The notes beneath the pieces were generated by a model. That model made no database searches. It saw only the letters and a list, made by a program, of their open reading frames with translations, and was not told the origin of the DNA. A stretch of 64,000 bases of DNA from an uncultured Alphaproteobacteria bacterium (GTDB taxonomy: Bacteria > Pseudomonadota > Alphaproteobacteria > Rhizobiales > Xanthobacteraceae). The stretch spans positions 172,587 through 236,586 of the forward strand of contig CAVUIV010000008.1 of the NCBI GenBank assembly GCA_963741595.1. The letters are read 5' to 3'. Made by a program: the position numbers and the translations under genes. Each line of letters starts with the position of its first letter. Within the stretch, counting starts at the first letter, position 1. This document shows positions 1 through 64,000 of the stretch, piece after piece.

Positions 1-99
1 AGCAATCCGACGTCTGTCCCGTCACAAGCCGCCATCGCAAGGCTTGAGGCGTTGGGTCAGGGACTAGCTCGGACGTATTCGTACTTTGAGACACGGGGA

Positions 100-345
100 A
101 TTTAACTTACACCGCATGCCCTCCGCAGTATTAGTGAGCGACCAAACCGTGGCATTACGCCTGAAACCGCGTTGCGCGCGTACAATAACGGGCGTTTGTT
201 CTATGATCCTTCTTCGCGCTATTTCATCCGCCGAGACTCGCAGACCGGCGTCTATGTCGTGGTAACGAGTCCGCGCGGAGGCCTAATTAGAACTGTCGCA
301 GAGGGTGGGATCTCGCCAAGATGGAACCCGGTTCCTTACAGGTGA
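100..345 (+). pseudogene. DUF4258-like toxin-domain remnant. It has no usable start codon, and its frame continues from 1..96 across an in-frame TAA at 97..99.
   Basis: Own frame-1 translation reads LTPHALRSISERPNRGITPETALRAYNNGRLFYDPSSRYFIRRDSQTGVYVVVTSPRGGLIRTV. This fits the [FL]TxHAxxRxxERxI...G...VVV...I(R)TV pattern I associate with DUF4258. The TGA stop at 343..345 lies 3 nt before the next ATG. GC is visibly lower than in the bulk of the window. Confidence 0.4.
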
Positions 346-348
346 AAC

Positions 349-840
349 ATGGAGTCAAAATTCTATATCAAATGCCGGACGGGGCCTGTCGGAGAGGTCG
401 GTCCACTTGTGCTCAGAATTGAGGACGACACCGGGTTCATTAGCGCGTCAATTGCGCCTCCGCGTGGATCTCCGAGAGGACTTAGTATCGACCATCAGGT
501 AATTTTCGATATGCAATCTGATGGCGAGGTGGACGGTATCGAGATTCTTTGTCCTTACGAAATGGACTTGACCTCCAGGAGGGCGTTGCCGCGTCCCCAG
601 GAGACATACTGGAGGCTGTTCCTGGACCCAAGCGGGAAAGAGATTATGGCGCCTGACGTAGTGGTCGTCATGCAGCGTCTTGATCGCTTTTTAAATATCC
701 AATTCAAGGCTGGCGATGTAGATGCGAAGTATCTGCTAGGGCCGGGCATTACGGCGCTCGTCGGAGCCAACGAACTGCTTGGCCTGAAAATTGAGATGGC
801 CAAATTTATTTGGCCTAAGCCAGAGTTTTTGAAGCGTTGA
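349..840 (+). CDS. Hypothetical protein, DUF2283-like (candidate antitoxin/immunity partner of the upstream toxin remnant)
   Basis: Track ORF of 163 aa. It contains FDMQSDGEVDGIEILCPYEMD (a DUF2283-type D..G.i.GIEIL signature) and a weaker second copy (LNIQFKAGDVDAKYLL...LLGLKIE). It is tightly coupled to the preceding frame and has lower GC. Confidence 0.5.
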   Translation: MESKFYIKCRTGPVGEVGPLVLRIEDDTGFISASIAPPRGSPRGLSIDHQVIFDMQSDGEVDGIEILCPYEMDLTSRRALPRPQETYWRLFLDPSGKEIMAPDVVVVMQRLDRFLNIQFKAGDVDAKYLLGPGITALVGANELLGLKIEMAKFIWPKPEFLKR

Positions 841-899
841 CGTGGTTCGCTTGGCCCTGATCCGATCAAATTGAATCGTGATCAGAGTTTAATGTTTTG

Positions 900-975
900 C
901 GTTTGAGCATGATCCCTCGGGTCAAGCCCGAGGGCATGCCTTTCCGAAAACCGGTTTTCACGTTTCGGGCTCATG
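900..975. repeat. REP-like palindromic intergenic element (Bradyrhizobiaceae type)
   Basis: There are nested hairpins. One is ccctcggg/cccgaggg at 914..934, flanked by gcatg/catgc. The other is ccgaaa/tttcgg at 944..968 around the palindrome aaccggtt. The pseudo-translation is MIPRVKPEGMPFRKPVFTFRAHAL. A related copy lies at 60651..60755 in the opposite orientation. Confidence 0.6.
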
Positions 976-977
976 CC

Positions 978-1847
978 CTAAATCGGTTTCTCGCCTTTGA
1001 TCGCGACGCGGCGCATCAGGCGCCGTTCCTTGTCGCTGAAATCGGTGCGCGCGTGCAGCGTGCAGCGATTGTCCCACACCAGCACGTCGTTCGGACGCCA
1101 GACGTGCTCGTAGACGAAAGTCCGCTGTTCCTGATGATCGAACAGCGTGTTGAGAATCTCCCCACCTTCTTCGTCCGACAATCCCTCGACTGCAACCGTC
1201 ATCAGGCGGTTGACGAACAGTGCCTTGCGCCCGGTGACGGGATGCGTCCGCACGATCGGATGCCAGTATGCGGGCACGCCTTCACGCACCGTGGTGCCGC
1301 GGACGGTTGAAGCAACGTCATAGTCATAGGCGTTGAGCGCCTTGCGGCCGTCGATCTTTTGCTTGATGTCGGCGGGTAGCGTCTCGTAGGCGGTGTAGGC
1401 ATTCGCGAACAGCGTATTGCCGCCGACGCTCGGCACCTCAAGCGAGTAAAGCATCGTCGCCTTTGCCGGCCGCTCCTGATGGCATTGATCGGTGTGGAAC
1501 TGCATCTCGCCATCCGGCAGCGCGCCGATCTGCTTGCCGTCCTCGCGGATGTTCGAGATCAGCATGATCGCCGGATTCTTGGCCTGATAGTGGCCGCGCG
1601 TGCTCATGGAGATCGGCCCGAAGCGTTCGGCAAAACGGACCTGCTCGTCCTCGCTCAGATGCTGGTCGCGCAGCAGGATGACCAAGTGCTGGTGCCACGC
1701 ATGCAGCACGCTCGCGCACAGTTCGTCGCTCATCGGCGCGCTGAGGTCGAGCCCGATCAGTTCGGCGCCGAGCGCCGGCGACAAAGGCCGCACCTGAAAC
1801 GGCAGCGGGGAGGGCGCCGCGGCATCCGAAACATTGGCGAACGTCAT
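978..1847 (-). CDS. TauD/TfdA-family Fe(II)/2-oxoglutarate-dependent dioxygenase
   Basis: Intact 289 aa ORF. It has the HxD motif in GEMQFHTDQCH and the distal His/Arg region WDNRCTLHARTDF. Overall similarity is to taurine-dioxygenase-like proteins. Confidence 0.85.
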   Translation of the reverse strand: MTFANVSDAAAPSPLPFQVRPLSPALGAELIGLDLSAPMSDELCASVLHAWHQHLVILLRDQHLSEDEQVRFAERFGPISMSTRGHYQAKNPAIMLISNIREDGKQIGALPDGEMQFHTDQCHQERPAKATMLYSLEVPSVGGNTLFANAYTAYETLPADIKQKIDGRKALNAYDYDVASTVRGTTVREGVPAYWHPIVRTHPVTGRKALFVNRLMTVAVEGLSDEEGGEILNTLFDHQEQRTFVYEHVWRPNDVLVWDNRCTLHARTDFSDKERRLMRRVAIKGEKPI

Positions 1848-1913
1848 GTGATCCTCCCGATTATTCTTGCCGGCGCGAAAGCCGGCGCAGGATACGGGAT
1901 ATCCGCGGCGAAG

Positions 1914-2513
1914 TCATCGCCGCGCGGCGGCAGCCTCGCGCCGGCGGGTGCGGGACGCAGCGATCGGCGTGGCGCTGCGGGCGACGCGCTTCGCCAGCCG
2001 CGCGATCTCCGATCCGTGGTTCTGGAAGTAGTGCCGAATCCAGTAGACGAACGCGTCGGGCTTTGTTGCGATGCGGCGCGCGATGTCGTCGGGGCTCGCG
2101 AATTCGACCTCGGACACCTCGGCGGGATCGGGATCGGGCTGCGCGACCAGCGGTCCAAAATAGACGTAGACGTATTCGTTCTCCTGCATCCCGCCGTCGA
2201 GGTCGGCGCGGTAGCGGCTGAAAAATCCGAACGTCAGCGGCGCGCTGATGCCGAGCTCCTCGGTGAGCCTTCGGCGCGCGGCGGTGAGCGTGCGCTCGCC
2301 TGGACGCGGATGGCCGCAGCAGGAGTTCGCCCACAAGCCGCCGGAATGATACTTCTCGCGGCTGCGCCGCTGCAGCACGATGCGCCCCTCGTGATCCACG
2401 ATGAAGATCGAGAACGCGCGGTGCAGCAGGCCGGCGCGATGAACATGTGTCTTCGTGCCGGTGCCGGTGGCGCGGTTTTGCTCGTCGACCAGGATCAGCC
2501 GTTCTTCAGCCAT
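1914..2513 (-). CDS. idi: Isopentenyl-diphosphate delta-isomerase, type 1 (Nudix)
   Basis: Intact 199 aa ORF with the motifs HRAFSIFIV, WANSCCGHP and ENEYVYVYFG, which are typical of type-1 IDI. Confidence 0.85.
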   Translation of the reverse strand: MAEERLILVDEQNRATGTGTKTHVHRAGLLHRAFSIFIVDHEGRIVLQRRSREKYHSGGLWANSCCGHPRPGERTLTAARRRLTEELGISAPLTFGFFSRYRADLDGGMQENEYVYVYFGPLVAQPDPDPAEVSEVEFASPDDIARRIATKPDAFVYWIRHYFQNHGSEIARLAKRVARSATPIAASRTRRREAAAARR

Positions 2514-2596
2514 GCGCTGCTATAGTGTGATTGTCGGCGGATGACAACGCGCGGTTACCGGCGGGGTTGAGGCGTGGAAAACAAGTTGCCCCGATA

Positions 2597-3008
2597 CTAC
2601 CCTACAGCGGCGAGCTTCGCCGCCTTGGCCTTCAGCCGCTCCTTGGTCCGGGCGACGTCGACCACGAAGCGCGTGTGAGTGCCGGCGCTCACGGTGTCGA
2701 GCTCGTCCTTGGCCGAGACGTCGAACGTAACCTTGCGACCATCGACCGCCGTGACGCGGACCATGATCTCCACCGTGCTGCCGGCCAGTGTCGGCGCCAG
2801 ATGTTTCACCGCGACCTCCATCCCGACCGAGTTCTTCGCCGGGGTCGGCGTGGGCCACGATCAGGTCGCGGCAGGTGAATTCGATGTCGCCGATCAGCCG
2901 TGGCGTCGCATAGACGCGGGCATCCTCACCCATGAAGCCGATGGTTCGGTCGCGATCGATCTGGATACGCTTGACGGTCGACAATCCGGGCTGAAGGCTT
3001 GGCTTCAT
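2597..3008 (-). pseudogene. Hotdog-fold thioesterase (fluoroacetyl-CoA thioesterase-like), one frameshift
   Basis: The N-terminal part is in track ORF 2520..3023 (MKPSLQPGLSTVKRIQIDRDRTIGFMGEDARVYATPRLIGDIEFTCRDLIVAHADPGEE). The C-terminal part is ORF 2597..2821 (MEVAVKHLAPTLAGSTVEIMVRVTAVDGRKVTFDVSAKDELD...). There is a single 1-nt frame change near 2838. Confidence 0.7.
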
Positions 3009-3199
3009 GGTCTCTTCTCTCATGTCGTGGCGGTCAGGTTACGCCGTTCGCGCTGTGGTGACCACGGTCGAAGTGCCTGCGGCGCAGGCTTTGTCGCAGG
3101 GCTGCCGGCTTGGCGGGCAGCCGAAAGTAACCTAGGTTCCCGGCCACAACGGCGCGATGCACAAGCGCCGACCCGTTTCCACGGCCAGAGGAGCCCAAG

Positions 3200-4171
3200 A
3201 TGTCCCACCTGCGCGCCGCATTCGCTGCGCTAACCCTCACGATTCCATTCGCTCTTGCCGCGGGTGTCGCGATGGCGCAACCCACCACCCCGACGATGAA
3301 GTTCATCATTACGCATCCGGCCGGCGGCCTGCCTGATACGGTCGCGCGGATTGTCGGGCGGCGGATGCAGGAGCGTCTCAACCAAACCATCGTGGTCGAG
3401 AACCGCTCCGGCGCCAACGGCGGCATCGCCGTCAATGCCATGACCAGCGCGCCGGCCGACGGAACCACCTTCGTGGTTACCGACGGCGCGATCCTGTCGA
3501 TCAATCCGCAGCTCTATTCCAAGCTCTCGTACAACCCGAAGGACGTCGTGCCGGTCGCGGTGTTCGCCACCGCGCCGCTGTTCTTGGCGGTGCATCCGTC
3601 ATTGCCGGCGTCGACGATGCAGGAACTCATCGCCCACGTGAAGGCGAACCCCGGCAAATACAATATCGGATCGTCGGGCATCGGCAGCGTGCATCACATT
3701 TCTCTCGAAGCCCTGAAGATCGGGTTTGGCCTCCAGATCAGCCATATTCCGTACAAGGGCACCGGTGAGGCCGTGCCGGCGCTGCTGGGCGGGCACGTGC
3801 AGATGCTGTTCTCGGCTTATCCTTCGCTTGCCGGAGCAGCGGGAACGAAGCGCGTGACGCTTTTGGCGACCAACGGCACGACGCGCTCGTTGCAGGCGCC
3901 TGATCTGCCGGCGATCTCCGAGTTCATTCCGGGATTCAGCTACGCGCCGTTCGTCGGCATCTACGCGCGTGTTGGGACGCCGGCGGCCGTGATCGAGAAG
4001 ATCTCGGCGGAAGCGATGGCGATCGTGAAGGAGCCGGACATCGTCAAGCAATTCGCCAAGGTTGGCGTCGAGCCACTCGGCGGCGGTGCGGCCGAATTCC
4101 GCAAGCTGCTTGACGGCGAGATCGAGCGCGTCGCCAAGGTGGTCAAGGCGGCCAAGATCAAGGTGGAGTGA
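3200..4171 (+). CDS. Bug/TctC-family tripartite tricarboxylate transporter substrate-binding protein
   Basis: Intact 323 aa ORF with a signal peptide and the motifs NRSGANGGIAV, IGSSGIGSVHHISLE and HIPYKGTGEAVPALLGGHVQ. Confidence 0.85.
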   Translation: MSHLRAAFAALTLTIPFALAAGVAMAQPTTPTMKFIITHPAGGLPDTVARIVGRRMQERLNQTIVVENRSGANGGIAVNAMTSAPADGTTFVVTDGAILSINPQLYSKLSYNPKDVVPVAVFATAPLFLAVHPSLPASTMQELIAHVKANPGKYNIGSSGIGSVHHISLEALKIGFGLQISHIPYKGTGEAVPALLGGHVQMLFSAYPSLAGAAGTKRVTLLATNGTTRSLQAPDLPAISEFIPGFSYAPFVGIYARVGTPAAVIEKISAEAMAIVKEPDIVKQFAKVGVEPLGGGAAEFRKLLDGEIERVAKVVKAAKIKVE

Positions 4172-4211
4172 GCGGCAGATCGTATATCGCACGGAGCGCG
4201 GCGACGTCGTT

Positions 4212-5897
4212 CTACCGACCCGTCCGCGCCAGCGAATTCACCCATCCGTGCATGCGCGACTTGGCGTTGGCAATGTCCTGCTTGGTGAAGAACTTCTCCG
4301 GATTGACCTTGTCGATCGGATAGACCGGGCGCAGGAAGTCGCTCTCGTAGCCGAACGGTACGGTCGCATCGATACCCATGCCGCCCTCGAACTGCGTGTT
4401 CGAGGCGGTCCATTGCTTGTCGCCGGCGGTCATGCGCTCGGCCGGCATGAAGGTCTGTCCGCGGCCGCCGGGGATCGGATTGAGGATGTCGCTGCGTGGA
4501 TTGACGCGGGTCGTCAGGCACCACATCACGTCGTCCATCGAGTAAGGATCGACGTCCTCCGACACCGCGATGGCCAGCCGCATGCCCTGCGAGCAGGACA
4601 GCGCAGCGGCCATGAAGTTGCGCTGCCAGCCCTCGTCGATCTGGTGGCGCTTCTTCACCTGGATGATGCAGCCGCCCCAATCGGTCATGCAGTAAGGGAT
4701 CACCACGTTCTGCACGATGCCGGGCTGCAGCCGCTCGCACAGCTCGAAGATCGCGGCTTCGCGCACCGTCGTGTCGATGTTGTGGTCGTCGAGGGTGTGG
4801 ACGCCGAGCGCAAAGATGATCGGCTTGGTCTCGGGCTTGCGCATCGTCACCGCGGTGACGTGGAAGGTCGGCGCCTTGTAGGCCTTGCCCATGTAGCCGG
4901 CCCATTCCGGATGGAAGTGGAAGCGGCCTTGGATGCCGGCGTCCTCCGATTCCTTGGTCTCGAAGCGGCGATCGCGCGGATTGACGTAGCCTTCGAGCAC
5001 GAGCTCGGCATCGGCGAGCGCCATGGCATTCACCGTGCGCGCCTTCACCAGCCGGATCGGTGAGCGCTGCACAGCGCCCGCGATCCCGATCTCGTCGCAG
5101 CCCATCGGCAGCACCGCATAGTCGAACCCTGCACCCGCCATCAGCGTGCAGGCCGGCGGCACGCCGAAGCACATGGTGATCGGCACCGGCTCATTGGATT
5201 TGTAGTACTTGTTGACCACCTGCCACATGTGTGAGCCGGGCGAGATCTGGAACGTGCCGACATTGCCCCAGCGGAAGTTCATGCGGTTGTAACCGAGGTC
5301 GGAACCGCCATCGAATTCCGGCCCGGTCACGCAGCGGATACCAGAGCCGACCGTCAGTTCCGGCTCATAAGTCGTGTGCCGGATCGGCACCAGATACTTG
5401 TTGACGTCCTTCGGCTTGAGCACCACGTGCTCTTGCACCGGCGCTTCGTCTTGCGAGATCTCCACCGACTTGAGTGGCTTGCGCAACGCTTCGGCGAGCT
5501 TGCGCACGCGCTCGGCATCGGTCTTCCAGCCGAACATCTTGTTGATGACCGCCATGTCGCCGAACAGATTGGTGATGACGCGGTGGTTCGGCTTGCCCTT
5601 GACGTTGTGGAACATCACCGGGCAGCCGCCGTCCATGTGCTTTTGCAGGCCGGTCACTTCGAGGTCCGGATTGACCTCCTTGGTGGTTTCGATCAGGTCG
5701 CCTTGCGCCTTGAGCCACGCGAGCGTGCTGCGCAGGTCGTGTGCATGGTTGCTGGAAGGTGCAGTGACTTTGGCGGCCTTGCCGCTCTTCTTCGCCTTGG
5801 CGGCGAGCACCTTGTCTTTGCGGATGTGCCGTTGCATCAAGCCACGTCCCTGGTTGTCGGCGAAATCCCGACCGGTCGCCGATCGCGGACTTTGCAT
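4212..5897 (-). CDS. UbiD-family (prFMN-dependent) decarboxylase, divergent paralog
   Basis: Intact 561 aa ORF with UbiD-like organisation. The acid/base loop region reads QGRFHFHPEWAGYMG instead of the canonical EGPFGEhTGYY. The true start may be the internal MQRHIRK at about 5837. Confidence 0.75.
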   Translation of the reverse strand: MQSPRSATGRDFADNQGRGLMQRHIRKDKVLAAKAKKSGKAAKVTAPSSNHAHDLRSTLAWLKAQGDLIETTKEVNPDLEVTGLQKHMDGGCPVMFHNVKGKPNHRVITNLFGDMAVINKMFGWKTDAERVRKLAEALRKPLKSVEISQDEAPVQEHVVLKPKDVNKYLVPIRHTTYEPELTVGSGIRCVTGPEFDGGSDLGYNRMNFRWGNVGTFQISPGSHMWQVVNKYYKSNEPVPITMCFGVPPACTLMAGAGFDYAVLPMGCDEIGIAGAVQRSPIRLVKARTVNAMALADAELVLEGYVNPRDRRFETKESEDAGIQGRFHFHPEWAGYMGKAYKAPTFHVTAVTMRKPETKPIIFALGVHTLDDHNIDTTVREAAIFELCERLQPGIVQNVVIPYCMTDWGGCIIQVKKRHQIDEGWQRNFMAAALSCSQGMRLAIAVSEDVDPYSMDDVMWCLTTRVNPRSDILNPIPGGRGQTFMPAERMTAGDKQWTASNTQFEGGMGIDATVPFGYESDFLRPVYPIDKVNPEKFFTKQDIANAKSRMHGWVNSLARTGR

Positions 5898-5901
5898 TGC
5901 A

Positions 5902-5911
5902 TAGATATCTA
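5902..5911. promoter_or_regulatory. Perfect 10-bp palindrome TAGATATCTA in the AT-rich divergent UbiD/MarR intergenic region (candidate MarR operator)
   Basis: The palindrome is read directly from the sequence. It is the only AT-rich stretch between the divergent starts at 5897 and 6046. Confidence 0.25.
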
Positions 5912-6045
5912 AGTATTATTATGCCGGATCGGCCGAAAGGCTGTCAATCGCGGCATCCGGACATGCAACAGTCACTCGCGGGGCGCAAGGCAAACGGTGG
6001 CGCGGTTGGTCGCACAAGGCGGATGCGGCGGCCGCGGCCGGCGAT

Positions 6046-6477
6046 TTGCCGCACAACGAGAGCAGCGGATACTTGGTGCGCGACGCGCATCGCGCCTTCC
6101 AGCGGTTGCTGGAACGGCGGATTGCCCCGCACGGGGTGACGCGCGGGCAGTGGTACTTCCTGCGCGTGTTGTGGAGCGAGGACGGCCTCTCGCAGCGTGA
6201 ACTGTCGGCGCGCGTGGGGATGATGGAGCCCACCACGGTCATTGCGCTCCGCGGCATGGAGAAGGCGGGATTGATCCGCCGTGTCCGCAGCACCAACGAT
6301 CGGCGCGTGACCCATGTCCGGCTCACGGCCAAGGCCAAGCGCATGCGCGACGGCCTTTTGAAGCTCGCACGCGGCATCAATGCGCAGGCAGACCAAGGCA
6401 TTTCCGCCGGGGATATCGCGGTGTTCCGTCGCGTCATCATGCGGATGACGGAGAACCTGGATCAGATCGGGCAGTAG
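6046..6477 (+). CDS. MarR-family transcriptional regulator
   Basis: Intact 143 aa ORF with a winged-helix segment LSQRELSARVGMMEPTTVIALRGMEKAGLIRRVRSTNDRRVTHVRLT. Confidence 0.85.
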   Translation: MPHNESSGYLVRDAHRAFQRLLERRIAPHGVTRGQWYFLRVLWSEDGLSQRELSARVGMMEPTTVIALRGMEKAGLIRRVRSTNDRRVTHVRLTAKAKRMRDGLLKLARGINAQADQGISAGDIAVFRRVIMRMTENLDQIGQ

Positions 6478-6482
6478 CGACG

Positions 6483-8021
6483 CTACTCGCGGGCTTCGCG
6501 GTTCCAACGCTCCGCCAGCGCGCGGCGATCGAGCTTTCCGCGCTCGGTCTTCGGCAGCTCCGCGCAGAGCACGATACGCTTCGGTGCCTTGAAAGCGGGA
6601 AGGCCGTCGCTGCAATAGCGCAACAGCGCGTCCGTATCGATCGCGGCGGCCGGCCGCGCCACCACGTAGCTCACGACCTCCTCGCCATAGATTGCATCCG
6701 GCACGCCGACGGTCGCGACCTCGATCAGGGCAGGATGCTGCATCAGGAAACTGTCGATTTCGAGCGGTGAGATGTTGACCCCGCCGCGAATGATCAGATC
6801 CTTCGCGCGGCCGGTGAGACGGAGATATCCGTCCTCGTCGATCAGGCCGAGATCGCCGGTGAGCATCCGATTGCGACCGCTGACCGTCACGCGGCCATCG
6901 TCCGCCAGATAGCGGTAGTCGTGATCCGCAAAACCTCCAATCTCGACTTGGCCGATCTTGCCGCCGGTCGATCGGTTGCCCTCGCCATCGATGATGGCGA
7001 CATCGTGGTAGGGGAGCGGTCGGCCGACCGTTCCGTGCCGCCGCGACTCGCCCGGGATCGCTGCAATCCAGCCGGTCTCGCTCGACCCGTAACCTTGCGC
7101 GATCGGAATGCCGAAGCGCTCCTCAAAGCGGCGCCATTCCTCCACCGTAAGCGGCGCGGAACTCGATGTGATAAAGCGCAGCGTCGGCATGTTGTCGCGA
7201 TGTGCAGTCACGTCACCATTGAGCAGGATGTTGAGGGTGGTGGGATTGCCGGCGGCAACGGTGATCCGATGCTCGCGCATATGCGGGAAAAACCGGCTGG
7301 CGGAGAACTTCTGCGCCATCACCAGCGTCGCGCCACGGTTGACCGGCACCAGCGCTCCGAGGAGCTGGGCCGACGCCCAATTGAACGAACGAAAATCATA
7401 GACGCGATCGTCGGCGGTGATACCGAATCCGTCGGCGGCGGGATCGATGTTGAGCAAGTGCTCGCGATAGTTCAGCACCACGCCCTTGGGCTTCGCGCTG
7501 GTCCCCGAGGTAAACAGGATGACCGCATCGTCGCCCGGCCCTGCCTCGGTATGCGCATCCGACGGTGCGCACTGCGCCACCTCGCCAAAGAACGTATCGG
7601 CAGCCGGCGCGTCGGAGCGGCCCAGTCGCAAGCGCGGTACCGTGACCGCTGCAAGCAGGTCATCGAGCTGCAAGCCATCCTGATAAAGGACGAGCGCCGG
7701 CGAAAGCCGCTCAAAGATGTCGTCGAGCTGGTTGCGGTTCATCTCGACGTGGACCGTGCAGATGGTCGCGCCGTAGGCCATCACGCCGAAATAGCAAAGC
7801 AGGTGCTCCACTGAATTGCCGGCGAGCAGCGCAACGCGGTCGTTCGTGCGCAAACCCCGCTGGTGCAAGAACGTCGCGATCCGGCGGGTGACGTCGCGCA
7901 GTTCGCCATAGCTCACGGTGCGCCCATCGTCGGCGGAAACGACCCAGGGCTTGGCCGGATCGCGCGCGGCGGCGCGGACGATCCAATCTTGCAGGAGCTG
8001 TGGGCCGGCGGGTGTCGCCAT
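6483..8021 (-). CDS. AMP-forming acyl/aryl-CoA ligase (adenylate-forming family)
   Basis: Track ORF 6483..8057. Motifs present are LFTSGTSAKPKGVVL, GYGSSETG, TGDLGLIDEDGYLRLTGRAKDLI and a C-terminal PKTERGKLDRRAL. I prefer the ATG at 8021 (MATPAGPQLL), which has AAGG upstream. Confidence 0.85.
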   Translation of the reverse strand: MATPAGPQLLQDWIVRAAARDPAKPWVVSADDGRTVSYGELRDVTRRIATFLHQRGLRTNDRVALLAGNSVEHLLCYFGVMAYGATICTVHVEMNRNQLDDIFERLSPALVLYQDGLQLDDLLAAVTVPRLRLGRSDAPAADTFFGEVAQCAPSDAHTEAGPGDDAVILFTSGTSAKPKGVVLNYREHLLNIDPAADGFGITADDRVYDFRSFNWASAQLLGALVPVNRGATLVMAQKFSASRFFPHMREHRITVAAGNPTTLNILLNGDVTAHRDNMPTLRFITSSSAPLTVEEWRRFEERFGIPIAQGYGSSETGWIAAIPGESRRHGTVGRPLPYHDVAIIDGEGNRSTGGKIGQVEIGGFADHDYRYLADDGRVTVSGRNRMLTGDLGLIDEDGYLRLTGRAKDLIIRGGVNISPLEIDSFLMQHPALIEVATVGVPDAIYGEEVVSYVVARPAAAIDTDALLRYCSDGLPAFKAPKRIVLCAELPKTERGKLDRRALAERWNREARE

Positions 8022-8267
8022 CGTCAACCTTGGAGAATTGCTTAGCATTATAAGCATTGTGCGAGCGCCATGCCAACGGGTGGAGCGGCGGCAGCGATTG
8101 ACTGGGCCATCCCCAACACTGGCGGCGGAGGGCGCCGCAACCGCAGACCTTCAGGCACGCTTTAACTTTTGCTTCCGGGCAGCACCGCCTGTGTATAATG
8201 CCGGCGCCGGCGAGGCGTCGCGCCTCCCCGGATTCATCGTTCCGATCGAAGGTCTTGGGAGGACCGC

Positions 8268-9809
8268 GTGGCGAAGCAGGACGGTCAGCCGGATGGTATG
8301 TCGACCCCACTCGGGTCAGGGGGCGGCGGTGCGACGGGGTCTCCCGGCATCGGCTCCAACACGGCGCCCCATCTCGCCTATCACGACTTGCGGAAATGGC
8401 TGGAGGAAGCCGAGAAGCTCGGCGAGGTGAAGCACGTCAAAGGGCTGTCTTGGCAGAAAGACATCGGCATGGTGTCGGAGATGGCGGCGCATACTGACAA
8501 TGCGCCGTGCTTCGTGTTCGAGGACGTGCCCGGATCGTTGCCCGGCAGCCGCGTGCTGCTCAATTTCTTCGATGGCAAGCGCAAGAACATGACGTTGGGC
8601 TTCCCGACCGGGATGTCGAAGGTCGAGCTCAGCGAGGGCTTCCGCACCCACTATGCCGCCGACATGAAGCGGATCCCGCCGAAATACGTCGAAACCGGTC
8701 CGGTGATGCAGAACGTGCTCACCGGCGACCAGATCGACATCACCAAATTTCCGGCGCCGCAGTGGCACGCCAAGGATGGCGGCCGCTACATTGGCACTGG
8801 CTGTTACACCATCATCCGCGATCCGGACGATGGCTGGATCAACTGCGGGACCTACCGCGTCATGATTCACGACGCGAATTCCTGCGGGCTCTACATCTCG
8901 CCGGGAAAACAGGGCCGGCAGATGCGCGACAAATACAAGGCGCGCAAACAGCCGATGCCGATCGCCGTTGTTCTGGGCGGCGATCCGATGAGCTTTCTGA
9001 TGGGCTGCAGCGAGATTCCGCAAGGCGTCAGCGAATTCGAGGTCATCGGCGGCATGCGCGGTTCGCCGGTCGAGGTGATCAAGGGGCCGGTGACCGGTCT
9101 GCCGATCCCGGCCAATGCCGAAATCGTCATCGAAGGCTTCGTCGAACCCGACAACATGCGTGTCGAAGGTCCGTTCGGAGAATGGACCGGCTACTACGCA
9201 ACCGGCGCAGCGCAGGAGCCGGTGCTCGACATCAAGGCGATCTACCACCGCCATGAGCCGATCTTGCTCGGCTGCGTGCCGGAGCGGCCGCCGGACGAGA
9301 TCTGCCGCTACCGCGCGATCGTGCGGTCGGCGCTGCTGCGCGAGAACATCGCCAAGGCGGGCGTGCCCGCGGTCACGGCGGCCTGGGCGCACGAGGTCGG
9401 CAACGCGCGGCTGTTGCTCGCGGTTGCGGTCAACCAGCGCTATCCCGGCCACGCGAAGCAGGCCGGGCACATCGCGTCGATGTGCCATGTCGGCGCTTAT
9501 TTCGGTCGCTACACGATCGTGGTCGATGACGATATCGACGTGTCCGACATCAACTCCGTGCTGTGGGCGTTGCTCACGCGGTCCGACCCGGCCACCTCGA
9601 TTGAGATTATCCGCGGCGCCTGGTCGACGCCGCTTGATCCGCGCATCGAGCCGGAGCGCCGGGCGGTCGGCGATTACACCAACAGCCGGGCGGTGATCGA
9701 CGCTTGCCGCCCGTACCACTGGAAGGATCAGTTCCCCGAGGTTAACGCCCCGTCGCCGGAGGATAAGGCCTTGGCAATCCGCAAATTCGGCCACTTGTTC
9801 GAGAACTGA
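8268..9809 (+). CDS. UbiD-family (prFMN-dependent) decarboxylase, canonical type
   Basis: Intact 513 aa ORF with the canonical loop VEGPFGEWTGYYA. It is transcribed divergently from the CoA ligase and is followed by ubiX. Confidence 0.85.
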   Translation: MAKQDGQPDGMSTPLGSGGGGATGSPGIGSNTAPHLAYHDLRKWLEEAEKLGEVKHVKGLSWQKDIGMVSEMAAHTDNAPCFVFEDVPGSLPGSRVLLNFFDGKRKNMTLGFPTGMSKVELSEGFRTHYAADMKRIPPKYVETGPVMQNVLTGDQIDITKFPAPQWHAKDGGRYIGTGCYTIIRDPDDGWINCGTYRVMIHDANSCGLYISPGKQGRQMRDKYKARKQPMPIAVVLGGDPMSFLMGCSEIPQGVSEFEVIGGMRGSPVEVIKGPVTGLPIPANAEIVIEGFVEPDNMRVEGPFGEWTGYYATGAAQEPVLDIKAIYHRHEPILLGCVPERPPDEICRYRAIVRSALLRENIAKAGVPAVTAAWAHEVGNARLLLAVAVNQRYPGHAKQAGHIASMCHVGAYFGRYTIVVDDDIDVSDINSVLWALLTRSDPATSIEIIRGAWSTPLDPRIEPERRAVGDYTNSRAVIDACRPYHWKDQFPEVNAPSPEDKALAIRKFGHLFEN

Positions 9810-9886
9810 CCAAAGTGGTAACCACTGGCTAGTACCGTTACCCGGGCGAGCCCACCTCGGTTCACCCGGACTGGAGAGGACTTTCG

Positions 9887-10510
9887 ATGCGACGCCTTAT
9901 CATCGGCATGACCGGGTCGACCGGCGCTATCTTCGGCGTGCGTTTGCTGGAGGCCTTGAAGCAGGCCGGCGACGTCGAGTCGCATCTCGTCATCAGCAAG
10001 TGGGCGCAACGCACCATCGAGCACGAGACCAATTACACGGTCGAGCAGGTGAGGGCGCTCGCAAGCGTCGTGCATTCGCCGGGCGACATGGGCGCGACGC
10101 TCTCCTCAGGCTCCTTCCTGACCGAGGGGATGGTGGTGATCCCATGCTCGGTGCGAACGCTGGGCGGCATCGCGCAAGGGGTTGGCGACCATCTCGTGCA
10201 TCGTGCCGCCGACGTGGTGCTCAAGGAGCGGCGCAAGCTTGTGCTGGTCGTGCGCGAGACGCCGCTCTCCGAGGTGCATCTCGAGAACATGCTCAAGCTG
10301 TCGCGCATGGGCGTGGTGATGCTGCCGCCGATGCCGGCATTCTACAATCATCCGCAGTCGGTGGACGACGTGGTCAATCACATCGTCATGCGCGTGCTCG
10401 ACCAGTTCGACATTTCGGCGCCGAACGCCAAGCGCTGGGACGGCCACATGCATACCGCGGCCAAGATCGTCACGGTGCCGACCGGGCAGGCGACCAAGAG
10501 CGGCACGTAA
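9887..10510 (+). CDS. ubiX: UbiX/Pad1 flavin prenyltransferase (prFMN synthase)
   Basis: Intact 207 aa ORF with the motifs RLIIGMTGSTGAIFGVRLLE, VIPCSVRTLGGIAQG and LVLVVRETPLS. Confidence 0.9.
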   Translation: MRRLIIGMTGSTGAIFGVRLLEALKQAGDVESHLVISKWAQRTIEHETNYTVEQVRALASVVHSPGDMGATLSSGSFLTEGMVVIPCSVRTLGGIAQGVGDHLVHRAADVVLKERRKLVLVVRETPLSEVHLENMLKLSRMGVVMLPPMPAFYNHPQSVDDVVNHIVMRVLDQFDISAPNAKRWDGHMHTAAKIVTVPTGQATKSGT

Positions 10511-10516
10511 CCCCTC

Positions 10517-11259
10517 TCACTTTTCGCCATAGGTCGATTTCGAGATGTCCGGCACCGAGAGGCCGCCGTCGATCGCCTTGCAGCGAGCATCCTCGGCCCT
10601 CGCCTTCTTCTCGGCCTCTTCGAGCACTTCCATGATCTTGTCGCGCGGGATGAAGCAGACGCCGGTGTCGTCGGCGACCACCAGATCGCCGGGGTGCACC
10701 TGCACGCCGCCGATCATGACCGGGCCGTTGATCTCGGCCGCCTCGATCCGCCATTTGCCGGTGACCGGCGTGATGTCGCTCGCCCAGATCGGATAGCCGA
10801 CCGCGCGCTGAATGCGCGATGTCGCGGATGCCGCCTTGCACGATGGCGCCGACTTCGCCCTGGCGCTTGCCGGTCTGCGCCGAGTTGCCGCCCATGTTGG
10901 AGATGTTCGGCACGCCCTCGATCACCAGGACGTCGCCCGGCTGTCGCGAGGTTGTGACACTCGAACTCGGCCATCTTGTTGACGTGGTCGCGCGCGCCGG
11001 CGAGCGGGTCGATGCGTTGCAGGATGTTGCGGAGGGTCAGCGCCGGCCCGACCATGATGGTGCCGGGCATCGTCGGCTTGAGCACCGACGCGCCGACCGC
11101 GCCGAGCGGGATGCCGAGCTCGTCCATGGTGTCGGAGATGACGCCGGTGCAGTCGCCGAGCTTCTTGAAGCGCTCGACCACGCCGGCGGGCGGGCGCGGC
11201 ACGTCCATCATCTTGATTTTTTCCCGCGCGATGCGGCCGGTCAGTTTTTTCTCTGCCAT
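10517..11259 (-). pseudogene. RraA / 4-hydroxy-4-methyl-2-oxoglutarate aldolase-family protein, at least 2 frameshifts
   Basis: Three fragments: ORF 10714..11259 (MAEKKLTGRIAREKIKMMDVPRPPAGVVERFKKLGDCTGVISDTMDELGI...), a middle part in the 10470..10925 frame (VIEGVPNISNMGGNSAQTGKRQGEVGAIVQGGIRDI), and ORF 10517..10717 (MIGGVQVHPGDLVVADDTGVCFIPRDKIMEVL...). Confidence 0.7.
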
Positions 11260-11278
11260 CGCTTACACTCCCACTGTT

Positions 11279-12274
11279 TCAATCCAATTGAATCTTTGCG
11301 TTCTTGATGACCTTTGCGAGGCGCGCCGTTTCGCGCTCAATATGCGCCCGGAACTGCGCCGGCGTATTGCCGACCACGTCAGCGCCTTGGTCGGACATCT
11401 TGGCGCGCAGCGTTTGATCCTTGAGCACGTCGATCGTGTTGGCGTGCAGCAGGTCGACAATGGCCTGCAGGCGTCTTCGCCGGCGCCAGCAGGCCGAACC
11501 AGGTCCCGGTCTCGTAATCGAGGCCGCCTTCCTTGAAGGTCGGCACATCCGGCAGGAGCGGCGACCGCTTGTCGGCGGCGATCGCGATCGGCTTGAGATT
11601 GCCGCTTGCGCACCAGCGACAGGCACCGGCAACACGCTCGCGAACAGCATCTGCACTTGATTGCCGGTGACGGCGATGGCGGCCGGGCCGCCGCCGTTGA
11701 ACGGCACGTGCACGATGTCGGCGCCGGTCATCGACTTGAACAGTTCGGTCGCGAGATGCGGACCCGAGCCCGCGCCATAGGAGGCGTAGTTGAGCTTGCC
11801 GGGATTGGCCTTCACATACGCGATGAATTCGGCCAGCGTGTTGGCGGGGAACGACGGATGCACCACCAGCATCGTCGGCGCGTTGGCGAGCAGCGAGATC
11901 GGCACAAGGTCGGTGGCGGGATCGTATCCGAGCTTGCGGTAGAGCGACGGATTGGCGGCGATCCCGAGGCTCGCCATCACCAGCGTGTAGCCGTCGGGTT
12001 TCGCCTTGGCGACGAGCTGCGTGCCGAGATTGGTGTTGGCGCCGGGGCGGTTGATCACCACGAAGCTCTGTCCGAGCTGGCGCGCCAGCCCATCGGCGAA
12101 GAGCCGCGCCAGCACGTCGGTGCCGCCGCCGGCCGCGAACGGCACCACGATTTCGACCGTCCGAGCGGGGTATTTGTCCTGCGCTGCGGCCGGCGGCAAC
12201 CAGGCGGTGGCCGAGGCGGCAGCAGTTGCTATCGCCAGGAGAAGGGGTGTGAAACGGGGATAATAAAAGGTCAT
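11279..12274 (-). pseudogene. Bug/TctC-family substrate-binding protein with a compensating frameshift pair
   Basis: Track ORF 11279..12379. It starts at MTFYYPRFTPLLLAIATAAASA and has good Bug sequence up to about 11640 and again from about 11460 (AIVDLLHANTIDVLKDQTLRAKMSDQG...). The roughly 180 nt in between are out of frame. Confidence 0.75.
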
Positions 12275-12489
12275 ATCAAATCCGCTTGATCGTCGGTGCT
12301 GTGCTGTCGATTGCGCGCGGACGGTGCCATTGTCAACACGGTGCGACAACCGCGCCTGCTTGCCGGCTCGTGTTCGCACCGGTACCGTACCGTGGCGGCC
12401 TTATCTGTAGCAAAGGCTCATTCCGATGATCGATTTCTAGGGGTGTCCGAGAGATTTCGCATGTCGCGCATAGCGTCGGTGAGGCAAGA

Positions 12490-13542
12490 ATGGACAGAAG
12501 CATGAGGCGCCTGCTGGCCGGTTTCGCCGCCTTCATCGGCCTCTGTGCAATCGCGCAGGCGCAGCCGGCCGCCGAATTCTACAAAGGCAAGACCATCCGC
12601 GTGATCGTCGGTACCTCGCCGGGAGATTACGACGCCTGGGTGCGGCTCGTGGTGCGCTATCTGCCGCAATATATTCCGGGGCAGCCGAGCTTCGTGGTCG
12701 AGAACATGCCCGGCGCGGGGTCGCTGATCGCCGCCAATCATCTCTTCAATCGGGCTGCCCGTGACGGAACGGTGCTCGGATCGGTTAGCCGCAACATTCC
12801 GCACTACGCCTTTGCCAAAAAGGCCAACGCGAACTTCGATCCGCTCAAATTCGGCTGGATCGGCAGCCCGGAGGTCAACAATCGCGGCTGCTTTGCCCGT
12901 ACCGATTCCGGCGTGAGGTCGCCGCGCGACCTGTTCGAACGCGAGCTGCTGATGGGCACCGATGGCGCGGGGACGTCGCTATCGGAAATGCCGGTGCTGT
13001 TGAAAAATCTGCTCGGAATGAAATTCCGCACCGTCGATGGCTACAAGGGCTCGAACGACGTCGTGCTGGCAATCCAGCGCGGTGAGGTGCAAGGCATCTG
13101 CCAGACGTTGTCCGCTTTTGCGCAATCGGCGCAGCATCTGCTCGACAACGGGACGGTCCGGCTTCTGTTCACGACCGAGCGCGACCGCGTTCCTGGCTCC
13201 AAGGCTCCGACCATCTTCGAATTCACCACCGACGACGAGCAGCGAGCGATCCTGGATTTCCAGGCATCGGCGCTGGAGACCGGTCGGCCCTGGTTGACGC
13301 CGCCGGACGTTCCAGCGGAGCGGATCGCGGTGCTGCGGCGGGCCTTCGATGCGGCGATGCAGGATCGCGCGTTGCGGGATGACGCCCAGAAGCGGGGCTT
13401 CGAGATCAATCCGCGCACCGGCGAGCAGATCGAGGCGGTGCTGCGCAAGGCCGCGGCCTTCCCGCCGGAGCTGCTGGCCAAGCTCGCCGACGCTGACCGA
13501 AACGGTAGCCACGAGTTTCCTTTCCCGCCAATTGTGCTCTAG
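12490..13542 (+). CDS. Bug/TctC-like periplasmic substrate-binding protein
   Basis: Intact 350 aa ORF with a signal peptide, the motifs VVENMPGAGSLIAANHLF and TVDGYKGSNDVVLAIQRGEVQG, and Bug-like length and architecture. Confidence 0.7.
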   Translation: MDRSMRRLLAGFAAFIGLCAIAQAQPAAEFYKGKTIRVIVGTSPGDYDAWVRLVVRYLPQYIPGQPSFVVENMPGAGSLIAANHLFNRAARDGTVLGSVSRNIPHYAFAKKANANFDPLKFGWIGSPEVNNRGCFARTDSGVRSPRDLFERELLMGTDGAGTSLSEMPVLLKNLLGMKFRTVDGYKGSNDVVLAIQRGEVQGICQTLSAFAQSAQHLLDNGTVRLLFTTERDRVPGSKAPTIFEFTTDDEQRAILDFQASALETGRPWLTPPDVPAERIAVLRRAFDAAMQDRALRDDAQKRGFEINPRTGEQIEAVLRKAAAFPPELLAKLADADRNGSHEFPFPPIVL

Positions 13543-13575
13543 AACACCCCGATCGTGGTACCGCGGGAGGATCTG

Positions 13576-14392
13576 TTGGACATCAAGGGTAAGGTTGCCG
13601 TCGTCACCGGAGCGAGTTCGGACGAGGGCATCGGGACGGAATGCGCGAAGATTCTGGCGTCGCGCGGTTGCAACGTCGTGGTCAACTACGCGAGCAACAA
13701 GGCCGGCGGCGAGGCGATCGTCGCGGCCTGCAAGGCGGCGGGCGCCGACGCCATCGCGGTGCAGGGCGACGTCTCGAAGGACGAGGATTGCCAGCGGCTG
13801 GTGCAGGCCGCGATCGACAAATGGGGCCGGCTCGACGTCCTCGATCAACAATGCCGCCACCACCAAGCCGATCCCGCACAAGCGCATGGACCTGCTCAAC
13901 GCCGACGAGTTTCAGCGCATCTTTGCCGTCAACGTCATCGGCACCTATCAGATGACGCGCGCGGCTGCGCCGCATCTCAAGAAGACCGGCGACGCGCGCC
14001 ATCGTCAACATCTCGTCGGTCGGCGCGATGCGCGCCGGCGGTTCGTCGATGGCCTATACCGCGTCGAAGGCGGCGATCAACAATCTCACGCTCTCGACCG
14101 CGCGCGCGCTGGCGCCGGAGGTGCGGGTCAATGCGCTGTGTCCGGGCGGCATGCTCGGCCGCTGGACGCGCAAAATCCTCACCGAGGAGCAGTATCAGGA
14201 GCGGCTCAAGGCGGCGGCAAGTCGCAATATCCGCTGAAGCGCGGCATCTGGCCTTATGACGTCGCGGTCGCGGCGCTGTTCCTGGTCGAAGGCGCGACCA
14301 CGATGACCGGCGAGTGCATCCGCATGGATTGCGGCCAGCACCTCGGCGAGACCAGCACGCAATCGGCGGCGGCGGCGACCCGCGGCGCGTGA
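13576..14392 (+). pseudogene. SDR-family oxidoreductase, about 3-4 frameshifts
   Basis: The fragments run KGKVAVVTGASSDEGIG... (ORF 13555..14259), then LINNAATTKPIPHKRMDLLNADEFQRIFAVNVIGTYQMTRAAAPHLKKTGDA (13349..14392 frame), then MAYTASKAAINNLTLSTARALAPEVRVNALCPG (ORF 14028..14237), then YPLKRGIWPYDVAVAALFLVEGATTMTGECIRMDCGQHL. A TTG start at 13576 follows GGGAGG. Confidence 0.75.
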
Positions 14393-14459
14393 TCGCTGCG
14401 CTAGACGACGATCCGATCTAGTTGACTCGGATCGTCGCCCGGAATGATCATGCGCTGCG

Positions 14460-14816
14460 TCAACTCAGGCTCCCGATGCAGGTCTGCACGAACTCGCGCA
14501 GCTTCTTGCCTTTGAGATTGTCCTGCTTGCCCTGTCGATGCTGGCATTCCTTCTGCGCCTTCGCCGCCTTCTTCGCCGCCGCTCTTCGCTTCAGCCTTGC
14601 TTTCTCTTCCGGCGTCATTGCCTTCGTTTCGCTCGCGCTCTTCCTTCAGCTTGGCTTTTTCTTCGGCGGTCATAGCCCCTTCTTCGCTTTCGTTGCCGGC
14701 GCTGGTCCTGTCCGGCTGGCGGCGCTTGTTCCGTCTGCGATTGGGCATAGCTGCACGCTGCCGAGGCCGATCGGCAACGAACCGCGGCGATCAGAAGCGT
14801 GCGCGAGACGAGGCAT
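14460..14816 (-). pseudogene. Small Lys/Glu-rich secreted protein, PsiF-like C-terminus, frameshifted
   Basis: My own three-frame reading gives a signal-like start MPRLA.., then TAEEKAKLKEERERNEG, then in another frame MTPEEKARLKRRAAAKKAAKAQKECQHRQGKQDNLKGKKLREFVQTCIGSLS*, which is a PsiF-repeat-like C...GK..LKG...FV..C pattern. Confidence 0.3.
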
Positions 14817-14963
14817 GACGCTCTCCATGGTATTGTGGGAATTGATCGACTGTGATTGTCGTGAGATTGTTGCGAACGCAGTCTGCCAGACGAAGCCATA
14901 CAGCACCGCTATTGCAGCAAAGCGTTGCCGGCAGAGCCGTCGAATCTGGCAGAACTGCGACAT

Positions 14964-16160
14964 TTATGCCGCCGCTACACTCGGCGGCACCGGGCTGCTT
15001 GAACTCCTTGAGCCGCGGCAGGATTTCCTTGGCCAGCAGCGTGAGGCTGTCGCAGGTGTCCTCGTGGTTGAGGAAGCCGGCCTGCGCCATCACCAGCAGG
15101 TTGCTCATGCCGCCGGTGTATTCGATGAAGTCCTTGATCTGCTGGTAGCACTGGTCGGGCGTGCCGCAGACCATCAGCACGGAGTCGATCAGGTCCTGCA
15201 GGCTGCCGGTGCGCATGTCGATGACGCGGCCGTCCTTGGTGAAGCTGCGCGTCCGGCGTCATGCCGCGCATCAGCCGCACGTTGTCGTCGACCGAGAGAT
15301 AGCCGGGCGGATTCTTGAACGGCGGATAGACGTTGGCGCCGGTGCGCAGATAGCCGGCGACCAGTTCGCCGCGCCGGCGCGCCTCGGCCTCGTTGTGCGC
15401 GGTCGCGAACAGCGCGAGATAGGCGAAGCGGTCGCGGCCCGGGCATCGCGCCGTTGTGGGTCGACGCATAGCCTTCGCGATAGGCGTCGAACAGCGCCTT
15501 GGTGGCGTAGCCCGAGCCCAGGATCGCCATCACATAGCCGCGCTCGCCGAGCACGCGCGCATTGGTCTTGCTGGCGGTCGTGCTCCACACCGGCGGATGC
15601 GGCTGCTGCCACGGCCGCGGCCAGATGTTGACCTGCCGGTAGTGGAAGTGCTCGCTCTCCCAGTTGAACGGCCCGTCATGCGTGGTCATCGCCTTGATGA
15701 TGAAGTCGTGCGATTCCCAGAAGCGGTCCATGACGCCGACCGGATTGGCATTCGACGGCGCGAACTCGTACGGCACGCCCTTGATGAAGCCCATGTCGAG
15801 CCGGCCGCGCGAGATCACGTCGATGGTCGACGAGCTCCTCGGCGCAGCGCAGCGGATCGGGCCGGTGCCCGATCGGATAGCCGAGGATCAGGATGCGCGC
15901 GCGCTTGGTCTGCCGCGCCAGCACCGACAGGCTGACGATCGACGTCGAGTTCATGCAGGTCGCGGTCTGGTGATGCTCGTTGAGCATCAGGTCGAGACCG
16001 AGCTCGTCGGCCAGCAGGTATTCGTCGTGATAGCGATGGAACAGGTCGGCGGCGCGCTTGGGATCGCAGCGCCCGGTTGGGCAGGTCGACGCGCAGATAG
16101 CCGTGCGGATCGTTCCAGGCGTCGGGATAGGGATGCTCGCTGAAATGATAGATCTCTCAT
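14964..16160 (-). pseudogene. LLM-class (luciferase-like) flavin-dependent monooxygenase, at least 5 frameshifts
   Basis: The pieces are spread over ORFs 15676..16680, 15189..15818, 14975..15469 and 14791..15216. Examples are DLFHRYHDEYLLADELGLDLMLNEHHQTATCMNSTSIVSLSVLARQTKRARILILGYPIG, ISRGRLDMGFIKGVPYEFAPSNANPVGVMDRFWESHDFIIKAMT and GSLQDLIDSVLMVCGTPDQCYQQIKDFIEYTGGMSNLLVMAQAGFL. The ATG at 16158..16160 overlaps the upstream stop (ATGA), but the EIYHFSEHPYPDAW frame is already shifted. The 3' end is uncertain. Confidence 0.75.
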
Positions 16161-16984
16161 GACGAACGTCCTTCCATGAAGGCGTGAACGCGGCGCGCGA
16201 ATTCCTCCGGCTGCTCGAGATGCGGGAAGTGGCCGGCCTTCGCGATCGGTCTCGAAGCGCGCGCCCGGAATCGGCCGCGCATAGGCGCGGCCGTATGGCT
16301 CGGACAGGATGCGGTCGGCTGTCGCCCCACAGGAACAGCGTCGGAATTTTGATGCGGTGGAGCCGGCCCTTGAGCTTGGGGTCGTGCATGTAGGGCGACC
16401 AGGCGTAGCGCGCGGTGGCTTCGCGGTTGCGCGCCGCGGCGCGCACGTCCGCCTCCGGCATGGCCTTGTAGTCGCGCACGCCGAGCGCCGGATCGGCATA
16501 GGCGCGCTCGTTGAACTCCTGCTCGGGCATCGCGAAGATATCGGCGATGTCGCGGGTCTCGCGGTCGCCGACCTTGATGCCGACGGCGTTGGCCAGCACC
16601 AGCCGCGCCAGGCGCGCGGTCGACTTGACCGCCATCTCGGCCGCGATCCAGCCGCCGAGCGACACGCCGACCAGCGTCACGTCCTTGAGGTCGAGCTCGT
16701 CGAGCAGGTCGAGATAGAAATAGGCGAGGTCGTCGACGCTGTCGAATGACTGGCGGCTGCTCGGAAGCGCCGAAGCCCGGATGCGTCGGCGCGATCAGCC
16801 GCGCGCGCGCGGCGAGCCGGTCGAGCACCGGCGCGTCGGGATCGAGGCCGATGCCGGGATGCAGGAAGAGGAGTGGGGCGCCGGTTCCGCGTTCGACGGC
16901 ATCGATGCGAATGCCGTTGATCTTGATCGACGACAGCAAGTCCGTAGTCACCAATTCACCCCCGCCTTGACGGCCGATTTCCAT
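16157..16984 (-). pseudogene. Alpha/beta-fold hydrolase, about 3 frameshifts
   Basis: ORF 16157..16984 gives the N-terminus (GTGAPLLFLHPGIGLDPDAPVLDRLAARARLIAPTHPGFGASE) and the C-terminus (AGHFPHLEQPEEFARRVHAFMEG). The nucleophile elbow VTLVGVSLGGWIAAEMA lies in the ORF 15676..16680 frame. Confidence 0.75.
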
Positions 16985-17090
16985 CCCATCCCTTTGCTAT
17001 ATTATGGGAAATTCCGTGCGCCAATGAAATTCCACCGGCGCGGCGGTGGTGGACTGGTATTCCAAATTGGGGGACGCGTTCGTGCAAGAA

Positions 17091-17947
17091 ATGACCAAGC
17101 CGAGCTTCGAACTCCGCAAGAACGTTGACCTATGCCAACCATGACGGGGTCGAGCTGACCGGCGATCTCTATCTGCCCGAACGGGCCGGGACCGTTCCCG
17201 CTGATCGTCAACGTGCATGGCGGCTACTGGCGGCGCGGCTCGCGCGACACCTTCCAGCATTGGGGGCCGTATCTCGCCGAGCGCGGCTATGCCGGCTTCA
17301 CCATCAGCTATCGCCTGACCAAGCCGGGCAAGAAAGCACGTTTCCGGGCGTGGTGAGCGACGTGCGCGCCGCGGTGCAGTTCATGCGCGGCAGCGCCAAG
17401 GAGCTGCGGCTCGATCCCGAGCGCATCGCGATCTGGGGCAATTCCGCCGGCGCGCATCTTGCCGCGATGGTGGCGCTCGCGGGCGAGAGCCCGCTGTTCA
17501 AGAACGCCTATCCGCAGGACAAATTCGCGGCGCGTCAGCTCGAAGGTGAAGGTGCTGATCGGCACCTACGGCATCTACGACCTGCTGGCGCAGTGGAAGT
17601 ACTCGCAGATCCAGAATCCCGGCGACAACCTGGTGGAATCGCTGCTCGGCGCTTCGCCGATGCAGAACCGCAAGCTCTATTTCGATGCCTCGCCGATCAG
17701 CTACGCGACCGTCGACAACAACAAGACCGCGGTGTTCGTGATCTGGGGCACCGAGGACGACACGGTCGACTACCGGACGCAGTCGCTGGAATTCCTCACC
17801 GCGCTCAAGCAGGCGGAATTCCAGGCGCGGCCCTGCGTCGTGCACGGCGCGCCGCATTATTGGCTGAGCGATCCGATCGACGAGCCCGGCAGCCATTCCG
17901 GCTTCGTCGCGCCGCGGCTGGTGCGTTTCCTGGCGGAGCGGTTGTGA
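17091..17947 (+). pseudogene. Alpha/beta hydrolase (esterase/lipase-like), at least 3 frameshifts
   Basis: The start is MTKPSFELRKNV at ATG 17091. The frame then shifts to TYANHDGVELTGDLYLP (ORF 17125..17967), which also carries IAIWGNSAGAHLAAMVAL (GxSxG). The C-terminal half is in ORF 17459..17947 (VKVLIGTYGIYDLLAQW...VFVIWGTEDDTVDY...HGAPHYW). Confidence 0.7.
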
Positions 17948-17988
17948 CGGAACGGGAGCGGCGGTAGCTGGTCGCCCTGAACCGCACG

Positions 17989-18849
17989 CTAGGCTTTGGT
18001 GCCCTTGTTCAGGAACGCCATCAGCGCGGCGACCTCCTTCTTGTCGCCTTCGAAATCGCGCGCGACCTGCTCGTAGAAATGCGCCGCGCCAGAATAGAGC
18101 TCGTGGCCGGCCGGGTCCTCGCTGACGAAGTCGGCGATCTCGTGCATCTCGGCCACCCAGCGGTAGGCCTTGGGCGGCATGATCGACGAGCGAGCGCTGC
18201 ATGTAGGCGAGCATCTGCGGCTGGCTGTCCTTCAATTCGGCGAACAGCGCATCGGCCGATGCCGCCGCGTGTCGCCGCCAGCATCATGACGGCGGCGAGC
18301 GCCTGCGTGCCCTTGGTGATGCCGGCATAGGACATCTTCATCGCCGACGCGGCGGTCAGCGGCCCTGTCAGCACGCGCACGTCGAGACCGAAATTCTTCA
18401 GCTCGGCGAAGCGCGCCGGCATGCGTGCCGGAGGCGTAGAATCTCGGGCCGGCTTGCCGTCCTTGGGCGGTGGCGGCGAGCCGATGATGCCGGCATCCAC
18501 GAACGGCGAGCCGGTCGGCGCGATCACGGCCGCGACCCGTTCGGCGGTCGGCGGGCTGATGGCGTTGCAGTCGACGAACACCGGCTTGGCATTGCTGGCG
18601 GTGAGCGCGGGCGCGAACCGCTGCGCCAGCGCCACGGCGTCGCCCGGCGGCAGGATCGACAGGATGAAATCGGCGGCGGCGATCTCCTCGTCGCTCGCGG
18701 CGGTCAGGCCGGCGGCCTTGGCGCGCTTCGACGGTCTCGGCGCTGCGGCCGGTGAGCGAGGTCAGAACCTTGAGGCCGTGGGCGACCAGGCGTCCGCCGA
18801 CGGCGGCGCCCATCATGCCGGGGGCGACGACTGCAACGACTGGGTTCAT
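17989..18849 (-). pseudogene. NAD(P)-dependent oxidoreductase of the 6-phosphogluconate-dehydrogenase-like / DUF1932 type, at least 3 frameshifts
   Basis: The Rossmann motif MNPVVAVVAPGMMGAAVGGRLVAHGLKV is in ORF 18232..19257. The middle part is in ORF 18021..18635 (FVDCNAISPPTAERVAAVIAPTGSPFVDAGIIGSPP...MKMSYAGITKGTQALAAVMMLAA). The C-terminus is ORF 17989..18180 (MPPKAYRWVAEMHEIADFV...). Confidence 0.65.
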
Positions 18850-19002
18850 GACAACGATCTCCACCATGGGTCTGGTATTGGGCGAATCCTGCTGTGATCC
18901 GCCGGCGCTGGCAAGGCTTTCGAGCAGGAGATGCGGCTCTTGGCAAGACTGCACGTTTCGGCTTTGCTGCCGTCCCCGTTTCCCCAATGCAGGAATCCGC
19001 GC

Positions 19003-19822
19003 GTGCCGAACCGCCTCGACGAAATCCGCTACCAGATCGCTCTGGCGAGCCGCATGCTCGCCCACGAAAACGTGCTCGATGCCTTCGGCCATGTCAGCAT
19101 GCGCCATCCGACCGATCCCGGCCGCTATTTCCTGTCGCGCTCGCGCTCGCCGCAACTGATCGAGCCCGACGACATCCTGGAATACACCCTCGATTCCGAG
19201 CCGGTGAAGCCGCCGACCGTCGCCGATGTTCGCCGAGCGCGTGATCCACGGCTGCATCTACGAGGCGCGGCCCGACGTGATGGCGGTGTGCCATCACCAC
19301 GCCGCGGCGGTGCTGCCGTTCTGCGTCGCCGGCGTGCCGATCGAGCCGGTGTTTCACCTCGGCGCCGCCAGCGGCGAGACCACGCCGTTCTGGGATCAGC
19401 AAGCGAGTTCGGCGACACCAATCTGCTGGTGCGGAAGCCGGAGGAGGGGCGCTCGCATCGCCCGCGCGCTCGGGCAGCACGCGGCGGTGCTGCTGAACCG
19501 CCACGGCGCGACCGTGGTCGGCGCCGACATCCGCGAGCTGGTCTCGCGCTGCATCTTCATGTGCCAGAACGCGGCATATCAGCTGCAGGCGCACATGCTC
19601 GGCAAGGTCGACAAGCTCGCGCCCGGCGAGGTCAAGCTCGCGAGCACGCTCAATGCGCTGCCGAACGTCACCGGCCGGACCTGGGAATACTGGACCATGC
19701 GGCTGGCGGAGGCCGGCCGGCTGCCGCCCGCGGAAGCCAAGGTCGAAGCCGCCGGCGAAAGCCGCCGCCAAGGCGAAGCGCGCGTCAGCCAAAAAAGCCT
19801 CGCGGCGCAAGAAGCGGCGTTG
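19003..19822 (+). pseudogene. Class II aldolase/adducin-family protein, at least 3 frameshifts, with a Lys/Ala-rich tail
   Basis: NRLDEIRYQIALASRMLAHENVLDAFGHVSMRHP is in ORF 18931..20433. MFAERVIHGCIYEARPDVMAVCHHHAAAVLPF...LNRHGATVVGADIRELV is in ORF 19226..19900. A third frame ends KPPAKAAAKAKRASAKKASRRKKRR* at about 19822. Confidence 0.7.
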
Positions 19823-19830
19823 ATCGCGCC

Positions 19831-20634
19831 TCAGCGCGGCTTGCGCCCGCCGAACACCGGCGCGCGCTTCTCCAGGAACGCGCGCACGCCCTCCGCATAG
19901 TCGGGCGTCAGGCTCGCCTCGCGCTGGAATTCGCGCTCGAGGTCGAGCTGGGCGTCGAGGTCGTTGTCCCAGGACTGGTCGAGCGCGCGCTTGATCAGCG
20001 CCAGGCCCGAGCGTCGGCGCCGTCGCGAAATGCTGGCAGAGCTTGTGCGCTTCCGCCATCAGCTCGTCGTCCGGCGAGCGCTTTCCAGATCATGCCCCAG
20101 CTTTCCGCCTTTTCCGCCGGCACCGGCTCGGCGGTCAGCGCCAGCGCGCGGGCGCGCGCCGGGCCGATCAGGCGCGGCAGGATCCAGGTGCCGCCGGAAT
20201 CGGGAACGAGACCGATTTTGGCGAACGACTGCACGAACGATGCCGATCGGCGCGGCCAGAACGATGTCGCAGGCGAGCGCGATGTTGCAGCCGGCGCCGG
20301 CGGCGACGCCGTTGACGGCCGCGACCACCGGGAACGGCAGCCCGCGCAATTTCCGGACCAGCGGGTTGTAGTAGGCCTCCAAGCGCGCCGCCGAGCACCG
20401 GCGTCTCGCCGGCCTTCGACAGCCGGTCGTTGAGATCCTGGCCGGCGCAGAAACCGCGGCCGGCGCCGGTCAGCAGCAGGGCGCGGCACGCCTTCGTCGG
20501 CTTCTGCATCCGCGAGCGCGTCGCGCAGCGCCATGTGCATGGTCTCGGTGAAGGCGTTGAGCCGCTGCGGCCGGTTGAGCGTGATGACGCGATAGCCCGC
20601 GCTGCTGCTCGACCAGAATTGGTTGTTCGTCCAT
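19831..20634 (-). pseudogene. Enoyl-CoA hydratase/isomerase (crotonase) family protein, at least 5 frameshifts
   Basis: The fragments are MDEQPILVEQQRG (ORF 20470..20754), CRALLLTGAGRGFCAGQDLN (20168..20509), YYNPLVRKLRGLPFPVVAAVNGVAAGAGCNIALACDIVLAA (20059..20382), FVQSFAKIGLVPDSGGTWILPRLIGPARARALALTAEPVPAEKAESWGMIWK (19995..20540) and MAEAHKLCQHFATAPTLG (19094..20059). The stop follows EKRAPVFGGRKPR at about 19831. Confidence 0.8.
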
Positions 20635-20714
20635 CGCCCGCCTCTCGAGGCGCGATTTAAGCCGATCGCGAGGCCGCGGGAAAGCCGATGACGAGGCCGA
20701 TCGCGCTATCGAGC

Positions 20715-20791
20715 CTAGTGCCCCGTTTCCGAAGTTCGTGATACGCCTCAGCACATTCTCGACACGAACTTCGGAAACAAAGGGGCACTAG
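20715..20791. repeat. Long imperfect inverted repeat (about 26/29-nt arms, 22-nt loop)
   Basis: The left arm is ctagtgccccgtttccgaagttcgtg (20715..20740). The right arm is cacgaacttcggaaacaaaggggcactag (20763..20791). The only difference is a 3-nt bulge. Confidence 0.7.
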
Positions 20792-20796
20792 TAACT

Positions 20797-21069
20797 CTAT
20801 GATTCCAGTGCCGCTTTTCGATTTGAAGTTCCTGGTCGAATTTGCTGCCACCGTAGTAGGAACTTCAAATCGGCGGCACTGGCGACGGCGATCAGGCGAT
20901 GCACAGCTTCGAGCGCCGTCACGCGGGCGGCCAGCGGGATCTCCGGAAATGCGGCCCGCAGCTCCCGCAACGCCTCGGCCGTCGAGGCCGGGCGGAGCCG
21001 CGCAATTCGATCCATCATGGCCTGGGTCAGATGCGTTTCGGGCAGCACAGGTCGGGCTGTCATCGACAT
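20797..21069 (-). CDS. Small hypothetical protein (about 90 aa)
   Basis: This is a sub-part of track ORF 20797..21231. The ATG at 21069 lies 6 nt after GGAGA. The sequence is MSMTARPVLPETHLTQAMMDRIARLRPASTAEALRELRAAFPEIPLAARVTALEAVHRL.... The 3' end runs through the hairpin at 20819..20872, so the stop is uncertain. Confidence 0.35.
   Translation of the reverse strand: MSMTARPVLPETHLTQAMMDRIARLRPASTAEALRELRAAFPEIPLAARVTALEAVHRLIAVASAADLKFLLRWQQIRPGTSNRKAALES
20819..20872. repeat. Perfect 15-bp inverted repeat with a 24-nt loop
   Basis: The arms are cgatttgaagttcct (20819..20833) and aggaacttcaaatcg (20858..20872). Confidence 0.7.
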
Positions 21070-21325
21070 GACCATTCTCCTCGGACCCGGCGGCCTCGTA
21101 TCGTCGGCGTAATTGGTAACCGGATTATTAAGGCGCGGCCGTGGTGGCGGCGCCCGTCCGTTCCAATGATACCGCTGTTGCAATGCGGTCGAAGCCGCGA
21201 AGTTCCGCGCCGCCCGTGCCTGAAAATTCATCAGTAACCATGAGTGCGGTGAGATCTAGAGTGCCCTCGTGCCGGTCGAGGTCCCAACCGGCGGTTAAAA
21301 GCAGGCTGTCCGGTGTTTCTTCGTC

Positions 21326-22570
21326 TCAAGCATGTTCCGCTGGATTGCGAAATTTGTAGAGACCGACGTTCAGCGTCATCGCTTCAAAGCCGACTTGGCA
21401 ATAGGACAGGTAGTATTCCCAAGTCCGCTTGAACTTGCGGTCAAAACCAAGTCGTTCAATCGCCGGCCATGCTTGCTGAAAGCGACGCTCCCACAGCGAC
21501 AAGGTCCTTGCGTAGCTCTCACCGAACAGCTCAGCCGAGACAAGTTGCAGGCCTGCTGCCGCGGCCTGCTGTTCGATGATCGACCTTGTTGGCAGCATCC
21601 CGCCTGGGAAGATGTACCGCTGGATGAAGTCCGGCCGATTGCGATAGGCGCTGAAACCGCTGCTCGTCGATCGTGATGGCTTGGAGCACGGCAATTCCGC
21701 CCGGGCGCAGATTGTCCCGCAGCTGACTGAAATAGGTCGGCCAATAGGCCGCGCCGACGGCTTCCAGCATTTCGATCGAAACAATGCGGTCGTAGTTTTC
21801 GCGGACGTCACGATAGTCCTGCAGCCGCAGGTCGCCGTACTGCGATAGCCCGCGGGCGCGAAGCCGTTCGCGCGCGAATTCCAGTTGCTAGGACGGAGAG
21901 GGTGACGCCGGTCACATTGCAACGATAGCGGCCGATCAATCGGTCCGCCAAGACCGCCCCAGCCGCAGCCGATTTCCAGCACGCGCTCTCCGCCGGAGAC
22001 TTCCAGCAGGTCGCATACGCGCGTCTAGCTTGGCCTCCTGTGCATCTTCCAGAGTCTCGCCTGTCGGCGGAAAACAGCCCGGAAGAATAGCTCATGCTCG
22101 GGTCGAGCCACTGCGCATAGAATTCGTTTCCAAGGTCGTAGTGGGCGGCGATATTGCGCCGGCTTCCGCGCTTGGAGTTCCGGTTCAGGGCGTGTCGAAG
22201 CCGGCCCAGAATTCGCGGTGCTCGCAGGCGCCGCGCCGATTCTACTGAATCGGCATTCAGCAGCATGAAGGTCATCAGCGCAGCGAGGTTCGGCGACGAC
22301 CACTCGCCCGCGATGTAGGACTCGGCGAAGCCGAGGTCGCCACCTGTCATCAGGCGCAACAGGGCTTTCCAGCGGTGAACCCTCAATTGCGCCTGTGGAC
22401 CGGGCTGGCGCCCCTCGATGACAAGGCGTTCGCCGGATGGGGTATCGACGACCAGCCGTCCATATTCCAACCATCGGAGAATTCGCCGTAGCAGCACGGC
22501 ACGCAGCGAATGGGAGGGCGGCGTGGTTATCCGTTTCGAAACCGGTTGCTGGTTGCTGCTGCAGGGACAT
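21326..22570 (-). pseudogene. Cyclopropane-fatty-acyl-phospholipid synthase-like SAM-dependent lipid methyltransferase (UfaM/FufM-like), at least 4 frameshifts
   Basis: The N-terminal half is in ORF 21808..22734 (LRRILRWLEYGRLVVDTPSGERLVIEG...HYDLGNEFYAQWLDPSMSYSSGLF). The SAM motif LEIGCGWGGL is in ORF 21326..21982. MLEAVGAAYWPTYFSQLRDNLRPGGIAVLQAITIDE is in ORF 21531..21770. The C-terminus reads YIFPGGMLPTRSIIEQQAAAAGLQLV...RTWEYYLSYCQVGFE. Confidence 0.8.
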
Positions 22571-23365
22571 GTCGGTTCAATCCAAATTCCTGGACGTCGC
22601 CGGGGCGACGGACGTCGATGTTCTCGGGCGCTGCTGGCTTGGGGCGTGCGCGGAGGCCCTTCAGCCAAAGCCGCAAGGCCTCCCAGTGGATGGCGCCAAT
22701 GACCTTCAGTGTGATCGCGGGCATCTTCAGGCACAGCCCGATCAAGGCGCGGTTTGTCAGCGTCCGCCGTTTCCCGACAAGGGCGGCGTTGAAGAGCGGG
22801 CCATCATCGGCACTGACGCGAATGCTGACTGCAATGCGCTCGCCGGGTTCGGTGACCAGGAAGTCGTACGTCAGTGCCATGTCCATGAAAGGCGACACAT
22901 GGAATTGCTTGCGGCAACGCTGCTGCACCGCGCCAGGCTGCGGACTTACGGGGAGGACGTAGCTGTGACGCTCGCCGAAAGTGTTGTGGACTTGGTAGAT
23001 CAGCGCAGCGAGTGCGCCGTCTGCGCGGTGACAATAATAGATGCTCAACGGGTTGAAGCAGTACCCGAATGTCCGCGGCAGGCAGAGGAGCCTAATACGA
23101 ATGCCTGCTAGTGTCGACACCAGCAGCGCGAAGCTGTCGCTCGACCTGCAGGCGAAGCGGCGTCGACGAGCCGTCGCCATGGTCTGTCGTCGTAGACGCT
23201 GAAAAGGTTCGAACCGTTGTGCGATAGCAGCCGTAGCTTCGCGGACAGGCGTGGCAGTTCGTCGAGGTCGAGCAGAAGCCAGAATGCGGCATACCGGAAA
23301 TGGTGGACTCGCGGGCGCGTTCGACGGTGCATGACTGATCCGACGTAGAGCGACGACGCGGTCAC
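22527..23365 (-). pseudogene. DUF1365-family protein (UfaO-like), at least 2 frameshifts
   Basis: A GTG start at 23363..23365 overlaps the upstream TGA (GTGA). LYVGSVMHRRTRPRVHHFRYAAFWLLLDLDELPRL is in the ORF 23108..23563 frame. LPRTFGYCFNPLSIYYCHRADGALAALIYQVHNTFGERHSYVLP...FHVSPFMDM is in ORF 22527..23384. Confidence 0.75.
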
Positions 23366-24717
23366 GTCTGCAATTCCCGAGCATAGGCTGCGGTCTGCGC
23401 GGTCAATACGATACGGCCGGATTTGTTGGCGACGCTCCAAGGACGCCGCAAACCGCCGAGCTGTTCTGCGACGGCGAGGCCGGCTTGCAGTCCATCTTCG
23501 TGAAATCCTGCGCCGAAATGCGCGCCGCAAAACCAGGTCTTTCGTTTGCCCTGAAGCAGCCAAAGCCGCTGCTGCGCAGCGATTGCCCTCGCGTCGAAGA
23601 TCGGGTGCTCATAGACTTCGCTGTGGATGATCGATCCGGCGCGCGGCGACCGGCGAGGATTGAGCGTGACGAACACCGGGACTTCGGTCGCAAGATTCTG
23701 CAGCCTGTTCATCCAATAGGTGACGCCGATACCGTCACGAACGGCATTGTCGCTGCCAAGATAGTTCCAACTCGACCAGACCGCGCGACGCTTCGGCATG
23801 AAGCTCTGGTCCCTGTGAAGCACCGTAAGATTTCGACTGTACCGGAAAGCGCCCAGGAGCTCGCGCTCGGACTGCGTTTGCATCGGCAAGCATGCGACAG
23901 CGCCTGGTCGGCATGCGCAGCCATGACGACGTGGTCGTACTGTTCCGAGCGCCCCGTCGAGTCCGTGACGATAGGCCCATTCGTCGGTGCGTCGCACGCT
24001 GACCACCGCGGTGTCGAGCCTGATCTGGTCGGCGAAGGATCGGGTGAGGCGCTCGACGTAGGTGCGGCTGCCGCCCCTGACGGTTTCCCAAGGCGGGCGC
24101 CGGTGTAGCTTCAGCAGCCCGTGATTGTGGTAGAAGCGCACAAAGGAGGCCGCGGGATAGGACAGCATCTCCGCTGGTGTCGACGACCAGATGGCACCCG
24201 CCATCGGCAGAATGTGCCGTTCGCGGAACGCATCACCATATCGGCCTATCTCAAGATACTCTCCAAGACTTAAGTCCCCGTCGTCCATCGACGCCAAGTC
24301 GCGCGGCGCCGTCTGGTAGAAGCGCACAAGATCGACGAGCATCTTCCAAAAGCGGGGTCTGAACAGATTTCCCGGCTGGCCGAACAAGCCGGAGAGACCG
24401 GAACCGGAATATTCGAACCGGCCATCGTCCATCGACACGGCGAACGACATGGTGGCCGCGCTCCGTTGGCACTCTCGAGGTGTTCCAGGAGCGCCGTCAG
24501 ATTCGGATAGGTCTGTCGGTTGAACACGATAAAACCGGTGTCGACGGGAATGTCGCTGGCCGTTGATGGATGCTAGGATTGTGTTGGAATGGCCGCCGAC
24601 ACGATCGGCCCGTTCGTATACCGTCACGTCATGACGCTGGCTGAGCAGCCATGCGGCGGACAGACCCGAGATCCCGGTTCCAACGACGGCAACCTTGAAG
24701 CGAGCGCCAATTTTCAT
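23362..24717 (-). pseudogene. FAD-dependent oxidoreductase of the amine-oxidase/phytoene-desaturase fold (UfaD-like), two compensating frameshift pairs
   Basis: Within track ORF 23362..24861, starting at MKIGARFKVAVVGTGISGLSAAWLL (dinucleotide-binding motif). Two internal stretches read correctly only in other frames: FNRQTYPNLTALLEHL (ORF 24270..24527) and MAAHADQALS (ORF 23709..23924). Confidence 0.8.
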
Positions 24718-24789
24718 CGGATTCCAACACGTCTGGGTGGGCTTCTGGCCTTGGGCGCCTGCGGCCGTTGGCGCCCGTTCCTGATGAAA

Positions 24790-24815
24790 TACGACCCCCA
24801 GGCCGGCTTGGATCA
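24790..24815 (-). promoter_or_regulatory. Candidate RpoE(ChrR)-type ECF promoter for the FAD-oxidoreductase/DUF1365/Cfa operon
   Basis: The minus strand reads TGATCC-aagccggcctgggggt(16 nt)-CGTA. It lies about 70 nt upstream of the ATG at 24717. From memory, this matches the TGATCC / CGTA boxes of ChrR-associated ECF sigma factors. Confidence 0.55.
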
Positions 24816-24823
24816 CTCGGTGA

Positions 24824-24850
24824 TGATCCAAGATCGTGGTCGGCGTCGTT
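24824..24850 (+). promoter_or_regulatory. Candidate autoregulated RpoE-type ECF promoter for the sigma/anti-sigma operon
   Basis: The plus strand reads TGATCC-aagatcgtggtcggcgt(17 nt)-CGTT. Its -35 box lies back-to-back with the minus-strand one (ggatcactcggtgatgatcc). Confidence 0.45.
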
Positions 24851-24970
24851 TCAATGGGCATGCACTCCGCCGTAACCTTGGTTCATCCGCCGGTGATGGC
24901 GCAGGTCGCTCCGGTCTCCGGCGATATCACGGCGACCCGGGGGCTCGCGAAGGAGAGCCTGTCACTGGCC

Positions 24971-25558
24971 ATGCACGCTAAGGGCGACGTCACCTTCCGG
25001 ATCATTTGAATGGAGCCGGCTGATCGTCGCCGTGGCCACGCATCGGGACCGCGCCGCTTTCAGCACGCTGTTCGAATACTTCGCCCCGCGGCGTGAAAAC
25101 ATACATGCAGCGATCCGGGGCCACGGAGGCGGGTGCCGAGGAACTGGCGCAGGAAGCGATGCTGACGGTATGGCGGAAGGCTGCGCTGTTCGATCCCGCA
25201 AGGCGCTGGCGCCAGCGCGTGGATTTTCGCGATCGCCCGCAATCTTCGCATCGACGCCTTTCGACGCGAGCGACGTGGCGGCGCAACCGAGGTAGGGGAG
25301 ATCGAAGTCGAGTTCCAGATCGACCATTTCCCCGCTAACCTGACGCGGCGGTCGTCGCGATTTAGTCTGATAACGTTGGTGCGTTCCGCATTGGCGGAAC
25401 TGCCGGCCGAGCAGATGCGCGTCATCGAACTGTCATTTTTCGAGGAACGAGCGCACGCGGACATCGCTGGGATCTTGGGTATTCCGCTTGGCACCGTTAA
25501 GTCGCGATTGCGGCTGGCGATGAATCGCCTTCGTAATCTCTTGGGTGATCTGTCATGA
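24971..25558 (+). pseudogene. rpoE: ECF RNA polymerase sigma factor, RpoE (ChrR-partner) type, about 3 frameshifts
   Basis: The pieces run MHAKGDVTF (ATG 24971), then EWSRLIVAVATHRDRAAFSTLFEYFAPR (ORF 25032..25295), then KTYMQRSGATEAGAEELAQEAMLTVWRKAALFDPAR (ORF 25093..25338), then region 4, ALAELPAEQMRVIELSFFEERAHADIAGILGIPLGTVKSRLRLAMNRLRNLL (ORF 25376..25558). Confidence 0.8.
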
Positions 25559-26208
25559 CGATCCGACACCATCCCGACGATGCCATGCTGCTGGCTTTCG
25601 CAGCCGGAACGCTCGACCTCGGTCAGCACGCCGCGATTGCGACGCATCTGTGTCGTGTCCGCATTGCCGGCGCCTGGCCCGCGCAATGGAGCACGTCGGC
25701 GGGGCCGTGCTGACGAGCCTGCCGCCTTCGCCGATGTCGGCCGACGCGCTGGCGCGCGTCGAAGCGCGCCTGACGCAGTCCGGCGAGGCCGCTGCAAAGT
25801 GATGCAGCGCCGGCCGTTGCTGGCGCTGATATTGCCGGGTTTGCCGACATTCATCTGTAGGTATCCGACTCGGTGACTGGCAGTGGGTTGCGCCGCGTGT
25901 GCACCTGCGCCGGATCGCATTGCCCGAGCAGAGCAAGACGCGGCGTGTTTCTGCTCCGGTCCGGTCCGGGAACGAAAATGCTGCAGCATTCCCACACCGG
26001 ACTCGAAATGACCTGCGTGCTGTCCGGTGCATTCAGGCACGACAGTGGCCATTTCGGCCCGGGTGATTTCGATCTCGGCGATGAGACGGTCGATCACCAG
26101 CCGATTGTCGATGACGGCCAGGATTGTGTCTGTCTGGTCGCGATGCAGGGAGAACTGCGGCTGAACGGCTTGCTTGGCCGCATGATGCAGCCGTTCGTGC
26201 GGCTCTGA
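25555..26208 (+). pseudogene. chrR: ChrR-family anti-sigma factor (zinc-binding N-terminal domain plus C-terminal cupin), about 3 frameshifts
   Basis: The ATG at 25555 overlaps the sigma gene stop. My own translation gives MTIRHHPDDAMLLAFAAGTLDLGQHAAIATHL, followed in ORF 25545..25802 by SCPHCRRLARAMEHVGGAVL (HxxxCxxC zinc motif). The cupin part is in ORF 25873..26208 (MLQHSHTGLEMTCVLSGAFRHDSGHFGPGDF). Confidence 0.8.
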
Positions 26209-26246
26209 CCTTTCAATTGTGCAATTCGCAGCGCCCAAACAGACTC

Positions 26247-27102
26247 CATGAAGGCCGACCGTGACGCTGGTGCAACTGGCAATCCTGTCCGTCTGCGTCG
26301 CCGTCGGCACTCAGTGGCGTGATGGCGTTCGCATGGCGCATCCAGCAAACTAGCGGCAACTCGGGTTGGGTCGATGTCTCTTGGACCTTTAGTGTGGGTG
26401 CGGTTGCGGTTGCATCGCTGCCTTGACGCCTCTCGGCCCGAGATCGCTGGCCCGAGCACACGACAGCTTCTGGTGGCGTCGCTGGTTGTGGTGTGGTCGT
26501 TGAGACTTGGCCTCCACATCGCCGCGCGCACCCGCGCCGCTGGAGACGACCCTCGCTATCGTCAGATTGTCTGCGGAATGGGGAGTCAAACGCGTCACGG
26601 CGGATGTTTTGGTTCTTGCAGACTCAAGCGGCAGTCGGGATAGTCCTGGTGATATCAGTTGCGCTGGCGGCACAAAACCCAAATCCAACGCTGCGCATTC
26701 AGGATGTTGTTGGACTGTCTTGTGCTGGCGGCAGCTGTTTGTGGGCGAAGCCGTTTCGGACGGGCAACTGCGGCGATTTCAAGGCCGGGTCCACTGACCG
26801 GAATGCGGTTTGCGATATTGGTCTCTGGCACTGGTCGCGCCATCCCAATTACTTTTTCGAGTGGCTTGCCTGGGTCGCCTATCCTGTCATTGCGATCGAT
26901 TTGTCCGGGATACAATCCCTTCGGCTGGCTGGCCGTGCTCGCGCCGGCATGTATGTACTGGGTGCTCGTGCACGTGTCCGGCATTCCTCCACTGGAAAGC
27001 CATATGCTCCGCACGCGCGGAGAGAGGTTCCGCGCGTATCAGCGGCGCACGCGGCCATTTCTGCCATGTCCGGTTTTTCGACAATCCGAGCGAGTTGACT
27101 GA
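26247..27102 (+). pseudogene. DUF1295-family membrane protein (steroid-5-alpha-reductase/ICMT-like fold), about 5 frameshifts
   Basis: My own three-frame reading gives TLVQLAILSVCVAV, GVMAFAWRIQQTSGNSGWVDVSWTF and QLLVASLVVVWSLRLGLHIAARTRAAGDDPRY. The C-terminus CDIGLWHWSRHPNYFFEWLAWVAYPVIAI...YWVLVHVSGIPPLESHMLRTRGERFRAYQRRT spans the ORF 26493..27098 and 26659..27102 frames. Confidence 0.7.
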
Positions 27103-27210
27103 GCCGAAGTGATCCAACGGCGTTGGTACGTCGTTTCACCAAGACGAGATGTCAATGATGCAGCATCTCGCTATTCAGCATTTGCCCGCTTGAGGTTCCG
27201 ACGATCACAT

Positions 27211-27621
27211 ATGTCGTCGCCTATATCGCCACGCTTGTCGTGTTCCTAGCGGCAGACATGGTGTGGCTGGGAACGATGGTGGACCGGATCTATCGCCCGG
27301 CGCTCGGCGATATTCTCTCCAGCATCGGTCAATTTCCCACCCGGCACTTGTCTTCTACCTGATCTATCCGGTCGGCTTGGTGATATTCGCTGTGATGCCG
27401 GGGTTGACGGAGCGGGTCGGTGGCAACGGGGGCGATGTACGGCGCCTTGTTCGGGTTCTTCACCTACGCGACTTATGACCTGAGCAATTATGCGACTTTA
27501 CGAAACTGGACGTTGCCAGGTGACGGTTGTGGATATCGCATGGGGCACCGTTGCTTGGCGGCGATGGCTGCTGCCGCGTCGGCTGCCTGGCTGCAAGCGC
27601 GGTTCGGTGGGGCGGAGCTGA
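27211..27621 (+). pseudogene. DUF2177-family membrane protein, about 2-3 frameshifts
   Basis: VAYIATLVVFLAADMVWLGTMVDRIYRPALGDIL is my own translation. LIYPVGLVIFAVMPG is in ORF 27263..27478. GAMYGALFGFFTYATYDLSNYATLRNWTL is in ORF 27420..27917. Both the start and the stop are uncertain. Confidence 0.6.
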
Positions 27622-27662
27622 GCCGGCATAGTCGCCGAAGATCAACGTCGTGTGTCGCTCTT

Positions 27663-29484
27663 TCACGCGCCGCGCGACGCAGCGGCTCCGCAGGGCTTCC
27701 TGCTGCTGAAGCTGGAGGCGATAGAAAAGGGCATAGCGTCCGCCTTTGCGGAGCAACTCGTCATGGCGGCCGGACTTGGCGACCCGACCGGCCTCAATCA
27801 CCAAGATCTTGTCGGCATGCATCACGGTCGACAGGCGGTGCGCGATCACGATGGTGGTGCGGCCTTTGCAGAACTCGGCCACCGCCTTTTGCACGTGGTG
27901 TTCGGATTCGGAATTGAGCGAAGCAGTGGCTTCGTCGAGCAGAATCAGCGGCGCATCCTTGATCAGCGCGCGGGCGATCGCGACGCGTTGGCGCTCGCCT
28001 CCGGACAGCCCGGCTCCGCGTTCACCGACCAAGGTGTCATAGCCTTGCGGCAAAGCCGAGACGAAATCATGCGCCTGCGCGGCCTTGGCGGCGGCGATGA
28101 TGTCGGCGTCGCTGGCGCCGGGGCGGCCGAACGCGATGTTCTCGCGGATCGTCGTGCGGAACAGGAAGACGTCCTGTCCAACATAGAGATACTTGGCGAC
28201 GCAGCGATGGCAGCGAGACCGATGCGATGTCCTGTTCGTCGATGGTGATGGCGCCGCCTTCGATGTTATAAAAGCGCAGGATGAGGTTGAGGATGGTGGA
28301 TTTTCCGCCTCCCGATGGACCGACCAGAGCCGTCATGCGGCCCGGCTCGGCCACGAACGACATGTTGCGGATGGTCTCCTCGTCTGTTCGGTACGAGAAC
28401 GTTACGTCGCTGAACTCCAAGCGCGCCGCGCTGACCTTGAGCGGCGGCCGGTCCTCCTGGGTCGGTTCGGTCGGCGGGCTGTCGATCACCTCGAACAGGA
28501 TCCGCACACCGACCAGTGACAACGTTGAGGTCGAGGTTGAACCGGGCCAGCCGCTTGGCGGGTTCGTACGCCAGCAGAAATGCGGTCAGGAACGAGAAGA
28601 ATTCGCCGGGCGACGCTCCGGCATTGATCACGCGGTGTCCGGCATAGACCATGAGGACCGCGATCGCGAGGCCGGCCAGCGTTTCCACCAGCGGCGCCGG
28701 TGCGGTTGCTGACGCGCGCCATCTTGTTGGAATGCGGCTTGGACGGCTGGCGACGTTGGCATGGAAGCGCTGCCGCATCTGGTCTTCGAGCGTGAAGGAC
28801 TTCACCAGGCGGATGCCTTGAATCGTTTCCTGCAATGTTTCGAGGGTCTGCGCGCCGCCCTGCCACTGGCTCGAGCGCGACGTTCTTGATGCGTTTGACG
28901 AGTTTCCGCAGTGCCAAGACCACCGGCGGCACCGACGACAAACGCGACCAGCGACATGACGGGGTCCTGAACGAACATGACCACGGTCGAGCGCCACGAG
29001 CGTGAGCAAATCGCGACCGAAGAGCGGTGATGACCAGGTTCAGCGCCGCATTCGCAGCCGCCGCGCCGGTCGCCAGCCGCGACAGCATTTCGGTGCTATG
29101 GCGCTCGCCGAAATACGTGAGGTTCTGCTGCTGGAGCTTGTCGAACAGCCGTTTTTGATTCTCAGCGACAATGCTGTTGCCGATGCGCGAGAGCATGAAC
29201 AGAATGTCCGTAGACGGCGGCGCCGCGCAAGGTGAAGACCAGCATGATCACGAAGCTGGTCAGGATGACGGAGTGGAAGTCGCGATTGACATAGGCTTGA
29301 TTGATGACGTCGCCGGCCAAGATAAGCCGTCAGGGCGGTGGCGCCGGCGCCGATCCCCATCAGCACGAACGACACCGCATAACGGCGCCAGCGCGACACG
29401 CCGTATTCTGACAACAATCGCCAGATCAGCCCCAGCGAGCTCTCAGGATCGGAGAGAATTGACTTGCAGTCGCGACTTTGAACA
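27663..29484 (-). pseudogene. ABC transporter, fused permease/ATPase of the MsbA (lipid A/lipid exporter) family, at least 8 frameshifts
   Basis: The NBD is in ORFs 28067..28522 (ETIRNMSFVAEPGRMTALVGPSGGGKSTILNLILRFYNIEGGAITIDEQDI) and 27460..28053 (LSGGERQRVAIARALIKDAPLILLDEATASLNSESEHHVQ...IVIAHRLSTV). The TMD pieces lie in ORFs 28266..29009, 28486..29196 and 29040..29417. The N-terminus is MFKVATASQFSPILR at about 29484. The 3' end is uncertain. Confidence 0.7.
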
Positions 29485-29568
29485 TCCAGGGTCCGTTGCG
29501 CTCGCGACCGCGAATCGGCGGGGCACGCGCCGGGTCTGGCAATGCCTTGCCCGCCCCCGGGCTGGATT

Positions 29569-30627
29569 TCAAGCCGAAAGAACGCGCGGGAACGGAAAGT
29601 CTTGTGTTTTCAAGGATGTTGACGGGCCGCGCGGGTGTCGCTGCGGCAGATTATCGAGCCGGCGCTCCCAAGCCAGGGCGTGCTCGACGATGGTATCGAG
29701 ATGATCGAATCGCGGCGCCCAGCCAAGCTGCGCGCGGATGCGTGCGGAATCCGCCACGATCGTTGCCGGATCGCCCGGCCGGCGTGGCGCCAAGCTCGAC
29801 CTTGAAATCGCGGCCGCTCACGCGCTTGACCGCTTCGACCACCTCCAGCACCGAATAGCCGTGGCCATAGCCGCAATTGAACGTGGCGCTGTCACCTCCG
29901 CCGCGCAGATGCGTCAGCGCGGCCATGTGCGCGCTCGCCAAGTCGCATGACATGAATGTAGTCGCGGACGCAGGTGCCGTCCGGCGTATCGTAGTCGGTG
30001 CCATACACGTCGAGCGTTGGGCGCAGACCCAGCGCGGTCTCGACCGCGACTTTGATCAGGTGGGTCGCGCCGACGGTCGATTGTCCGGTGCGCATGCGCC
30101 GGATCGGCGCCCGCGACGTTGAAATAGCGCAGGATCACATAGTCCAGATCGTAGGCCGCGCCGACGTCCTTGAGCATGACCTCGGTCATCAGCTTCGAAT
30201 TGCCGTAGGGCGACATCGGTGCCGGCGCTGCGTCCTCGCTGACCGGGACCGTGTCGGGGTTGCCGTAGACCGCGGCGGTCGAGGAGAAGATGAATTGCCG
30301 CACCCCGCTGTTGACGGCGACCTCGAGCAGCGCGCGCGAGTTCATCGTGTTGTTACGATAGTAGCCCAGCGGATCGCGCACCGAATCCGGCACCACGATC
30401 GACGCTGCAAAGTGGATGATCGCGTCGACCCGATGCTCGGCGATGACGGCCGCGACCCGCACCTGGTCGCCGGTTTCGCCCACCACCAGCGGGACGCCTT
30501 TCGGGACGGCCCATTCGAAACCGGTCGATAGGTTGTCGAGCACGACCACCGGTTCGCCGGCGTCGGCCAGCATGTGAACCATGTGGCTGCCGATGTAGCC
30601 GGCGCCGCCGGTCACCAGGATGGTCAT
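29569..30627 (-). pseudogene. galE: UDP-glucose 4-epimerase, about 3 frameshifts
   Basis: MTILVTGGAGYIGSHMVHMLADAG...SPYGNSKLMTEVMLKDV...LRYFNVAGADP is in ORF 29914..30627. THLIKVAVETALGLRPTLDVYGTDYDTPDGTCVRDYIHV is in 29892..30095. FNCGYGHGYSVLEVVEAVKRVSG is in 29651..30004. DPATIVADSARIRAQLGWAPRFDHLDTIVEHALAWERRL is in 29569..29793. Confidence 0.85.
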
Positions 30628-30832
30628 GGGAAGGTCCGATCCTTTGATGCCGAGAGCCTATGCCAAAATCTCCTGAAAATCCCGTTACAGCATAAGGTTC
30701 TGCGGGCGTTTGGCGGCTTATGCATGCTCGCTTCCAAGGCCCGTGACAAGCCTCGACCCGGCGTATATGAGCCCAACCTCGGGGCGATGCGGATGCGACG
30801 CGTGATTGGGGCTACCGAGGGACGGCGAGGCC

Positions 30833-31786
30833 ATGTCCGAGTTTTGTTCATCAAGACCTCGTCTCTTGGTGATGTCATCCATCATATGCCGGCGCTAACC
30901 GAGGCGCATGCACGGCGGCCCGACCGTCAATTCGTCTGGGTGGTGGAGGAGGCGTTCGCGCCGTTCGTGCGCCTGCACCCCGCGGTCTGACGAGCGTCAT
31001 ACCCGTGGCGTCGCGCCGCTGGCGTCGCTCGCTGCCGGGGCTCGCACTCTGGCGCGAAGTTGCCGAATTCGGGCAGCACGCTGCGCGCGCGCAGCTATGA
31101 TGCGGTCATCGACACGCAAGGTCTGATCCGGTCCGCCCTGATCGCGCGCGCCGCGCGCGGCCGCCGTCACGGCTACGACTCCGGCAGTATTCGCGAGCGC
31201 GCGGCGTCGCTGCTCTATGATGTCCGCCACAGCGTCGCGCGTGACTGGCACGCGATCTTGCGCAACCGCACCCTGACCGGCCTTGCGCTCGGCTATTCGC
31301 CCGAAGGGCCGCCGGACTACGGTCTGGACCGCGCAGGCGCTGTCGGCGCTACCGTCGCGATCGCTATGCGGTGCTGCTGCACGCCACCGCGGAGCGCGAG
31401 AAGGAATGGCCGGTCGGAGCATTGGGTCGCGCTCGGCCAATCGCTTGTGGGCGCGCAAGCATCCGGCTGGTGCTGCCGTGGGGCAATGCCCGCGAGCAGC
31501 GACCGCAGCCGCGCCATCGCGGCGGCGTTGCCGGAGCGCGGACGTGCCCGACCTGCAGCCGCTCGACGGTGTCGCGCGCCTGATCGCGGGCGCGTCGCTG
31601 GTCGTCGGAGTCGATACCGGCTTGCTGCACTTGGCAGGCGCGCTGGGTGTGCCGCTGGTCGGGATTTTTGTCGGCAGCGAGCCTGGCCTCACCGGGCCGA
31701 TGGGGCAGGGGCCGATCGCCGTGTTGGGCGGCAAGGGCGAAATGCCGCCACGCTGCCGCCGTTATTGCGGCGCTCGCATCGCCTGA
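30833..31786 (+). pseudogene. waaC: Lipopolysaccharide heptosyltransferase I, about 5 frameshifts
   Basis: RVLFIKTSSLGDVIHHMPALTEA...FVWVVEEAFAPFVRLHPAV is in ORF 30574..30990. YDAVIDTQGLIRSALIARAARGRRHGYD...LLYDV is in ORF 31060..31965. LLHATAEREKEWP is in ORF 31371..31583. LDGVARLIAGASLVVGVDTGLLHLAGALGVPLVGIFVGSEPGLTGP is in ORF 31283..31786. The gene is collinear with E. coli WaaC as I remember it. Confidence 0.85.
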
Positions 31787-31827
31787 CTCGTGAACGCAGC
31801 AAATCCCGAGGCGCGCTCCGACGGCAC

Positions 31828-32833
31828 TTAGTCCTTCGGCATCGTGGCCTTGAGGATGGGGACCAGTGCGCGATCTGCGCCATTGACGTAGCTGCTCGAA
31901 TTTGGCGGGCGTGCGCTCGTCTTTGCCCGGGATCGAGCCGCCGAGATCGGCCAATGCGCTTCTGAACCGCCGGATCGTCAAGCGCCTTGGAGAGCGCGGC
32001 GGCCAGCCGGTCGACGATCGGCTTTGGCGTTCCCTTGGGCGCGAAAATGCCGGCCCAGATGCTCATCTCGATAGTCGACGCCGGCTTCCTTGGCGGTCGG
32101 CACGTTCGGCAGGGTCGGCAGCCGCTGATCGGCCGAGAACCGCAAGCGCCTTGACCTGGTCTGCCGGTGATGGCGCCGGTGACGCTAACGGCCTGCTCGC
32201 AAAGATAGTCCACGTGGCCGGCGATCACGTCATTCATGGCCGGAGCGGTGCCGCGATAAGCCACCGAAATCGGGTTCACCTTGATCGATGCTGTTGAACA
32301 GGAAGCACGCCATGTGGGAGGAGGCGCCGATGCCGCCATGCGCCTGCTTGATCTTGCTGTCGTTCTTCTTGAGATATTGCACGAATTCCCGAAGATTGGC
32401 GGCGGGGAAGTCCTTGCGCGTGACCACGACCGCCGGCGCGTGCGCGGTAAATCCGATCGGCGCAAAGTCGCGCTCCGAATTGTACTTGATGCCCGGCGTC
32501 AGCACCGGCGCGGACACGTGCGAGCCCATGCTGCCGGCGAGCAAGGTGTAGCCGTCGGGCGCCGCCGCCGCGACGCGCGCGCTGCCGATGGTGCCGCCGG
32601 CGCCGCCGACATTCTCGATAACCATCTGTTGTCCGAGCGTCTTCGACATGCTTTCCGCGACGATGCGCGCAACGACATCGCTCGGTCCGCCGGCCGGGAA
32701 CGGGACGACAACGGTGATCGGCCGTTTCGGATAACCCTGTGCAAACGCAGGCGAAACCGCCGCCGCTGCCAACCACGCCGACGACCAGCGAAGCTGCGAT
32801 GAACGTCGTGGTCCTGGTGTTGAACTTACGTCA
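31828..32833 (-). pseudogene. Bug/TctC-family substrate-binding protein, about 4 frameshifts
   Basis: AQGYPKRPITVVVPFPAGGPSDVVARIVAESMSKTLGQQMVIENVGGAGGTIGSARVA... is in ORF 32230..32871. IKVNPISVAYRGTAPAMNDVIAGHVDY...IWAGIFAPKGTPKPIVDRLAAALSKAL is in ORF 31689..32465. My own reading places the C-terminus VNGADRALVPILKATMPKD* at 31828. Confidence 0.8.
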
Positions 32834-33114
32834 TGACATGAACTCCCCCATTCCCCGATAGAGACACACATTCGCTTCAGCGTTTCGCTGAAGCGTCCGC
32901 ATCAAGGTTGCGGCGCGAGATACCAGCTCGCAAACCTCACCTTGTTATTCAGTGGTAGCAGGTCACCGTGCGCGTGATCTCGTGCGCAGGAATCTCCAAG
33001 GTCACGATCGGCCCGGTCCCCGTTAACGCGTTCAGATTTGTTTAATTGAAAACGAGCGACCGCAGCGAATTTGTGGCATGCGCATCACAATTTTGACCCA
33101 ACGCGCGCGTCAGC

Positions 33115-33147
33115 TTGATCTGCGGGGGAAACGTTGATCTGCGGGGG
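33115..33147. repeat. Direct repeat of 14 bp, two copies (ttgatctgcggggg) separated by 5 nt
   Basis: The copies lie at 33115..33128 and 33134..33147, immediately upstream of the ATG at 33153. Confidence 0.6.
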
Positions 33148-33152
33148 TAGTG

Positions 33153-34331
33153 ATGCGTGCGTTGCGTATTGCGTCGTAGTGTTTCTGGCGGCCCAAGTTT
33201 TAGCCTTCACAACCGCATCGATCGGGATCGAGCTTGGGCTTGCGACACGCGCTCACGCCCAGGCGATTCCAAAATCGATTGAGGAAGGCGGCGCTGAGAG
33301 CGCTCTCAAGTTGCGCAAGAACGCCTGGACCGTCGGTGTTGCCGGCGGAATTCTCTCCGGCACCTACATGACGTTCGCCAACGAACTCGCCGAAGTTCTG
33401 GATGATGGCGACAACCTTGCGGATCCTTCCGATCGCAACCTACGGGGCCGCGTCAAATCTCGACGACTTGCTTTATCTGCGCGGAGTCGACGTCGCGGTG
33501 ACGCAGTCGGACGTCTTCGAATATTTCCAAACCCACCGGAAAACCGCCGGTCTGCAGAACCGGATTCACTACATCATCCGGCTGCCGATCTCCGAGGTGC
33601 ATATCCTCGCCAAGAGGAACATCCGCAGCCTCGAAGATCTGCGCGGCAAGAAGGTGAATTTCGGACCTGCCGGCAGCGCCTCCAGCTTGACCGGGACGAT
33701 CATTTTCCAGCGCGCGGGCATTAAGGTCGAGCAGACGCTGTTCGACAATCCCGTGGCGCGATGCAGAAGCTCGAGGTCGGCGAGATCGCGGCATTGATCC
33801 GCGTGGTCGGCAAGCCGATCGAATTCTTGGCCAAGATTCCGGCGAAGCGACGGATTTTCATCTGGTGCCGATCCCGTTTACTAAGGCGTTTTCCGATTAT
33901 TATGCGCTCAGCGAATTCACGCAAGCGCCGAATATCCGAACCTGATTTCGGAAGGCGAGATCAACGACGACTTTCGGCGTTCCGGCGGTCTTCGCGGTCT
34001 ACAATTGGCCGCTAAAAAGCGATCGCGCGCGCCGCGTGCAGCGACTGGCCGAACGCATGTTTGCGAACTGGGAGAAATTCCAGGCACCGCCCCGCCATCC
34101 GAAATGGCGTGAGGTCAATCTGGCCGCGACGGTGCCAGGTTGGACGCGCTGGGCGCCGGCGGAGGACTTGCTGAAAACGATGCGGGCTGCAGCAGGCAGC
34201 AGCAGGCGCAAGTCGTCCCCGCAGGGGGGCCGCGTCCACAGTCGGATCGATTCTCCACAGCCAATCTCAGCGACGTGGAACGCGATCGGCTGTTCCAGGA
34301 ATTTCAGCAGTGGCAGAACCGCAAGCGCTAG
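33153..34331 (+). pseudogene. TAXI-family/PhnD-like periplasmic solute-binding protein, about 4 frameshifts
   Basis: NAWTVGVAGGILSGTYMTFANELAEVLDDGDNL is in ORF 33134..33724. RILPIATYGAASNLDDLLYLRGVDVAVTQSDVFEYF...LRGKKVNFGPAGSASSLTGTIIF is in ORF 33402..33797. LEVGEIAALIRVVGKPIEFLAKIPA is in ORF 33761..34015. ERMFANWEKFQAPPRHPKWREVNLAATVPGWTRW is in ORF 34036..34371. The tail ERDRLFQEFQQWQNRKR* is in ORF 34140..34331. Confidence 0.5.
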
Positions 34332-34367
34332 GCTGATTGCCGTCTGGGCATGCGACGACGGTGATCG

Positions 34368-35406
34368 CTAGCTGACGTTGCTGCGCTCGCCCAGCGCCTT
34401 CCTGGTCAGCGCGAGACGCGTTCCGCCGCGATGTCGCGCATGCAGAGATGATGGCCGACGCGGCAGGTCGGCTTGTGGCAGGGCCGGCAGGACAGCGCGG
34501 TCGCGGTCTCGACGACGGCCGCCAGCGGGTTGAGCGGCGCCCAATGCCACGGGCTGGTCGGGCCGAAAATCCCGATCGCCGGCGTGCCGATCGCGGCGGC
34601 GACATGCAGAAGGCCGGAAGTCGTTCGACACCGCGACATCGGCGGCGGCGAGCGCCAGGATGGCGTTGCGCAGGTCCGGCCCGGTGAGGTCGCGCGCGTT
34701 CGTCTCGCCGGGGCCGGCGATCTCGGCCGCGAGCGCGCGTTCGTCGGGCCCGCCGAGCACCCAGACTTGCGCGCCCTTCGCGTGAGGCGCCGCGCGAGCT
34801 CGGCGTAGCCGGAGGTCGGTCCAGCGCTTGGAGGGGCCGACCGCGCCCGGCGCAAGCGCCACCGCGGGACGGCGGTCGTCGGCGAGGCCGGCGCGCTGCG
34901 CGCCAGGTCGCGACCTCGGCTCGCGGGCACGGCGAGTTGCGGATGCGGCAAGTCGGCGGCAGCGCTTGCGCCTTTCGGCATCGCGAGCGCGGCGCAGCGG
35001 TCGATCATGCGCGGCAGCGCGCGTCTCGCCCGAGCGCAGGTCGTTGAGCAGGCCGAAGCGGGCCTCGCCGAAGAAGCCGGTGCGCACGGGGATGCCGGCG
35101 AGAAACGGCGCCAGCGCCGATTTCCAGGTCCGCGGCATGATCAGCGCCTCGCCGTAGCCCTCCGCCTGCAGCCGCTGCGCCAGCGCGCGATGCTCGGCGA
35201 GCGCCAGGCGCTTGCGCGGCAGGTCGGCGACGATGCCCTTGCGCACGCCCGGCATGTAGTCGGCGAGGGGGGACACCATCCGCGTGGTCAAGACATCGAC
35301 CGGGCGGCTCGGGACAGCGCTGCTTCAGCAGCCTGACGACGGTGTGGCAGCGCACGAAGTCGCCGATCCACATGTACGGGCACCAGCAGGATCGGGCGAC
35401 TCGCAT
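34368..35406 (-). pseudogene. waaF: Lipopolysaccharide heptosyltransferase II, about 5 frameshifts
   Basis: PYMWIGDFVRCHTVVRLLKQRCPE is in ORF 35005..35406. MVSPLADYMPGVRKGIVADLPRKRLALAEHRALAQRLQAEGYGEALIMPRTWKSALAPFLAGIPVRTGFFGEARFGLLNDLR is in ORF 34368..35291. GLLHVAAAIGTPAIGIFGPTSPWHWAPLNPLAAVVE...CRPCHKPTC is in ORF 34406..35008. Confidence 0.85.
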
Positions 35407-35431
35407 CGTCCGATTTCGATGCTGTCAGGAA

Positions 35432-35476
35432 ATGAATCTATATTCATTATATTATACTAAGTGAATTCAGATTCAT
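35432..35476. promoter_or_regulatory. Two operator-like palindromes (A/G)TGAAT-N4-ATTCAT in the AT-rich waaF/hldD divergent region
   Basis: Site 1 is atgaat-ctat-attcat at 35432..35447 and is perfect. Site 2 is gtgaat-tcag-attcat at 35461..35476 and matches 5/6+6/6. The centres are 29 bp apart. This is the only strongly AT-rich island in the cluster. Confidence 0.45.
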
Positions 35477-35639
35477 TGACGGGCAGGTAGCGCTGGCGTG
35501 CAGTTATCGCGCTGCTGCGGTATCGTGCCAGGACGGCTCATGTCCAGGGTGCGGCGGTGGACGGGGCTCGCCCGACACTACGTTGCACCGCCTGGGCACT
35601 CTGGGGCAAAGGAAGGCCGGCGAGCCCAGCGGGGTAGGG

Positions 35640-36622
35640 ATGCTGTTGGTCACCGGCGGGGCCGGATTCATCGGGTCGAATGTGGTCGCGAGCCTCAACG
35701 AGGCCGGGCGGACCGATATCGTCGTCAACGACGTACTCGGCAGCGACGGCAAATGGCGCAATCTCGGCAAGCGCCAGCTCGCCGACGTGGTGCCGCCGGG
35801 CGAACTGCTCAGCTGGCTCGACGGCCGCAAGCTCGACGCCGTCATCCACCTCGGCGCGATCTCCGACACCACCGCGACCGACGCCGATCTCGTGCTCGAA
35901 ACCAATTTCCGCCTCTCGCTGCGGCTGCTCGACTGGTGCGCAGCGACGCGCACGCCGTTCATCTATGCGTCGTCGGCCGCGACCTACGGCGACGGCGACC
36001 AGGGCTTCGACGACGACTGGTCGCCGCACGGCGCTCGAGCGGCTTGCGGCCGCTGAATCTCTATGGCTGGAGCAAGCATCTGTTCGATCAGGCGGTGGCC
36101 GAGCGCGCCGCCAAGCGCGCCGGCCTGCCGCCGCAATGGGCCGGGCTGAAGTTCTTCAACGTGTTCGGGCCGAACGAGTATCACAAGGGCGAGATGATGA
36201 GCCTCGTCGCCAAGCGCTTCGACGACGCCAAGGCCGGCAAGCCGGTGCGCCTGTTCAAGTCGCACCGCGACGGCATCGCCGACGGCGAGCAGCGGCGCGA
36301 CTTCATCTATGTCGACGACGCCGTCGCGGTGGTGCGCTGGCTGCTGGACACGCCAGCGGTGTCGGGCATTTTCAATGTCGGCACCGGCAAGGCGCGCAGC
36401 TTCCGCGATCTGGTGACCGCGATGTTTCGCGCGCTCGGCCGGCGCCCGGAGATCGAATATGTCGACATGCCGGCGGCGATCCGCGACCGCTACCAGTATT
36501 TCACCCAAGCCAAGGTCGAGAAGCTGCGCCGCGCCGGCTACAATGCCGGCTTCACGCCGCTCGAGGATGCCGTGGCGCGCTATGTCGGCCGGCATCTCGA
36601 CCAGCCCGACCGCTACCGGTGA
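35640..36622 (+). pseudogene. hldD: ADP-L-glycero-D-manno-heptose 6-epimerase, two closely spaced 1-nt insertions
   Basis: [23 protein letters not shown]...IYASSAATYGDGDQGFDDD is in ORF 35583..36056. RPLNLYGWSKHLFDQAVAER...FFNVFGPNEYHKGEMMSLVAK...RDFIYVDDAV is in ORF 35498..36622. The frame changes lie near 36030 and 36047, both apparently an extra G. Confidence 0.9.
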
Positions 36623-36637
36623 GGCGCGGACACATCG

Positions 36638-38144
36638 ATGCATTCGATCGACCAGCAGTTGGCGAAGTTCGGCGAGCAGACGGTGCTGTGCGTCGGCGAC
36701 CTGATGCTCGACGATTTCGTCTATGGCGACGTGTCGCGCATCTCGCCGGAGGCGCCGGCGCTGGTGATCGCGGTCGGCGCGCGAAGAGCAATTGATCGGC
36801 GGCGCCGGCAACGTGGCGCGCAACATCGCCGCGCTCGGCGCGCGCTGCATTTCGTCGGCGTCATCGGCGAGGACGAAACCGGCCGCACGCTGGCGCGGAC
36901 TTTCGCCGACGACTACGGCGACACGATCGAGACGCATCTGGTGGTCGATGCGTCGCGGCCGACCACGCGCAAGGTGCGCTTCGTCTCCGAGCATCATTCG
37001 ACCCATCTGCTGCGCGCCGACTGGGAGCTCGCGGCGCCGTTGCGCCCCGAGATCGAGCAGGCGCTGATCAGGGCGTGCCTGCTCGCGCTGCCGCGTGCCG
37101 ACGCGGTGGTGCTGTCCGACTACGCCAAGGGCGTGCTGAGCCCCGCCGTCATCCGCGCAGTCATCGACGAGGCGCGCGAGCTCGGCAAGCCGGTGATCGT
37201 CGATCCCAAGGGCGCCGACTTCGCGATCTATCGCGGCGCCACGCTGATCACGCCGAACCGCAAGGAACTGGCCGACGCGACGCGGCTGCACCGCGCGCGG
37301 CGACGCCGAGATCGCGGCCGCGGCCGAACACGCTCGCCGCGACGGTCGGAAGCGACGGCGTGCTGGTGACGCTCAGCGAGGAGGGCATGACGCTCTACAC
37401 GCAAGGGCGACGGCGCGGTGCACGTGCCGGCCTATCCGGTGAAGGTGCGCGACGTGTCGGGCGCGGGCGACACCGTCGCCGCGGTGCTGGCGGTGATGCT
37501 GGCGGCCGGCGCCGATTTCGAGACGGCGATGCGCGCCGCCAACGCCGCCGCGGCCGTGGTCGTCGGCAAGCGCGGCACCGCGACCGTGTCGGCCGCCGAG
37601 CTGCGTCGCGCGGATGCTGCCGGCGGCGTCGCTCGCGGCCGAGGAGAAGATCGTGTTCGACTGGTCGATGCTCGACGAGCGGCTCGCCGAATGGCGCGGC
37701 AGGGTCTGCGGATCGGCTTCACCAACGGCTGCTTCGATCTCCTGCATCCCGGCCACGTCAGGCTGCTGACCGAGGCGCGCGCCGCCTGCGACGGCTGGTG
37801 GTCGGGCTCAACAGCGACGCCTCGGTCACGCGCCTGAAGGGCAAGGAGCGGCCGATGCAGGATCAGCAGGCGCGCGCCGAGGTGCTGGCGGCGCTCGAAG
37901 CGGTCGATCTCGTGGTGGTCTTCGAGCAGGACACGCCGCTCGAATTGATCCGCCGCGTGCAAGCCGACGGTGCTGGTCAAGGGCGGCGACTATCGCATCG
38001 AGCAGGTGGTCGGCCGCGATCTGGTCGAGGCGCACGGCGGCGAGGTGGTGCTGGTCGATCTGGTGCCGGGCTATTCGACCAGCGCGCTGGTTCGGCGCTC
38101 GGCGGCGCAAGCATCGCGGGCGCCCGCGCAAGTCGAAAGTCTAG
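36638..38144 (+). pseudogene. hldE: Bifunctional D-beta-D-heptose 7-phosphate kinase / D-beta-D-heptose 1-phosphate adenylyltransferase, about 6 frameshifts
   Basis: The kinase part is in ORFs 36638..37369 and 36792..37067 ([68 protein letters not shown]) and 37418..37837 ([22 protein letters not shown]). The adenylyltransferase part has [38 protein letters not shown] (the 37075..38163 frame) and [40 protein letters not shown] (ORF 37970..38407). The stop is uncertain. Confidence 0.85.
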
Positions 38145-38155
38145 CAGTCCGAACT

Positions 38156-39046
38156 CTAGTTGATCCGCGGCGAATGCTCGGCCGCGAGGCTGAGCAGATA
38201 TTTGCCGTATTCGCTGTTGGGCATGGCTCGGCCGAGCCGCTCGAGCTGCGCGCGGTCGATGAAGCCCATCTCGAATGCGACTTCTTCCGGGCAGGCGATC
38301 CGCAGGCCTTGCCGCCGCTCCAGCGCGCGCACGAATTCCGCCGCCTCCAGCAGACTGTCAGACGTGCCGGTGTCGAGCCAAGCGAAACCGCGGCCCAACA
38401 ACTCTAGATGCAGCTCGTTTCGGTCGGCATAGGCGCGGATCAGAGTCGGTGATCTCGTATTCGCCGCGCGCGGACGGCTTGATCGAGGTCACGATCTCGG
38501 TCGCCTGCCGATCAAAGAAGTAAAGACCCGTCAGCGCCCATTGCGAGCGCGGGCGCGCGCGGCTTCTCCTCGATCGACAGAACTTTTCCGCGCATTGTCG
38601 AATTCCACCACGCCGTATTGCTCGGGATTGCGCACGCGATAGCCGAACACAGTCGCACCCTGCAGCCCGCGCCGATGCGGATGCGAGCATCATCGGCAAT
38701 TCGCGGCCGAAAAAGATATTGTCGCCGAGCACCAGCGCCGAGGATTCACCGCGCACGAAATCGGCGCCGATGACATAGGCCTGCGCCAGCCCTTCCGGCT
38801 TCGGCTGCTCGAGATAGTGTCAGCGACAGCCCCCACTGCTTGCCGTCGCCAAGGAGACGGCGGAAGCTCGGCAGATCGTCCGGTGTGGAGATGATCAGGA
38901 TCTCGCGGATGCCTGCGAACATCAGCGTGGTGAGCGGATAGTAGATCATCGGCTTGTCGTAGACCGGGAGCAGCTGCTTCGAGACCGCAATAGGTCATCG
39001 GATGCAGCCGCGAACCGGTGCCGCCCGCCAGAATGATCCCCTTCAT
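38156..39046 (-). pseudogene. rmlA: Glucose-1-phosphate thymidylyltransferase, about 4 frameshifts
   Basis: [18 protein letters not shown] starts at ATG 39044..39046. [41 protein letters not shown] is in ORF 38746..38949. ALVLGDNIFFG and LTGLYFFD...IKPSARGEYEITD are in ORF 38358..38756. [41 protein letters not shown] is in ORF 38156..38401. Confidence 0.9.
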
Positions 39047-39944
39047 GCCGCTTGCTCCAGAATCCGCTCGACGCATGGGCCGAGCGACGACCGCCAGTGC
39101 GGCAGCGACAACGCCGTGCACGCGCGCGATCTTCGCGCAATCGAGCCGCGAATTTGCCGGCCGACGTGCCGGGGTTTGATACTCCGCGCTGGCGATCGGA
39201 ACAACACGCGCGGACGGGCCGCCGCGTTCGGCCGACGCCGAAAAGGCGGCTGTGGCGAATTCCGCCCAGTTCGTGGCGCCTGCCGCTGTCATGTGGAAGG
39301 TGCCGTAGCGTTCGTCGCCGCCGCCCCGCGAGCGAGATTGCGCGCAACGGCGAGGATGCCGTCGGCGATATCGGCCGCCGCCGTCGGATTGCCGACCTGA
39401 TCGGCGACGACGCGCACCTCGTCTTGCTTGCGCGCGAGGTCGAGCATGGTCCGGACGAAGTTTCGGCCGAACGGGCTGTAGATCCACGACGTCCGCAGGA
39501 TCACGTGTCTCGGATGCGCCGCCGCGACCGCGCGCTCGCCCGCCGCCTTGGATCGTCCGTAGGCGTTGATCGGGCAGATCGGATCCTGCTCGTTGTAGGG
39601 AGCGGACTTGGTGCCGTCGAACACGTAGTCGGTCGAGAGGTGGATCAGCGGAATGCCGCAGCGAGTTGGCGCGTGCCGCAAGCAGGCCCGGCGGCGCGAG
39701 CGTTGATGAGATCGGCGAGGTCGCCTTCGGTCTCGGCTTTGTTCACGTCGGTGTAGGCGGCGGCGCTGACCAGCACGTCGGCAGCGGCAGCGCCGATGGC
39801 GCGATCGATCGTCTCCGGGTCGCCGAGATCGAGGGCAGGGCGTCCGACGCAGACGACCTCGCTATCGGTGCCCGCGGACCGTTCGACCAGCGATCGGACG
39901 ACCTGTCCGTTGGTGCCGGTGACGGCGATCCGGATGCGCGCCAT
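39043..39944 (-). pseudogene. rmlD: dTDP-4-dehydrorhamnose reductase, about 3 frameshifts
   Basis: MARIRIAVTGTNGQVVRSLVE...VLVSAAAYTDVNKAETE is in ORF 39645..40016. PLIHLSTDYVFDGTKSAPYNEQDPICPINAYGRSKAAGERAV...ILRTSWIYSPFGRNFVRTML is in ORF 39289..39681. The C-terminus LPHWRSSLGPCVERILEQAA* overlaps the rmlA ATG (ATGA). Confidence 0.9.
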
Positions 39945-41007
39945 CAGTGCGCCTGGCAATCGATCAGGCCGAGGCGTTCGCCGCCGTAGCGCTGCCGAAG
40001 CGGGCGCCACCACCATTCATTGTCGATGTACCACCGCACCGTGGCATCGAGACCGTCCTCGAAGGCGACTTCGGCGCTCCAGCTTCAGCTCGCGTTGCAG
40101 CTTGCGCGCATCGATCGCATAGCGCCGGTCGTGGCCGGGCCGGTCCTTGACGGGCGTTATGAGCCGGCGATGCGGAGCGCCGGTCGGACCGAAGCCGATC
40201 GAGGCTGTCGCAGATCGCGTTGCACGACGTCGATGTTGGTCCGCTCGCTGTCGGCGCCGACGTTATATTTCTCGCCGGGCTTGCCGCGCGTCAGGATGCA
40301 GTAGAGCGCGCGCGCGTGGTCTTCGACATGCAGCCAGTCGCGGATGTTGAGGCCGTCGCCGTAGATCGGAATCGGTTTGCCCTCGATGCCGTTGAGGATG
40401 GCGAGCGGGATCAGCTTCTCGGGGAAATGATAGGGACCGTAGTTGTTCGAGCAGTTCGAGACGATCGTCGGAACGCCGTAGGTGGCGTGCCACGCGCATG
40501 CGAGGTGATCCGCGGATGCCTTGCTCGCGGCATAGGGCGAGTTCGGGCTGTAGGCGGTCGTCTCCACGAACCGTCCCTCCGGCCCCAGCGATCCATAGAC
40601 CTCGTCGGTCGAGACATGGACGAAGCGGAACGCTATCGGCGTCCGTGCGCATTCGGCCGCGCGAGGTGCTGGCGGCTCGCTTCCAGCAGATTGAGCGTGC
40701 CGACGACGTTGGTGTCGATGAAGTCGGCCGATGCCTCGATCGAGCGATCGACATGGGATTCGGCCGCGAGGTGGATCACGGCGTGCGGGTCAAAATCCGC
40801 AAACACGCGATCGATCGCCGCGCGATCGCAAATATCGGCCTGCACGAAACGGTAGCGGGGATTGTCGTCGACCTCACGCAGCGAGTTGAGATTGCCTGCG
40901 TAGGTGAGCTTGTCGATATTGCAAACGTCATGCTCGGTCTGGCCGATCAGGAATCGGCACACGGCCGATCCGATGAAGCCTGCTCCTCCGGTCACGACGA
41001 TGCGCAT
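39944..41007 (-). pseudogene. rmlB: dTDP-glucose 4,6-dehydratase, about 4 frameshifts
   Basis: [21 protein letters not shown]...[13 protein letters not shown]...[14 protein letters not shown] is in ORF 40633..41007. [46 protein letters not shown]...[20 protein letters not shown] is in ORF 40157..40567. The C-terminus EWWWRPLRQRYGGERLGLIDCQAH* overlaps the rmlD ATG by 1 nt. Confidence 0.9.
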
Positions 41008-41041
41008 GACTCATTCCAAGCCCAGTGATCGGGCGAGCATA

Positions 41042-41589
41042 TCAGAAATATTCGGGAGACTCGGCAAGCCGCGGATGCTGCCGATCGCGATCGGATAGAT
41101 GCGGCTCCCTGGCCCGATCGGCCACGCAATCGCGAGATCCGGATCGTCCCATGCGATGCCGCGCTCGCTGGCCGGATCGTAGGGCGCGGTCAGCTTGTAG
41201 ACGACCTCGGTATCGGGCTCCAGCGTGCACAAGCCGTGCCCAAAGCCGATCGGAATCCAGATCTGCTTCCGATTCGCGGCCGAAAGCTCGACGGTGGCGT
41301 GGCGACCAAAACTCGGGGAACCGGCGCGGAGATCCACGACCACATCGAAGATCGCGCCGCGAACCACGCGCACCAGCTTGCCTTGCGCGTGCGGCGGGAC
41401 CTGGAAGTGGATACCCCGGATCGTGCCGGTCGTACCGAATAGCTGTGGTTCTCCTGAACGAAACGCACCGGCGCGACGTTCGCGTCAAACCCGCCTCGTT
41501 GTAGGTCTCGGACAGGAAGCCGCGTGTGTCGCTGAATTTCCGGGGAATGATGACGACGGGCCCGGGTATTCGAGCGTCCGGATATGCAT
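41042..41589 (-). pseudogene. rmlC: dTDP-4-dehydrorhamnose 3,5-epimerase, about 3 frameshifts
   Basis: IPGPVVIIPRKFSDTRGFLSETYNEAG is in ORF 41042..41659. [10 protein letters not shown] is in ORF 41190..41618. [78 protein letters not shown] is in ORF 41011..41373. The tail [14 protein letters not shown] returns to the 41042 frame. Confidence 0.9.
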
Positions 41590-41878
41590 GATAACAAGCC
41601 GATCCCGCATGCGCGCACGTTAGAGGTCGAGCATTAGGGGATTTCCCGCGGACCCGCAACCGATTGAGCGTCCGGCGTCTGCTCGAGCGGCATTCGAGCG
41701 CGCCAGCGGCTTGATCGGGCGAGCCGGCACGCCTGGGTCGGCGCGGGCAGAACGATCAGGTTCTGGCGCTTGGTCCTCTTGGGTTCGCTCAGGTGGGCCG
41801 ATGTGGAATTCAGTATATTGATACCGAATGGTTTTGTTGCTTTCGGTCCATGGCCCCGCATTGTATCGTGTGTTGTTG

Positions 41879-42848
41879 ATGGTCTCGGAGCAGCGGAATG
41901 AAGAGCGAGCTGTCTTGGTGACCGGCGGCGCCGGATTTCTGGGGTCGCATCTGTGTGCGCGGCTGGTGCGCGAGAAATACGACGTCCTGTGCGTCGACAA
42001 TTTCTATACCGGGACCAAGCGCAACATCGCGGGGTTGCTGGATGCCCCCAATTTCGAGCTGATGCGTCACGATGTGACGTTTCCGCTCTACGTCGAGGTC
42101 GACCAGATCTACAATCTCGCCTGTCCGGCGAGCCCGGTGCACTACCAGTTCGATCCCGTCCAGACGACCAAGACCAGCGTGCACGGCGCGATCAACATGC
42201 TTGGTCTTGCCAAGCGCGTGAAGGCGCGGATCTTGCAGGCGTCGACATCGGAGGTTTACGGCGATCCGGCGGTGCATCCGCAGAAGGAGGACTACTGGGG
42301 CCACGTCAATCCGATCGGCATTCGTAGCTGCTACGACGAAGGAAAGCGTTGCGCCGAGACGCTGATGTTCGACTACTACCGGCAGCACGCGTTGGAGATC
42401 AAGGTCGCGCGGATCTTCAACACCTACGGTCCGAACATGCATCCCAATGACGGGCGCGTGATCAGCAACTTCATCGTGCAGGCATTGAAGGGCGACGAAA
42501 TCACGATCTATGGCGACGGTTCGCAGACGCGCTCGTTCTGTTACGTCGACGATCTCATCGATGGCATGATCCGCCTGATGCGTGTCGCCGGCGGATTTCA
42601 TCGGTCCGGTCAATCTCGGAAATCCCGGCGAGTACACGATCCGTCAGCTTGCCGAAGAGGTGTTGCGGCTGACCGGAAGCCGCTCGAAGCTCACGTTCAA
42701 GCCGCTTCCGTCCGACGATCCGATGCGCCGCTGTCCCGACATCACGCTCGCGAAGACGCGGCTTGACTGGAAGCCGACGGTTCCGCTGGAAGACGGCCTC
42801 AAGGAGACGATCGCCTATTTCCGCGCGTTGCTTTCGGAGAGGCCTTAG
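41879..42848 (+). pseudogene. UDP-glucuronate decarboxylase (UDP-xylose synthase family), one frameshift near 42581
   Basis: ORF 41828..42766 contains [18 protein letters not shown]...[11 protein letters not shown]...[19 protein letters not shown]...[24 protein letters not shown] 42582..42848 continues with [26 protein letters not shown]...[14 protein letters not shown]. Confidence 0.9.
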
Positions 42849-42901
42849 CGCCGGGCGCTACCGCGGCAGGTACCGTCGGCGAACAATAGCCGCTGCGAAG
42901 T

Positions 42902-43464
42902 CTAGCTGCCGCTGACGAAATAGGACGACAGTCGCGTCGTCACGTTGTCGGCAATGACCTTGGCGGCGCGGCGTTCCGCGTCCTGCATGCCGGTGATACG
43001 GGCGTAGCGCTGCGTGCCGGACGGATCGTAGGAAACGGTGGTCGTGGCGCGTCCGGTCAGCACCGGCTTGTTGGTGGCGATCTCGACCAGGCTATAGGTC
43101 GCGTTGAGCGTGAAATTCTCGATGAACGGCAGGCCGGTGACATTGGTCGCGGACACGACCGCGCGGCTGCCGGACGATTTGCATCAGCCAGCCGATGCGT
43201 CGGCGCGCCGGCGCTGCCGCCGCCGGTGAAGTTGAAGCGCAGTTCGTTCTGGATCGGGACCGCCATCCGCGCTTCCGGCGTATCGGCGGCCGCCCTGATC
43301 TCCACGACCTGGACGCCGCTGAGCGCCTCGCGCAGCTTGGGGCCGCCGGAGACCGAGCGATCCCCATAGAGCGGCTGAAAACAGCCGGCCACGAGCAATG
43401 CCGCCGCCAGCACGGTGGCAGCGCGCACCAGTCGCCGGATCGTCGCTCGGCTGTCGAACCCCAA
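42902..43464 (-). pseudogene. Outer-membrane lipoprotein, LptE-like (LPS-assembly lipoprotein family), one frameshift near 43160
   Basis: A TTG start at 43464 gives RRLVRAATVLAAALLVAGCFQPLYGDRS (lipobox LVAGC) in the ORF 43057..43764 frame. The C-terminal half is ORF 42902..43156 (VTGLPFIENFTLNATYSLVEIATNKPVLTGRATTTVSYDPSGTQRYARITGMQDAERRAAKVIADNVTTRLSSYFVSGS). The LptE assignment is from memory of homologous annotations and is not verified. Confidence 0.45.
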
Positions 43465-43599
43465 CGTGCAACCCCCTGTCGCGGCCAACGAGCGGGACGC
43501 CCGCGACGAAGCTATTTTAGCACGTCGGCCGCGGAAGGCGAGCCCGAATATCCCCTCGGCGCGCCAGGTCGGCGCGTTATCCCCTTGAGACCGCTCGAC

Positions 43600-44913
43600 T
43601 AATTGCGGGCAGGGCCGACCGACGCTCTCGTACACAAACCCGAGTTCGGCAATATCGGCGGCCTGATAGACATTTTTAAGGTCGACGAAGACGGGGCTCG
43701 CCATGATCGTTTTCAGGCGGCCGAAATCGAGCGCCCGGAATTGCTCCCACTCCGTTACCAGCACGAGGGCATGTGCGCCCGTCGGCCGCCGAATAGGGGC
43801 TGTCGCAATAGGTGATGTCGGGCATGAGCGGCTTGGCCTGCTCCATGCCGGCGGGATCGTAGGCGCGGACCTCGGCGCCCAGGTCCTGCAGCGCGGTCAC
43901 CAGCGCGATCGAGGGCGCCTCGCGCATATCGTCGGTGTTCGGCTTGAAGGTCAGGCCAAGCACGGCGATGGTCTTGCCGCGAATCGAGCCGCCCAGCGCG
44001 GCGGTCACCTTGCGCGCCATCGCGCGCTTGCGCTGGTCGTTGACCGACACGACGGTCTCGACGATGCGCAGCGACGTGCCGTGGTCCTGCGCGGTCTTGA
44101 TCAGCGCAACGGCGTCCTTGGGAAAGCAGGAGCCGCCGTAGCCCGGGCCGGCGTGCAGGAATTTCGAGCCGATGCGGTTGTCGAGCCCGATCCCGCGCGC
44201 GACCTGCTGGACATTGGCGCCGACCTGCTCGCACAGGTCCGCGATCTCGTTGATGAAGGTGATCTTGGTCGCGAGGAAGCTGTTGGCGGCGTATTTGATC
44301 ATTTCCGCCGTCCGGCGATCGGTGAACAGGATCGGCGACGCGTTGAGGTAGAGCGGGCGATAGAGGTCCGAAAGCACCTCCCGGGCGCGCTCGTCGTCGG
44401 TGCCGACGACGATCCGGTCCGGGTGCTTGAAGTCCTGGATCGCCGCGCCTTCGCGCAGGAATTCCGGATTGGAGACCACCGGCACCGCAATATCCGGGCC
44501 GCAACTCGCGCAGAATCCGTTCGACCTCGTCGCCGGTCCCGATCGGCACCGTCGATTTGGTGACGATGACGGTCGTGTCGGACAGGAGCGGCGCGAGCTG
44601 GCGGGCGGCGGCGTAGACAAACGACAGGTCGGCATGGCCATCGCCGCGCCGCGACGGCGTGCCGACCGCGATGAACACCGCGTCGGCCGTCGCGCACGGC
44701 GGCAAGGTCGGTCGTGAAGGCCAGCCGCCCCTGCTGCCGGTTGGCGGCGACCAGGTCGGCGAGCCCGGGCTCGTAGATCGGGATGTCGCCTTGATTGAGC
44801 GCCGCGATCTTGTCGGCGTCGCGGTCGACGCAGATGACGTCGTGACCGAAATCCGCAAAGCAGGCTCCCGACACGAGCCCGACATAACCGGTACCGATCA
44901 TCACCACGCGCAT
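43600..44913 (-). pseudogene. ugd: UDP-glucose 6-dehydrogenase, about 4 frameshifts
   Basis: [51 protein letters not shown] is in ORF 44299..45018. [21 protein letters not shown]...[12 protein letters not shown] is in ORF 43755..44885. [16 protein letters not shown]...GGSCFPKDAVALIKTA...GLTFKPNTDDMREAPSI is in ORF 43676..44998. LVTEWEQFRALDF...DLKNVY is in ORF 43057..43764. Confidence 0.9.
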
Positions 44914-45148
44914 GAGAATCCGAAATCGTTCCGACTGAATGCAACGCAGGCGCGCTAGATACCCCTGTTTGTCGCCGCCTGCGAGCCCAACCTGCCATTT
45001 TTCGATATCCGATATCAAGCCATTGATTTAATTGAATATTGTACCCGCTGGTGGGGCGAGCGGCGGGAGCGGATTGACCATCTGAGGGCGTGTGCGGACG
45101 GCGATGTGCGCGGACGCGAACCGGCCTCTGGCTGCGGCCGGTCTGGAT

Positions 45149-46471
45149 CTATCGTTCGCGGAACGTCCGCGCGATCTGCTCCTGCAATGGCTTCAGCAGG
45201 AATTCGAGCGGCGTGCGCACGCCGGTTTCGATCAGGGCTTCGGCCGGCATGCCCGGCACCAGCTTGAGCTCGCCGAGGGTCTTCAATGAGTCTTCGTTGA
45301 TGCGAGACCCGCGTCAGGAAGTAGGCTTGGCCGGGTTGCCCGCCGGTCGCGGTCTCGCGCGTGAGGTCGGCGGAGATATGGGTGACCACGCCGCTGACGG
45401 ACGGCGTCGTGCGCTGATTGCCGGCCATGATCCGGACCTGGACCGGAGCGCCCTTGACGATCTGGTCGATGTCGACTGGCGCTACCCTGGCTTCGACCAC
45501 GAGCTGGTCCTGCCGCGGCACGATCAGCATGATGGTCTCGCCGGCGCCGATCACGCCGCCGACGGTGTGCACGGTCAGCTGGTGCACGGTGCCGCTCTCC
45601 GGCGAGCGGATGTCGATGCGCCGGAGCTGGTCCACGGCGGCGATCATGCGCTCCTTGAGCTCGGCGATCCGGCCTTCGATCTCCCGCAGTTCCTTCAGCA
45701 CCTCGGTGCTGAAGTCCTTGTCGATCTGGATGATCTGCAGCTCGATCTCGCTGATGCGGCCGCGCGCCCGGGCGATGTCGGCGCCGAGCTGGCCATGCTC
45801 GCCTTCGAGCTTGGCCTGGTCGCGCTGCAGCGCCATGTAAGCGCATGATGCTGACCAGGTTCTTCGCGTAAGAGCTCGCTGACGCCCTTGAGCTCCTCGC
45901 CGATCAGGCTGATTTCGCTTTCCTTCGCCTTGCGCTGCGCCGACAGTCCGCGGACCTCTTCGTTGATCTGCGCGACCCGTTCCTGCAACAGTCCGCGCTG
46001 TCCGATCCGCGATTGGCGCCGGGACTCGAACAGCTTCTGCTCGCCGGTGATCGCGGTCGCCACCTGGCTTTCGCCGCTGCGCGCGATCAGCTCGTCCGGG
46101 AAACACAATCGTTTCGGCGTTGTCGCGCTCGGCGGTCAGGCGCGCCTGGCGGGCCGTCAACTCGTCGAGCTGTGACCGGATGACGCCGAGGTTGGCGCGC
46201 GGCACGGTATCGTCGAGGCGGACGACGACCTGGCCTTCTTCCACCAGGCTGCCTTCCTTGACGAAGATCTGCCCGACGATGCCGCCGGTCGGATGCTGCA
46301 CTTTCTTGACGTTCGATTCGACCACGACGAATCCGGAGCGCGATCACGGCGCCGGACAATTGCGCCGTCGCGGCCCAGCCGCCGACGCCCAGCACCAGAA
46401 TGGCGACGGTCCCAAGTCCGATGAGGTTGAGCTTGCGGATCGTCCGGTGCAGATCGCTGGTCGCCGCTCAT
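45149..46471 (-). pseudogene. HlyD-family type I secretion periplasmic adaptor (membrane fusion protein), about 4 frameshifts
   Basis: The ATG at 46469..46471 overlaps the ABC gene stop (ATGA). VESNVKKVQHPTGGIVGQIFVKEGSLVEEGQVVVRLDD...coiled coil...IRSPESGTVHQLTVHTVGGVIGAGETIMLIVPRQDQLVVEARVAPVDIDQI is in ORF 45015..46325. Other pieces are in ORFs 45695..46108 and 46087..46395. My own reading of the C-terminus gives LVPGMPAEALIETGVRTPLEFLLKPLQEQIARTFRER* at 45149. Confidence 0.85.
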
Positions 46472-48279
46472 CGCCGCTCTTCCTTCGGTGGCTCGCCGAC
46501 GACCTTGAGATTGGCGCCGGCAGCGGGGGTCGGGCGCTGGCGCTGACATCCGCCGCAGCACCTCATCGCGCGGGCCGAAGTCGCGCTGCTGGCCGTTGAG
46601 CAGCACCAGCACCTTGTCGCACAGCGCCAGCGCCGAACGCCGGTGCACCACCACGATGACAATGGCGCGCCGCAGCTTCAGTTGCTTGATGGCGTTTTGC
46701 AGGGCGGCTTCGCCCTCGCCATCGAGACTGGCGCTCGGCTCGTCGAGCAGGACGAGGAAGGGGTCGCCATAGAGCGCGCGGGCAATCGCGATGCGCTGCT
46801 GCTGCCCGATCGACAAGCCTTCGCCGCCGTCGCCGATCATCGATGTCGTAGCCGCCCGGCAGCCGCAGGATCATGTCATGGGCGCCGGCGGCCTGCGCGG
46901 CGCGCAGCACCGCTGCGCTGTCGGGCTCCGGCGCCATCCGCGCGATGTTCTCGGCGACGGTGCCGGGAAACAGTTCGACCATCTGCGACATGTAGCCGAG
47001 GTGCCGGCCGAGCGCGTCCGGATCCCATTGCTCGAGCGCGGCGCCGTCGAGGCGGACCGATCCGCGCGCCGGCGGCCAGATCCCGAGCAGGACGCGCGAC
47101 AACGAACTCTTGCCGGAGCCGTTCGGTCCGATGACGCCGAGCACCTCGCCCGCCGCGAGCCGGAACTGCACGTTGGTCAGGATCGCGGTCTTGCCACCCG
47201 GCGCCGCGACCGTCACGCTCTCGACCGAAAGGCTGTCGGTCGGCTTCGGCAGGTCGGTGAGGCCGCGTTCCGCCGGCATCCGCGCCAGCGTCTCCGACAA
47301 GGCGTCGGATGCTGTCGCGCGCGGCGACAAAGCCGCGCCAGTTTGCGATCGCGACCTCGATCGGCGCCAGCGCGCGTCCCATCATGATCGAGGCGGCGAT
47401 CATGGCGCCGGCGCTCATCTCCTGCCGGATCACGAGATAGGCGCCGAGTCCGAGGATCGCCGACTGCATCAGCAGCCGCAGCACCTTGGTGATGCTGCCG
47501 TAGGAATTGACGACGTCGCTGGAGCGGCCGACCGCGTCGACGTGACGGTCGTTGACCTTGGCCCAGCGCGTTGCGAGCGCGCCGATCATTCCCATCGACA
47601 TCACCGAGGCGACGTTGCGGCGGCCGGCTTCGGCCATGGCGGTCCGCATGCCGCCGCTTTCGTTGACCGCCTTCGCGAGACCCCGGCTGGCGCGCTCGGT
47701 CTGGATCGTGATCGCCATCAGAACGATGGCGCCGGCCAGCGAGAGGTAGCCGATCCAGGGATGAATCAGGAAGCAGATCGCGAGAAAGAACGGCATCCAG
47801 GGCAGGTCGACGATCGCGATCGGGCCGGTGCCGGTCAGGAAGGAGCGGATCTGATCGAGGTCGCGGATCGGCTGGTGCGCCTGCGCGGCATTGCCGCCGC
47901 GCGCTCCAAGCGCGATCACCGACCGGTGCACGGTGTCGCCCAGGCGCTGATCGAGCAGCGCAGCCGCGCGCACCACGATGCGCGAGCGGATCAGATCGAG
48001 GATGCCCTGGAACGCATAGGCGCCGACCAGGAAGACCGTCAGCGCCACCAGGGTCGGGACGTTGCGGCTCGCCAGCACGCGGTCGTAGACCTGCAGCATG
48101 TAGATCGGGCCGGCCAGCATCAGCAGATTGACGATGGCCGAGAACAGCGCGACGCCCCAGAACGCGCGCCGGCAGTCCGTCAGCACGGCGCTCAGAGCCG
48201 TATGAAACGGCTGGTTGCTTTGGGCAGTCGTTGCAGCAAAGGGTACATCCAACTGTTGGCCGCGGGGTCGCAGAGCCAT
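46468..48279 (-). pseudogene. Type I secretion system permease/ATPase (PrtD/HasD/PrsD type, no N-terminal C39 peptidase domain), about 3 frameshifts
   Basis: The TMD is in ORF 46876..48414, from MALRPRGQQ... through LMLAGPIYMLQVYDRVLASRNVPTL. The NBD is in ORF 46563..47330 (VLGVIGPNGSGKSSLSRVLLGIWPP) and ORF 46157..46840 (LSIGQQQRIAIARALYGDPFLVLLDEPSASLD). Confidence 0.85.
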
Positions 48280-48435
48280 GTCGCAGCTATGCGGCATTAT
48301 GCCGAATAGAGGATTACCGATCTCTTCGACATTAGCATGAATAAAGGCCAAATCACTGAAATCGCGAGGCTTTTGCGCCCTGATAGCCCGACAATCCGCC
48401 AAGGATAGTGGCAAACCGGAAAGTCGTGAAGGGTG

Positions 48436-49414
48436 TTAGCCGCGGTAGTGCCCGCGATACCAGGTCACGAATTTCTCAACGCCCTACGCTCAGCGGGGTC
48501 TGCGGCTTGAAGCCGATCAGCCCTTCCAGCCGCTCGGTGCTGGCGTAGGTCACGGGCACGTCGCCCGGCTGCATCGGCATCTCGTGCCGGATCGCCTTGC
48601 GGCCCACGGCGGATTCAATGGCTGCAATGAAATCCAGCAATCCGACCGGCTGGCCACCGCCGACATTGACGACCCGGTACGGCTCTGCTGGTGCCGGCGG
48701 CCGGTCGATCAGGCGCCTGATCGATTCCACCGTGTCGTCGACATAGGTGAAATCGCGCGTCATGTTGCCGAAGCCGTAGACGTCGATCGGTTGGCCTTCG
48801 AGGATGTTGCGGGTGAACTTGAAGATCGCCATGTCGGGGCGGCCCCATGGTCCGTAGACCGTGAACAGGCGAACGACGGTGGTCGCGAGTCCCATGGCGG
48901 TGGCGTAGTGGTAGGCGAGCACTTCGGTCGATTTCTTGGTGGCGGCGTAGAGCGAAACCGGCTCATCGGTCGGCTGATCTTCGTGGAATGGAATGTTGTG
49001 GCTGGCGCCGTAGACCGAGCTCGTTGAAGCAACGATCAGATGTTTGCAGGCCGTGCCCTTGAGCGCTTCCAGCAGGTTGAAGGTCCCGACGATATTGGAG
49101 TCGATATAGGCGCGGGGGTTCTCGGCGCTGTAGCGCACGCCGGCCTGGGCCGCGAGGTGGATGACGACATCGGCCGCCGCCGAGCGAACGCATTCGGCGA
49201 GGCGCGCGGCGTCTTCCAGCATCAGGACATGGGCGCTGAACTGCGGGGATTCGCCGAGCAACTCATGCCGCCGCCGCTTCAGCGACTGATCGTAATAGGG
49301 CGTGATCCCGTCGATGCCGACGACCGAATGGCCTTCCGACAGCAGGCGCCGGGCGACATGGAAGCCGATGAAGCCGGCGCTGCCGGTTACGAGAATGCGC
49401 ATGGATTGGGCCAA
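48436..49414 (-). pseudogene. NAD-dependent epimerase/dehydratase, UDP-glucuronate 4-epimerase-like, one frameshift near the 3' end (about 48478)
   Basis: ORF 48476..49414 contains MRILVTGSAGFIGFHVARRLL...YAATKKSTEVLAYHY...RLFTVYGPWGRPDMAIFKF. The expected C-terminus VEKFVTWYRGHYRG* appears in another frame and ends at 48436. Confidence 0.85.
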
Positions 49415-49435
49415 ACCGTATCGGTCGTCTAGCTA

Positions 49436-50063
49436 TCACGTCCTGCGACGGCCGCAACAGGCCCCCGCCAATGCGCTATCGTCATGGGGGAGACCGGCGG
49501 CAAAGTCCTGGATCAAGCGAAGCGCAGCTTGCAGGTCCGCCACGGACGTGTGCGCCGGCGTCGCTTCGGCCCTTCGGGCTCGCGATCGGTCACCCGGACC
49601 AAGCGCCGGATGCCGGCTGCGGCGCCGGCCTCGATGTCGGTGATCGCGTCCCCGACCAGCACGGAGTCCGCGAGGCTGATGCCGAAATCGTCGGCCGCTT
49701 GCAGCAGCATGCCGGGCCGTGGTTTGCGCCATGGGATGATCCAGCCCGGTACGCGCCGATGCCATGCTGGGGATGGTAGGGGCAATGATAGACCCGCGTC
49801 AGCGGCGCGCCTTCCTGACGAAACCGTTCGCACATCCAGTCCGTGAGCAGCTTGAATGCTTGCTCATCGAAATAGCCGCGTCCGATTCCGGATTGATTGG
49901 TCGCAACCACGATCGGCCAGCCCAGCTCGGATGCCACAAAGCGCGTCAACTCGAAAATGCCGGGGACGAATTCGAACTGATCGATCCGGTGAACATAGCC
50001 GTGGTCGACATTGATGATGCCGTCGCGATCGATGAACAGAGCGCGCGTCGGTTCGCCGGACAT
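49436..50063 (-). pseudogene. gmhB: D-glycero-beta-D-manno-heptose 1,7-bisphosphate 7-phosphatase, about 2 frameshifts
   Basis: MSGEPTRALFIDRDGIINVDHGYVHRIDQFEFVPG...VVATNQSGIGRGYF...VYHCPYHP is in ORF 49590..50201. RKPRPGMLLQAADDFGISLADSVLVGDAITDIEAGAAAGI is in ORF 49513..49833. The 3' end is uncertain. Confidence 0.85.
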
Positions 50064-50074
50064 ATCGGGTGTCG

Positions 50075-50677
50075 TCAAGGGCTCGGCTGCGAGGCGATGG
50101 TCGCGCGCTCGACCAAGCCGCAGATGATGTGACCGGCCATGATATGAATTTGCTGGATGATCGGCGTCTCTTCCGACGGGGCGATGACGCGGAGGTCGCA
50201 CAGCTCATGCATCGGGCTCGGCCGAGCGCCCATGAAGCCGATGCTGCCGATGCCGAGCGATCGGGCTGCCTGCAGCGCCGACAAGACGTTCGGCGAGCGG
50301 CCCGAGGTCGAGAACGCAACGACGACATCGTTGGGCCGGCCGAGTCCGCGCACTTGGCGCTCGAACAGGTGCTCGAAACCGTAGTCATTGCCGATTGCGG
50401 TGAGCACCGAGCTGTCGGTGGTGAGCGCAATCGCGGGCAGGGGCCTGCGGTCGGAGGAAAAGCGGGAGAGGAACTCGGCCGCCAGATGCTGAGCGTCGGC
50501 TGCGCTGCCGCCGTTGCCGAACAGGAGCAGCTTGCCGCCGCTTGCGAAGCAACGCTCGATCGCCGCAGCGATCCGCGCCAGCGTCGCGAGGAATTCCGGA
50601 TCGGCCGCGGCACGCTGGACGGCGGCCAGCGATTTGCCGACGTACTCCTTCACGTAGTCGTCCGTCGCGTCTGGCAA
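50075..50677 (-). CDS. gmhA: Phosphoheptose (sedoheptulose-7-phosphate) isomerase, SIS domain
   Basis: Intact reading in the tail of track ORF 50075..51433. A TTG start at 50677 lies 6-7 nt after GGAGG. Motifs are LLLFGNGGSAADAQHLAAEF, VVVAFSTSGRSPNVL and ETPIIQQIHIMAGHIICGLVE. Confidence 0.85.
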   Translation of the reverse strand: MPDATDDYVKEYVGKSLAAVQRAAADPEFLATLARIAAAIERCFASGGKLLLFGNGGSAADAQHLAAEFLSRFSSDRRPLPAIALTTDSSVLTAIGNDYGFEHLFERQVRGLGRPNDVVVAFSTSGRSPNVLSALQAARSLGIGSIGFMGARPSPMHELCDLRVIAPSEETPIIQQIHIMAGHIICGLVERATIASQPSP

Positions 50678-50679
50678 TG

Positions 50680-52109
50680 TCAGACCTCCGATTCCGATCG
50701 CCGGTAGTCGTCGTCGAACCGCACGATGTCGTCTTCGCCCAGATAGCTGCCGCTCTGCACCTCGATCAGTTCGAGGTCGATCTTGCCCGGGTTCTCCAGG
50801 CGATGCTTTGCACCGATCGGTATATAGGTCGAATTCGTTTTCATGAATGACCCTGGTTTGGTCGCCGACGGTGACCAACGCAGTGCCGCGTACCACGATC
50901 CAGTGTTCGGCGCGATGGTGATGCATCTGCAAGGATAGCCGTCCATGCGGTTTCACCACGATGCGTTTCACCTGATAGCGGCTGCCGTCGTCGAGCGACC
51001 GGTAGGAGCCCCAGGGCCGATGGACCCTGAGATGGTCTTTGATCACCTGCGGCGCGACCTGTCGCAAGTGATCCACCAGCTGCTTCATTCCGTCGACGCT
51101 ATCGCGCCGCGTGACCAGGATGGCGTCCTCGGTGGCGACCACCACCAGATCGTCGACGCCCAGCAGCGCGACCTGCGATTTTTCGGAGAACACATAGCAG
51201 CCGCGGCTGTCGAGGGCGGTGGCCTTGCCGGCAATCGCGTTGTCGGCTGCGTCCTTGGACGCCAGCCGCCAGATCGTTTCCCACGAGCCGACATCGGACC
51301 AGCCGAACGAAACCGGCAGCACCGCGGCGCGCTTGGTCTTCTCCATCACGGCGTAGTCGACCGATATCGCTTTCGCTTGGGCAAACGATATCGGCGTCGA
51401 GGACGATGAAGCCGAGGTCGGTTGTCGCAGCATCGATGGCCGCGGTGACGGCGTTCACCGACGGCGCTTCGACCGCGCGGTATTCATCCAAAAAGACACT
51501 GGCCCGGAATAGGAAGTTTCCGGAATTCCAGAGGTAGCCTTCGGTCATGTAAGAAGCCGCGCGCTCGGCGTTCGGCTTTTCGACGAAGCTGTCGATCCTG
51601 TGGGTTTCGCCCAGCAGCGCCGCTCCGGGCCGGATGTAGCCATAGTCCGTGGCCGCACGATCGGGGCGGATCCCGAACGTGACGATCCATCCGTCATCGG
51701 CGGCCGGCTTTGCCGCGCGACAGGCGGCCGCAAACGCGAGCGGCTCTGCCACCGCGTGGTCGGCGGCCAGGACGATCATGACGGGATCATCGCCGTCGCG
51801 CTGCCGCGCGAAGACGGTGCCGGCGACGATCGCCGGACCCGAGTCGCGGCGGTGCGGTTCGAGCAATATGTCGGCGGCCACTCCGATCTCGCGCAGTTGT
51901 TCGGCGACGAGGAAACGGTATTGCCGATTGGTGATGATGACGGGCCGGCCGAACAAGGCAGGGTCGGATACCCGCAGCACCGTCTCCTGAAATGTCGAGC
52001 GCGGCCCCAACAGCCGCAGAAACTGTTTCGGCCGGTCCTCGCGTGAGGCCGGCCACAGGCGCGTGCCAGCGCCGCCGCACATGATCAAAGGGGTAATGTA
52101 TTCGGCCAT
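50680..52109 (-). pseudogene. manC: Mannose-1-phosphate guanylyltransferase / mannose-6-phosphate isomerase (type II PMI-GMP), about 3 frameshifts
   Basis: MAEYITPLIMCGGAGTRLWPASREDRPKQFL...YLWNSGNFLF is in ORF 51099..52172. SVDYAVMEKT...FGWSDVGSWETIW...RPWGSYRSLDDGSRYQVKRIVVKPHGRLSLQMHHHRAEHWIVVRGTALVTVGD is in ORF 50075..51433. YIPIGAKHRLENPGKIDLELIEVQSGSYLGEDDIVRFDD is in ORF 50680..50946. Confidence 0.9.
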
Positions 52110-52252
52110 CCAAAATACGCTCCGGCTCCGCGACGAACCCTTGGTACACCCACAACGCGCGCCCGGGGTCATTCAGAGCAGAAACGCGCCTTCCAACTCA
52201 AGAGAGGCGCGCACCTTCGGGCTTGCAGATTTCATCATACGTGCCGCCGGCG

Positions 52253-52663
52253 CTATTTGCGCCGGGTCGGGCCGCCGAAATAGTCGGCCGGCAAGACAAG
52301 CTCCCGGCCATGAATCTGCTGGAAGATCGATCTTGGCCTGGTCCCGGGCCGTGGCCTGCTCGTCCGGTGCGAGGTCCTGGCAATGAGGCGCCGCATTTCA
52401 ACATCGGCGGCCGTGATTTCGGGAGATCCGCCGGCCACGATCACCGTCCGCCACGCGCAGGCCAGTGCCCGGCTGGGAGGCGTCCCGTCACAACCCTTCG
52501 CCAGGCATTCGGCGAGGTCGCGCTGAGCGGCGAGGTCACCGCTGAGGGCGCGCTGTCGGAGGTCGGATGCTGCCATGGCATGTCCCGGCTTGGTCGTGAT
52601 CTGGCCTACATACGGCATTCCCACCAGGACCGCAGCTAGTACCAGCATCTTTCCGTTTGCGGT
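52253..52663 (-). CDS. Hypothetical secreted protein (C-terminal third possibly frameshifted)
   Basis: Part of track ORF 52253..52753, starting at MTANGKMLVLAAVLVGMPYVG (signal-like). It continues ALSGDLAAQRDLAECLAKGCDGTPPSRALACAWRTVIVAGG. I recognised no family. Confidence 0.3.
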   Translation of the reverse strand, partial: TANGKMLVLAAVLVGMPYVGQITTKPGHAMAASDLRQRALSGDLAAQRDLAECLAKGCDGTPPSRALACAWRTVIVAGGSPEITAADVEMRRLIARTSHRTSRPRPGTRPRSIFQQIHGRELVLPADYFGGPTRRK

Positions 52664-52915
52664 CATCCGAAGCGTCCTTTGCTGCGCCTGCCGAGGCGGC
52701 ATGGCAATGCGGCGTGTCCGTCTCTCGATCACCATTAGCGCGACTGTCAGCATTGCCGGAACGATCGATGCGAGGCAACTGCGCTACGTTGCCGGAGTTC
52801 CCGTTGGCTGGTCTCCGCGGCAACGGATATTGTCGCTCCGGGCCGCCCGTGGTGCTTACATTGCGCGCCGCCGCCGAAATAGGTAAGGAAACCCGATCCT
52901 AGCGAGGTGCTTCAA

Positions 52916-53677
52916 ATGCCGACGGTCGCGACCCTGAAGGTCAAGCTGTTCACGGACGGCGCTGAAAAGTCTCAGATCCTCGAGATGGCAAAACAGCCCT
53001 GGATCCGGGGTTTTACCACCAATCCCTCGCTGTTGAAAAAAGCCGGGGTCAGTGACTACGCAGCCTATGGGCGCGACCTGGTCGCGGCCGTGCCGGATCG
53101 GCACATCTCGTTCGAGGTGTTTTCCGACGATATCCCGGAGATGGTGGCGCAGGCGCGTGTCATCACGACGTGGGGCGAGAATGTCTACGTCAAGCTGCCG
53201 GTGACCACGACGCGCGGCGAGCCGTTGTTCGATGCGGTACAGCAGCTCTCGCGCGACGGCGTCAAAATCAACATGACGGCGATCTTCACGCGCGACCAAG
53301 CGCAACATGCCATCGCCGCCCTGGCCGGTGGCGCACCGGCGTGCGTGTCGGTGTTCGCCGGGCGCCTTGCCGATTTCGGGATCGATTATCGTCCGATCAT
53401 GGAGGACGCGATCACGCGGGCGCGGGCGACGGCCAATGTTGAGATCATCTGGGCGTCGACCCGCGAGGTGTTCAATGTCGTCGAAGCCGACGCCATGGGG
53501 TGTCACATCATCACGGCGCCCGCGGATATCCTCAAAAAATTGCCGGCGCTGGGCACGCAGGATGGCGTCGCGCTGTCACTCGGCGCGGTGAAAGCATTCC
53601 GCGAGGACGCACTGTCGGCTGGGTTGAGCCTAACGACCGATTCGGCGATCGAGCAGCGCGAGAAATCGCGCGCCTGA
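52916..53677 (+). CDS. Transaldolase-family protein (short transaldolase / fructose-6-phosphate aldolase type)
   Basis: Intact ORF (track 52907..53677). It contains [43 protein letters not shown] (Schiff-base Lys context) and [10 protein letters not shown]. Confidence 0.8.
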
Positions 53678-53708
53678 CGGGACCGAAGACGTTCGGAGAG
53701 GGGCCTCA

Positions 53709-54755
53709 ATGTCTGGCAAAGTTGCTCTGATCACCGGTGCCACTGGGCAGGACGGTGCGTATCTGTCCGAATTGCTGCTCGGTAAAGGCTATACCGTCCA
53801 TGGCGTGAAGCGGCGCTCATCATCCTTCAATACCGGGCGCGTCGATCATCTTTATGCCGATCCGCACCAGAAGGGCGTCAAGTTCTTCCTGCATTTTGGC
53901 GACCTCACGGACGCGACCAATCTCATCCGGCTGATTCAGGAAATCCAGCCGGATGAGATCTACAATCTTGCGGCGCAAAGCCACGTCGGGGTGAGCTTCG
54001 AGACCGCCGAATACACCGCGAATGCCGATGCGCTCGGGACGCTGCGCCTGTTGGAGGCCATTCGCATCCTCAAGCTCGAGCCGCGCGTGCGCTTCTATCA
54101 GGCGTCGACCTCCGAGTTATTCGGCAACGCGACCGAAGTGCCGCAGAAGGAAACCACGCCATTTGCGCCGCGCAGCCCCTACGGTGTTGCCAAGCTTTAC
54201 GCCTATTGGATCACGGTCAATTACCGGGAGGCATACGGCATCCACGCCTCGAACGGCATTCTGTTCAATCATGAAAGTCCGGTCCGCGGCGAAACCTTCG
54301 TGACCCGCAAAGTGACGCGCGCGGTTGCGGCGATCGAACGCGGCCTGCAGAAGAAGCTCTTTATCGGCAATCTGGATGCCATCCGCGACTGGGGTCATGC
54401 TCGCGACTATGTCGAAGGCATGTGGATGATGCTTCAGCAGCCGAAGCCCGGCGACTATGTTCTCGCGACTGGAGAAGCCCACACGGTGCGCGAATTGATC
54501 GAGCTCGCCTTTGCGGTGGCCGGCCGGACCATTGCCTGGCGGGGACAGGGGCTGGACGAAGTCGGTACCGACCAAAAGACCGGCGAGGTTCTGATCGAGA
54601 TCGATCCAAACTATTTCCGGCCGACGGAGGTCGACCATTTGCTCGGCGATCCGAGCAAGGCTCACCGTGAACTAGGCTGGCGGCATCGGGTCTCGTTCAG
54701 TGAATTGATTGAGGAAATGGTCAATAGCGATATCCAACAGCTCAAGGATCGATGA
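53709..54755 (+). CDS. gmd: GDP-mannose 4,6-dehydratase
   Basis: Intact 348 aa ORF with [43 protein letters not shown] and [20 protein letters not shown]. Confidence 0.95.
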
Positions 54756-55720
54756 GTTCAGTCAGCGCCAAGCGCTATGAGTTGCGGGGCAAGCGTGTCT
54801 GGGTCGCCGGACATCGCGGCATGGTGGGAGGCGCCATCGTGCGACGGTTGTCGTCGATGGATTGTGAATGCCTGACGGTGACGCGGAGCGATCTCGATTT
54901 GACGCGGCAGGTGGAGGTCGAGGCGTGGGCCGAAGCAAACAGGCCGCAGGCGGTCTTCGTTGCGGCCGGACGGGTGGGCGGTATCGTCGCCAACAACACG
55001 CAGCCGGTTGACTTCATCTACGACAATCTCCTGATCGAGGCCAACGTGATCGCCACGGCGCATCGCGTCGCCGTGGAAAAGCTGCTGTTCTTGTCTTCGT
55101 CATGCTCCTACCCTCGGCTGGCGTCGCAGCCGATGAACGAGGACGCCTTGCTGACCGGGCCGCTCGAACCCACCAACCAATGGTATGCGATCGCCAAGAT
55201 CGCCGGCATGAAACTCACCGAAGCCTACCGCCGTCAGCACCATGCCGATTTCATCTCGGTATTGCCGACAAACCTGTACGGTCCCGGCGACAACTATCAT
55301 CCCGAGCACAGTCACGTGCCGGCCGCGCTCATCCGCCGCTTCCACGAAGCCAAGGTCGCCGGCCAGCAGGAGGTGTTGGTCTGGGGCACGGGGGCGCCGC
55401 GGCGCGAATTCATGGCCGTCGATGATCTTGCCGATGCCTGCGTGTTTCTCATGCAGAATTATTCCGGTGATCAGGCGCTCAATATCGGAACCGGGACCGA
55501 CACCAGCATCGCCGATTTCGCTCGCTTGGTGGCGGAGGTGGTCGGGTTTTCCGGCAAGATCGTTTTCGACCGAACGCGCCCCGACGGCGCGCCGCAGAAG
55601 CTGCTTGACGTGTCGCGGCTGACGGCGCTCGGCTGGAAGGCGGCGACGCCGCTGCGTGAAGGGCTCGCAGCAGCCTATGCCGACTTCCTGAAAGCGGGTG
55701 CGGCCGCCCGGCTGGCCTGA
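54752..55720 (+). CDS. fcl: GDP-L-fucose synthase (GDP-4-keto-6-deoxy-D-mannose 3,5-epimerase/4-reductase)
   Basis: Intact 322 aa ORF whose start overlaps the gmd stop (ATGA). It contains [54 protein letters not shown] and [23 protein letters not shown]. Confidence 0.95.
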
Positions 55721-55896
55721 CCGCAAAAAGTGCTGTTTTGGCAGTGACTGCCGCCAAATCCACAGCGTCAGTCGAGTGTAACTCTCTGACAAAAAATGTG
55801 TTTTACGGTATTTCCGGGCGCGGTCGCCATTCCCGACCGGCTATGTTAGCAAGGCCTGGGGTTGGTCTTAATTCACCTCGCTTGGGGGCGAGCGAC

Positions 55897-56892
55897 ATGC
55901 GACAGACCGCGAACAGTGACGCGGACAAGCTGCTGCGAGTGGGTGTCGTCGGCATCGGCGTCATGGGTAGCAACCATGCGCGGGTGTTTGCCGACCTGCC
56001 GGGCGTCACGCTGGTCGGCGTGGCCGATCCCGAACCGAAGCAGCGCGACATGGTGGCGGATGCCCTCGGCTGCGCCACGTTTCCCGATGTTGATTCTTTG
56101 CTGGCGGCCGGGGTCGACGCTGTCACCATCGCCGCGCCGACGCACCTGCATCGCGAGCTCGCACTGGCCTGCATCGGCCGTGGCGTCCATGTGATGGTCG
56201 AAAAGCCGATCGCTTCGTCGGTCGAGGAGGGGCGCGCGATCATCGCAGCAGCGCGCCGCGCCGGGCTCACATTGATGGTCGGTCACGTCGAGCGCTTCAA
56301 TCCGGCAGTTCAGACCATCAAGGAGGCGATCCGCGGCGAGGACATTCTGTCGATCGCGATTACCCGGGTCGGTCCGTTCCCGCCGCGCATGTCGAATGTC
56401 GGCGTCGTGATCGACCTTGCGGTCCACGATATCGACCTGATTAGCTGGTTCACCGACTCGCAAATCGTCGAGGTGCAGCCACAGCTCAAGAGCGCGGTGG
56501 CGGAGCGCGAAGATATCGCCTTACTCCAATTCCGCACCGCCTCGGGCGTGCTCGCCCATATCAACACCAACTGGCTGACGCCGTTCAAGGCGCGCAGCGT
56601 GACGGTGGCGACCCGCGACAAGTACATCACGGGCGATCTGCTGACCCGTCAGGTCACCGAGTGCTTCGGCTTCCAGCGTGACGGTAGCTATTCGATGCGC
56701 CATCTCTCGGTTGGTCACGCCGAGCCGCTGCGGGCGGAATTGCAGTCGTTCGTGACAGCGATCCGTACCGGCGATGCGCCGCCGGTAACCGGCGAAGACG
56801 GAGTGGCGTGCCTCGAAGTCGCGACGCGATGTTTGCAGCACAGCCCGGCGCAGCCATCAGCCCAGCGCGGTCCGCGCCTGCTGACGGGTTGA
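55897..56892 (+). CDS. Gfo/Idh/MocA-family NAD-dependent sugar-nucleotide oxidoreductase (GnnA/WbpB-like)
   Basis: Within track ORF 55738..56892, from the ATG at 55897: LRVGVVGIGVMGSNHARVFADLPGVTLVGVAD...VMVEKPIASSVEEGRAII...MVGHVERFNP. Confidence 0.8.
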   Translation: MRQTANSDADKLLRVGVVGIGVMGSNHARVFADLPGVTLVGVADPEPKQRDMVADALGCATFPDVDSLLAAGVDAVTIAAPTHLHRELALACIGRGVHVMVEKPIASSVEEGRAIIAAARRAGLTLMVGHVERFNPAVQTIKEAIRGEDILSIAITRVGPFPPRMSNVGVVIDLAVHDIDLISWFTDSQIVEVQPQLKSAVAEREDIALLQFRTASGVLAHINTNWLTPFKARSVTVATRDKYITGDLLTRQVTECFGFQRDGSYSMRHLSVGHAEPLRAELQSFVTAIRTGDAPPVTGEDGVACLEVATRCLQHSPAQPSAQRGPRLLTG

Positions 56893-56931
56893 CCGAGTTA
56901 GAGTGGTCTTTCGATGAATTAGCAGGTCCGG

Positions 56932-58068
56932 TTGGACAATACTCCGATCCCGTTCATTGACGTCGCGGCGCAACGGCGGCGGCTTGGCGATGCGATCGAT
57001 CAGGCGATCGCGCGCGTGCTCAGCCATTGCCAATTCATCCTCGGTCCGGAGGTGCACGCGGTCGAAGCCGACTTGGCGGCGTTCTGCGGCGCTCGCCACG
57101 CCATTACTTGCGCCAGCGGGACCGACGCCTTGCTGATGCCGCTGATGGCGAAGGGCATTGGCCCGGGCGATGCGGTGTTCACGCCGGCGTTCACCTTCTA
57201 CGCAACCGCCGAAGTGGCGGCTCTGGTCGGCGCGACCCCGGTGCTGGTGGACGTCGAGGAGGGGAGCTTCAACCTCGATCCGAACAGCCTCGCGCGGGCA
57301 ATCCCCGTGGCGCGCAAGCACGGTCTGAAACCGAAGGCCGTCATTCCCGTCGACCTGTTCGGACAACCCGCCGATCATGCCGCGGTCGCCGCCATCGCCG
57401 AGGCGGAGAGTCTGTTCGTGATCGACGATGCCGCGCAGGCGTTCGGTGCGACCTATCGCAATCGCAAGATCGGAACCTTGGGGAGCGCGACCGGCACCAG
57501 CTTTTTTCCAGCCAAGCCGCTCGGCTGCTACGGCGACGGTGGTGCGGTGTTCACCGATGACGACGAACTGGCGGAAATCCTGCGCAGCATCCGCGTGCAT
57601 GGCGAAGGCCGCGGCAAATATGATTGCGTCCGTATCGGGCTGAACGGTCGCTTCGACACCGTCCAAGCCGCGATACTGATCGAGAAGCTCAAGATATTCC
57701 CCGATGAGATCGCGGCGCGCGGGCGTATTGCCGCGCGGTATTCGGCGGCGCTCGCCGACGTTACGACGATACCGCGCGTGGCCGAAGGCTCGACCTCGGT
57801 GTGGGCGCAGTACACCATTCGCGTTCCGGCGGAGCGGCGAGACGGCTTCGCGGCAACGCTCAAGGCGCAGGGCATTCCGACCGCGATCCATTACCCCAAG
57901 CCCGTTCACGGCCAGAGCGCTTACCGTCATTGTCCAGTGGCGGAGGGCGGATTGCCGGTCTCAGAGCGCCTCGCAACCGAGGTCATCAGCCTGCCGATGC
58001 ATGCCTATCTCGAGCCGCCGGTGCAGGACCGCATCATCGCGGCGGTGCGGCGCGCGCTTGGCGGGTAG
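56932..58068 (+). CDS. DegT/DnrJ/EryC1/StrS-family PLP-dependent sugar aminotransferase (GnnB/WbpE-like)
   Basis: Intact 378 aa ORF with IPFIDVAAQRRRLGDAIDQAI, CASGTDALLM, DDAAQAFGATY and SFFPAKPLGCYGDGGAVFT (PLP-Lys context). Confidence 0.85.
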   Translation: MDNTPIPFIDVAAQRRRLGDAIDQAIARVLSHCQFILGPEVHAVEADLAAFCGARHAITCASGTDALLMPLMAKGIGPGDAVFTPAFTFYATAEVAALVGATPVLVDVEEGSFNLDPNSLARAIPVARKHGLKPKAVIPVDLFGQPADHAAVAAIAEAESLFVIDDAAQAFGATYRNRKIGTLGSATGTSFFPAKPLGCYGDGGAVFTDDDELAEILRSIRVHGEGRGKYDCVRIGLNGRFDTVQAAILIEKLKIFPDEIAARGRIAARYSAALADVTTIPRVAEGSTSVWAQYTIRVPAERRDGFAATLKAQGIPTAIHYPKPVHGQSAYRHCPVAEGGLPVSERLATEVISLPMHAYLEPPVQDRIIAAVRRALGG

Positions 58069-58307
58069 CGTCAGCACCGCGCGCGCGACCCTGATCAATT
58101 CCGACCGACGTTGACTGTGGCACGACGCATCGTTTGCGTTCGCGGCGGCGCGCATCGATCCGATTTCGGACGGCGCAAGGTATGTCTGTACTCCGACGCC
58201 GATATTGGACCGCGGAGAAGTTCCCGCGCGCTGTGAACAACCGCGAAGTGGTCACACTCGCATGGCGTAGTCGGTCGCTGATTCGAGACGACAAGGGGGA
58301 GATCAGG

Positions 58308-58643
58308 ATGTCGGTATTTCCGAAGATCGAACACGGCGCGGCCCGGGTTGCGGACGTGACCGAGAACATCCAGGAGTTCGTTCGTCAGCAACAATTGGTG
58401 GCCGACGGTCAGGAGGTCGCAAGCAATCTTGCCTCACTGCTCCAACAGGCAGCCGGAAGCTCGGTGCGCGAGGTCGATAACCTGGTCGCCGAACTCGAAA
58501 AGCTGCGCGAAAAGTTGCAGCGGGATGGAGCTCGCGTCCAGCAAGATTTGCTGGAATACGCGACGTTCACGCAATCCACCCTGAACTCGACGAAGGTCAT
58601 TTCTGAATCGCTGCGGAGCCGGTTTCCAACGCGCTCCACGTGA
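58308..58643 (+). CDS. Small hypothetical coiled-coil protein (111 aa)
   Basis: The internal ATG of track ORF 58134..58643 is preceded by AAGGGGGAG. The sequence is MSVFPKIEHGAARVADVTENIQEFVRQQQLVADGQEVASNLASLLQQAAGSSVREVDNLVAELEKLREKLQRDGARVQQDLLEY.... I recognised no family. Confidence 0.4.
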   Translation: MSVFPKIEHGAARVADVTENIQEFVRQQQLVADGQEVASNLASLLQQAAGSSVREVDNLVAELEKLREKLQRDGARVQQDLLEYATFTQSTLNSTKVISESLRSRFPTRST

Positions 58644-58650
58644 GTTGACG

Positions 58651-58851
58651 TCAGTTCGAACTGGCCTTTGCGGCGCGCGGGGACGCCGATGCTGCAGACG
58701 CGCAGAATGCGTCGTAGCCGTAGCGGGCCCGGTGCAGCCGGCTGATGGCTCCAAGGGCAGACTCGATCGCCTCCAAGTCCTCGGCCGCGAAGGCGGCGCG
58801 GAACTGCTCTTTCGCAGCATCCATGAGCATGGCGAAGGCGGCGGGCGACAT
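58651..58851 (-). CDS. Small hypothetical protein (66 aa)
   Basis: Internal ATG of track ORF 58651..58902: MSPAAFAMLMDAAKEQFRAAFAAEDLEAIESALGAISRLHRARYGYDAFCASAA.... It is convergent with the previous ORF, with a 7-nt gap. Confidence 0.3.
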   Translation of the reverse strand: MSPAAFAMLMDAAKEQFRAAFAAEDLEAIESALGAISRLHRARYGYDAFCASAASASPRAAKASSN

Positions 58852-59077
58852 TGTTGCGTTCCATCTCGATCGCTCACAGGTTGGTCCGCCAGCCGTTAGC
58901 AAATCGTTATCGTCGAACGCGCGGGTCGGGCTATCCTGTTCGCAGGCGACACGTCCTCAGTCCCTCATTTGCGAGCGAAATCCCTTTGGCGCAGGCCTCC
59001 AGGGATGAAAAAGCGAACTTCGTTATGTTTTTTCCGATACCAAGGGACTGCGAAGGGGGCAGGGGCACCGAGGGTCC

Positions 59078-60637
59078 ATGATCGGACGCATCTTTACGGT
59101 CGGCGGCTTTACGCTGCTGTCGCGGATCACCGGCTTTGCCCGCGACATCGTGCTGGCCGCCATTCTCGGCGCCGGCCCGGTGGCCGACGCGTTCCTGGTG
59201 GCGCTGCGGCTGCCCAATCATTTCCGGGCGATCTTTGCCGAGGGTGCCTTCAATGCCGCCTTCGTGCCGGCCTATGCGCGCATTCGCCAACAAGGTGGCG
59301 CCGACCCCTCGAAGCTGTTCGCCGATCGCGTCTTCACGCTGCTGGTTGCTGTGCAAGCGCTGCTCCTGGTCGTGGCGCTTGTCTTTACGCCCGCGGTGAT
59401 TTCGGTGCTGGCCCCCGGATTCTCGCAGGACGGCGAGCGCTTCACGCTCGCGGTGGAATTGACGCGCATCACGTTTCCCTACCTGCTGCTGGTCTCGCTG
59501 GTGACGCTCTATGGCGGCATCCTCAACGCGCTCGGGCGTTTTGCCTCCGCTGCCGCCGCGCCGATCCTGCTCAACCTCTCGATGATCGCCGCGCTCGCGC
59601 TCGCGTTGTTTTTTCCGACCGCGGGCCACGCCGCCGCCTGGGGCGTCTTCATCGCGGGTTGCCTCGAAGTGTTGCTGCTGATGGTTGACGCCGGCCGGCA
59701 GGGCGTGCTGCCGGCGTTCCGCTGGCCGCGGCTCGATCAGGAAATCAAGACATTCCTCAAGCGCTTCGGGCCCGCGACCATCGGTTCGGCCGAGACGCAG
59801 ATCGCGCTGTTCGCCGATACCATCATTGCGAGCTTCCTGGCGGTCGGTGCCTTGTCGGCGCTGTATTACGCCGATCGGCTCAATCAATTGCCGATCGGCG
59901 TGATCGGGATTGCGGTCGGCACCGTGCTGCTTCCGGAGATGGCCAACCGGCTGGCGCAAGGCGATGACCGCGGTGCGCGCCATGCCCAGAATCGGGCGAT
60001 CGAATTCACGCTGTTGTTGTCGATCCCGTGCCTGGTCGCCTTCGCGCTGCTGCCGGAGCTGATCATTCGCGCACTGTTCGCGCGTGGCGCCTTCACCGCG
60101 GCGGATGCCGCGGCGGCCGGCGCGACGCTGCGCGCCTACGCGCTTGGTCTCGTGCCATTCGTGCTGATGCGCAGCGCCGCGACAACGTTTCTTGCGCGTG
60201 GCGACACCTGGACGCCGGTCAAGGCGCTGTTCTTCGCGGTGTTGGTCAATGTCGCGCTCAAGGTCCTGCTCTACGACCCCTATGCGCAGGTCGGTCTCGC
60301 CTTCGCGACTTCGGTCGGCGGCTGGATCAATCTCACGCTGTTAGTCTGGTTCGCCCACCGTGCCGGCCTGTTCGCGTTCGAAGCCTTCGTCGTTCGTTCG
60401 ATCGGTCGGCTGGCGGTGGCGGGACTGGTTCTCGCGGTCGTGCTGTGGCTCGCGGCGGCTCCTGTTCAAAGGCTTTTTGCGGGCCATTCCTTCCGGGACG
60501 AATTGGCGCTGGCGTTGCTCGCCGTCATCGGCGCCGTCGTGTATGCGGCCATCGTGCTGGCGCTGTTCGGCCGCTCCTGGTTCGCGGCCTTCATCACTCG
60601 GGCAAGCGCGGCCCCGCCGCCAACCCCCAACGCCTGA
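59078..60637 (+). CDS. murJ: Lipid II flippase MurJ (MviN)
   Basis: Intact 519 aa polytopic ORF with FTVGGFTLLSRITGFARDIVLAAILGAGPVADAFLVALRLPNHFRAIFAEGAFNAAFVP and SALYYADRLNQLPIGVIGIAVGTVLLPEM. Confidence 0.95.
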   Translation: MIGRIFTVGGFTLLSRITGFARDIVLAAILGAGPVADAFLVALRLPNHFRAIFAEGAFNAAFVPAYARIRQQGGADPSKLFADRVFTLLVAVQALLLVVALVFTPAVISVLAPGFSQDGERFTLAVELTRITFPYLLLVSLVTLYGGILNALGRFASAAAAPILLNLSMIAALALALFFPTAGHAAAWGVFIAGCLEVLLLMVDAGRQGVLPAFRWPRLDQEIKTFLKRFGPATIGSAETQIALFADTIIASFLAVGALSALYYADRLNQLPIGVIGIAVGTVLLPEMANRLAQGDDRGARHAQNRAIEFTLLLSIPCLVAFALLPELIIRALFARGAFTAADAAAAGATLRAYALGLVPFVLMRSAATTFLARGDTWTPVKALFFAVLVNVALKVLLYDPYAQVGLAFATSVGGWINLTLLVWFAHRAGLFAFEAFVVRSIGRLAVAGLVLAVVLWLAAAPVQRLFAGHSFRDELALALLAVIGAVVYAAIVLALFGRSWFAAFITRASAAPPPTPNA

Positions 60638-60650
60638 GCCCGCGTCGGCG

Positions 60651-60755
60651 TTAAAGCATGATCCCGAAAAGTGGGAACCGGTTTTCGGAAAAGATCATGC
60701 TCAATCAAGAAGCTAAAGCGTGATTGTGATTTAACTTAAAGCAATCACGCTTTAG
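60651..60755. repeat. REP-like element (same family as 900..975, opposite orientation) with a perfect 14-bp stem; probable bidirectional terminator between murJ and the protease gene
   Basis: agcatgatc/gatcatgct flank ccgaaaa..ttttcgg. Next comes ctaaagcgtgattg (60713..60726) paired with caatcacgctttag (60742..60755). The minus-strand pseudo-translation is MIEHDLFRKPVPTFRDHAL (track ORF 60466..60708). Confidence 0.65.
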
Positions 60756-63700
60756 GGCCGCGCCGCCACCGTCGTCGCCGGTCGTGGCGTCACCGGTCGC
60801 GGCGCGGCCGCCGAGCGCGGCGTCGCCATGTCGATCGCCCGCATCGGGTCGACCAGGCCAGCGCCGAACTGGTTGGCCGGACCAAGCCGCTTCGCGCTGG
60901 CAGCAAGGATCCGACGCACCTCGGGGGGCGTGAGCTTGGGATTGCGCTCAAGCATGAGTGCGACCACGCCGCTGATGTGGGCGGTCGCAACCGAGGTGCC
61001 GGTCGTGACCTGATATTCGCCAGCGGGCGCCGGCACCAGAATGTCCACGCCCGGTGCCGCGATCGCGACGTGGTTGCCGCGATTGGCGCCGGTGAACAGC
61101 CGATCGTCGACATCGGTCGCGGTCACCGCGATGACGTTCGGATCGGCGGCCGGGAACAGGGCAGGGGCGCGCGGTCCGGCATTGCCCGCCGCCGCGATCA
61201 GGACGATGCCCTTGTCATGGGCGGCCTTGAGCGCGCGCTCCAATGATGGATCGCGCGGTCCGGCAAAGCTCATATTGACGATGCGCACGTTGTTGCTGAC
61301 CGCCCAATCCAGTCCCTTGAGGATGTGGTAGGTGGTGCTTTCGGTGTTGCTGGCGCGGGCCGAGAACGCGCGGATGGCGAGGATGCGTGCGCCCGGCGCC
61401 ACGCCGAGCAGCTTTTGCCGCGAGACGATGGCGCCCGCCATGCCGGTGCCGTGCGGATGCGGATTGTCCTCGACGCCGGTCGCGTCATAGCGGCCGGCGA
61501 CCGCGCCGCGGTAATCCGGGTGCGCGCCGTCGATTTCCGAATCGATCACGCCGATCGAAACGCCGGCGCCCGTGACCACGCGATGCGCGGTGAGGAGCCG
61601 CAGTTTCTCCGGCACGTATTGGCCGGGGTCGCCCTGCTGCGACGTGGCCGACTGCACCGACGTCTCGGTCAGCGCGTAAAGATAATTGGCTTGCGCCGCG
61701 GCAATGACCTGGTGCGCCGCCAGGGCGCGGATCACGCCGGCGATCGTCTCGCCGCTCGCATGCTGCATCCGGTAAGCGGCATTGCCGCCTTCCTGCAGGC
61801 ACTGCGAACCGAGTACCGAGAGATTGTGCTGCTTCAGGATCTCGTTGAGCGTGGCCGTCGGCACGTCGCAGGGCAACTGCAGCACCACCTCGTTGGTGGC
61901 GAGGCGAGTCTCCCCGGGCGGCGGCAAATAGAAGAAGCGGTTTTCGCCGACGTCGAGCCGGATCGGATTGCCAACGCTGCCGGTCGTGGTCCCGTCAGCC
62001 TGCTGCTGTTGTGCTTGCCGTTGCTGCTGCTGCTGTACGAACAGCGTCGTGTCGGGAAGCGGATCGGCTGCCGGCGGCGTGTTGAGCTGATTGGGATTGA
62101 TCTGCTGGTCCGGCGGCTGCACGAATTGCGGGTTGTCGTTGATCGGCGGGATCACCGGCGGCAGCGGCGTGGTGTCTTGATCGTTGGGAACGATGTTCAC
62201 CAGGAACGGATAGGAATGGTGCGCCCAGACCGCCGCATCGAAGCCCGGCGGCAGTCCGCCTGACAGCACGGCCGTGTTCATACCGGTGCCGCCGGCGCTG
62301 GTGGTGATGCCGGTGGTTTGCATATCCCAGTACGAATTGGTGGCGGTTCCGGGGGGCAGCGTGCCCTCGGGGAGATTGAGATCGGACGGGAGATTGGGCG
62401 TGAGGTTGTTCGATGCGACGAGGCCACCCAGCGTGCTGCCGGTGCCGCCCAAGACGCGCCCGACGCCATAAACTTCATTCAGCGAGCCGAGATTGAGCGC
62501 GGCAAACGCCGCGGCGACCGTTTGATTGGCTCCGGTGACGGGGCCAAGCGCATAGGATTGCGTGATCGAGCCGGCGTTATAGGATTGCGTGATTGAGCCG
62601 GTGTTAAAGTCGGCTTCCGAGATTGCCGCTTTCAATCCCGCATCGAGGTTCGGATTGAAGCCCAGGTTCACGGCGACGAAGCCGCCGACGTAGCTGTTGG
62701 CGCCGCCGGTCACCGCCCCTTTGGCATAGGCCTGATTGATATCGCCGAAATTGAATCCGACAAATCCGCCGGCAAAGCCGTTGTCGCCGACCGAGACATT
62801 GCCGGACGCGTAGGAGAGCGCGATCTGCCCGATATTGATTCCGACGAAGCCGCCCGCGATGGCGGTCTCTGCGTTCGTCGACACGTTTCCGGTCGCGTGG
62901 GAGTTGGTGATCTGGCCGGCATTGCCGCCGACAAAGCCGCCGAGCATTGCGAGTGTCGGGGTGGTGGCGGTCACAGTTCCCCGTGGCATGGGAACTGGTG
63001 ATGGTGCCGAAATTGAATGCAGCGAAACCGCCGAGCGTGACGTCGCCGTTCGTGCTCGACACCGCGCCGGTCGCATGCGAGCCGGAAATGCTGCCCTCAT
63101 TGGCGCCGACAAATCCGCCGGCAAACGCGTCGCCCGCGCCGGTCATCGTCAGCGTTACGCTGCCGGTGGCGTAGGAGCTGGTGACGCTGCCGCTGTTGTC
63201 GCCGATGAAGCCGCCCGCAGTGATGCTGCCGGTGCCGGCGACCGCGCCGGTCGCGTGCGAGCCGGTGATGGTCGCTCCCCAAGAATTGAGGCCGACCAGC
63301 CCGCCAATCGTGCCCTGGCCGTTGCCGGTCACGGTGCCGGTGGCATGGGAATTGGTGATGGTGGCAAAGTTGCCGCCCACGAGGCCGCCAAGCTGAACTT
63401 GATTGGTGCCGCTGACCGCGCCGGTGGCATAGGAGCCGACGATCTCGCCCCCTTCGTTGTTGAGGCCGACGAGCCCGCCGACGATGGCGGCATATTCGTT
63501 GTCCGTCGAGCCGACGCCGCTGGCGTTGCCGGTCGCGTGCGAACCGGAGATCAGGCCGGTGTTGAAGCCGACCAGTCCGCCGACCGCGCTGCTGGAGTCG
63601 GATCCGGTCGCGGTTGAACTGACCGCGCCGGAGGCGGACGAACTGGTGACCGAGCCGTGGTTCTGACCGACCAGCCCGCCGACGAAGCTATAGATGCCAC

Positions 63701-64000
63701 CCGTGACATTGCCCGACGCACTCGACGAACTGATGGTCGATCCCGCGATGTTGGTTCCGACCAGTCCGCCGGCATTGTTCCAGGAGCCGTAGCAGTCGCC
63801 AACGCAGCCATTGCCCACGGTGACGGTTGCCGCAACGGTCGCGTTCGTAATCGTGCCCGGCAGCGAGAATTCGGTATCGAAGACGCCGTTCTGCCCGACC
63901 AGTCCGCCAGCAACGATGCCGGCCAGGTTCAGCCCGTCAACGGTGCTGTTGGTGACGGTGACGTTGCTGATCGTGCCGGCGTTCGAGCCAGCGAGCGTGC
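60752..64000 (-). pseudogene. Giant GLUG-repeat exoprotein with a C-terminal I9-like propeptide and S8 (subtilisin-family) peptidase domain. It is 5'-partial (N-terminus beyond 64000) and has one frameshift in a C4/G4 run at 62969..62972.
   Basis: ORF 62604..63818 plus my own translation up to 64000 (no stop) gives about 10 GG(L/F)VGxNxGxIxxS(H/Y)A(T/S)GxV units. ORF 60752..63124 adds about 5 more units. Then come SYWDMQTTGITTSAGGTG, a P/Q-rich linker, and the S8 triad: Asp 61541..61543 (GVIDSEID), His 61451..61453 (HPHGTGMAG) and Ser 60992..60994 (GTSVATAH). Confidence 0.8.

Follow-up and report, generated by a model that had tools for sequence, protein, structure and literature searches.

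Phthalate is a breakdown product of plasticisers. In denitrifying Betaproteobacteria (Aromatoleum aromaticum EbN1, on plasmid 2, and Thauera chlorobenzoica), the phthalate gene cluster encodes UbiX, phthaloyl-CoA decarboxylase (PCD), a two-subunit succinyl-CoA:phthalate CoA transferase, and a TRAP/TAXI transporter. On the EbN1 plasmid the PCD gene adjoins ubiX and two CoA transferase genes. An aerobic hybrid phthalate pathway that runs via phthaloyl-CoA in denitrifying bacteria has reportedly been described, judging by the title of the report, and is said to use a CoA transferase in facultative Betaproteobacteria. The EbN1 succinyl-CoA:phthalate transferase has been demonstrated experimentally, and ligase-dependent activation of phthalate is known in a sulfate reducer, both as covered in a review. 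In the sulfate-reducer system, an ATP-dependent ligase forms phthaloyl-CoA and PCD captures it, the host being an obligate anaerobe with reductive benzoyl-CoA degradation. The phthalate-CoA ligase of Desulfosarcina cetonica has been purified.

The locus described here lies in a window of 64,000 nucleotides, meaning the whole stretch of DNA that was analyzed, from an uncultured member of the Xanthobacteraceae. It has in common with the EbN1 region an orthologous PCD, UbiX, idi, and an extra decarboxylase of the UbiD-2 type. The two differ in activation (an AMP-forming ligase in the window versus a family-III CoA transferase in the Betaproteobacteria), in the regulator (MarR versus IclR), and in the binding protein (a TTT, or Bug, receptor versus TAXI-TRAP or ABC). 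The window locus lies on the chromosome and has no transposases nearby, whereas the EbN1 cluster is carried on a plasmid, and in the genus of the window only the Box pathway is recognizable as a sink, as opposed to benzoyl-CoA reductase. We think it likely that the locus is a ligase-type PCD cluster that would convert o-phthalate to benzoyl-CoA in a ligase-dependent manner.

Gene content of the locus

The features are listed in Table 1. Every open reading frame, strand, and family assignment of the initial annotation was present and held (Bug/TctC, UbiD, MarR, AMP-binding ligase, a second UbiD, UbiX, and an RraA-like gene with a stop). Its central proposal, a UbiD decarboxylase acting on a CoA thioester and encoded beside an activating enzyme and UbiX, proved stronger than put forward, UbiD-1 being by sequence a close PCD orthologue. 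The source assembly is a metagenome-assembled genome (MAG) of 29 contigs with an estimated completeness of 62%, so that gene absences in it are weak evidence. The source organism is a soil or sediment alphaproteobacterium. Neighborhood counts below refer to 80 related loci and distribution counts to a 200-genome sample of the family. No RNA runs containing the locus were found.

Table 1. Features of the locus, with positions in the window
Feature	Position	Strand	Basis
Type-1 isopentenyl-diphosphate isomerase (Idi, Nudix fold)	1914..2513	-	NCBIfam PRK03759, 162.8 bits vs cut-off 127
FlK-type hot-dog thioesterase, one frameshift near 2838	2636..3008	-	blastx; orthologue Pfam FlK
Bug/TctC (TTT) periplasmic receptor	3200..4171	+	Pfam TctC, 1.7e-57, full length
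PCD orthologue (UbiD-1)	4212..5837	-	Match to solved T. chlorobenzoica PCD and EbN1 PCD
PCD promoter TTGACA-18-CATAAT, then palindrome TAGATATCTA	5902..5947	-	Promoter scan, 11/12 matches
MarR-family regulator, divergent from PCD	6046..6477	+	Pfam MarR, 2.4e-12
AMP-forming acyl-CoA ligase, proposed phthalate-CoA ligase	6483..8021	-	Pfam AMP-binding and AMP-binding_C, full length
Ligase promoter TTGGCA-18-TATAAT, overlapping inverted repeat GCTTA-N6-TAAGC	8047..8076	-	Promoter scan, 11/12 matches
Canonical UbiD-family decarboxylase, PhdA-like (UbiD-2)	8268..9809	+	Best solved relative 7pda; EGPFGEWTGY loop
UbiX flavin prenyltransferase (prFMN synthase)	9887..10510	+	NCBIfam UbiX models above cut-offs
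RraA/HMG-CHA-aldolase-like gene, two 1-nt insertions	10517 (or 10523)..11259	-	Intact orthologue Pfam RraA-like, 3.7e-27
Second Bug/TctC receptor (Bug2), locally shifted stretch	11279..12379	-	Pfam TctC, profile positions 1-161 only

A PCD orthologue and its probable ligase

The UbiD-1 reading frame (4212-5897, minus strand) contains the N, Rift, and C domains of the family. The protein matched the solved Thauera chlorobenzoica PCD (8pmk, 8oz5) without a gap over 509 residues (919 bits, E 6e-276), while the next family, AroY, scored 160 bits. It is 75% identical to the PCD of Aromatoleum aromaticum EbN1, and it falls in the proteobacterial clade of PCDs, the deltaproteobacterial enzymes forming a distinct clade. 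The active-site loops of the two UbiD proteins differ, as had been noted: that of UbiD-1, QGRFHFHPEWAGYMG, is identical to the loop of the solved PCD, and that of UbiD-2 is EGPFGEWTGY. The earlier suggestion of different substrates gains support. A noncatalytic partner, offered as the other option, finds none, since the UbiD-1 loop is a PCD hallmark and UbiD-2 retains the canonical E...R...E residues. The start of PCD was also revised. The operator includes the ATG at 5897, which falls about 20 nt past the -10 box, so the ATG at 5837, giving 541 amino acids, is more likely.

For the ligase, the initial start at 8021 (512 amino acids) was right; a longer frame from 8057 is disfavored because its first codon precedes the predicted -10 box and homologues have a length of about 512 amino acids. 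Among solved structures, the ligase is nearest to oxalyl- and malonyl-CoA synthetases, which activate dicarboxylates. No characterized close relative was found, and among NCBIfam models only generic fatty-acyl, malonyl, and oxalyl ligase models matched, all below cut-off. Of the 80 related loci, 55 have an orthologue of the gene (58 to 91% identical) no more than 10 kb from PCD, and in most cases the two genes converge directly. All 17 genomes of the family sample with a ligase orthologue are PCD genomes, one of them with a broken PCD remnant only, and in 14 the two genes are on one contig a few kilobases apart. Sister loci that share the upstream context and have nearly identical PCDs carry, in place of the ligase, a CoA-transferase pair 61% and 58% identical to the subunits of the EbN1 succinyl-CoA:phthalate CoA-transferase, and ligase-type and transferase-type loci are interleaved in one PCD clade. 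Such a transferase was not found in the genome of the window itself, the best match in this 62% complete MAG being at most 35% identical. We conclude that the ligase most likely makes phthaloyl-CoA.

It is nevertheless conceivable, if unlikely, that the PCD-like enzyme and the ligase act on another natural 1,2-dicarboxy- or 2-carboxy-substituted (hetero)aromatic acid, such as a substituted phthalate, a quinolinate-type acid, or a benzene-polycarboxylate, and that phthalate is a side substrate. In GTDB species genomes, PCD relatives were confirmed at 580 sites, most of them in uncultured soil Xanthobacteraceae, a wide spread if the substrate were purely xenobiotic. The genome also holds a second PCD-like gene, 72% identical and accompanied by a different AMP-ligase, which suggests substrate diversification, together with 17 UbiD-family and 168 TctC-family loci. 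However, the gapless and very strong match to a characterized PCD, its identical active-site loop, and the pairing of near-identical PCDs with orthologues of phthalate-specific transferase subunits in the sister loci all argue for phthalate.

The second decarboxylase, UbiX, and Idi

UbiD-2 is, as predicted from sequence, a separate and catalytically competent prFMN decarboxylase and no PCD subunit. It aligned with the phenazine-1-carboxylate decarboxylase PhdA of Mycobacterium fortuitum (7pda) at 356 bits over 457 residues. The conserved catalytic Glu loop is common to both, but the similarity is only moderate and there are no phenazine genes near UbiD-2. The protein is 64% identical to the additional UbiD encoded in the phthalate region of EbN1 and belongs to a subfamily with several paralogues in its own genome, 55 to 64% identical to one another. 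Its substrate is most likely a free (hetero)aromatic acid imported by a TTT receptor.

Whether the ligase might serve UbiD-2, activating its substrate or product, with an unlinked enzyme activating phthalate, was weighed as well, and we regard this as very improbable. The two genes diverge from a common 246-bp region, most of the 28 related loci with UbiD-2 have it next to the ligase, the two are always paired divergently where both occur, and UbiD enzymes other than PCD that decarboxylate CoA esters do exist, an example in the review literature being isophthaloyl-CoA decarboxylase. Yet many loci consist of PCD and the ligase without UbiD-2, and UbiD-2-type genes (at least 66% identity) occur in five genomes that have neither PCD nor the ligase. 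UbiD-2 follows the CoA-transferase pair in one locus (L051) and the second transferase gene in another (L007), and the solved enzyme closest to it decarboxylates a free acid. The genome has 17 UbiD-family loci, of which just the two PCD-like genes adjoin an AMP-ligase of their own; UbiD-2 is within 3 kb of the same ligase as PCD.

UbiX is 70% identical to that of EbN1 and is the sole copy found in the assembly (a single tblastn match). The best solved relatives of Idi are IDI structures, and its CCGHP and ENEY motifs are present. In 19 of the 80 related loci, a gene of the Idi cluster is found at most 10 kb from PCD, and idi is annotated in the EbN1 phthalate region. In relatives it is found near UbiD2-UbiX (G014), near PCD (G052), or between BoxB and PCD (G119). 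We propose that Idi would provide the DMAPP, and through it the DMAP, used in prFMN synthesis.

A genome of the same genus that lacks PCD has, in order, Idi, the thioesterase, one unrelated gene, and then UbiD2-UbiX, in place of window positions 3009-8353. The Bug1-PCD-MarR-ligase segment behaves as a cassette of about 5 kb beside a resident Idi ... UbiD2-UbiX unit. Synteny of the first Bug receptor with PCD is confined to the closest relatives (81 to 89% identity), and the receptor is a candidate binding protein for phthalate uptake.

Regulation and integrity

Of the 80 related loci, 48 have a MarR gene immediately upstream of PCD and in divergent orientation, and in 40 of these 48 intergenic regions the block CTTAGAnATCTATG is conserved. 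The palindrome TAGATATCTA occurs once in the window, with 0.03 occurrences expected, and is likely the MarR operator. MarR probably controls PCD through this conserved operator over a near-consensus promoter. Upstream of the ligase, 11 of 56 loci have a motif related to the repeat at the ligase promoter, the background being 2%.

Several flanking genes are frameshifted. By blastx, the orthologue of the FlK thioesterase (Pfam FlK, 1.8e-31) is matched in two frames, residues 1-56 by one and 58-124 by the other; the RraA-like gene, compared with three orthologues, spans three frames; Bug2 has an out-of-frame segment at 11466-11633; and an SDR gene is also affected. As BoxC (three frames) and BoxB (two) are likewise broken elsewhere in this MAG, true decay and assembly indels are equally likely. 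That these lesions mark the whole locus as a decaying remnant without present function is scarcely credible, given six core genes and Idi intact across more than 7 kb and 76 to 97% identical to syntenic orthologues, a conserved promoter and operator, and a frameshift pattern that fits assembly indels in a 29-contig MAG of 62% estimated completeness, one extra base at 10809-10812 being absent from short-read contigs of related populations.

Downstream pathway and proposed route

BoxB and BoxC are encoded in the same genome (contig C27). The sample has 26 other genomes with PCD, and 24 of them encode BoxB. In G119, BoxC-BoxB-Idi-PCD-ligase are contiguous. BoxA was not found in four genomes, nor was the B subunit of class-I benzoyl-CoA reductase in this genome or two near-complete ones from the genus. 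The PCD module apparently feeds the oxygen-dependent benzoyl-CoA (Box) pathway. PCD is oxygen sensitive, an awkward fit with an obligately aerobic downstream pathway.

The enzymatic steps, the effector, and the role of Idi that we infer from sequence identities, gene order, distribution, and promoter and operator motifs would be as follows. Phthalate would be taken up, probably aided by the adjacent Bug/TTT receptor, and converted by the ligase, with ATP spent, to the very labile phthaloyl-CoA. PCD would decarboxylate this to benzoyl-CoA with prFMN from UbiX, for which Idi may raise the prenyl-phosphate supply, and benzoyl-CoA would enter the Box pathway. MarR would repress the PCD promoter through the palindrome until an effector, phthalate or a CoA ester, is present.

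The initial annotation called the arrangement an undescribed variant. This stands in part only: ligase-based activation is known in a sulfate reducer and the aerobic hybrid route, by title, in denitrifiers. For the combination of ligase, PCD, and Box in Alphaproteobacteria, no description was found in the searchable literature. Like the hybrid route, the pathway proposed here would join phthaloyl-CoA and PCD to the oxygen-dependent Box pathway; it differs in having a ligase, in Xanthobacteraceae, and in that relatives such as G119 have Box genes joined physically to the cluster. By its sequence, the locus represents a known pathway in a new form, a ligase-type PCD module with the Box pathway in the Xanthobacteraceae, which appears to be common in uncultured relatives.

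Two UbiD-family decarboxylases and a ligase

UbiD-1, the first of the two UbiD-family proteins of the locus, is predicted to be a phthaloyl-CoA decarboxylase (PCD). Searched against all solved structures, it matched the PCD of Thauera chlorobenzoica (8pmk, 8oz5) with 919 bits (E 6e-276), and the alignment covered 509 residues without gaps (residues 53 to 561 of the long ORF); the next-best UbiD subfamily, AroY, scored 160 bits. The active-site loop IQGRFHFHPEWAGYMGKAY, which is of the PCD type and replaces the canonical E-x4-E loop, is the same in UbiD-1 and the solved PCD. The initial annotation had considered that UbiD-1 might be a noncatalytic partner; this was rejected, since its odd loop, QGRFHFHPEWAGYMG, recurs in the solved PCD and is the signature of the PCD family. 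The PCD of Aromatoleum aromaticum EbN1, carried on plasmid 2 in the order UbiX-PCD-CoA transferase-CoA transferase-TAXI/TRAP, is 75% identical to that of the window, where UbiX, the prFMN synthase, is also encoded with PCD. Phthalate is activated by a succinyl-CoA:phthalate CoA transferase in denitrifiers or by an ATP-dependent ligase in Desulfosarcina cetonica, and abundant PCD, with prFMN from UbiX, traps the very unstable phthaloyl-CoA (PMC13040137, PMC9516798, PMC8269228).

All of the open reading frames named in the initial annotation were present, with their domains as described there. The start of the AMP-forming ligase at 8021 was likewise upheld by the placement of its promoter and by homologues of ∼512 amino acids. 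For UbiD-1, the ATG at 5837 seems a more plausible start than that at 5897, because a promoter and a palindrome precede it. The TauD/TfdA-family gene adjoins the Idi gene and is syntenic in the closest relatives (83 to 90% identity).

Positions of genes and promoter elements in the window
Feature	Span	Strand	Basis or sequence
TauD/TfdA-family 2-oxoglutarate dioxygenase, full-length	978-1847	-	
Idi, type-1 IPP isomerase	1914-2513	-	
Bug/TctC receptor (Bug1)	3200-4171	+	domain search
UbiD-1, three-domain UbiD	ORF 4212-5897	-	domain search
Palindrome downstream of PCD promoter	5902-5911		TAGATATCTA
PCD promoter, near-consensus	5947-5918	-	TTGACA-18-CATAAT
MarR	6046-6477	+	domain search
AMP-binding ligase, full-length	ORF 6483-8057	-	domain search
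Ligase promoter	8076-8047		TTGGCA-18-TATAAT
UbiD-2	8268-9809	+	domain search
UbiX	9887-10510	+	domain search; NCBIfam cut-offs exceeded
RraA-like gene, stop inside	10517-11259	-	

Probable exchange of the activating enzyme around PCD

A scan over one genome per GTDB species confirmed 580 places with PCD relatives. The best 80 of these, 83 to 95% identical, were nearly all from uncultured Xanthobacteraceae or Alphaproteobacteria MAGs, and their ORFs were called and clustered for this analysis. MarR divergent from PCD formed the core arrangement (48 of 80 loci), and an orthologue of the window ligase lay within 10 kb of PCD in 55 of the 80, typically convergent and directly after it. A subgroup that shares the upstream genes has, in the position of the ligase, two family-III CoA transferases with 61% and 58% identity to the EbN1 subunits. 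A quick PCD tree, in which the two long PCD2 branches were unreliably placed, had ligase-type and transferase-type loci interleaved within one well-supported clade, with some sister pairs ∼0.02 substitutions per site apart, which argues that the activating enzyme has been exchanged repeatedly while PCD itself stayed essentially the same.

In a sample of 200 Xanthobacteraceae genomes, PCD was found in 26 genomes and in 10 of 62 genera (the genus count including the window's own genome). The ligase orthologue occurred in 17 sampled genomes, every one of which also has PCD (in one case a remnant), and 14 of these 17 carry the two on the same contig within a few kilobases. The denitrifier-type cluster (SPT, PCD, and UbiX) has two family-III CoA-transferase subunits beside PCD, whereas the window has no such phthalate CoA-transferase pair; sister loci do. 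A search of the window's whole genome with the EbN1 subunits and Xanthobacteraceae orthologues gave a best match of at most 35% identity and no orthologue. Among the 17 UbiD-family loci of that genome, only the two PCD-like genes have an adjacent AMP-ligase of their own; for UbiD-2, the ligase within 3 kb is the one beside PCD. Among solved structures, the closest to the window ligase, at moderate similarity, are the oxalyl- and malonyl-CoA synthetases, both dicarboxylate enzymes. No NCBIfam equivalog was found for the ligase, UbiD-2, or the Bug receptors; the ligase matched generic models only, all below threshold, and the public names of its homologues are all generic. On this comparative evidence, the window ligase is likely the enzyme that activates phthalate for PCD. 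The arrangement resembles that of D. cetonica (the purified PCL, JCM12296_RS19390, and PCD) in the genetic coupling of a predicted ATP-dependent CoA ligase to PCD.

The promoter regions of PCD and the ligase contain candidate regulatory sites. A block around the palindrome, with the consensus ATAAT-ACTTAGAAATCTATG-yAATGG, is kept in 40 of the 48 MarR-PCD intergenic regions and sits just downstream of the PCD −10 box, the classic position for a repressor of the MarR family. An inverted repeat related to this block overlaps the −10 box of the ligase.

The window's genome has a second PCD-like gene (C20:70787-72340; L083:12764-14344), 72% identical to the window PCD and matching the solved PCD with 850 bits, directly followed by a different AMP-forming ligase (C20:72508-73995; L083:14431-15972), which is frameshifted and 31% identical to the window ligase. 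It is possible that this is a second CoA-ester decarboxylation pair with another substrate. One Xanthobacteraceae locus, L089 (G052:C1:104000-123999), carries an EbN1-type cluster, Idi...UbiX-PCD-CoA transferase-CoA transferase, with a PCD that shares 94% identity with that of the betaproteobacterial plasmid, which points to a recent inter-class transfer. In one subgroup of loci (for example, L049, L056, and L062), a conserved set of genes lies ∼3 to 9.5 kb upstream of PCD, ahead of MarR-PCD, and encodes a PQQ dehydrogenase, Idi, a PaaK-like ligase (624 bits, slightly below the cut-off), an FlK-type thioesterase, PurC, a cofactor-independent acyl-CoA dioxygenase of the DpgC kind (434 bits), and a binding protein of the NMT1/SsuA type. 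This set may be an arylacetyl-CoA dioxygenase module.

The fate of benzoyl-CoA

BoxB and BoxC of the aerobic benzoyl-CoA (Box) pathway were found together on one contig of the window's genome (C27:7077-10088). BoxB scored above the cut-off at 672 bits, in two frames, and BoxC matched in three pieces in three frames; a TIGR03224 search of four genomes gave no BoxA. A search for the B subunit of the class-I benzoyl-CoA reductase was negative in the window's genome (62% estimated completeness) and in two congeneric genomes of at least 98% completeness. In the family sample, 24 of the 26 PCD-bearing genomes have BoxB; one (G119) has a contiguous BoxC-BoxB-Idi-PCD-ligase arrangement, and another (G073) a similar adjacency. 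Given these observations, the most economical reading for the window's organism is a hybrid route, in which the ligase would convert phthalate to phthaloyl-CoA, PCD would convert this to benzoyl-CoA, and the Box enzymes would degrade it onward. Some other genera with a ligase-type cluster also have a benzoyl-CoA reductase.

UbiD-2 and the apparent insertion of the PCD module

UbiD-2 has the canonical loop EGPFGEWTGY and the GTYR motif, and hence the canonical Glu/Arg/Glu catalytic residues. Its top solved match was PhdA, a phenazine-1-carboxylate decarboxylase (7pda, 356 bits), and PCD was among its most distant relatives (60 bits). No phenazine genes were noticed near UbiD-2. We take UbiD-2 to be a putative free-acid decarboxylase.

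The distribution of UbiD-2 in the family sample spoke against two possibilities, that it is a subunit of PCD and that the two are strictly inherited together, and both were rejected. UbiD-2-type genes (at least 66% identity) occurred in 13 genomes; neither PCD nor the ligase is present in 5 of these, where the UbiD-2-type genes lie beside TTT receptors or UbiX. In a PCD-less genome of the same genus (G014), Idi and the thioesterase are followed by one unrelated 275-amino-acid gene and then by UbiD2-UbiX, in place of the Bug1-PCD-MarR-ligase stretch of the window (3009-8353). This layout argues that the PCD module behaves as a cassette inserted beside the only UbiX detected in the genome.

The phthalate region of EbN1 (NC_006824.1, locus L092) also contains an extra UbiD, 64% identical to UbiD-2 and situated between an ABC transporter and a porin, and an idi gene (74091-75605 and 82613-83182, respectively). 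We know of no role assigned to either. Orthology between UbiD-2 and this protein is unsettled, because the window's genome has several paralogues of the UbiD-2 subfamily at 55 to 60% identity.

Isopentenyl diphosphate isomerase and its possible role in prFMN supply

The "NUDIX" gene adjoining the dioxygenase scored 162.8 bits against PRK03759, compared with a curated cut-off of 127 for type-1 IPP isomerase (Idi), and has the catalytic Cys and Glu motifs, CCGHP and ENEY. In 19 of the 80 related loci, PCD has a gene of the Idi cluster no more than 10 kb away. Idi adjoins UbiD2-UbiX in G014, stands directly beside PCD in three sampled genomes (G015, G073, and G119), and is near the EbN1-type cluster of G052; in the EbN1 region itself, idi is annotated. 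In the family sample, whose genomes are related and not independent, Idi was present in 20 of 26 PCD-bearing genomes versus 23 of 174 others. It is reasonable to infer that Idi is a dedicated supply of DMAPP, and hence DMAP, for prFMN. Where bacteria obtain dimethylallyl monophosphate for prFMN is an open question, to which the idi-UbiX linkage is relevant.

Frameshifts and the RraA-like gene

Comparison with three orthologues showed two 1-nt insertions in the RraA-like gene, and the genes for an FlK-type thioesterase, a second Bug receptor (Bug2), and an SDR are also frameshifted (shifted spans 2636-3008, 10523-11259, 11466-11633, and 13564-14356). The frameshift density is high, counting BoxB and BoxC as well. 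All six core genes of the locus are intact. The assembly, a long-read MAG, comprises 29 contigs and 4.5 Mb at 62% estimated completeness. A check against short reads (four DNA runs with short contigs of relatives, at most 26% of words) was informative at one indel site, where an extra base of the RraA-like gene was missing from the contigs of related populations; a search for RNA runs containing the locus gave none. Indel errors seem somewhat more likely than decay as the cause of the frameshifts. The RraA/HMG-CHA-aldolase-like gene recurs directly after UbiX in related loci (for example, L020, L030, L059, and L061), often with a GST gene following it, and this neighbor of UbiX accompanies clusters of the ligase type and of the transferase type alike. 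A step for it in the conversion of phthalate to benzoyl-CoA is not obvious.

Novelty and significance

An aerobic hybrid phthalate pathway has reportedly been described before, and ligase-dependent phthalate activation is likewise already in the literature. In the literature searched, we found no account of PCD combined in Alphaproteobacteria with Box, MarR, a TTT receptor, and this ligase family, or of the breadth of the module in uncultured soil and sediment lineages. What appears to be new is this combination and its breadth.

The window's genome contains 17 UbiD-family loci and 168 Bug/TctC-family loci and only one UbiX, that of the window. Its repertoire of prFMN-dependent decarboxylases is unusually large. 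A broader reading, which we consider improbable, takes in these 17 paralogues served by one UbiX and a linked Idi, with 168 TTT receptors: decarboxylation would be a general strategy for polycarboxylated aromatics in these soil and sediment Xanthobacteraceae. UbiD-2-type enzymes would remove surplus carboxyl groups from free acids, for example benzene-tricarboxylates from pyrogenic or humic carbon or trimellitate plasticizers, and so yield phthalate; the ligase/PCD cassette would feed Box; and idi-UbiX would be a prenyl-phosphate line for the mass production of prFMN.

Phthalate from plasticizers is a major pollutant, and the phthaloyl-CoA route is regarded as a specialized trait of a small number of denitrifiers and sulfate reducers. 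Here, highly conserved PCD was located at hundreds of sites in GTDB species genomes, mostly those of uncultured soil and sediment Xanthobacteraceae, and it is often accompanied by Box genes and by a ligase that had no name before. Should that ligase prove to be a phthalate-CoA ligase, it would be a candidate for biotechnological use in place of the transferase, driven by ATP; the D. cetonica ligase was reported to be stable in air (PMC9516798). It would also provide a marker gene pair for environmental surveys. Phthaloyl-CoA is, to our knowledge, the most labile CoA ester known, and the swap of ligase and transferase between near-identical PCDs would, on the same condition, be a natural experiment on how a pathway handles such an ester.

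Follow-up and report, generated by a model that had tools for sequence, protein, structure and literature searches.

A Probable Two-Partner Secretion Exoprotein Ending in a Pro-Subtilase behind a GLUG-Repeat Fiber in an Uncultured Member of the Xanthobacteraceae

Introduction

Two-partner (type Vb) secretion is known for adhesins, cytolysins, CDI toxins, the heme-acquisition protein HxuA and one protease, LepA. The C-terminal portion of FhaB, one of its TpsA exoproteins, includes a proline-rich region. Subtilisin prodomains, for their part, are folding chaperones and temporary inhibitors of the enzymes that carry them. To our knowledge, all subtilases known from type V systems are autotransporters of type Va, and one of them, SphB1, acts in trans in the maturation of a TpsA protein. 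Type V systems export S8 passengers, for example SphB1 and NalP (PMC5422565, PMC6555100), and SphB1 is the subtilisin that matures and releases a TpsA, FhaB of Bordetella (PMC5422565, PMC6070651). In two-partner secretion, the TpsA chains pass unfolded through the TpsB channels (PMC5422565), and LepA is the only TpsA named as a protease in the reviews consulted (PMC5422565, PMC6555100).

The window analyzed here, a stretch of 64,000 nucleotides from an uncultured alphaproteobacterium of the Xanthobacteraceae, ends with a minus-strand region (60752-63998) which, judging from sequence comparison, probably encodes the last ~1081 residues of a two-partner secretion exoprotein (TpsA). A first-pass annotation of the same DNA had proposed the C-terminus of a two-partner secretion exoprotein bearing a protease, and this proposal is borne out by intact relatives that combine TPS, Glug, and S8 domains with an adjacent TpsB gene. 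In our literature searches we found no characterized fusion of a TpsA with a subtilase, nor a characterized case of GLUG repeats combined with a TPS domain.

Domain Organization of the Window Protein

The full-length protein is predicted to have ~2100-2200 aa, as estimated from its nearest intact relatives, and its likely order would be Sec signal peptide, TPS domain, GLUG fiber, SYWD motif, Pro/Gln linker, prodomain, and S8 subtilisin. The features lying within the window are collected in table 1.

Table 1. Features of the putative exoprotein gene and of its convergent neighbor, with positions in the window
Feature	Position	Strand	Basis
GLUG fiber, upper frame (codons phased from 63998), 10 repeat cores	62983..63998	(-)	Pfam Glug 3.9e-34
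Frameshift site, one extra base in ACGGGGAACTGTG	62975..62982	(-)	Frame switch and comparison with relatives
GLUG fiber, lower frame (shared with protease), 5 repeat cores	62336..62974	(-)	Pfam Glug 3.2e-8
Repeat-closing motif SYWDMQTTGITTSAGGTGMNTAVLSGGLPPGFD (SYWDMQTTG...GGLPPGFD)	62237..62335	(-)	Coordinates from translation
Pro/Gln-rich low-complexity linker, 91 aa, includes QQQQQRQAQQQQ	61964..62236	(-)	Translation
Subtilase N-terminal prodomain, ferredoxin-like beta-alpha-beta-beta-alpha-beta core	61664..61963	(-)	AF2 model and homology
Prodomain-to-protease linker, predicted autoprocessing region	61574..61669	(-)	AF2 disorder and alignment
Peptidase S8 (subtilisin-type) catalytic domain	60836..61573	(-)	Pfam, BPN' alignment, fold
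Pro/Ala-rich C-terminal tail and stop codon (60752-60754)	60752..60835	(-)	Translation
MurJ-type flippase gene, convergent, outside the system	59078..60637	(+)	Pfam MurJ 9.4e-117

The visible fragment contains 15 repeat cores of the form GG[LFI][VIAL][GA], in agreement with the roughly 15 GLUG repeats recognized at first reading. Pfam Glug matches both pieces of the fiber above its gathering score, the upper one with 115.1 bits over five stretches and the lower one with 33.9 bits. The upper piece, which runs on past the window edge toward the N-terminus, is collinear with the corresponding region of the relatives L014 and L007 at ~78.5% nucleotide identity, while the cores of the lower frame lie at 62927-62941, 62840-62854, 62756-62770, 62672-62686, and 62414-62428. 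The motif closing the repeat region and the Pro/Gln-rich linker, both of which had been pointed out before, could be placed exactly (table 1). Both GLUG blocks of the intact orthologue L006 close with the same motif (NSYWDTGTSGQ... and NSFWDMQTTGITTSAGGTG...), and L006 also carries an equivalent poly-Q/Pro linker; in the AF2 model of the window protein, the N-terminal part adjoining this linker has pLDDT <50.

The catalytic domain matches Peptidase_S8 (PF00082; S8A-like subtilases) with 150.9 bits (E 6.2e-44; gathering score 21.8), so that the HMM searches uphold the S8 assignment of the first-pass annotation as well as that of the GLUG repeats. Its segments VIDSEID, HGTGMAG, AAAGN, and GTSVATAH align to D32, H64, N155, and S221 of subtilisin BPN' (E 7.9e-39), the codons of the catalytic residues being at 61541-61543 (D), 61451-61453 (H), 61181-61183 (oxyanion N), and 60992-60994 (S, precisely the codon given at first reading). 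The subtilase had been considered complete, with D/H/S spacings of about 30 and about 153 residues; these spacings are exactly 30 (D-H) and 153 (H-S). The AF2 model of the domain superimposes on PDB subtilisins with TMt 0.87-0.89 and rmsd ~2 A. The S8 domain is also the most conserved part of the protein, with 85% amino acid identity to L001 and 80% to L006, compared with 44-45% for the fiber. Among NCBIfam families, the best match is the T7SS mycosin (TIGR03921), an identification that we rejected as its 175.8 bits fall below the equivalog cut-off of 278.75; the match to EprS is weak (6.2e-10), far under the cut-off.

About 35 residues N-terminal of the S8 domain lies the segment that we predict to be the intramolecular chaperone and inhibitor of the subtilase. 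Modeled alone, this 100-aa segment yields pLDDT 87.2 and pTM 0.78 in AF2, with elements in the order E-E-E-H-E-E-H-E, and the full model shows the same topology, with a placement of the prodomain unlike that in unprocessed pro-subtilisin E (rmsd ~23 A vs 3whi). When the prodomain by itself was submitted to a fold search, no PDB match reached E<=1e-3, and the neighbors returned were mostly generic ferredoxin-like domains plus proprotein-convertase prodomains, that of PC1/3 being among the top PDB matches (TMt 0.66-0.70, with weak E-values); these neighbors support the fold class and not a specific family. At the sequence level, the window segment stays without a Pfam match at E<=10, Inhibitor_I9 (PF05922) is matched at E<=1 by none of 22 homologous segments, and a profile of the 22 segments returned only chance-level matches among PDB sequences (FlhD, a meganuclease). 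PF22148 (Fervidolysin_NPro-like) matches 12 of the 22 segments (best 2.6e-7), its gathering score being passed by P0028, P0107, P0137, and P0143, and the window segment can be aligned with the PF22148-positive stretches of two of these, P0028 (E 1e-19) and P0137 (E 3e-16). Such similarities suggest that the window prodomain is homologous to PF22148 subtilase prodomains, which belong to the same fold class as I9. Hence, of the earlier description of ~80 aa resembling an I9 propeptide, the prodomain can be retained, given its confident fold and its likely PF22148 homology, and the attribution to I9 has to be dropped on sequence grounds.

The linker between prodomain and protease is disordered in the AF2 model (residues 115-135, pLDDT <50) and contains a GDxxQY...KL motif that is conserved across the family: in alignment A1, Q134 and Y135 are invariant, and G130, D131, K139, and L140 are nearly so. 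By analogy with subtilisin, we infer that cleavage may occur within this linker.

The minus-strand frame had initially been described as open from 64000 down to 60752. This is contradicted by one extra base at 62975-62982, either the fourth G at 62979-62982 or the T at 62975, which makes two frames: The protease frame ending at 60752 is open only to 63124, and the repeats above ~62985 are read in another frame, starting at 63998. Three relatives (L014, L007, and L001) are each one base shorter at this site, and deletion of one base produces a continuous translation of 1081 aa. Either the assembly is in error here or the gene has been inactivated very recently, and the window copy is perhaps not made as a single protein because its frame is broken. 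The wording "repaired translation" in the first-pass annotation hints that the break had been noticed, yet its text states an open frame.

Intact Relatives and Genomic Neighborhood

Five relatives (L001, L006, and L016-L018) have single ORFs of 1797-2167 aa with a signal peptide, TPS, Glug, and a C-terminal S8 domain, the ORF of L001 ending at the contig end after 2129 aa. All five display the whole design, with a signal peptide, a TPS domain, the GLUG fiber, the linker, the prodomain, and S8; the TPS domain of L006 matches Pfam PF05860 (1.3e-29) and TIGR01901 (69.9 bits), and the same domain is present in L001, L016-L018, and the syntenic L014. A TpsB gene with POTRA_2 and ShlB/FhaC domains lies directly upstream in nine loci (L001, L006, L007, L008, and L014-L018). 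The TPS domain, the signal peptide, and the neighboring TpsB/ShlB gene, which the first-pass annotation had proposed to look for beyond the window edge, are all found in the five intact relatives. The syntenic loci L014 and L015 present ShlB/POTRA_2, TPS, Glug, and S8, followed, as in the window, by MurJ and sugar genes (DegT, GFO); at these two loci, TPS and TpsB sit 5.5-7 kb upstream of the protease, and upstream in L015 only TpsB has a Pfam match. As in L014 and L015, the downstream boundary of the window locus is marked by MurJ.

Among the closest 150 cluster representatives, about 27 have at least 1200 aa, and S8 is found in 28 of 28 long representatives, Glug in 25, and TPS in 20. The same prodomain and S8 module occurs also on other types of fiber, namely PATR and MBG_2/YDG. 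More distant stand-alone relatives of ~500-700 aa combine a Sec signal peptide with the same prodomain and S8, so the module behaves as a secreted pro-enzyme. We did not accept as stand-alone paralogues the closest short S8-only ORFs on long contigs, which start inside the prodomain or the GLUG repeats and are without signal peptides. A search for alternative C-terminal cargo with the TPS domain of an orthologue returned only fragments of 316-572 aa and was uninformative.

The first-pass annotation, while knowing of no characterized example of this architecture, had suggested surveying how widespread the fusion is. Our literature searches agree on the former point, but the architecture is by no means rare: It is widespread in soil Alphaproteobacteria and soil metagenomes and is already annotated there, albeit only generically, under labels such as "filamentous hemagglutinin family protein" or "S8 family serine peptidase." Its genes are routinely fragmented in long-read metagenome assemblies.

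Proposed Mechanism

In functional terms, this architecture raises a question: What would a complete pro-subtilase do at the end of a TpsA fiber? The best reading, which we hold with good confidence, is that of a type Vb exoprotein carrying a latent pro-subtilase out on a GLUG fiber. The TpsB partner, predicted just upstream past the window edge, would thread the unfolded chain through the outer membrane; the GLUG region would then fold into the fiber, and the prodomain would chaperone the folding of S8 outside the cell. By cutting the junction between prodomain and protease, the enzyme would lose its covalent attachment as a mature protease of ~30 kDa and would remain in an inhibitory complex with the prodomain at the fiber end until this prodomain is degraded. 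The outcome would be a latent protease that is presented on the surface and later released, with likely uses in the degradation or processing of extracellular proteins, possibly including the cutting of its own fiber. Export of the protease is not guaranteed, because some TpsA proteins, FhaB and CdiA, retain their C-terminal part in the periplasm.

Alternative Explanations

The interrupted frame invites two alternatives. Repeats and protease could belong to ordinary genes lying end to end, one for a repeat protein and another for a secreted subtilase, as the first-pass annotation itself had envisaged. No stop-free frame crosses the whole region in the window, and stand-alone subtilases of the same family do occur; in the lower ORF, however, the protease shares its frame with five GLUG repeats, the closing motif, and the linker, and there is no signal peptide, five relatives hold everything in one uninterrupted frame, and the break is traced to one extra base, so that we regard a pair of abutting genes as extremely improbable. 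Another possibility, which we consider real though doubtful, is that the insertion is genuine and the locus a pseudogene: The shifted upper frame would then stop at 62604-62606, leaving a truncated fiber that ends out of frame, and the protease part would be unexpressed because an internal start would have no secretion signal. The frame break is indeed present in the window sequence, three relatives do not have the extra base, and the neighboring MurJ, DegT, GFO, epimerase, and Gmd genes are intact ORFs, indicating that the region is not error-ridden in general. Yet this is a single break within 3.2 kb, with GC3 ~0.82 on both sides of it, in a gene whose catalytic residues are all intact and whose S8 domain retains the above-mentioned 85% identity to an intact orthologue. 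Moreover, the gene is repetitive and the extra base may belong to a run of G, as is typical of assembly errors, and such breaks abound in related long-read assemblies; GC3-based screens of the window for further breaks gave results too noisy for a verdict on assembly quality.

Other alternatives concern the role of the protease. The first-pass annotation had suggested a delivered effector of CDI type, in which S8 would be a polymorphic C-terminal domain delivered into neighbor cells as in CdiA-CT. Its position at the extreme TpsA C-terminus is the slot of CdiA/BcpA toxins (PMC5422565, PMC6555100), and its presence on other fiber types also speaks in favor of this view. But only 114 nt separate the protease stop from the convergent MurJ stop, so that no immunity or inhibitor gene fits between them, and a downstream immunity gene is neither found in the window nor conserved across L006 and L016-L018, where the downstream genes are mutually unrelated. 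Pfam recognizes only TPS, Glug, M26_N, and S8 in L006, no VENN motif is seen in the translations of L006 and the window, there is no variable toxin or pre-toxin motif, and the fiber is of GLUG type, not FHA type. Furthermore, S8 is the most conserved and not the most variable part of the protein, a secretory-type prodomain would be pointless for a toxin delivered to the cytoplasm, and HINT is the only processing protease listed for T5SS toxins in a survey of polymorphic toxins; we consider a CDI-like function very unlikely. By analogy with SphB1, the module might rather serve self-maturation, its main substrate being its own or sister fibers that it would release in cis, instead of acting as a general or offensive protease. 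SphB1 sets the precedent of a subtilisin acting on a TpsA (PMC5422565, PMC6070651), a long flexible linker joins the subtilisin here to a probable TpsA, and the closest representatives of at least 1200 aa mostly combine S8 with Glug and TPS. Nevertheless, free-standing prodomain and S8 forms with their own signal peptides are common, which argues for a protease with external substrates, and a cut at the prodomain junction would free the enzyme from the fiber, leaving self-maturation as a rather unlikely main role.

Significance

In the reading that we prefer, a type Vb exoprotein with a latent pro-subtilase, the family would unite two-partner secretion with the subtilases of type V systems, a TpsA fiber bearing a complete pro-subtilase, prodomain included, as C-terminal cargo; and it is both abundant and diverse in soil Alphaproteobacteria. 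If exported and self-activating, these proteins would allow one to test, in a natural system, whether TpsB channels can export a chaperone-dependent enzyme that ends a 200-kDa chain and by what mechanism such an enzyme is kept latent, and could provide a scaffold for the display of enzymes on cell surfaces. We may even speculate, quite tentatively, that they form an unstudied type Vb class, a "protease-on-a-stalk," in which the GLUG fiber would hold the prodomain-inhibited subtilase away from the producer and allow its activation only there, upon contact with a surface or prey, or as an SphB1-like switch for adhesin release. Were this the case, abundant proteins of soil Xanthobacteraceae would act either as proteolytic weapons that depend on contact or as adhesins that release themselves, and no immunity protein would be required. 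The findings are relevant also to annotation, given the generic labels and the fragmentation of these genes in long-read metagenome assemblies.

Comparison with Known Systems

The stand-alone subtilases resemble the window protein in their prodomain and S8 (46-53% identity) and possess a Sec signal peptide and a Gly/Pro-rich spacer, but they have ~500-700 aa versus ~2000 and are without the TPS domain and GLUG fiber. A GLUG region before a C-terminal protease is shared with the streptococcal M26 zinc metalloproteases (ZmpA/IgA1 protease family), and the fiber of the orthologue L006 matches Peptidase_M26_N (3.7e-8) and NCBIfam ZmpA (5.9e-7); M26 proteins, however, are wall-anchored metalloproteases of Gram-positive bacteria without a TPS domain or a TpsB partner. 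CdiA and BcpA have in common with the window family an N-terminal TPS domain, a long repeat fiber, and an enzyme at the extreme C-terminus, whereas the window family is without immunity gene or pre-toxin motif and has a conserved C-terminal domain with a secretory prodomain.

LepA/LepB of Pseudomonas aeruginosa is likewise a two-gene tpsB-tpsA unit with a protease as TpsA. It differs in coming from an animal pathogen, whereas the window family is from soil Alphaproteobacteria, and may also differ in its domains: We found no evidence for Pfam S8 with a prodomain, or for GLUG repeats, in LepA. The system of FhaB/FhaC and SphB1 in Bordetella pertussis is similar in having a TpsA fiber, an Omp85-type TpsB, and a subtilisin-family protease functionally tied to the fiber (PMC5422565). 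However, SphB1 is encoded elsewhere as a type Va autotransporter in its own right, whereas the window subtilase forms the C-terminus of the predicted TpsA itself; the FhaB fiber is made of FHA repeats instead of GLUG repeats, and the FhaB prodomain has no sequence relationship to the window protein. With the type Va subtilase autotransporters as a group (SphB1, NalP, Serratia Ssp, and EprS), the window protein would share the export of S8 by a type V route and its folding at the cell surface, as predicted here. The protease of these autotransporters is an N-terminal passenger, followed in the same chain by a C-terminal barrel; in the window protein, by contrast, it forms the C-terminal end of a probable TpsA served by a separate barrel protein, behind a fiber of ~1500 aa.

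Reading Frame at the Window Edge

The minus-strand gene under study, which reaches from the window edge to a stop codon at 60752-60754, had been described in the first-pass annotation as a frame open from 64000. This is wrong as written, since a stop-free reading in the frame of that stop (translation from 64000) reaches only to 63124. Codons counted from 63998 encode the GLUG repeats above about 62985, and codons counted from 64000 encode the repeats below that point together with everything as far as the stop. The sequence at the junction is cat gcc acg ggg aac tgt gac c. In DNA alignments with each of the related loci L014, L007 and L001, the window has a single additional base, within ACGGGGAACTGTG (62975-62982). 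Once one base is deleted, a continuous reading of 1081 residues emerges with its repeat pattern unbroken over the junction, so that the idea of one long coding region holds if the insertion is allowed for; were the insertion real, the upstream frame would stop at 62604-62606. GC3 is alike on either side of the break (0.83 and 0.82), the neighbouring genes are intact ORFs, and many comparable frame breaks occur in related genes from long-read metagenome assemblies. The extra base is either an assembly error or a very recent inactivating mutation.

In long-read metagenome assemblies, gene calls for TpsA, the exoprotein of two-partner (type Vb) secretion, are systematically broken into pieces (L014, L015, L007-L009 and the protein sequences P0267-P0386): matches to the N-terminal TPS domain are all 316-572 aa long, including those from contigs of 100-400 kb, and the MurJ gene of L014 is likewise split. 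Such fragmentation suggests assembly indel errors, a point relevant to the frameshift in the window.

Features of the gene and its neighbourhood
Feature	Position	Strand	Basis
Closing motif SYWDMQTTG...GGLPPGFD	62237-62335	-	translation
Pro/Gln linker	61964-62236	-	translation
Prodomain segment	61664-61963	-	fold model and homology to PF22148 stretches
Catalytic residues	D 61541-61543, H 61451-61453, oxyanion N 61181-61183, S 60992-60994	-	translation
Polysaccharide/sugar-nucleotide gene cluster	52907-60637	+	syntenic in L014 and L015
GDP-mannose 4,6-dehydratase	53709-54755	+	
Epimerase/reductase	54752-55720	+	
GFO/IDH/MocA oxidoreductase	55738-56892	+	
DegT/DnrJ aminotransferase	56932-58068	+	
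MurJ/MatE-type flippase	59078-60637	+	

Probable Architecture of the Whole Protein

The repeat region matches Pfam Glug in both its upper (3.9e-34) and lower (3.2e-8) pieces and contains 15 cores of the form GG[LFI][VIAL][GA], in line with the initial estimate of about 15 repeats. Exact look-ups with two proteins encoded next to the gene matched no record that would extend the window. What lies upstream can be judged from relatives, in which the TPS domain and POTRA/ShlB partner that the first-pass annotation had proposed as checks are present (L001, L006 and L016-L018). In L006, from a Xanthobacteraceae MAG, a 556-aa POTRA_2 plus ShlB protein is followed 10 nt on by a 2167-aa ORF comprising a signal peptide, the TPS domain (1.3e-29; TIGR01901 above cut-off), a Peptidase_M26_N-like region, Glug, two SYWD motifs, a poly-Q/Pro linker, the prodomain and S8. 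The same layout is found in one frame of at least 2129 aa in L001, with TpsB upstream, and more distant intact members have TpsB immediately upstream (L016, 1797 aa; L017, 2065 aa; L018, 2011 aa). The loci L014 and L015, with 83-85% protein identity, are syntenic with the window: beyond the S8 end they carry convergent genes for MurJ, DegT, GFO/IDH/MocA and epimerase/GDP-mannose dehydratase, and 5.5-7 kb upstream of that end lie gene fragments for ShlB/POTRA_2, TPS and Glug. On this comparative evidence the window gene very probably extends upstream into a TPS domain, with a tpsB gene beyond it.

Relatives were searched for exhaustively among 1.84 billion cluster representatives. Of the 150 closest, about 27 are 1200-2467 aa long and carry the protease at their extreme C-terminus; scanning of 28 long representatives detected S8 in all 28, Glug in 25 and TPS in 20. 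Their database names are "filamentous hemagglutinin family protein" or "S8 family serine peptidase". The architecture is widespread in soil α-proteobacteria, and the identification of the window gene as a type Vb exoprotein carrying a pro-subtilase as cargo is supported. The feature is real, and its first-pass description is largely correct, the frame break and the I9 label excepted.

Protease and Prodomain

The assignment of the C-terminal domain to the S8 subtilases is upheld by Pfam (Peptidase_S8, 6.2e-44) and by similarity to subtilisins in both sequence and fold. The D-H and H-S spacings are 30 and 153 residues, exactly as first noted; among solved structures the nearest are subtilisin BPN' and subtilisin E (E 7.9e-39), to which all four motifs align, and an AlphaFold2 model (pLDDT 80) fits subtilisin structures at TM 0.87-0.89 and an rmsd of about 2 Å. 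The top NCBIfam model for this domain (60755-61600) is the T7SS mycosin, whose score of 175.8 bits falls short of the cut-off of 278.75; among PDB sequences, Bacillus subtilisins match best. Over S8 the identity to L001 is 85%, over linker plus prodomain 64% and over the fibre 44%; within the fusion, the protease is far more conserved than the fibre.

The segment preceding the enzyme had been likened to an inhibitor I9 propeptide, a proposal that was right in kind and wrong in the family named. Membership of I9 is not supported, because the segment has no Pfam match even at E<=10 and none of 22 homologous segments matches Inhibitor_I9. Modelled alone (pLDDT 87, pTM 0.78), it is predicted to form a beta-alpha-beta-beta-alpha-beta unit preceded by two short strands. 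Next come a disordered linker of about 20 residues and then the catalytic domain. The segment's fold neighbours in the PDB are weak, none at E<=1e-3, and include ribosomal S6 and ACT (generic ferredoxin-like) besides proprotein-convertase prodomains such as that of PC1/3, with TM 0.66-0.70. Stronger evidence than the fold comes from PF22148, a Pfam family derived from the N-terminal prodomain of fervidolysin: the stretch at the same position exceeds its gathering score in the relatives P0028, P0107, P0137 and P0143, the family is detected in 8 of 28 long relatives and 12 of 22 isolated segments, and the window segment aligns end to end with PF22148-positive stretches at 38-41% identity (E 1e-19 and 3e-16). 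We read the segment, on this homology, as a subtilase N-terminal prodomain. It contains two cysteines 23 residues apart (61790-61870, LPCDVP ... GSQCLQ), kept in the closest relatives and absent from more distant members (alignment A4); if they formed a disulfide in the periplasm, passage through TpsB could be affected.

The module of prodomain plus S8 occurs both free and fused to fibres, because more distant relatives of about 500-700 aa (46-53% identity) have real Sec signal peptides of their own, then a Gly/Pro-rich spacer and the same two domains. The nearest "S8-only" matches on long contigs are cut gene calls starting inside the prodomain or the repeats. In one long relative the module follows PATR (autotransporter passenger) repeats and in another MBG_2/YDG (alignment A3); since these stand in place of Glug, the module has been joined to several fibre types.

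Genomic Context

Given the sugar genes around it, the protein annotated as MurJ may serve as a flippase for O-antigen or EPS, not for lipid II. Elsewhere in the window, about 20000-34000 and 38000-47000 contain few ORFs with the strong third-position GC bias seen in the remainder, and their DNA may be atypical or foreign. In L006, the genes that follow the orthologous TpsA gene (8673-12082) encode a cytochrome c/cupredoxin/multicopper-oxidase fusion protein and the denitrification-related NnrS, and are unrelated to those downstream in the window.

Proposed Export and Maturation

Subtilisin prodomains chaperone the folding of their enzymes and then inhibit them until degraded. TpsA chains pass through their TpsB channels unfolded (PMC5422565), and the subtilases SphB1 and NalP are exported by type V systems (PMC5422565, PMC6555100). 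In the mechanism we propose, the chain would be exported, the GLUG fibre would fold, and the prodomain would then aid folding of S8 outside the cell, after which the enzyme would cut itself in the disordered linker ahead of the conserved GDxxQY...KL motif. Because the prodomain sits between fibre and enzyme, this cut would sever the mature protease of about 30 kDa from the fibre; the freed enzyme would remain bound to the prodomain on the fibre, in a latent complex lasting until the prodomain is destroyed. One caveat applies to every reading of the protein: FhaB and CdiA keep C-terminal parts in the periplasm, so that export of the S8 part of this TpsA is putative.

How else could a protease at the end of a TpsA fibre be explained? 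It might serve the release of its own fibre, performing in cis the function of SphB1, which is possible but not favoured given that free-standing versions of the module exist. The first-pass annotation had suggested, from the extreme C-terminal position that effector domains take in two-partner-secretion and CDI exoproteins, a delivered or self-processing protease effector. That the protein acts as a CDI-type toxin is unlikely: the 114 nt before the convergent MurJ leave no space for an immunity gene, the downstream genes differ in every relative (L006, L016-L018), and the C-terminal domain is conserved, not polymorphic, and carries a secretory prodomain.

Comparison with Known Systems

We found no paper pairing GLUG with TPS and no characterised example of the architecture, although databases do catalogue it. 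A 2012 survey of polymorphic toxins gives HINT as the sole processing protease for T5SS toxins, with subtilisin reported only for other routes. In the 2017 review of TPS systems, LepA is the sole protease among the TpsA proteins listed, and FHA is matured by SphB1, a subtilisin autotransporter with a gene of its own (PMC5422565); a 2019 review of type V passengers agrees (PMC6555100).
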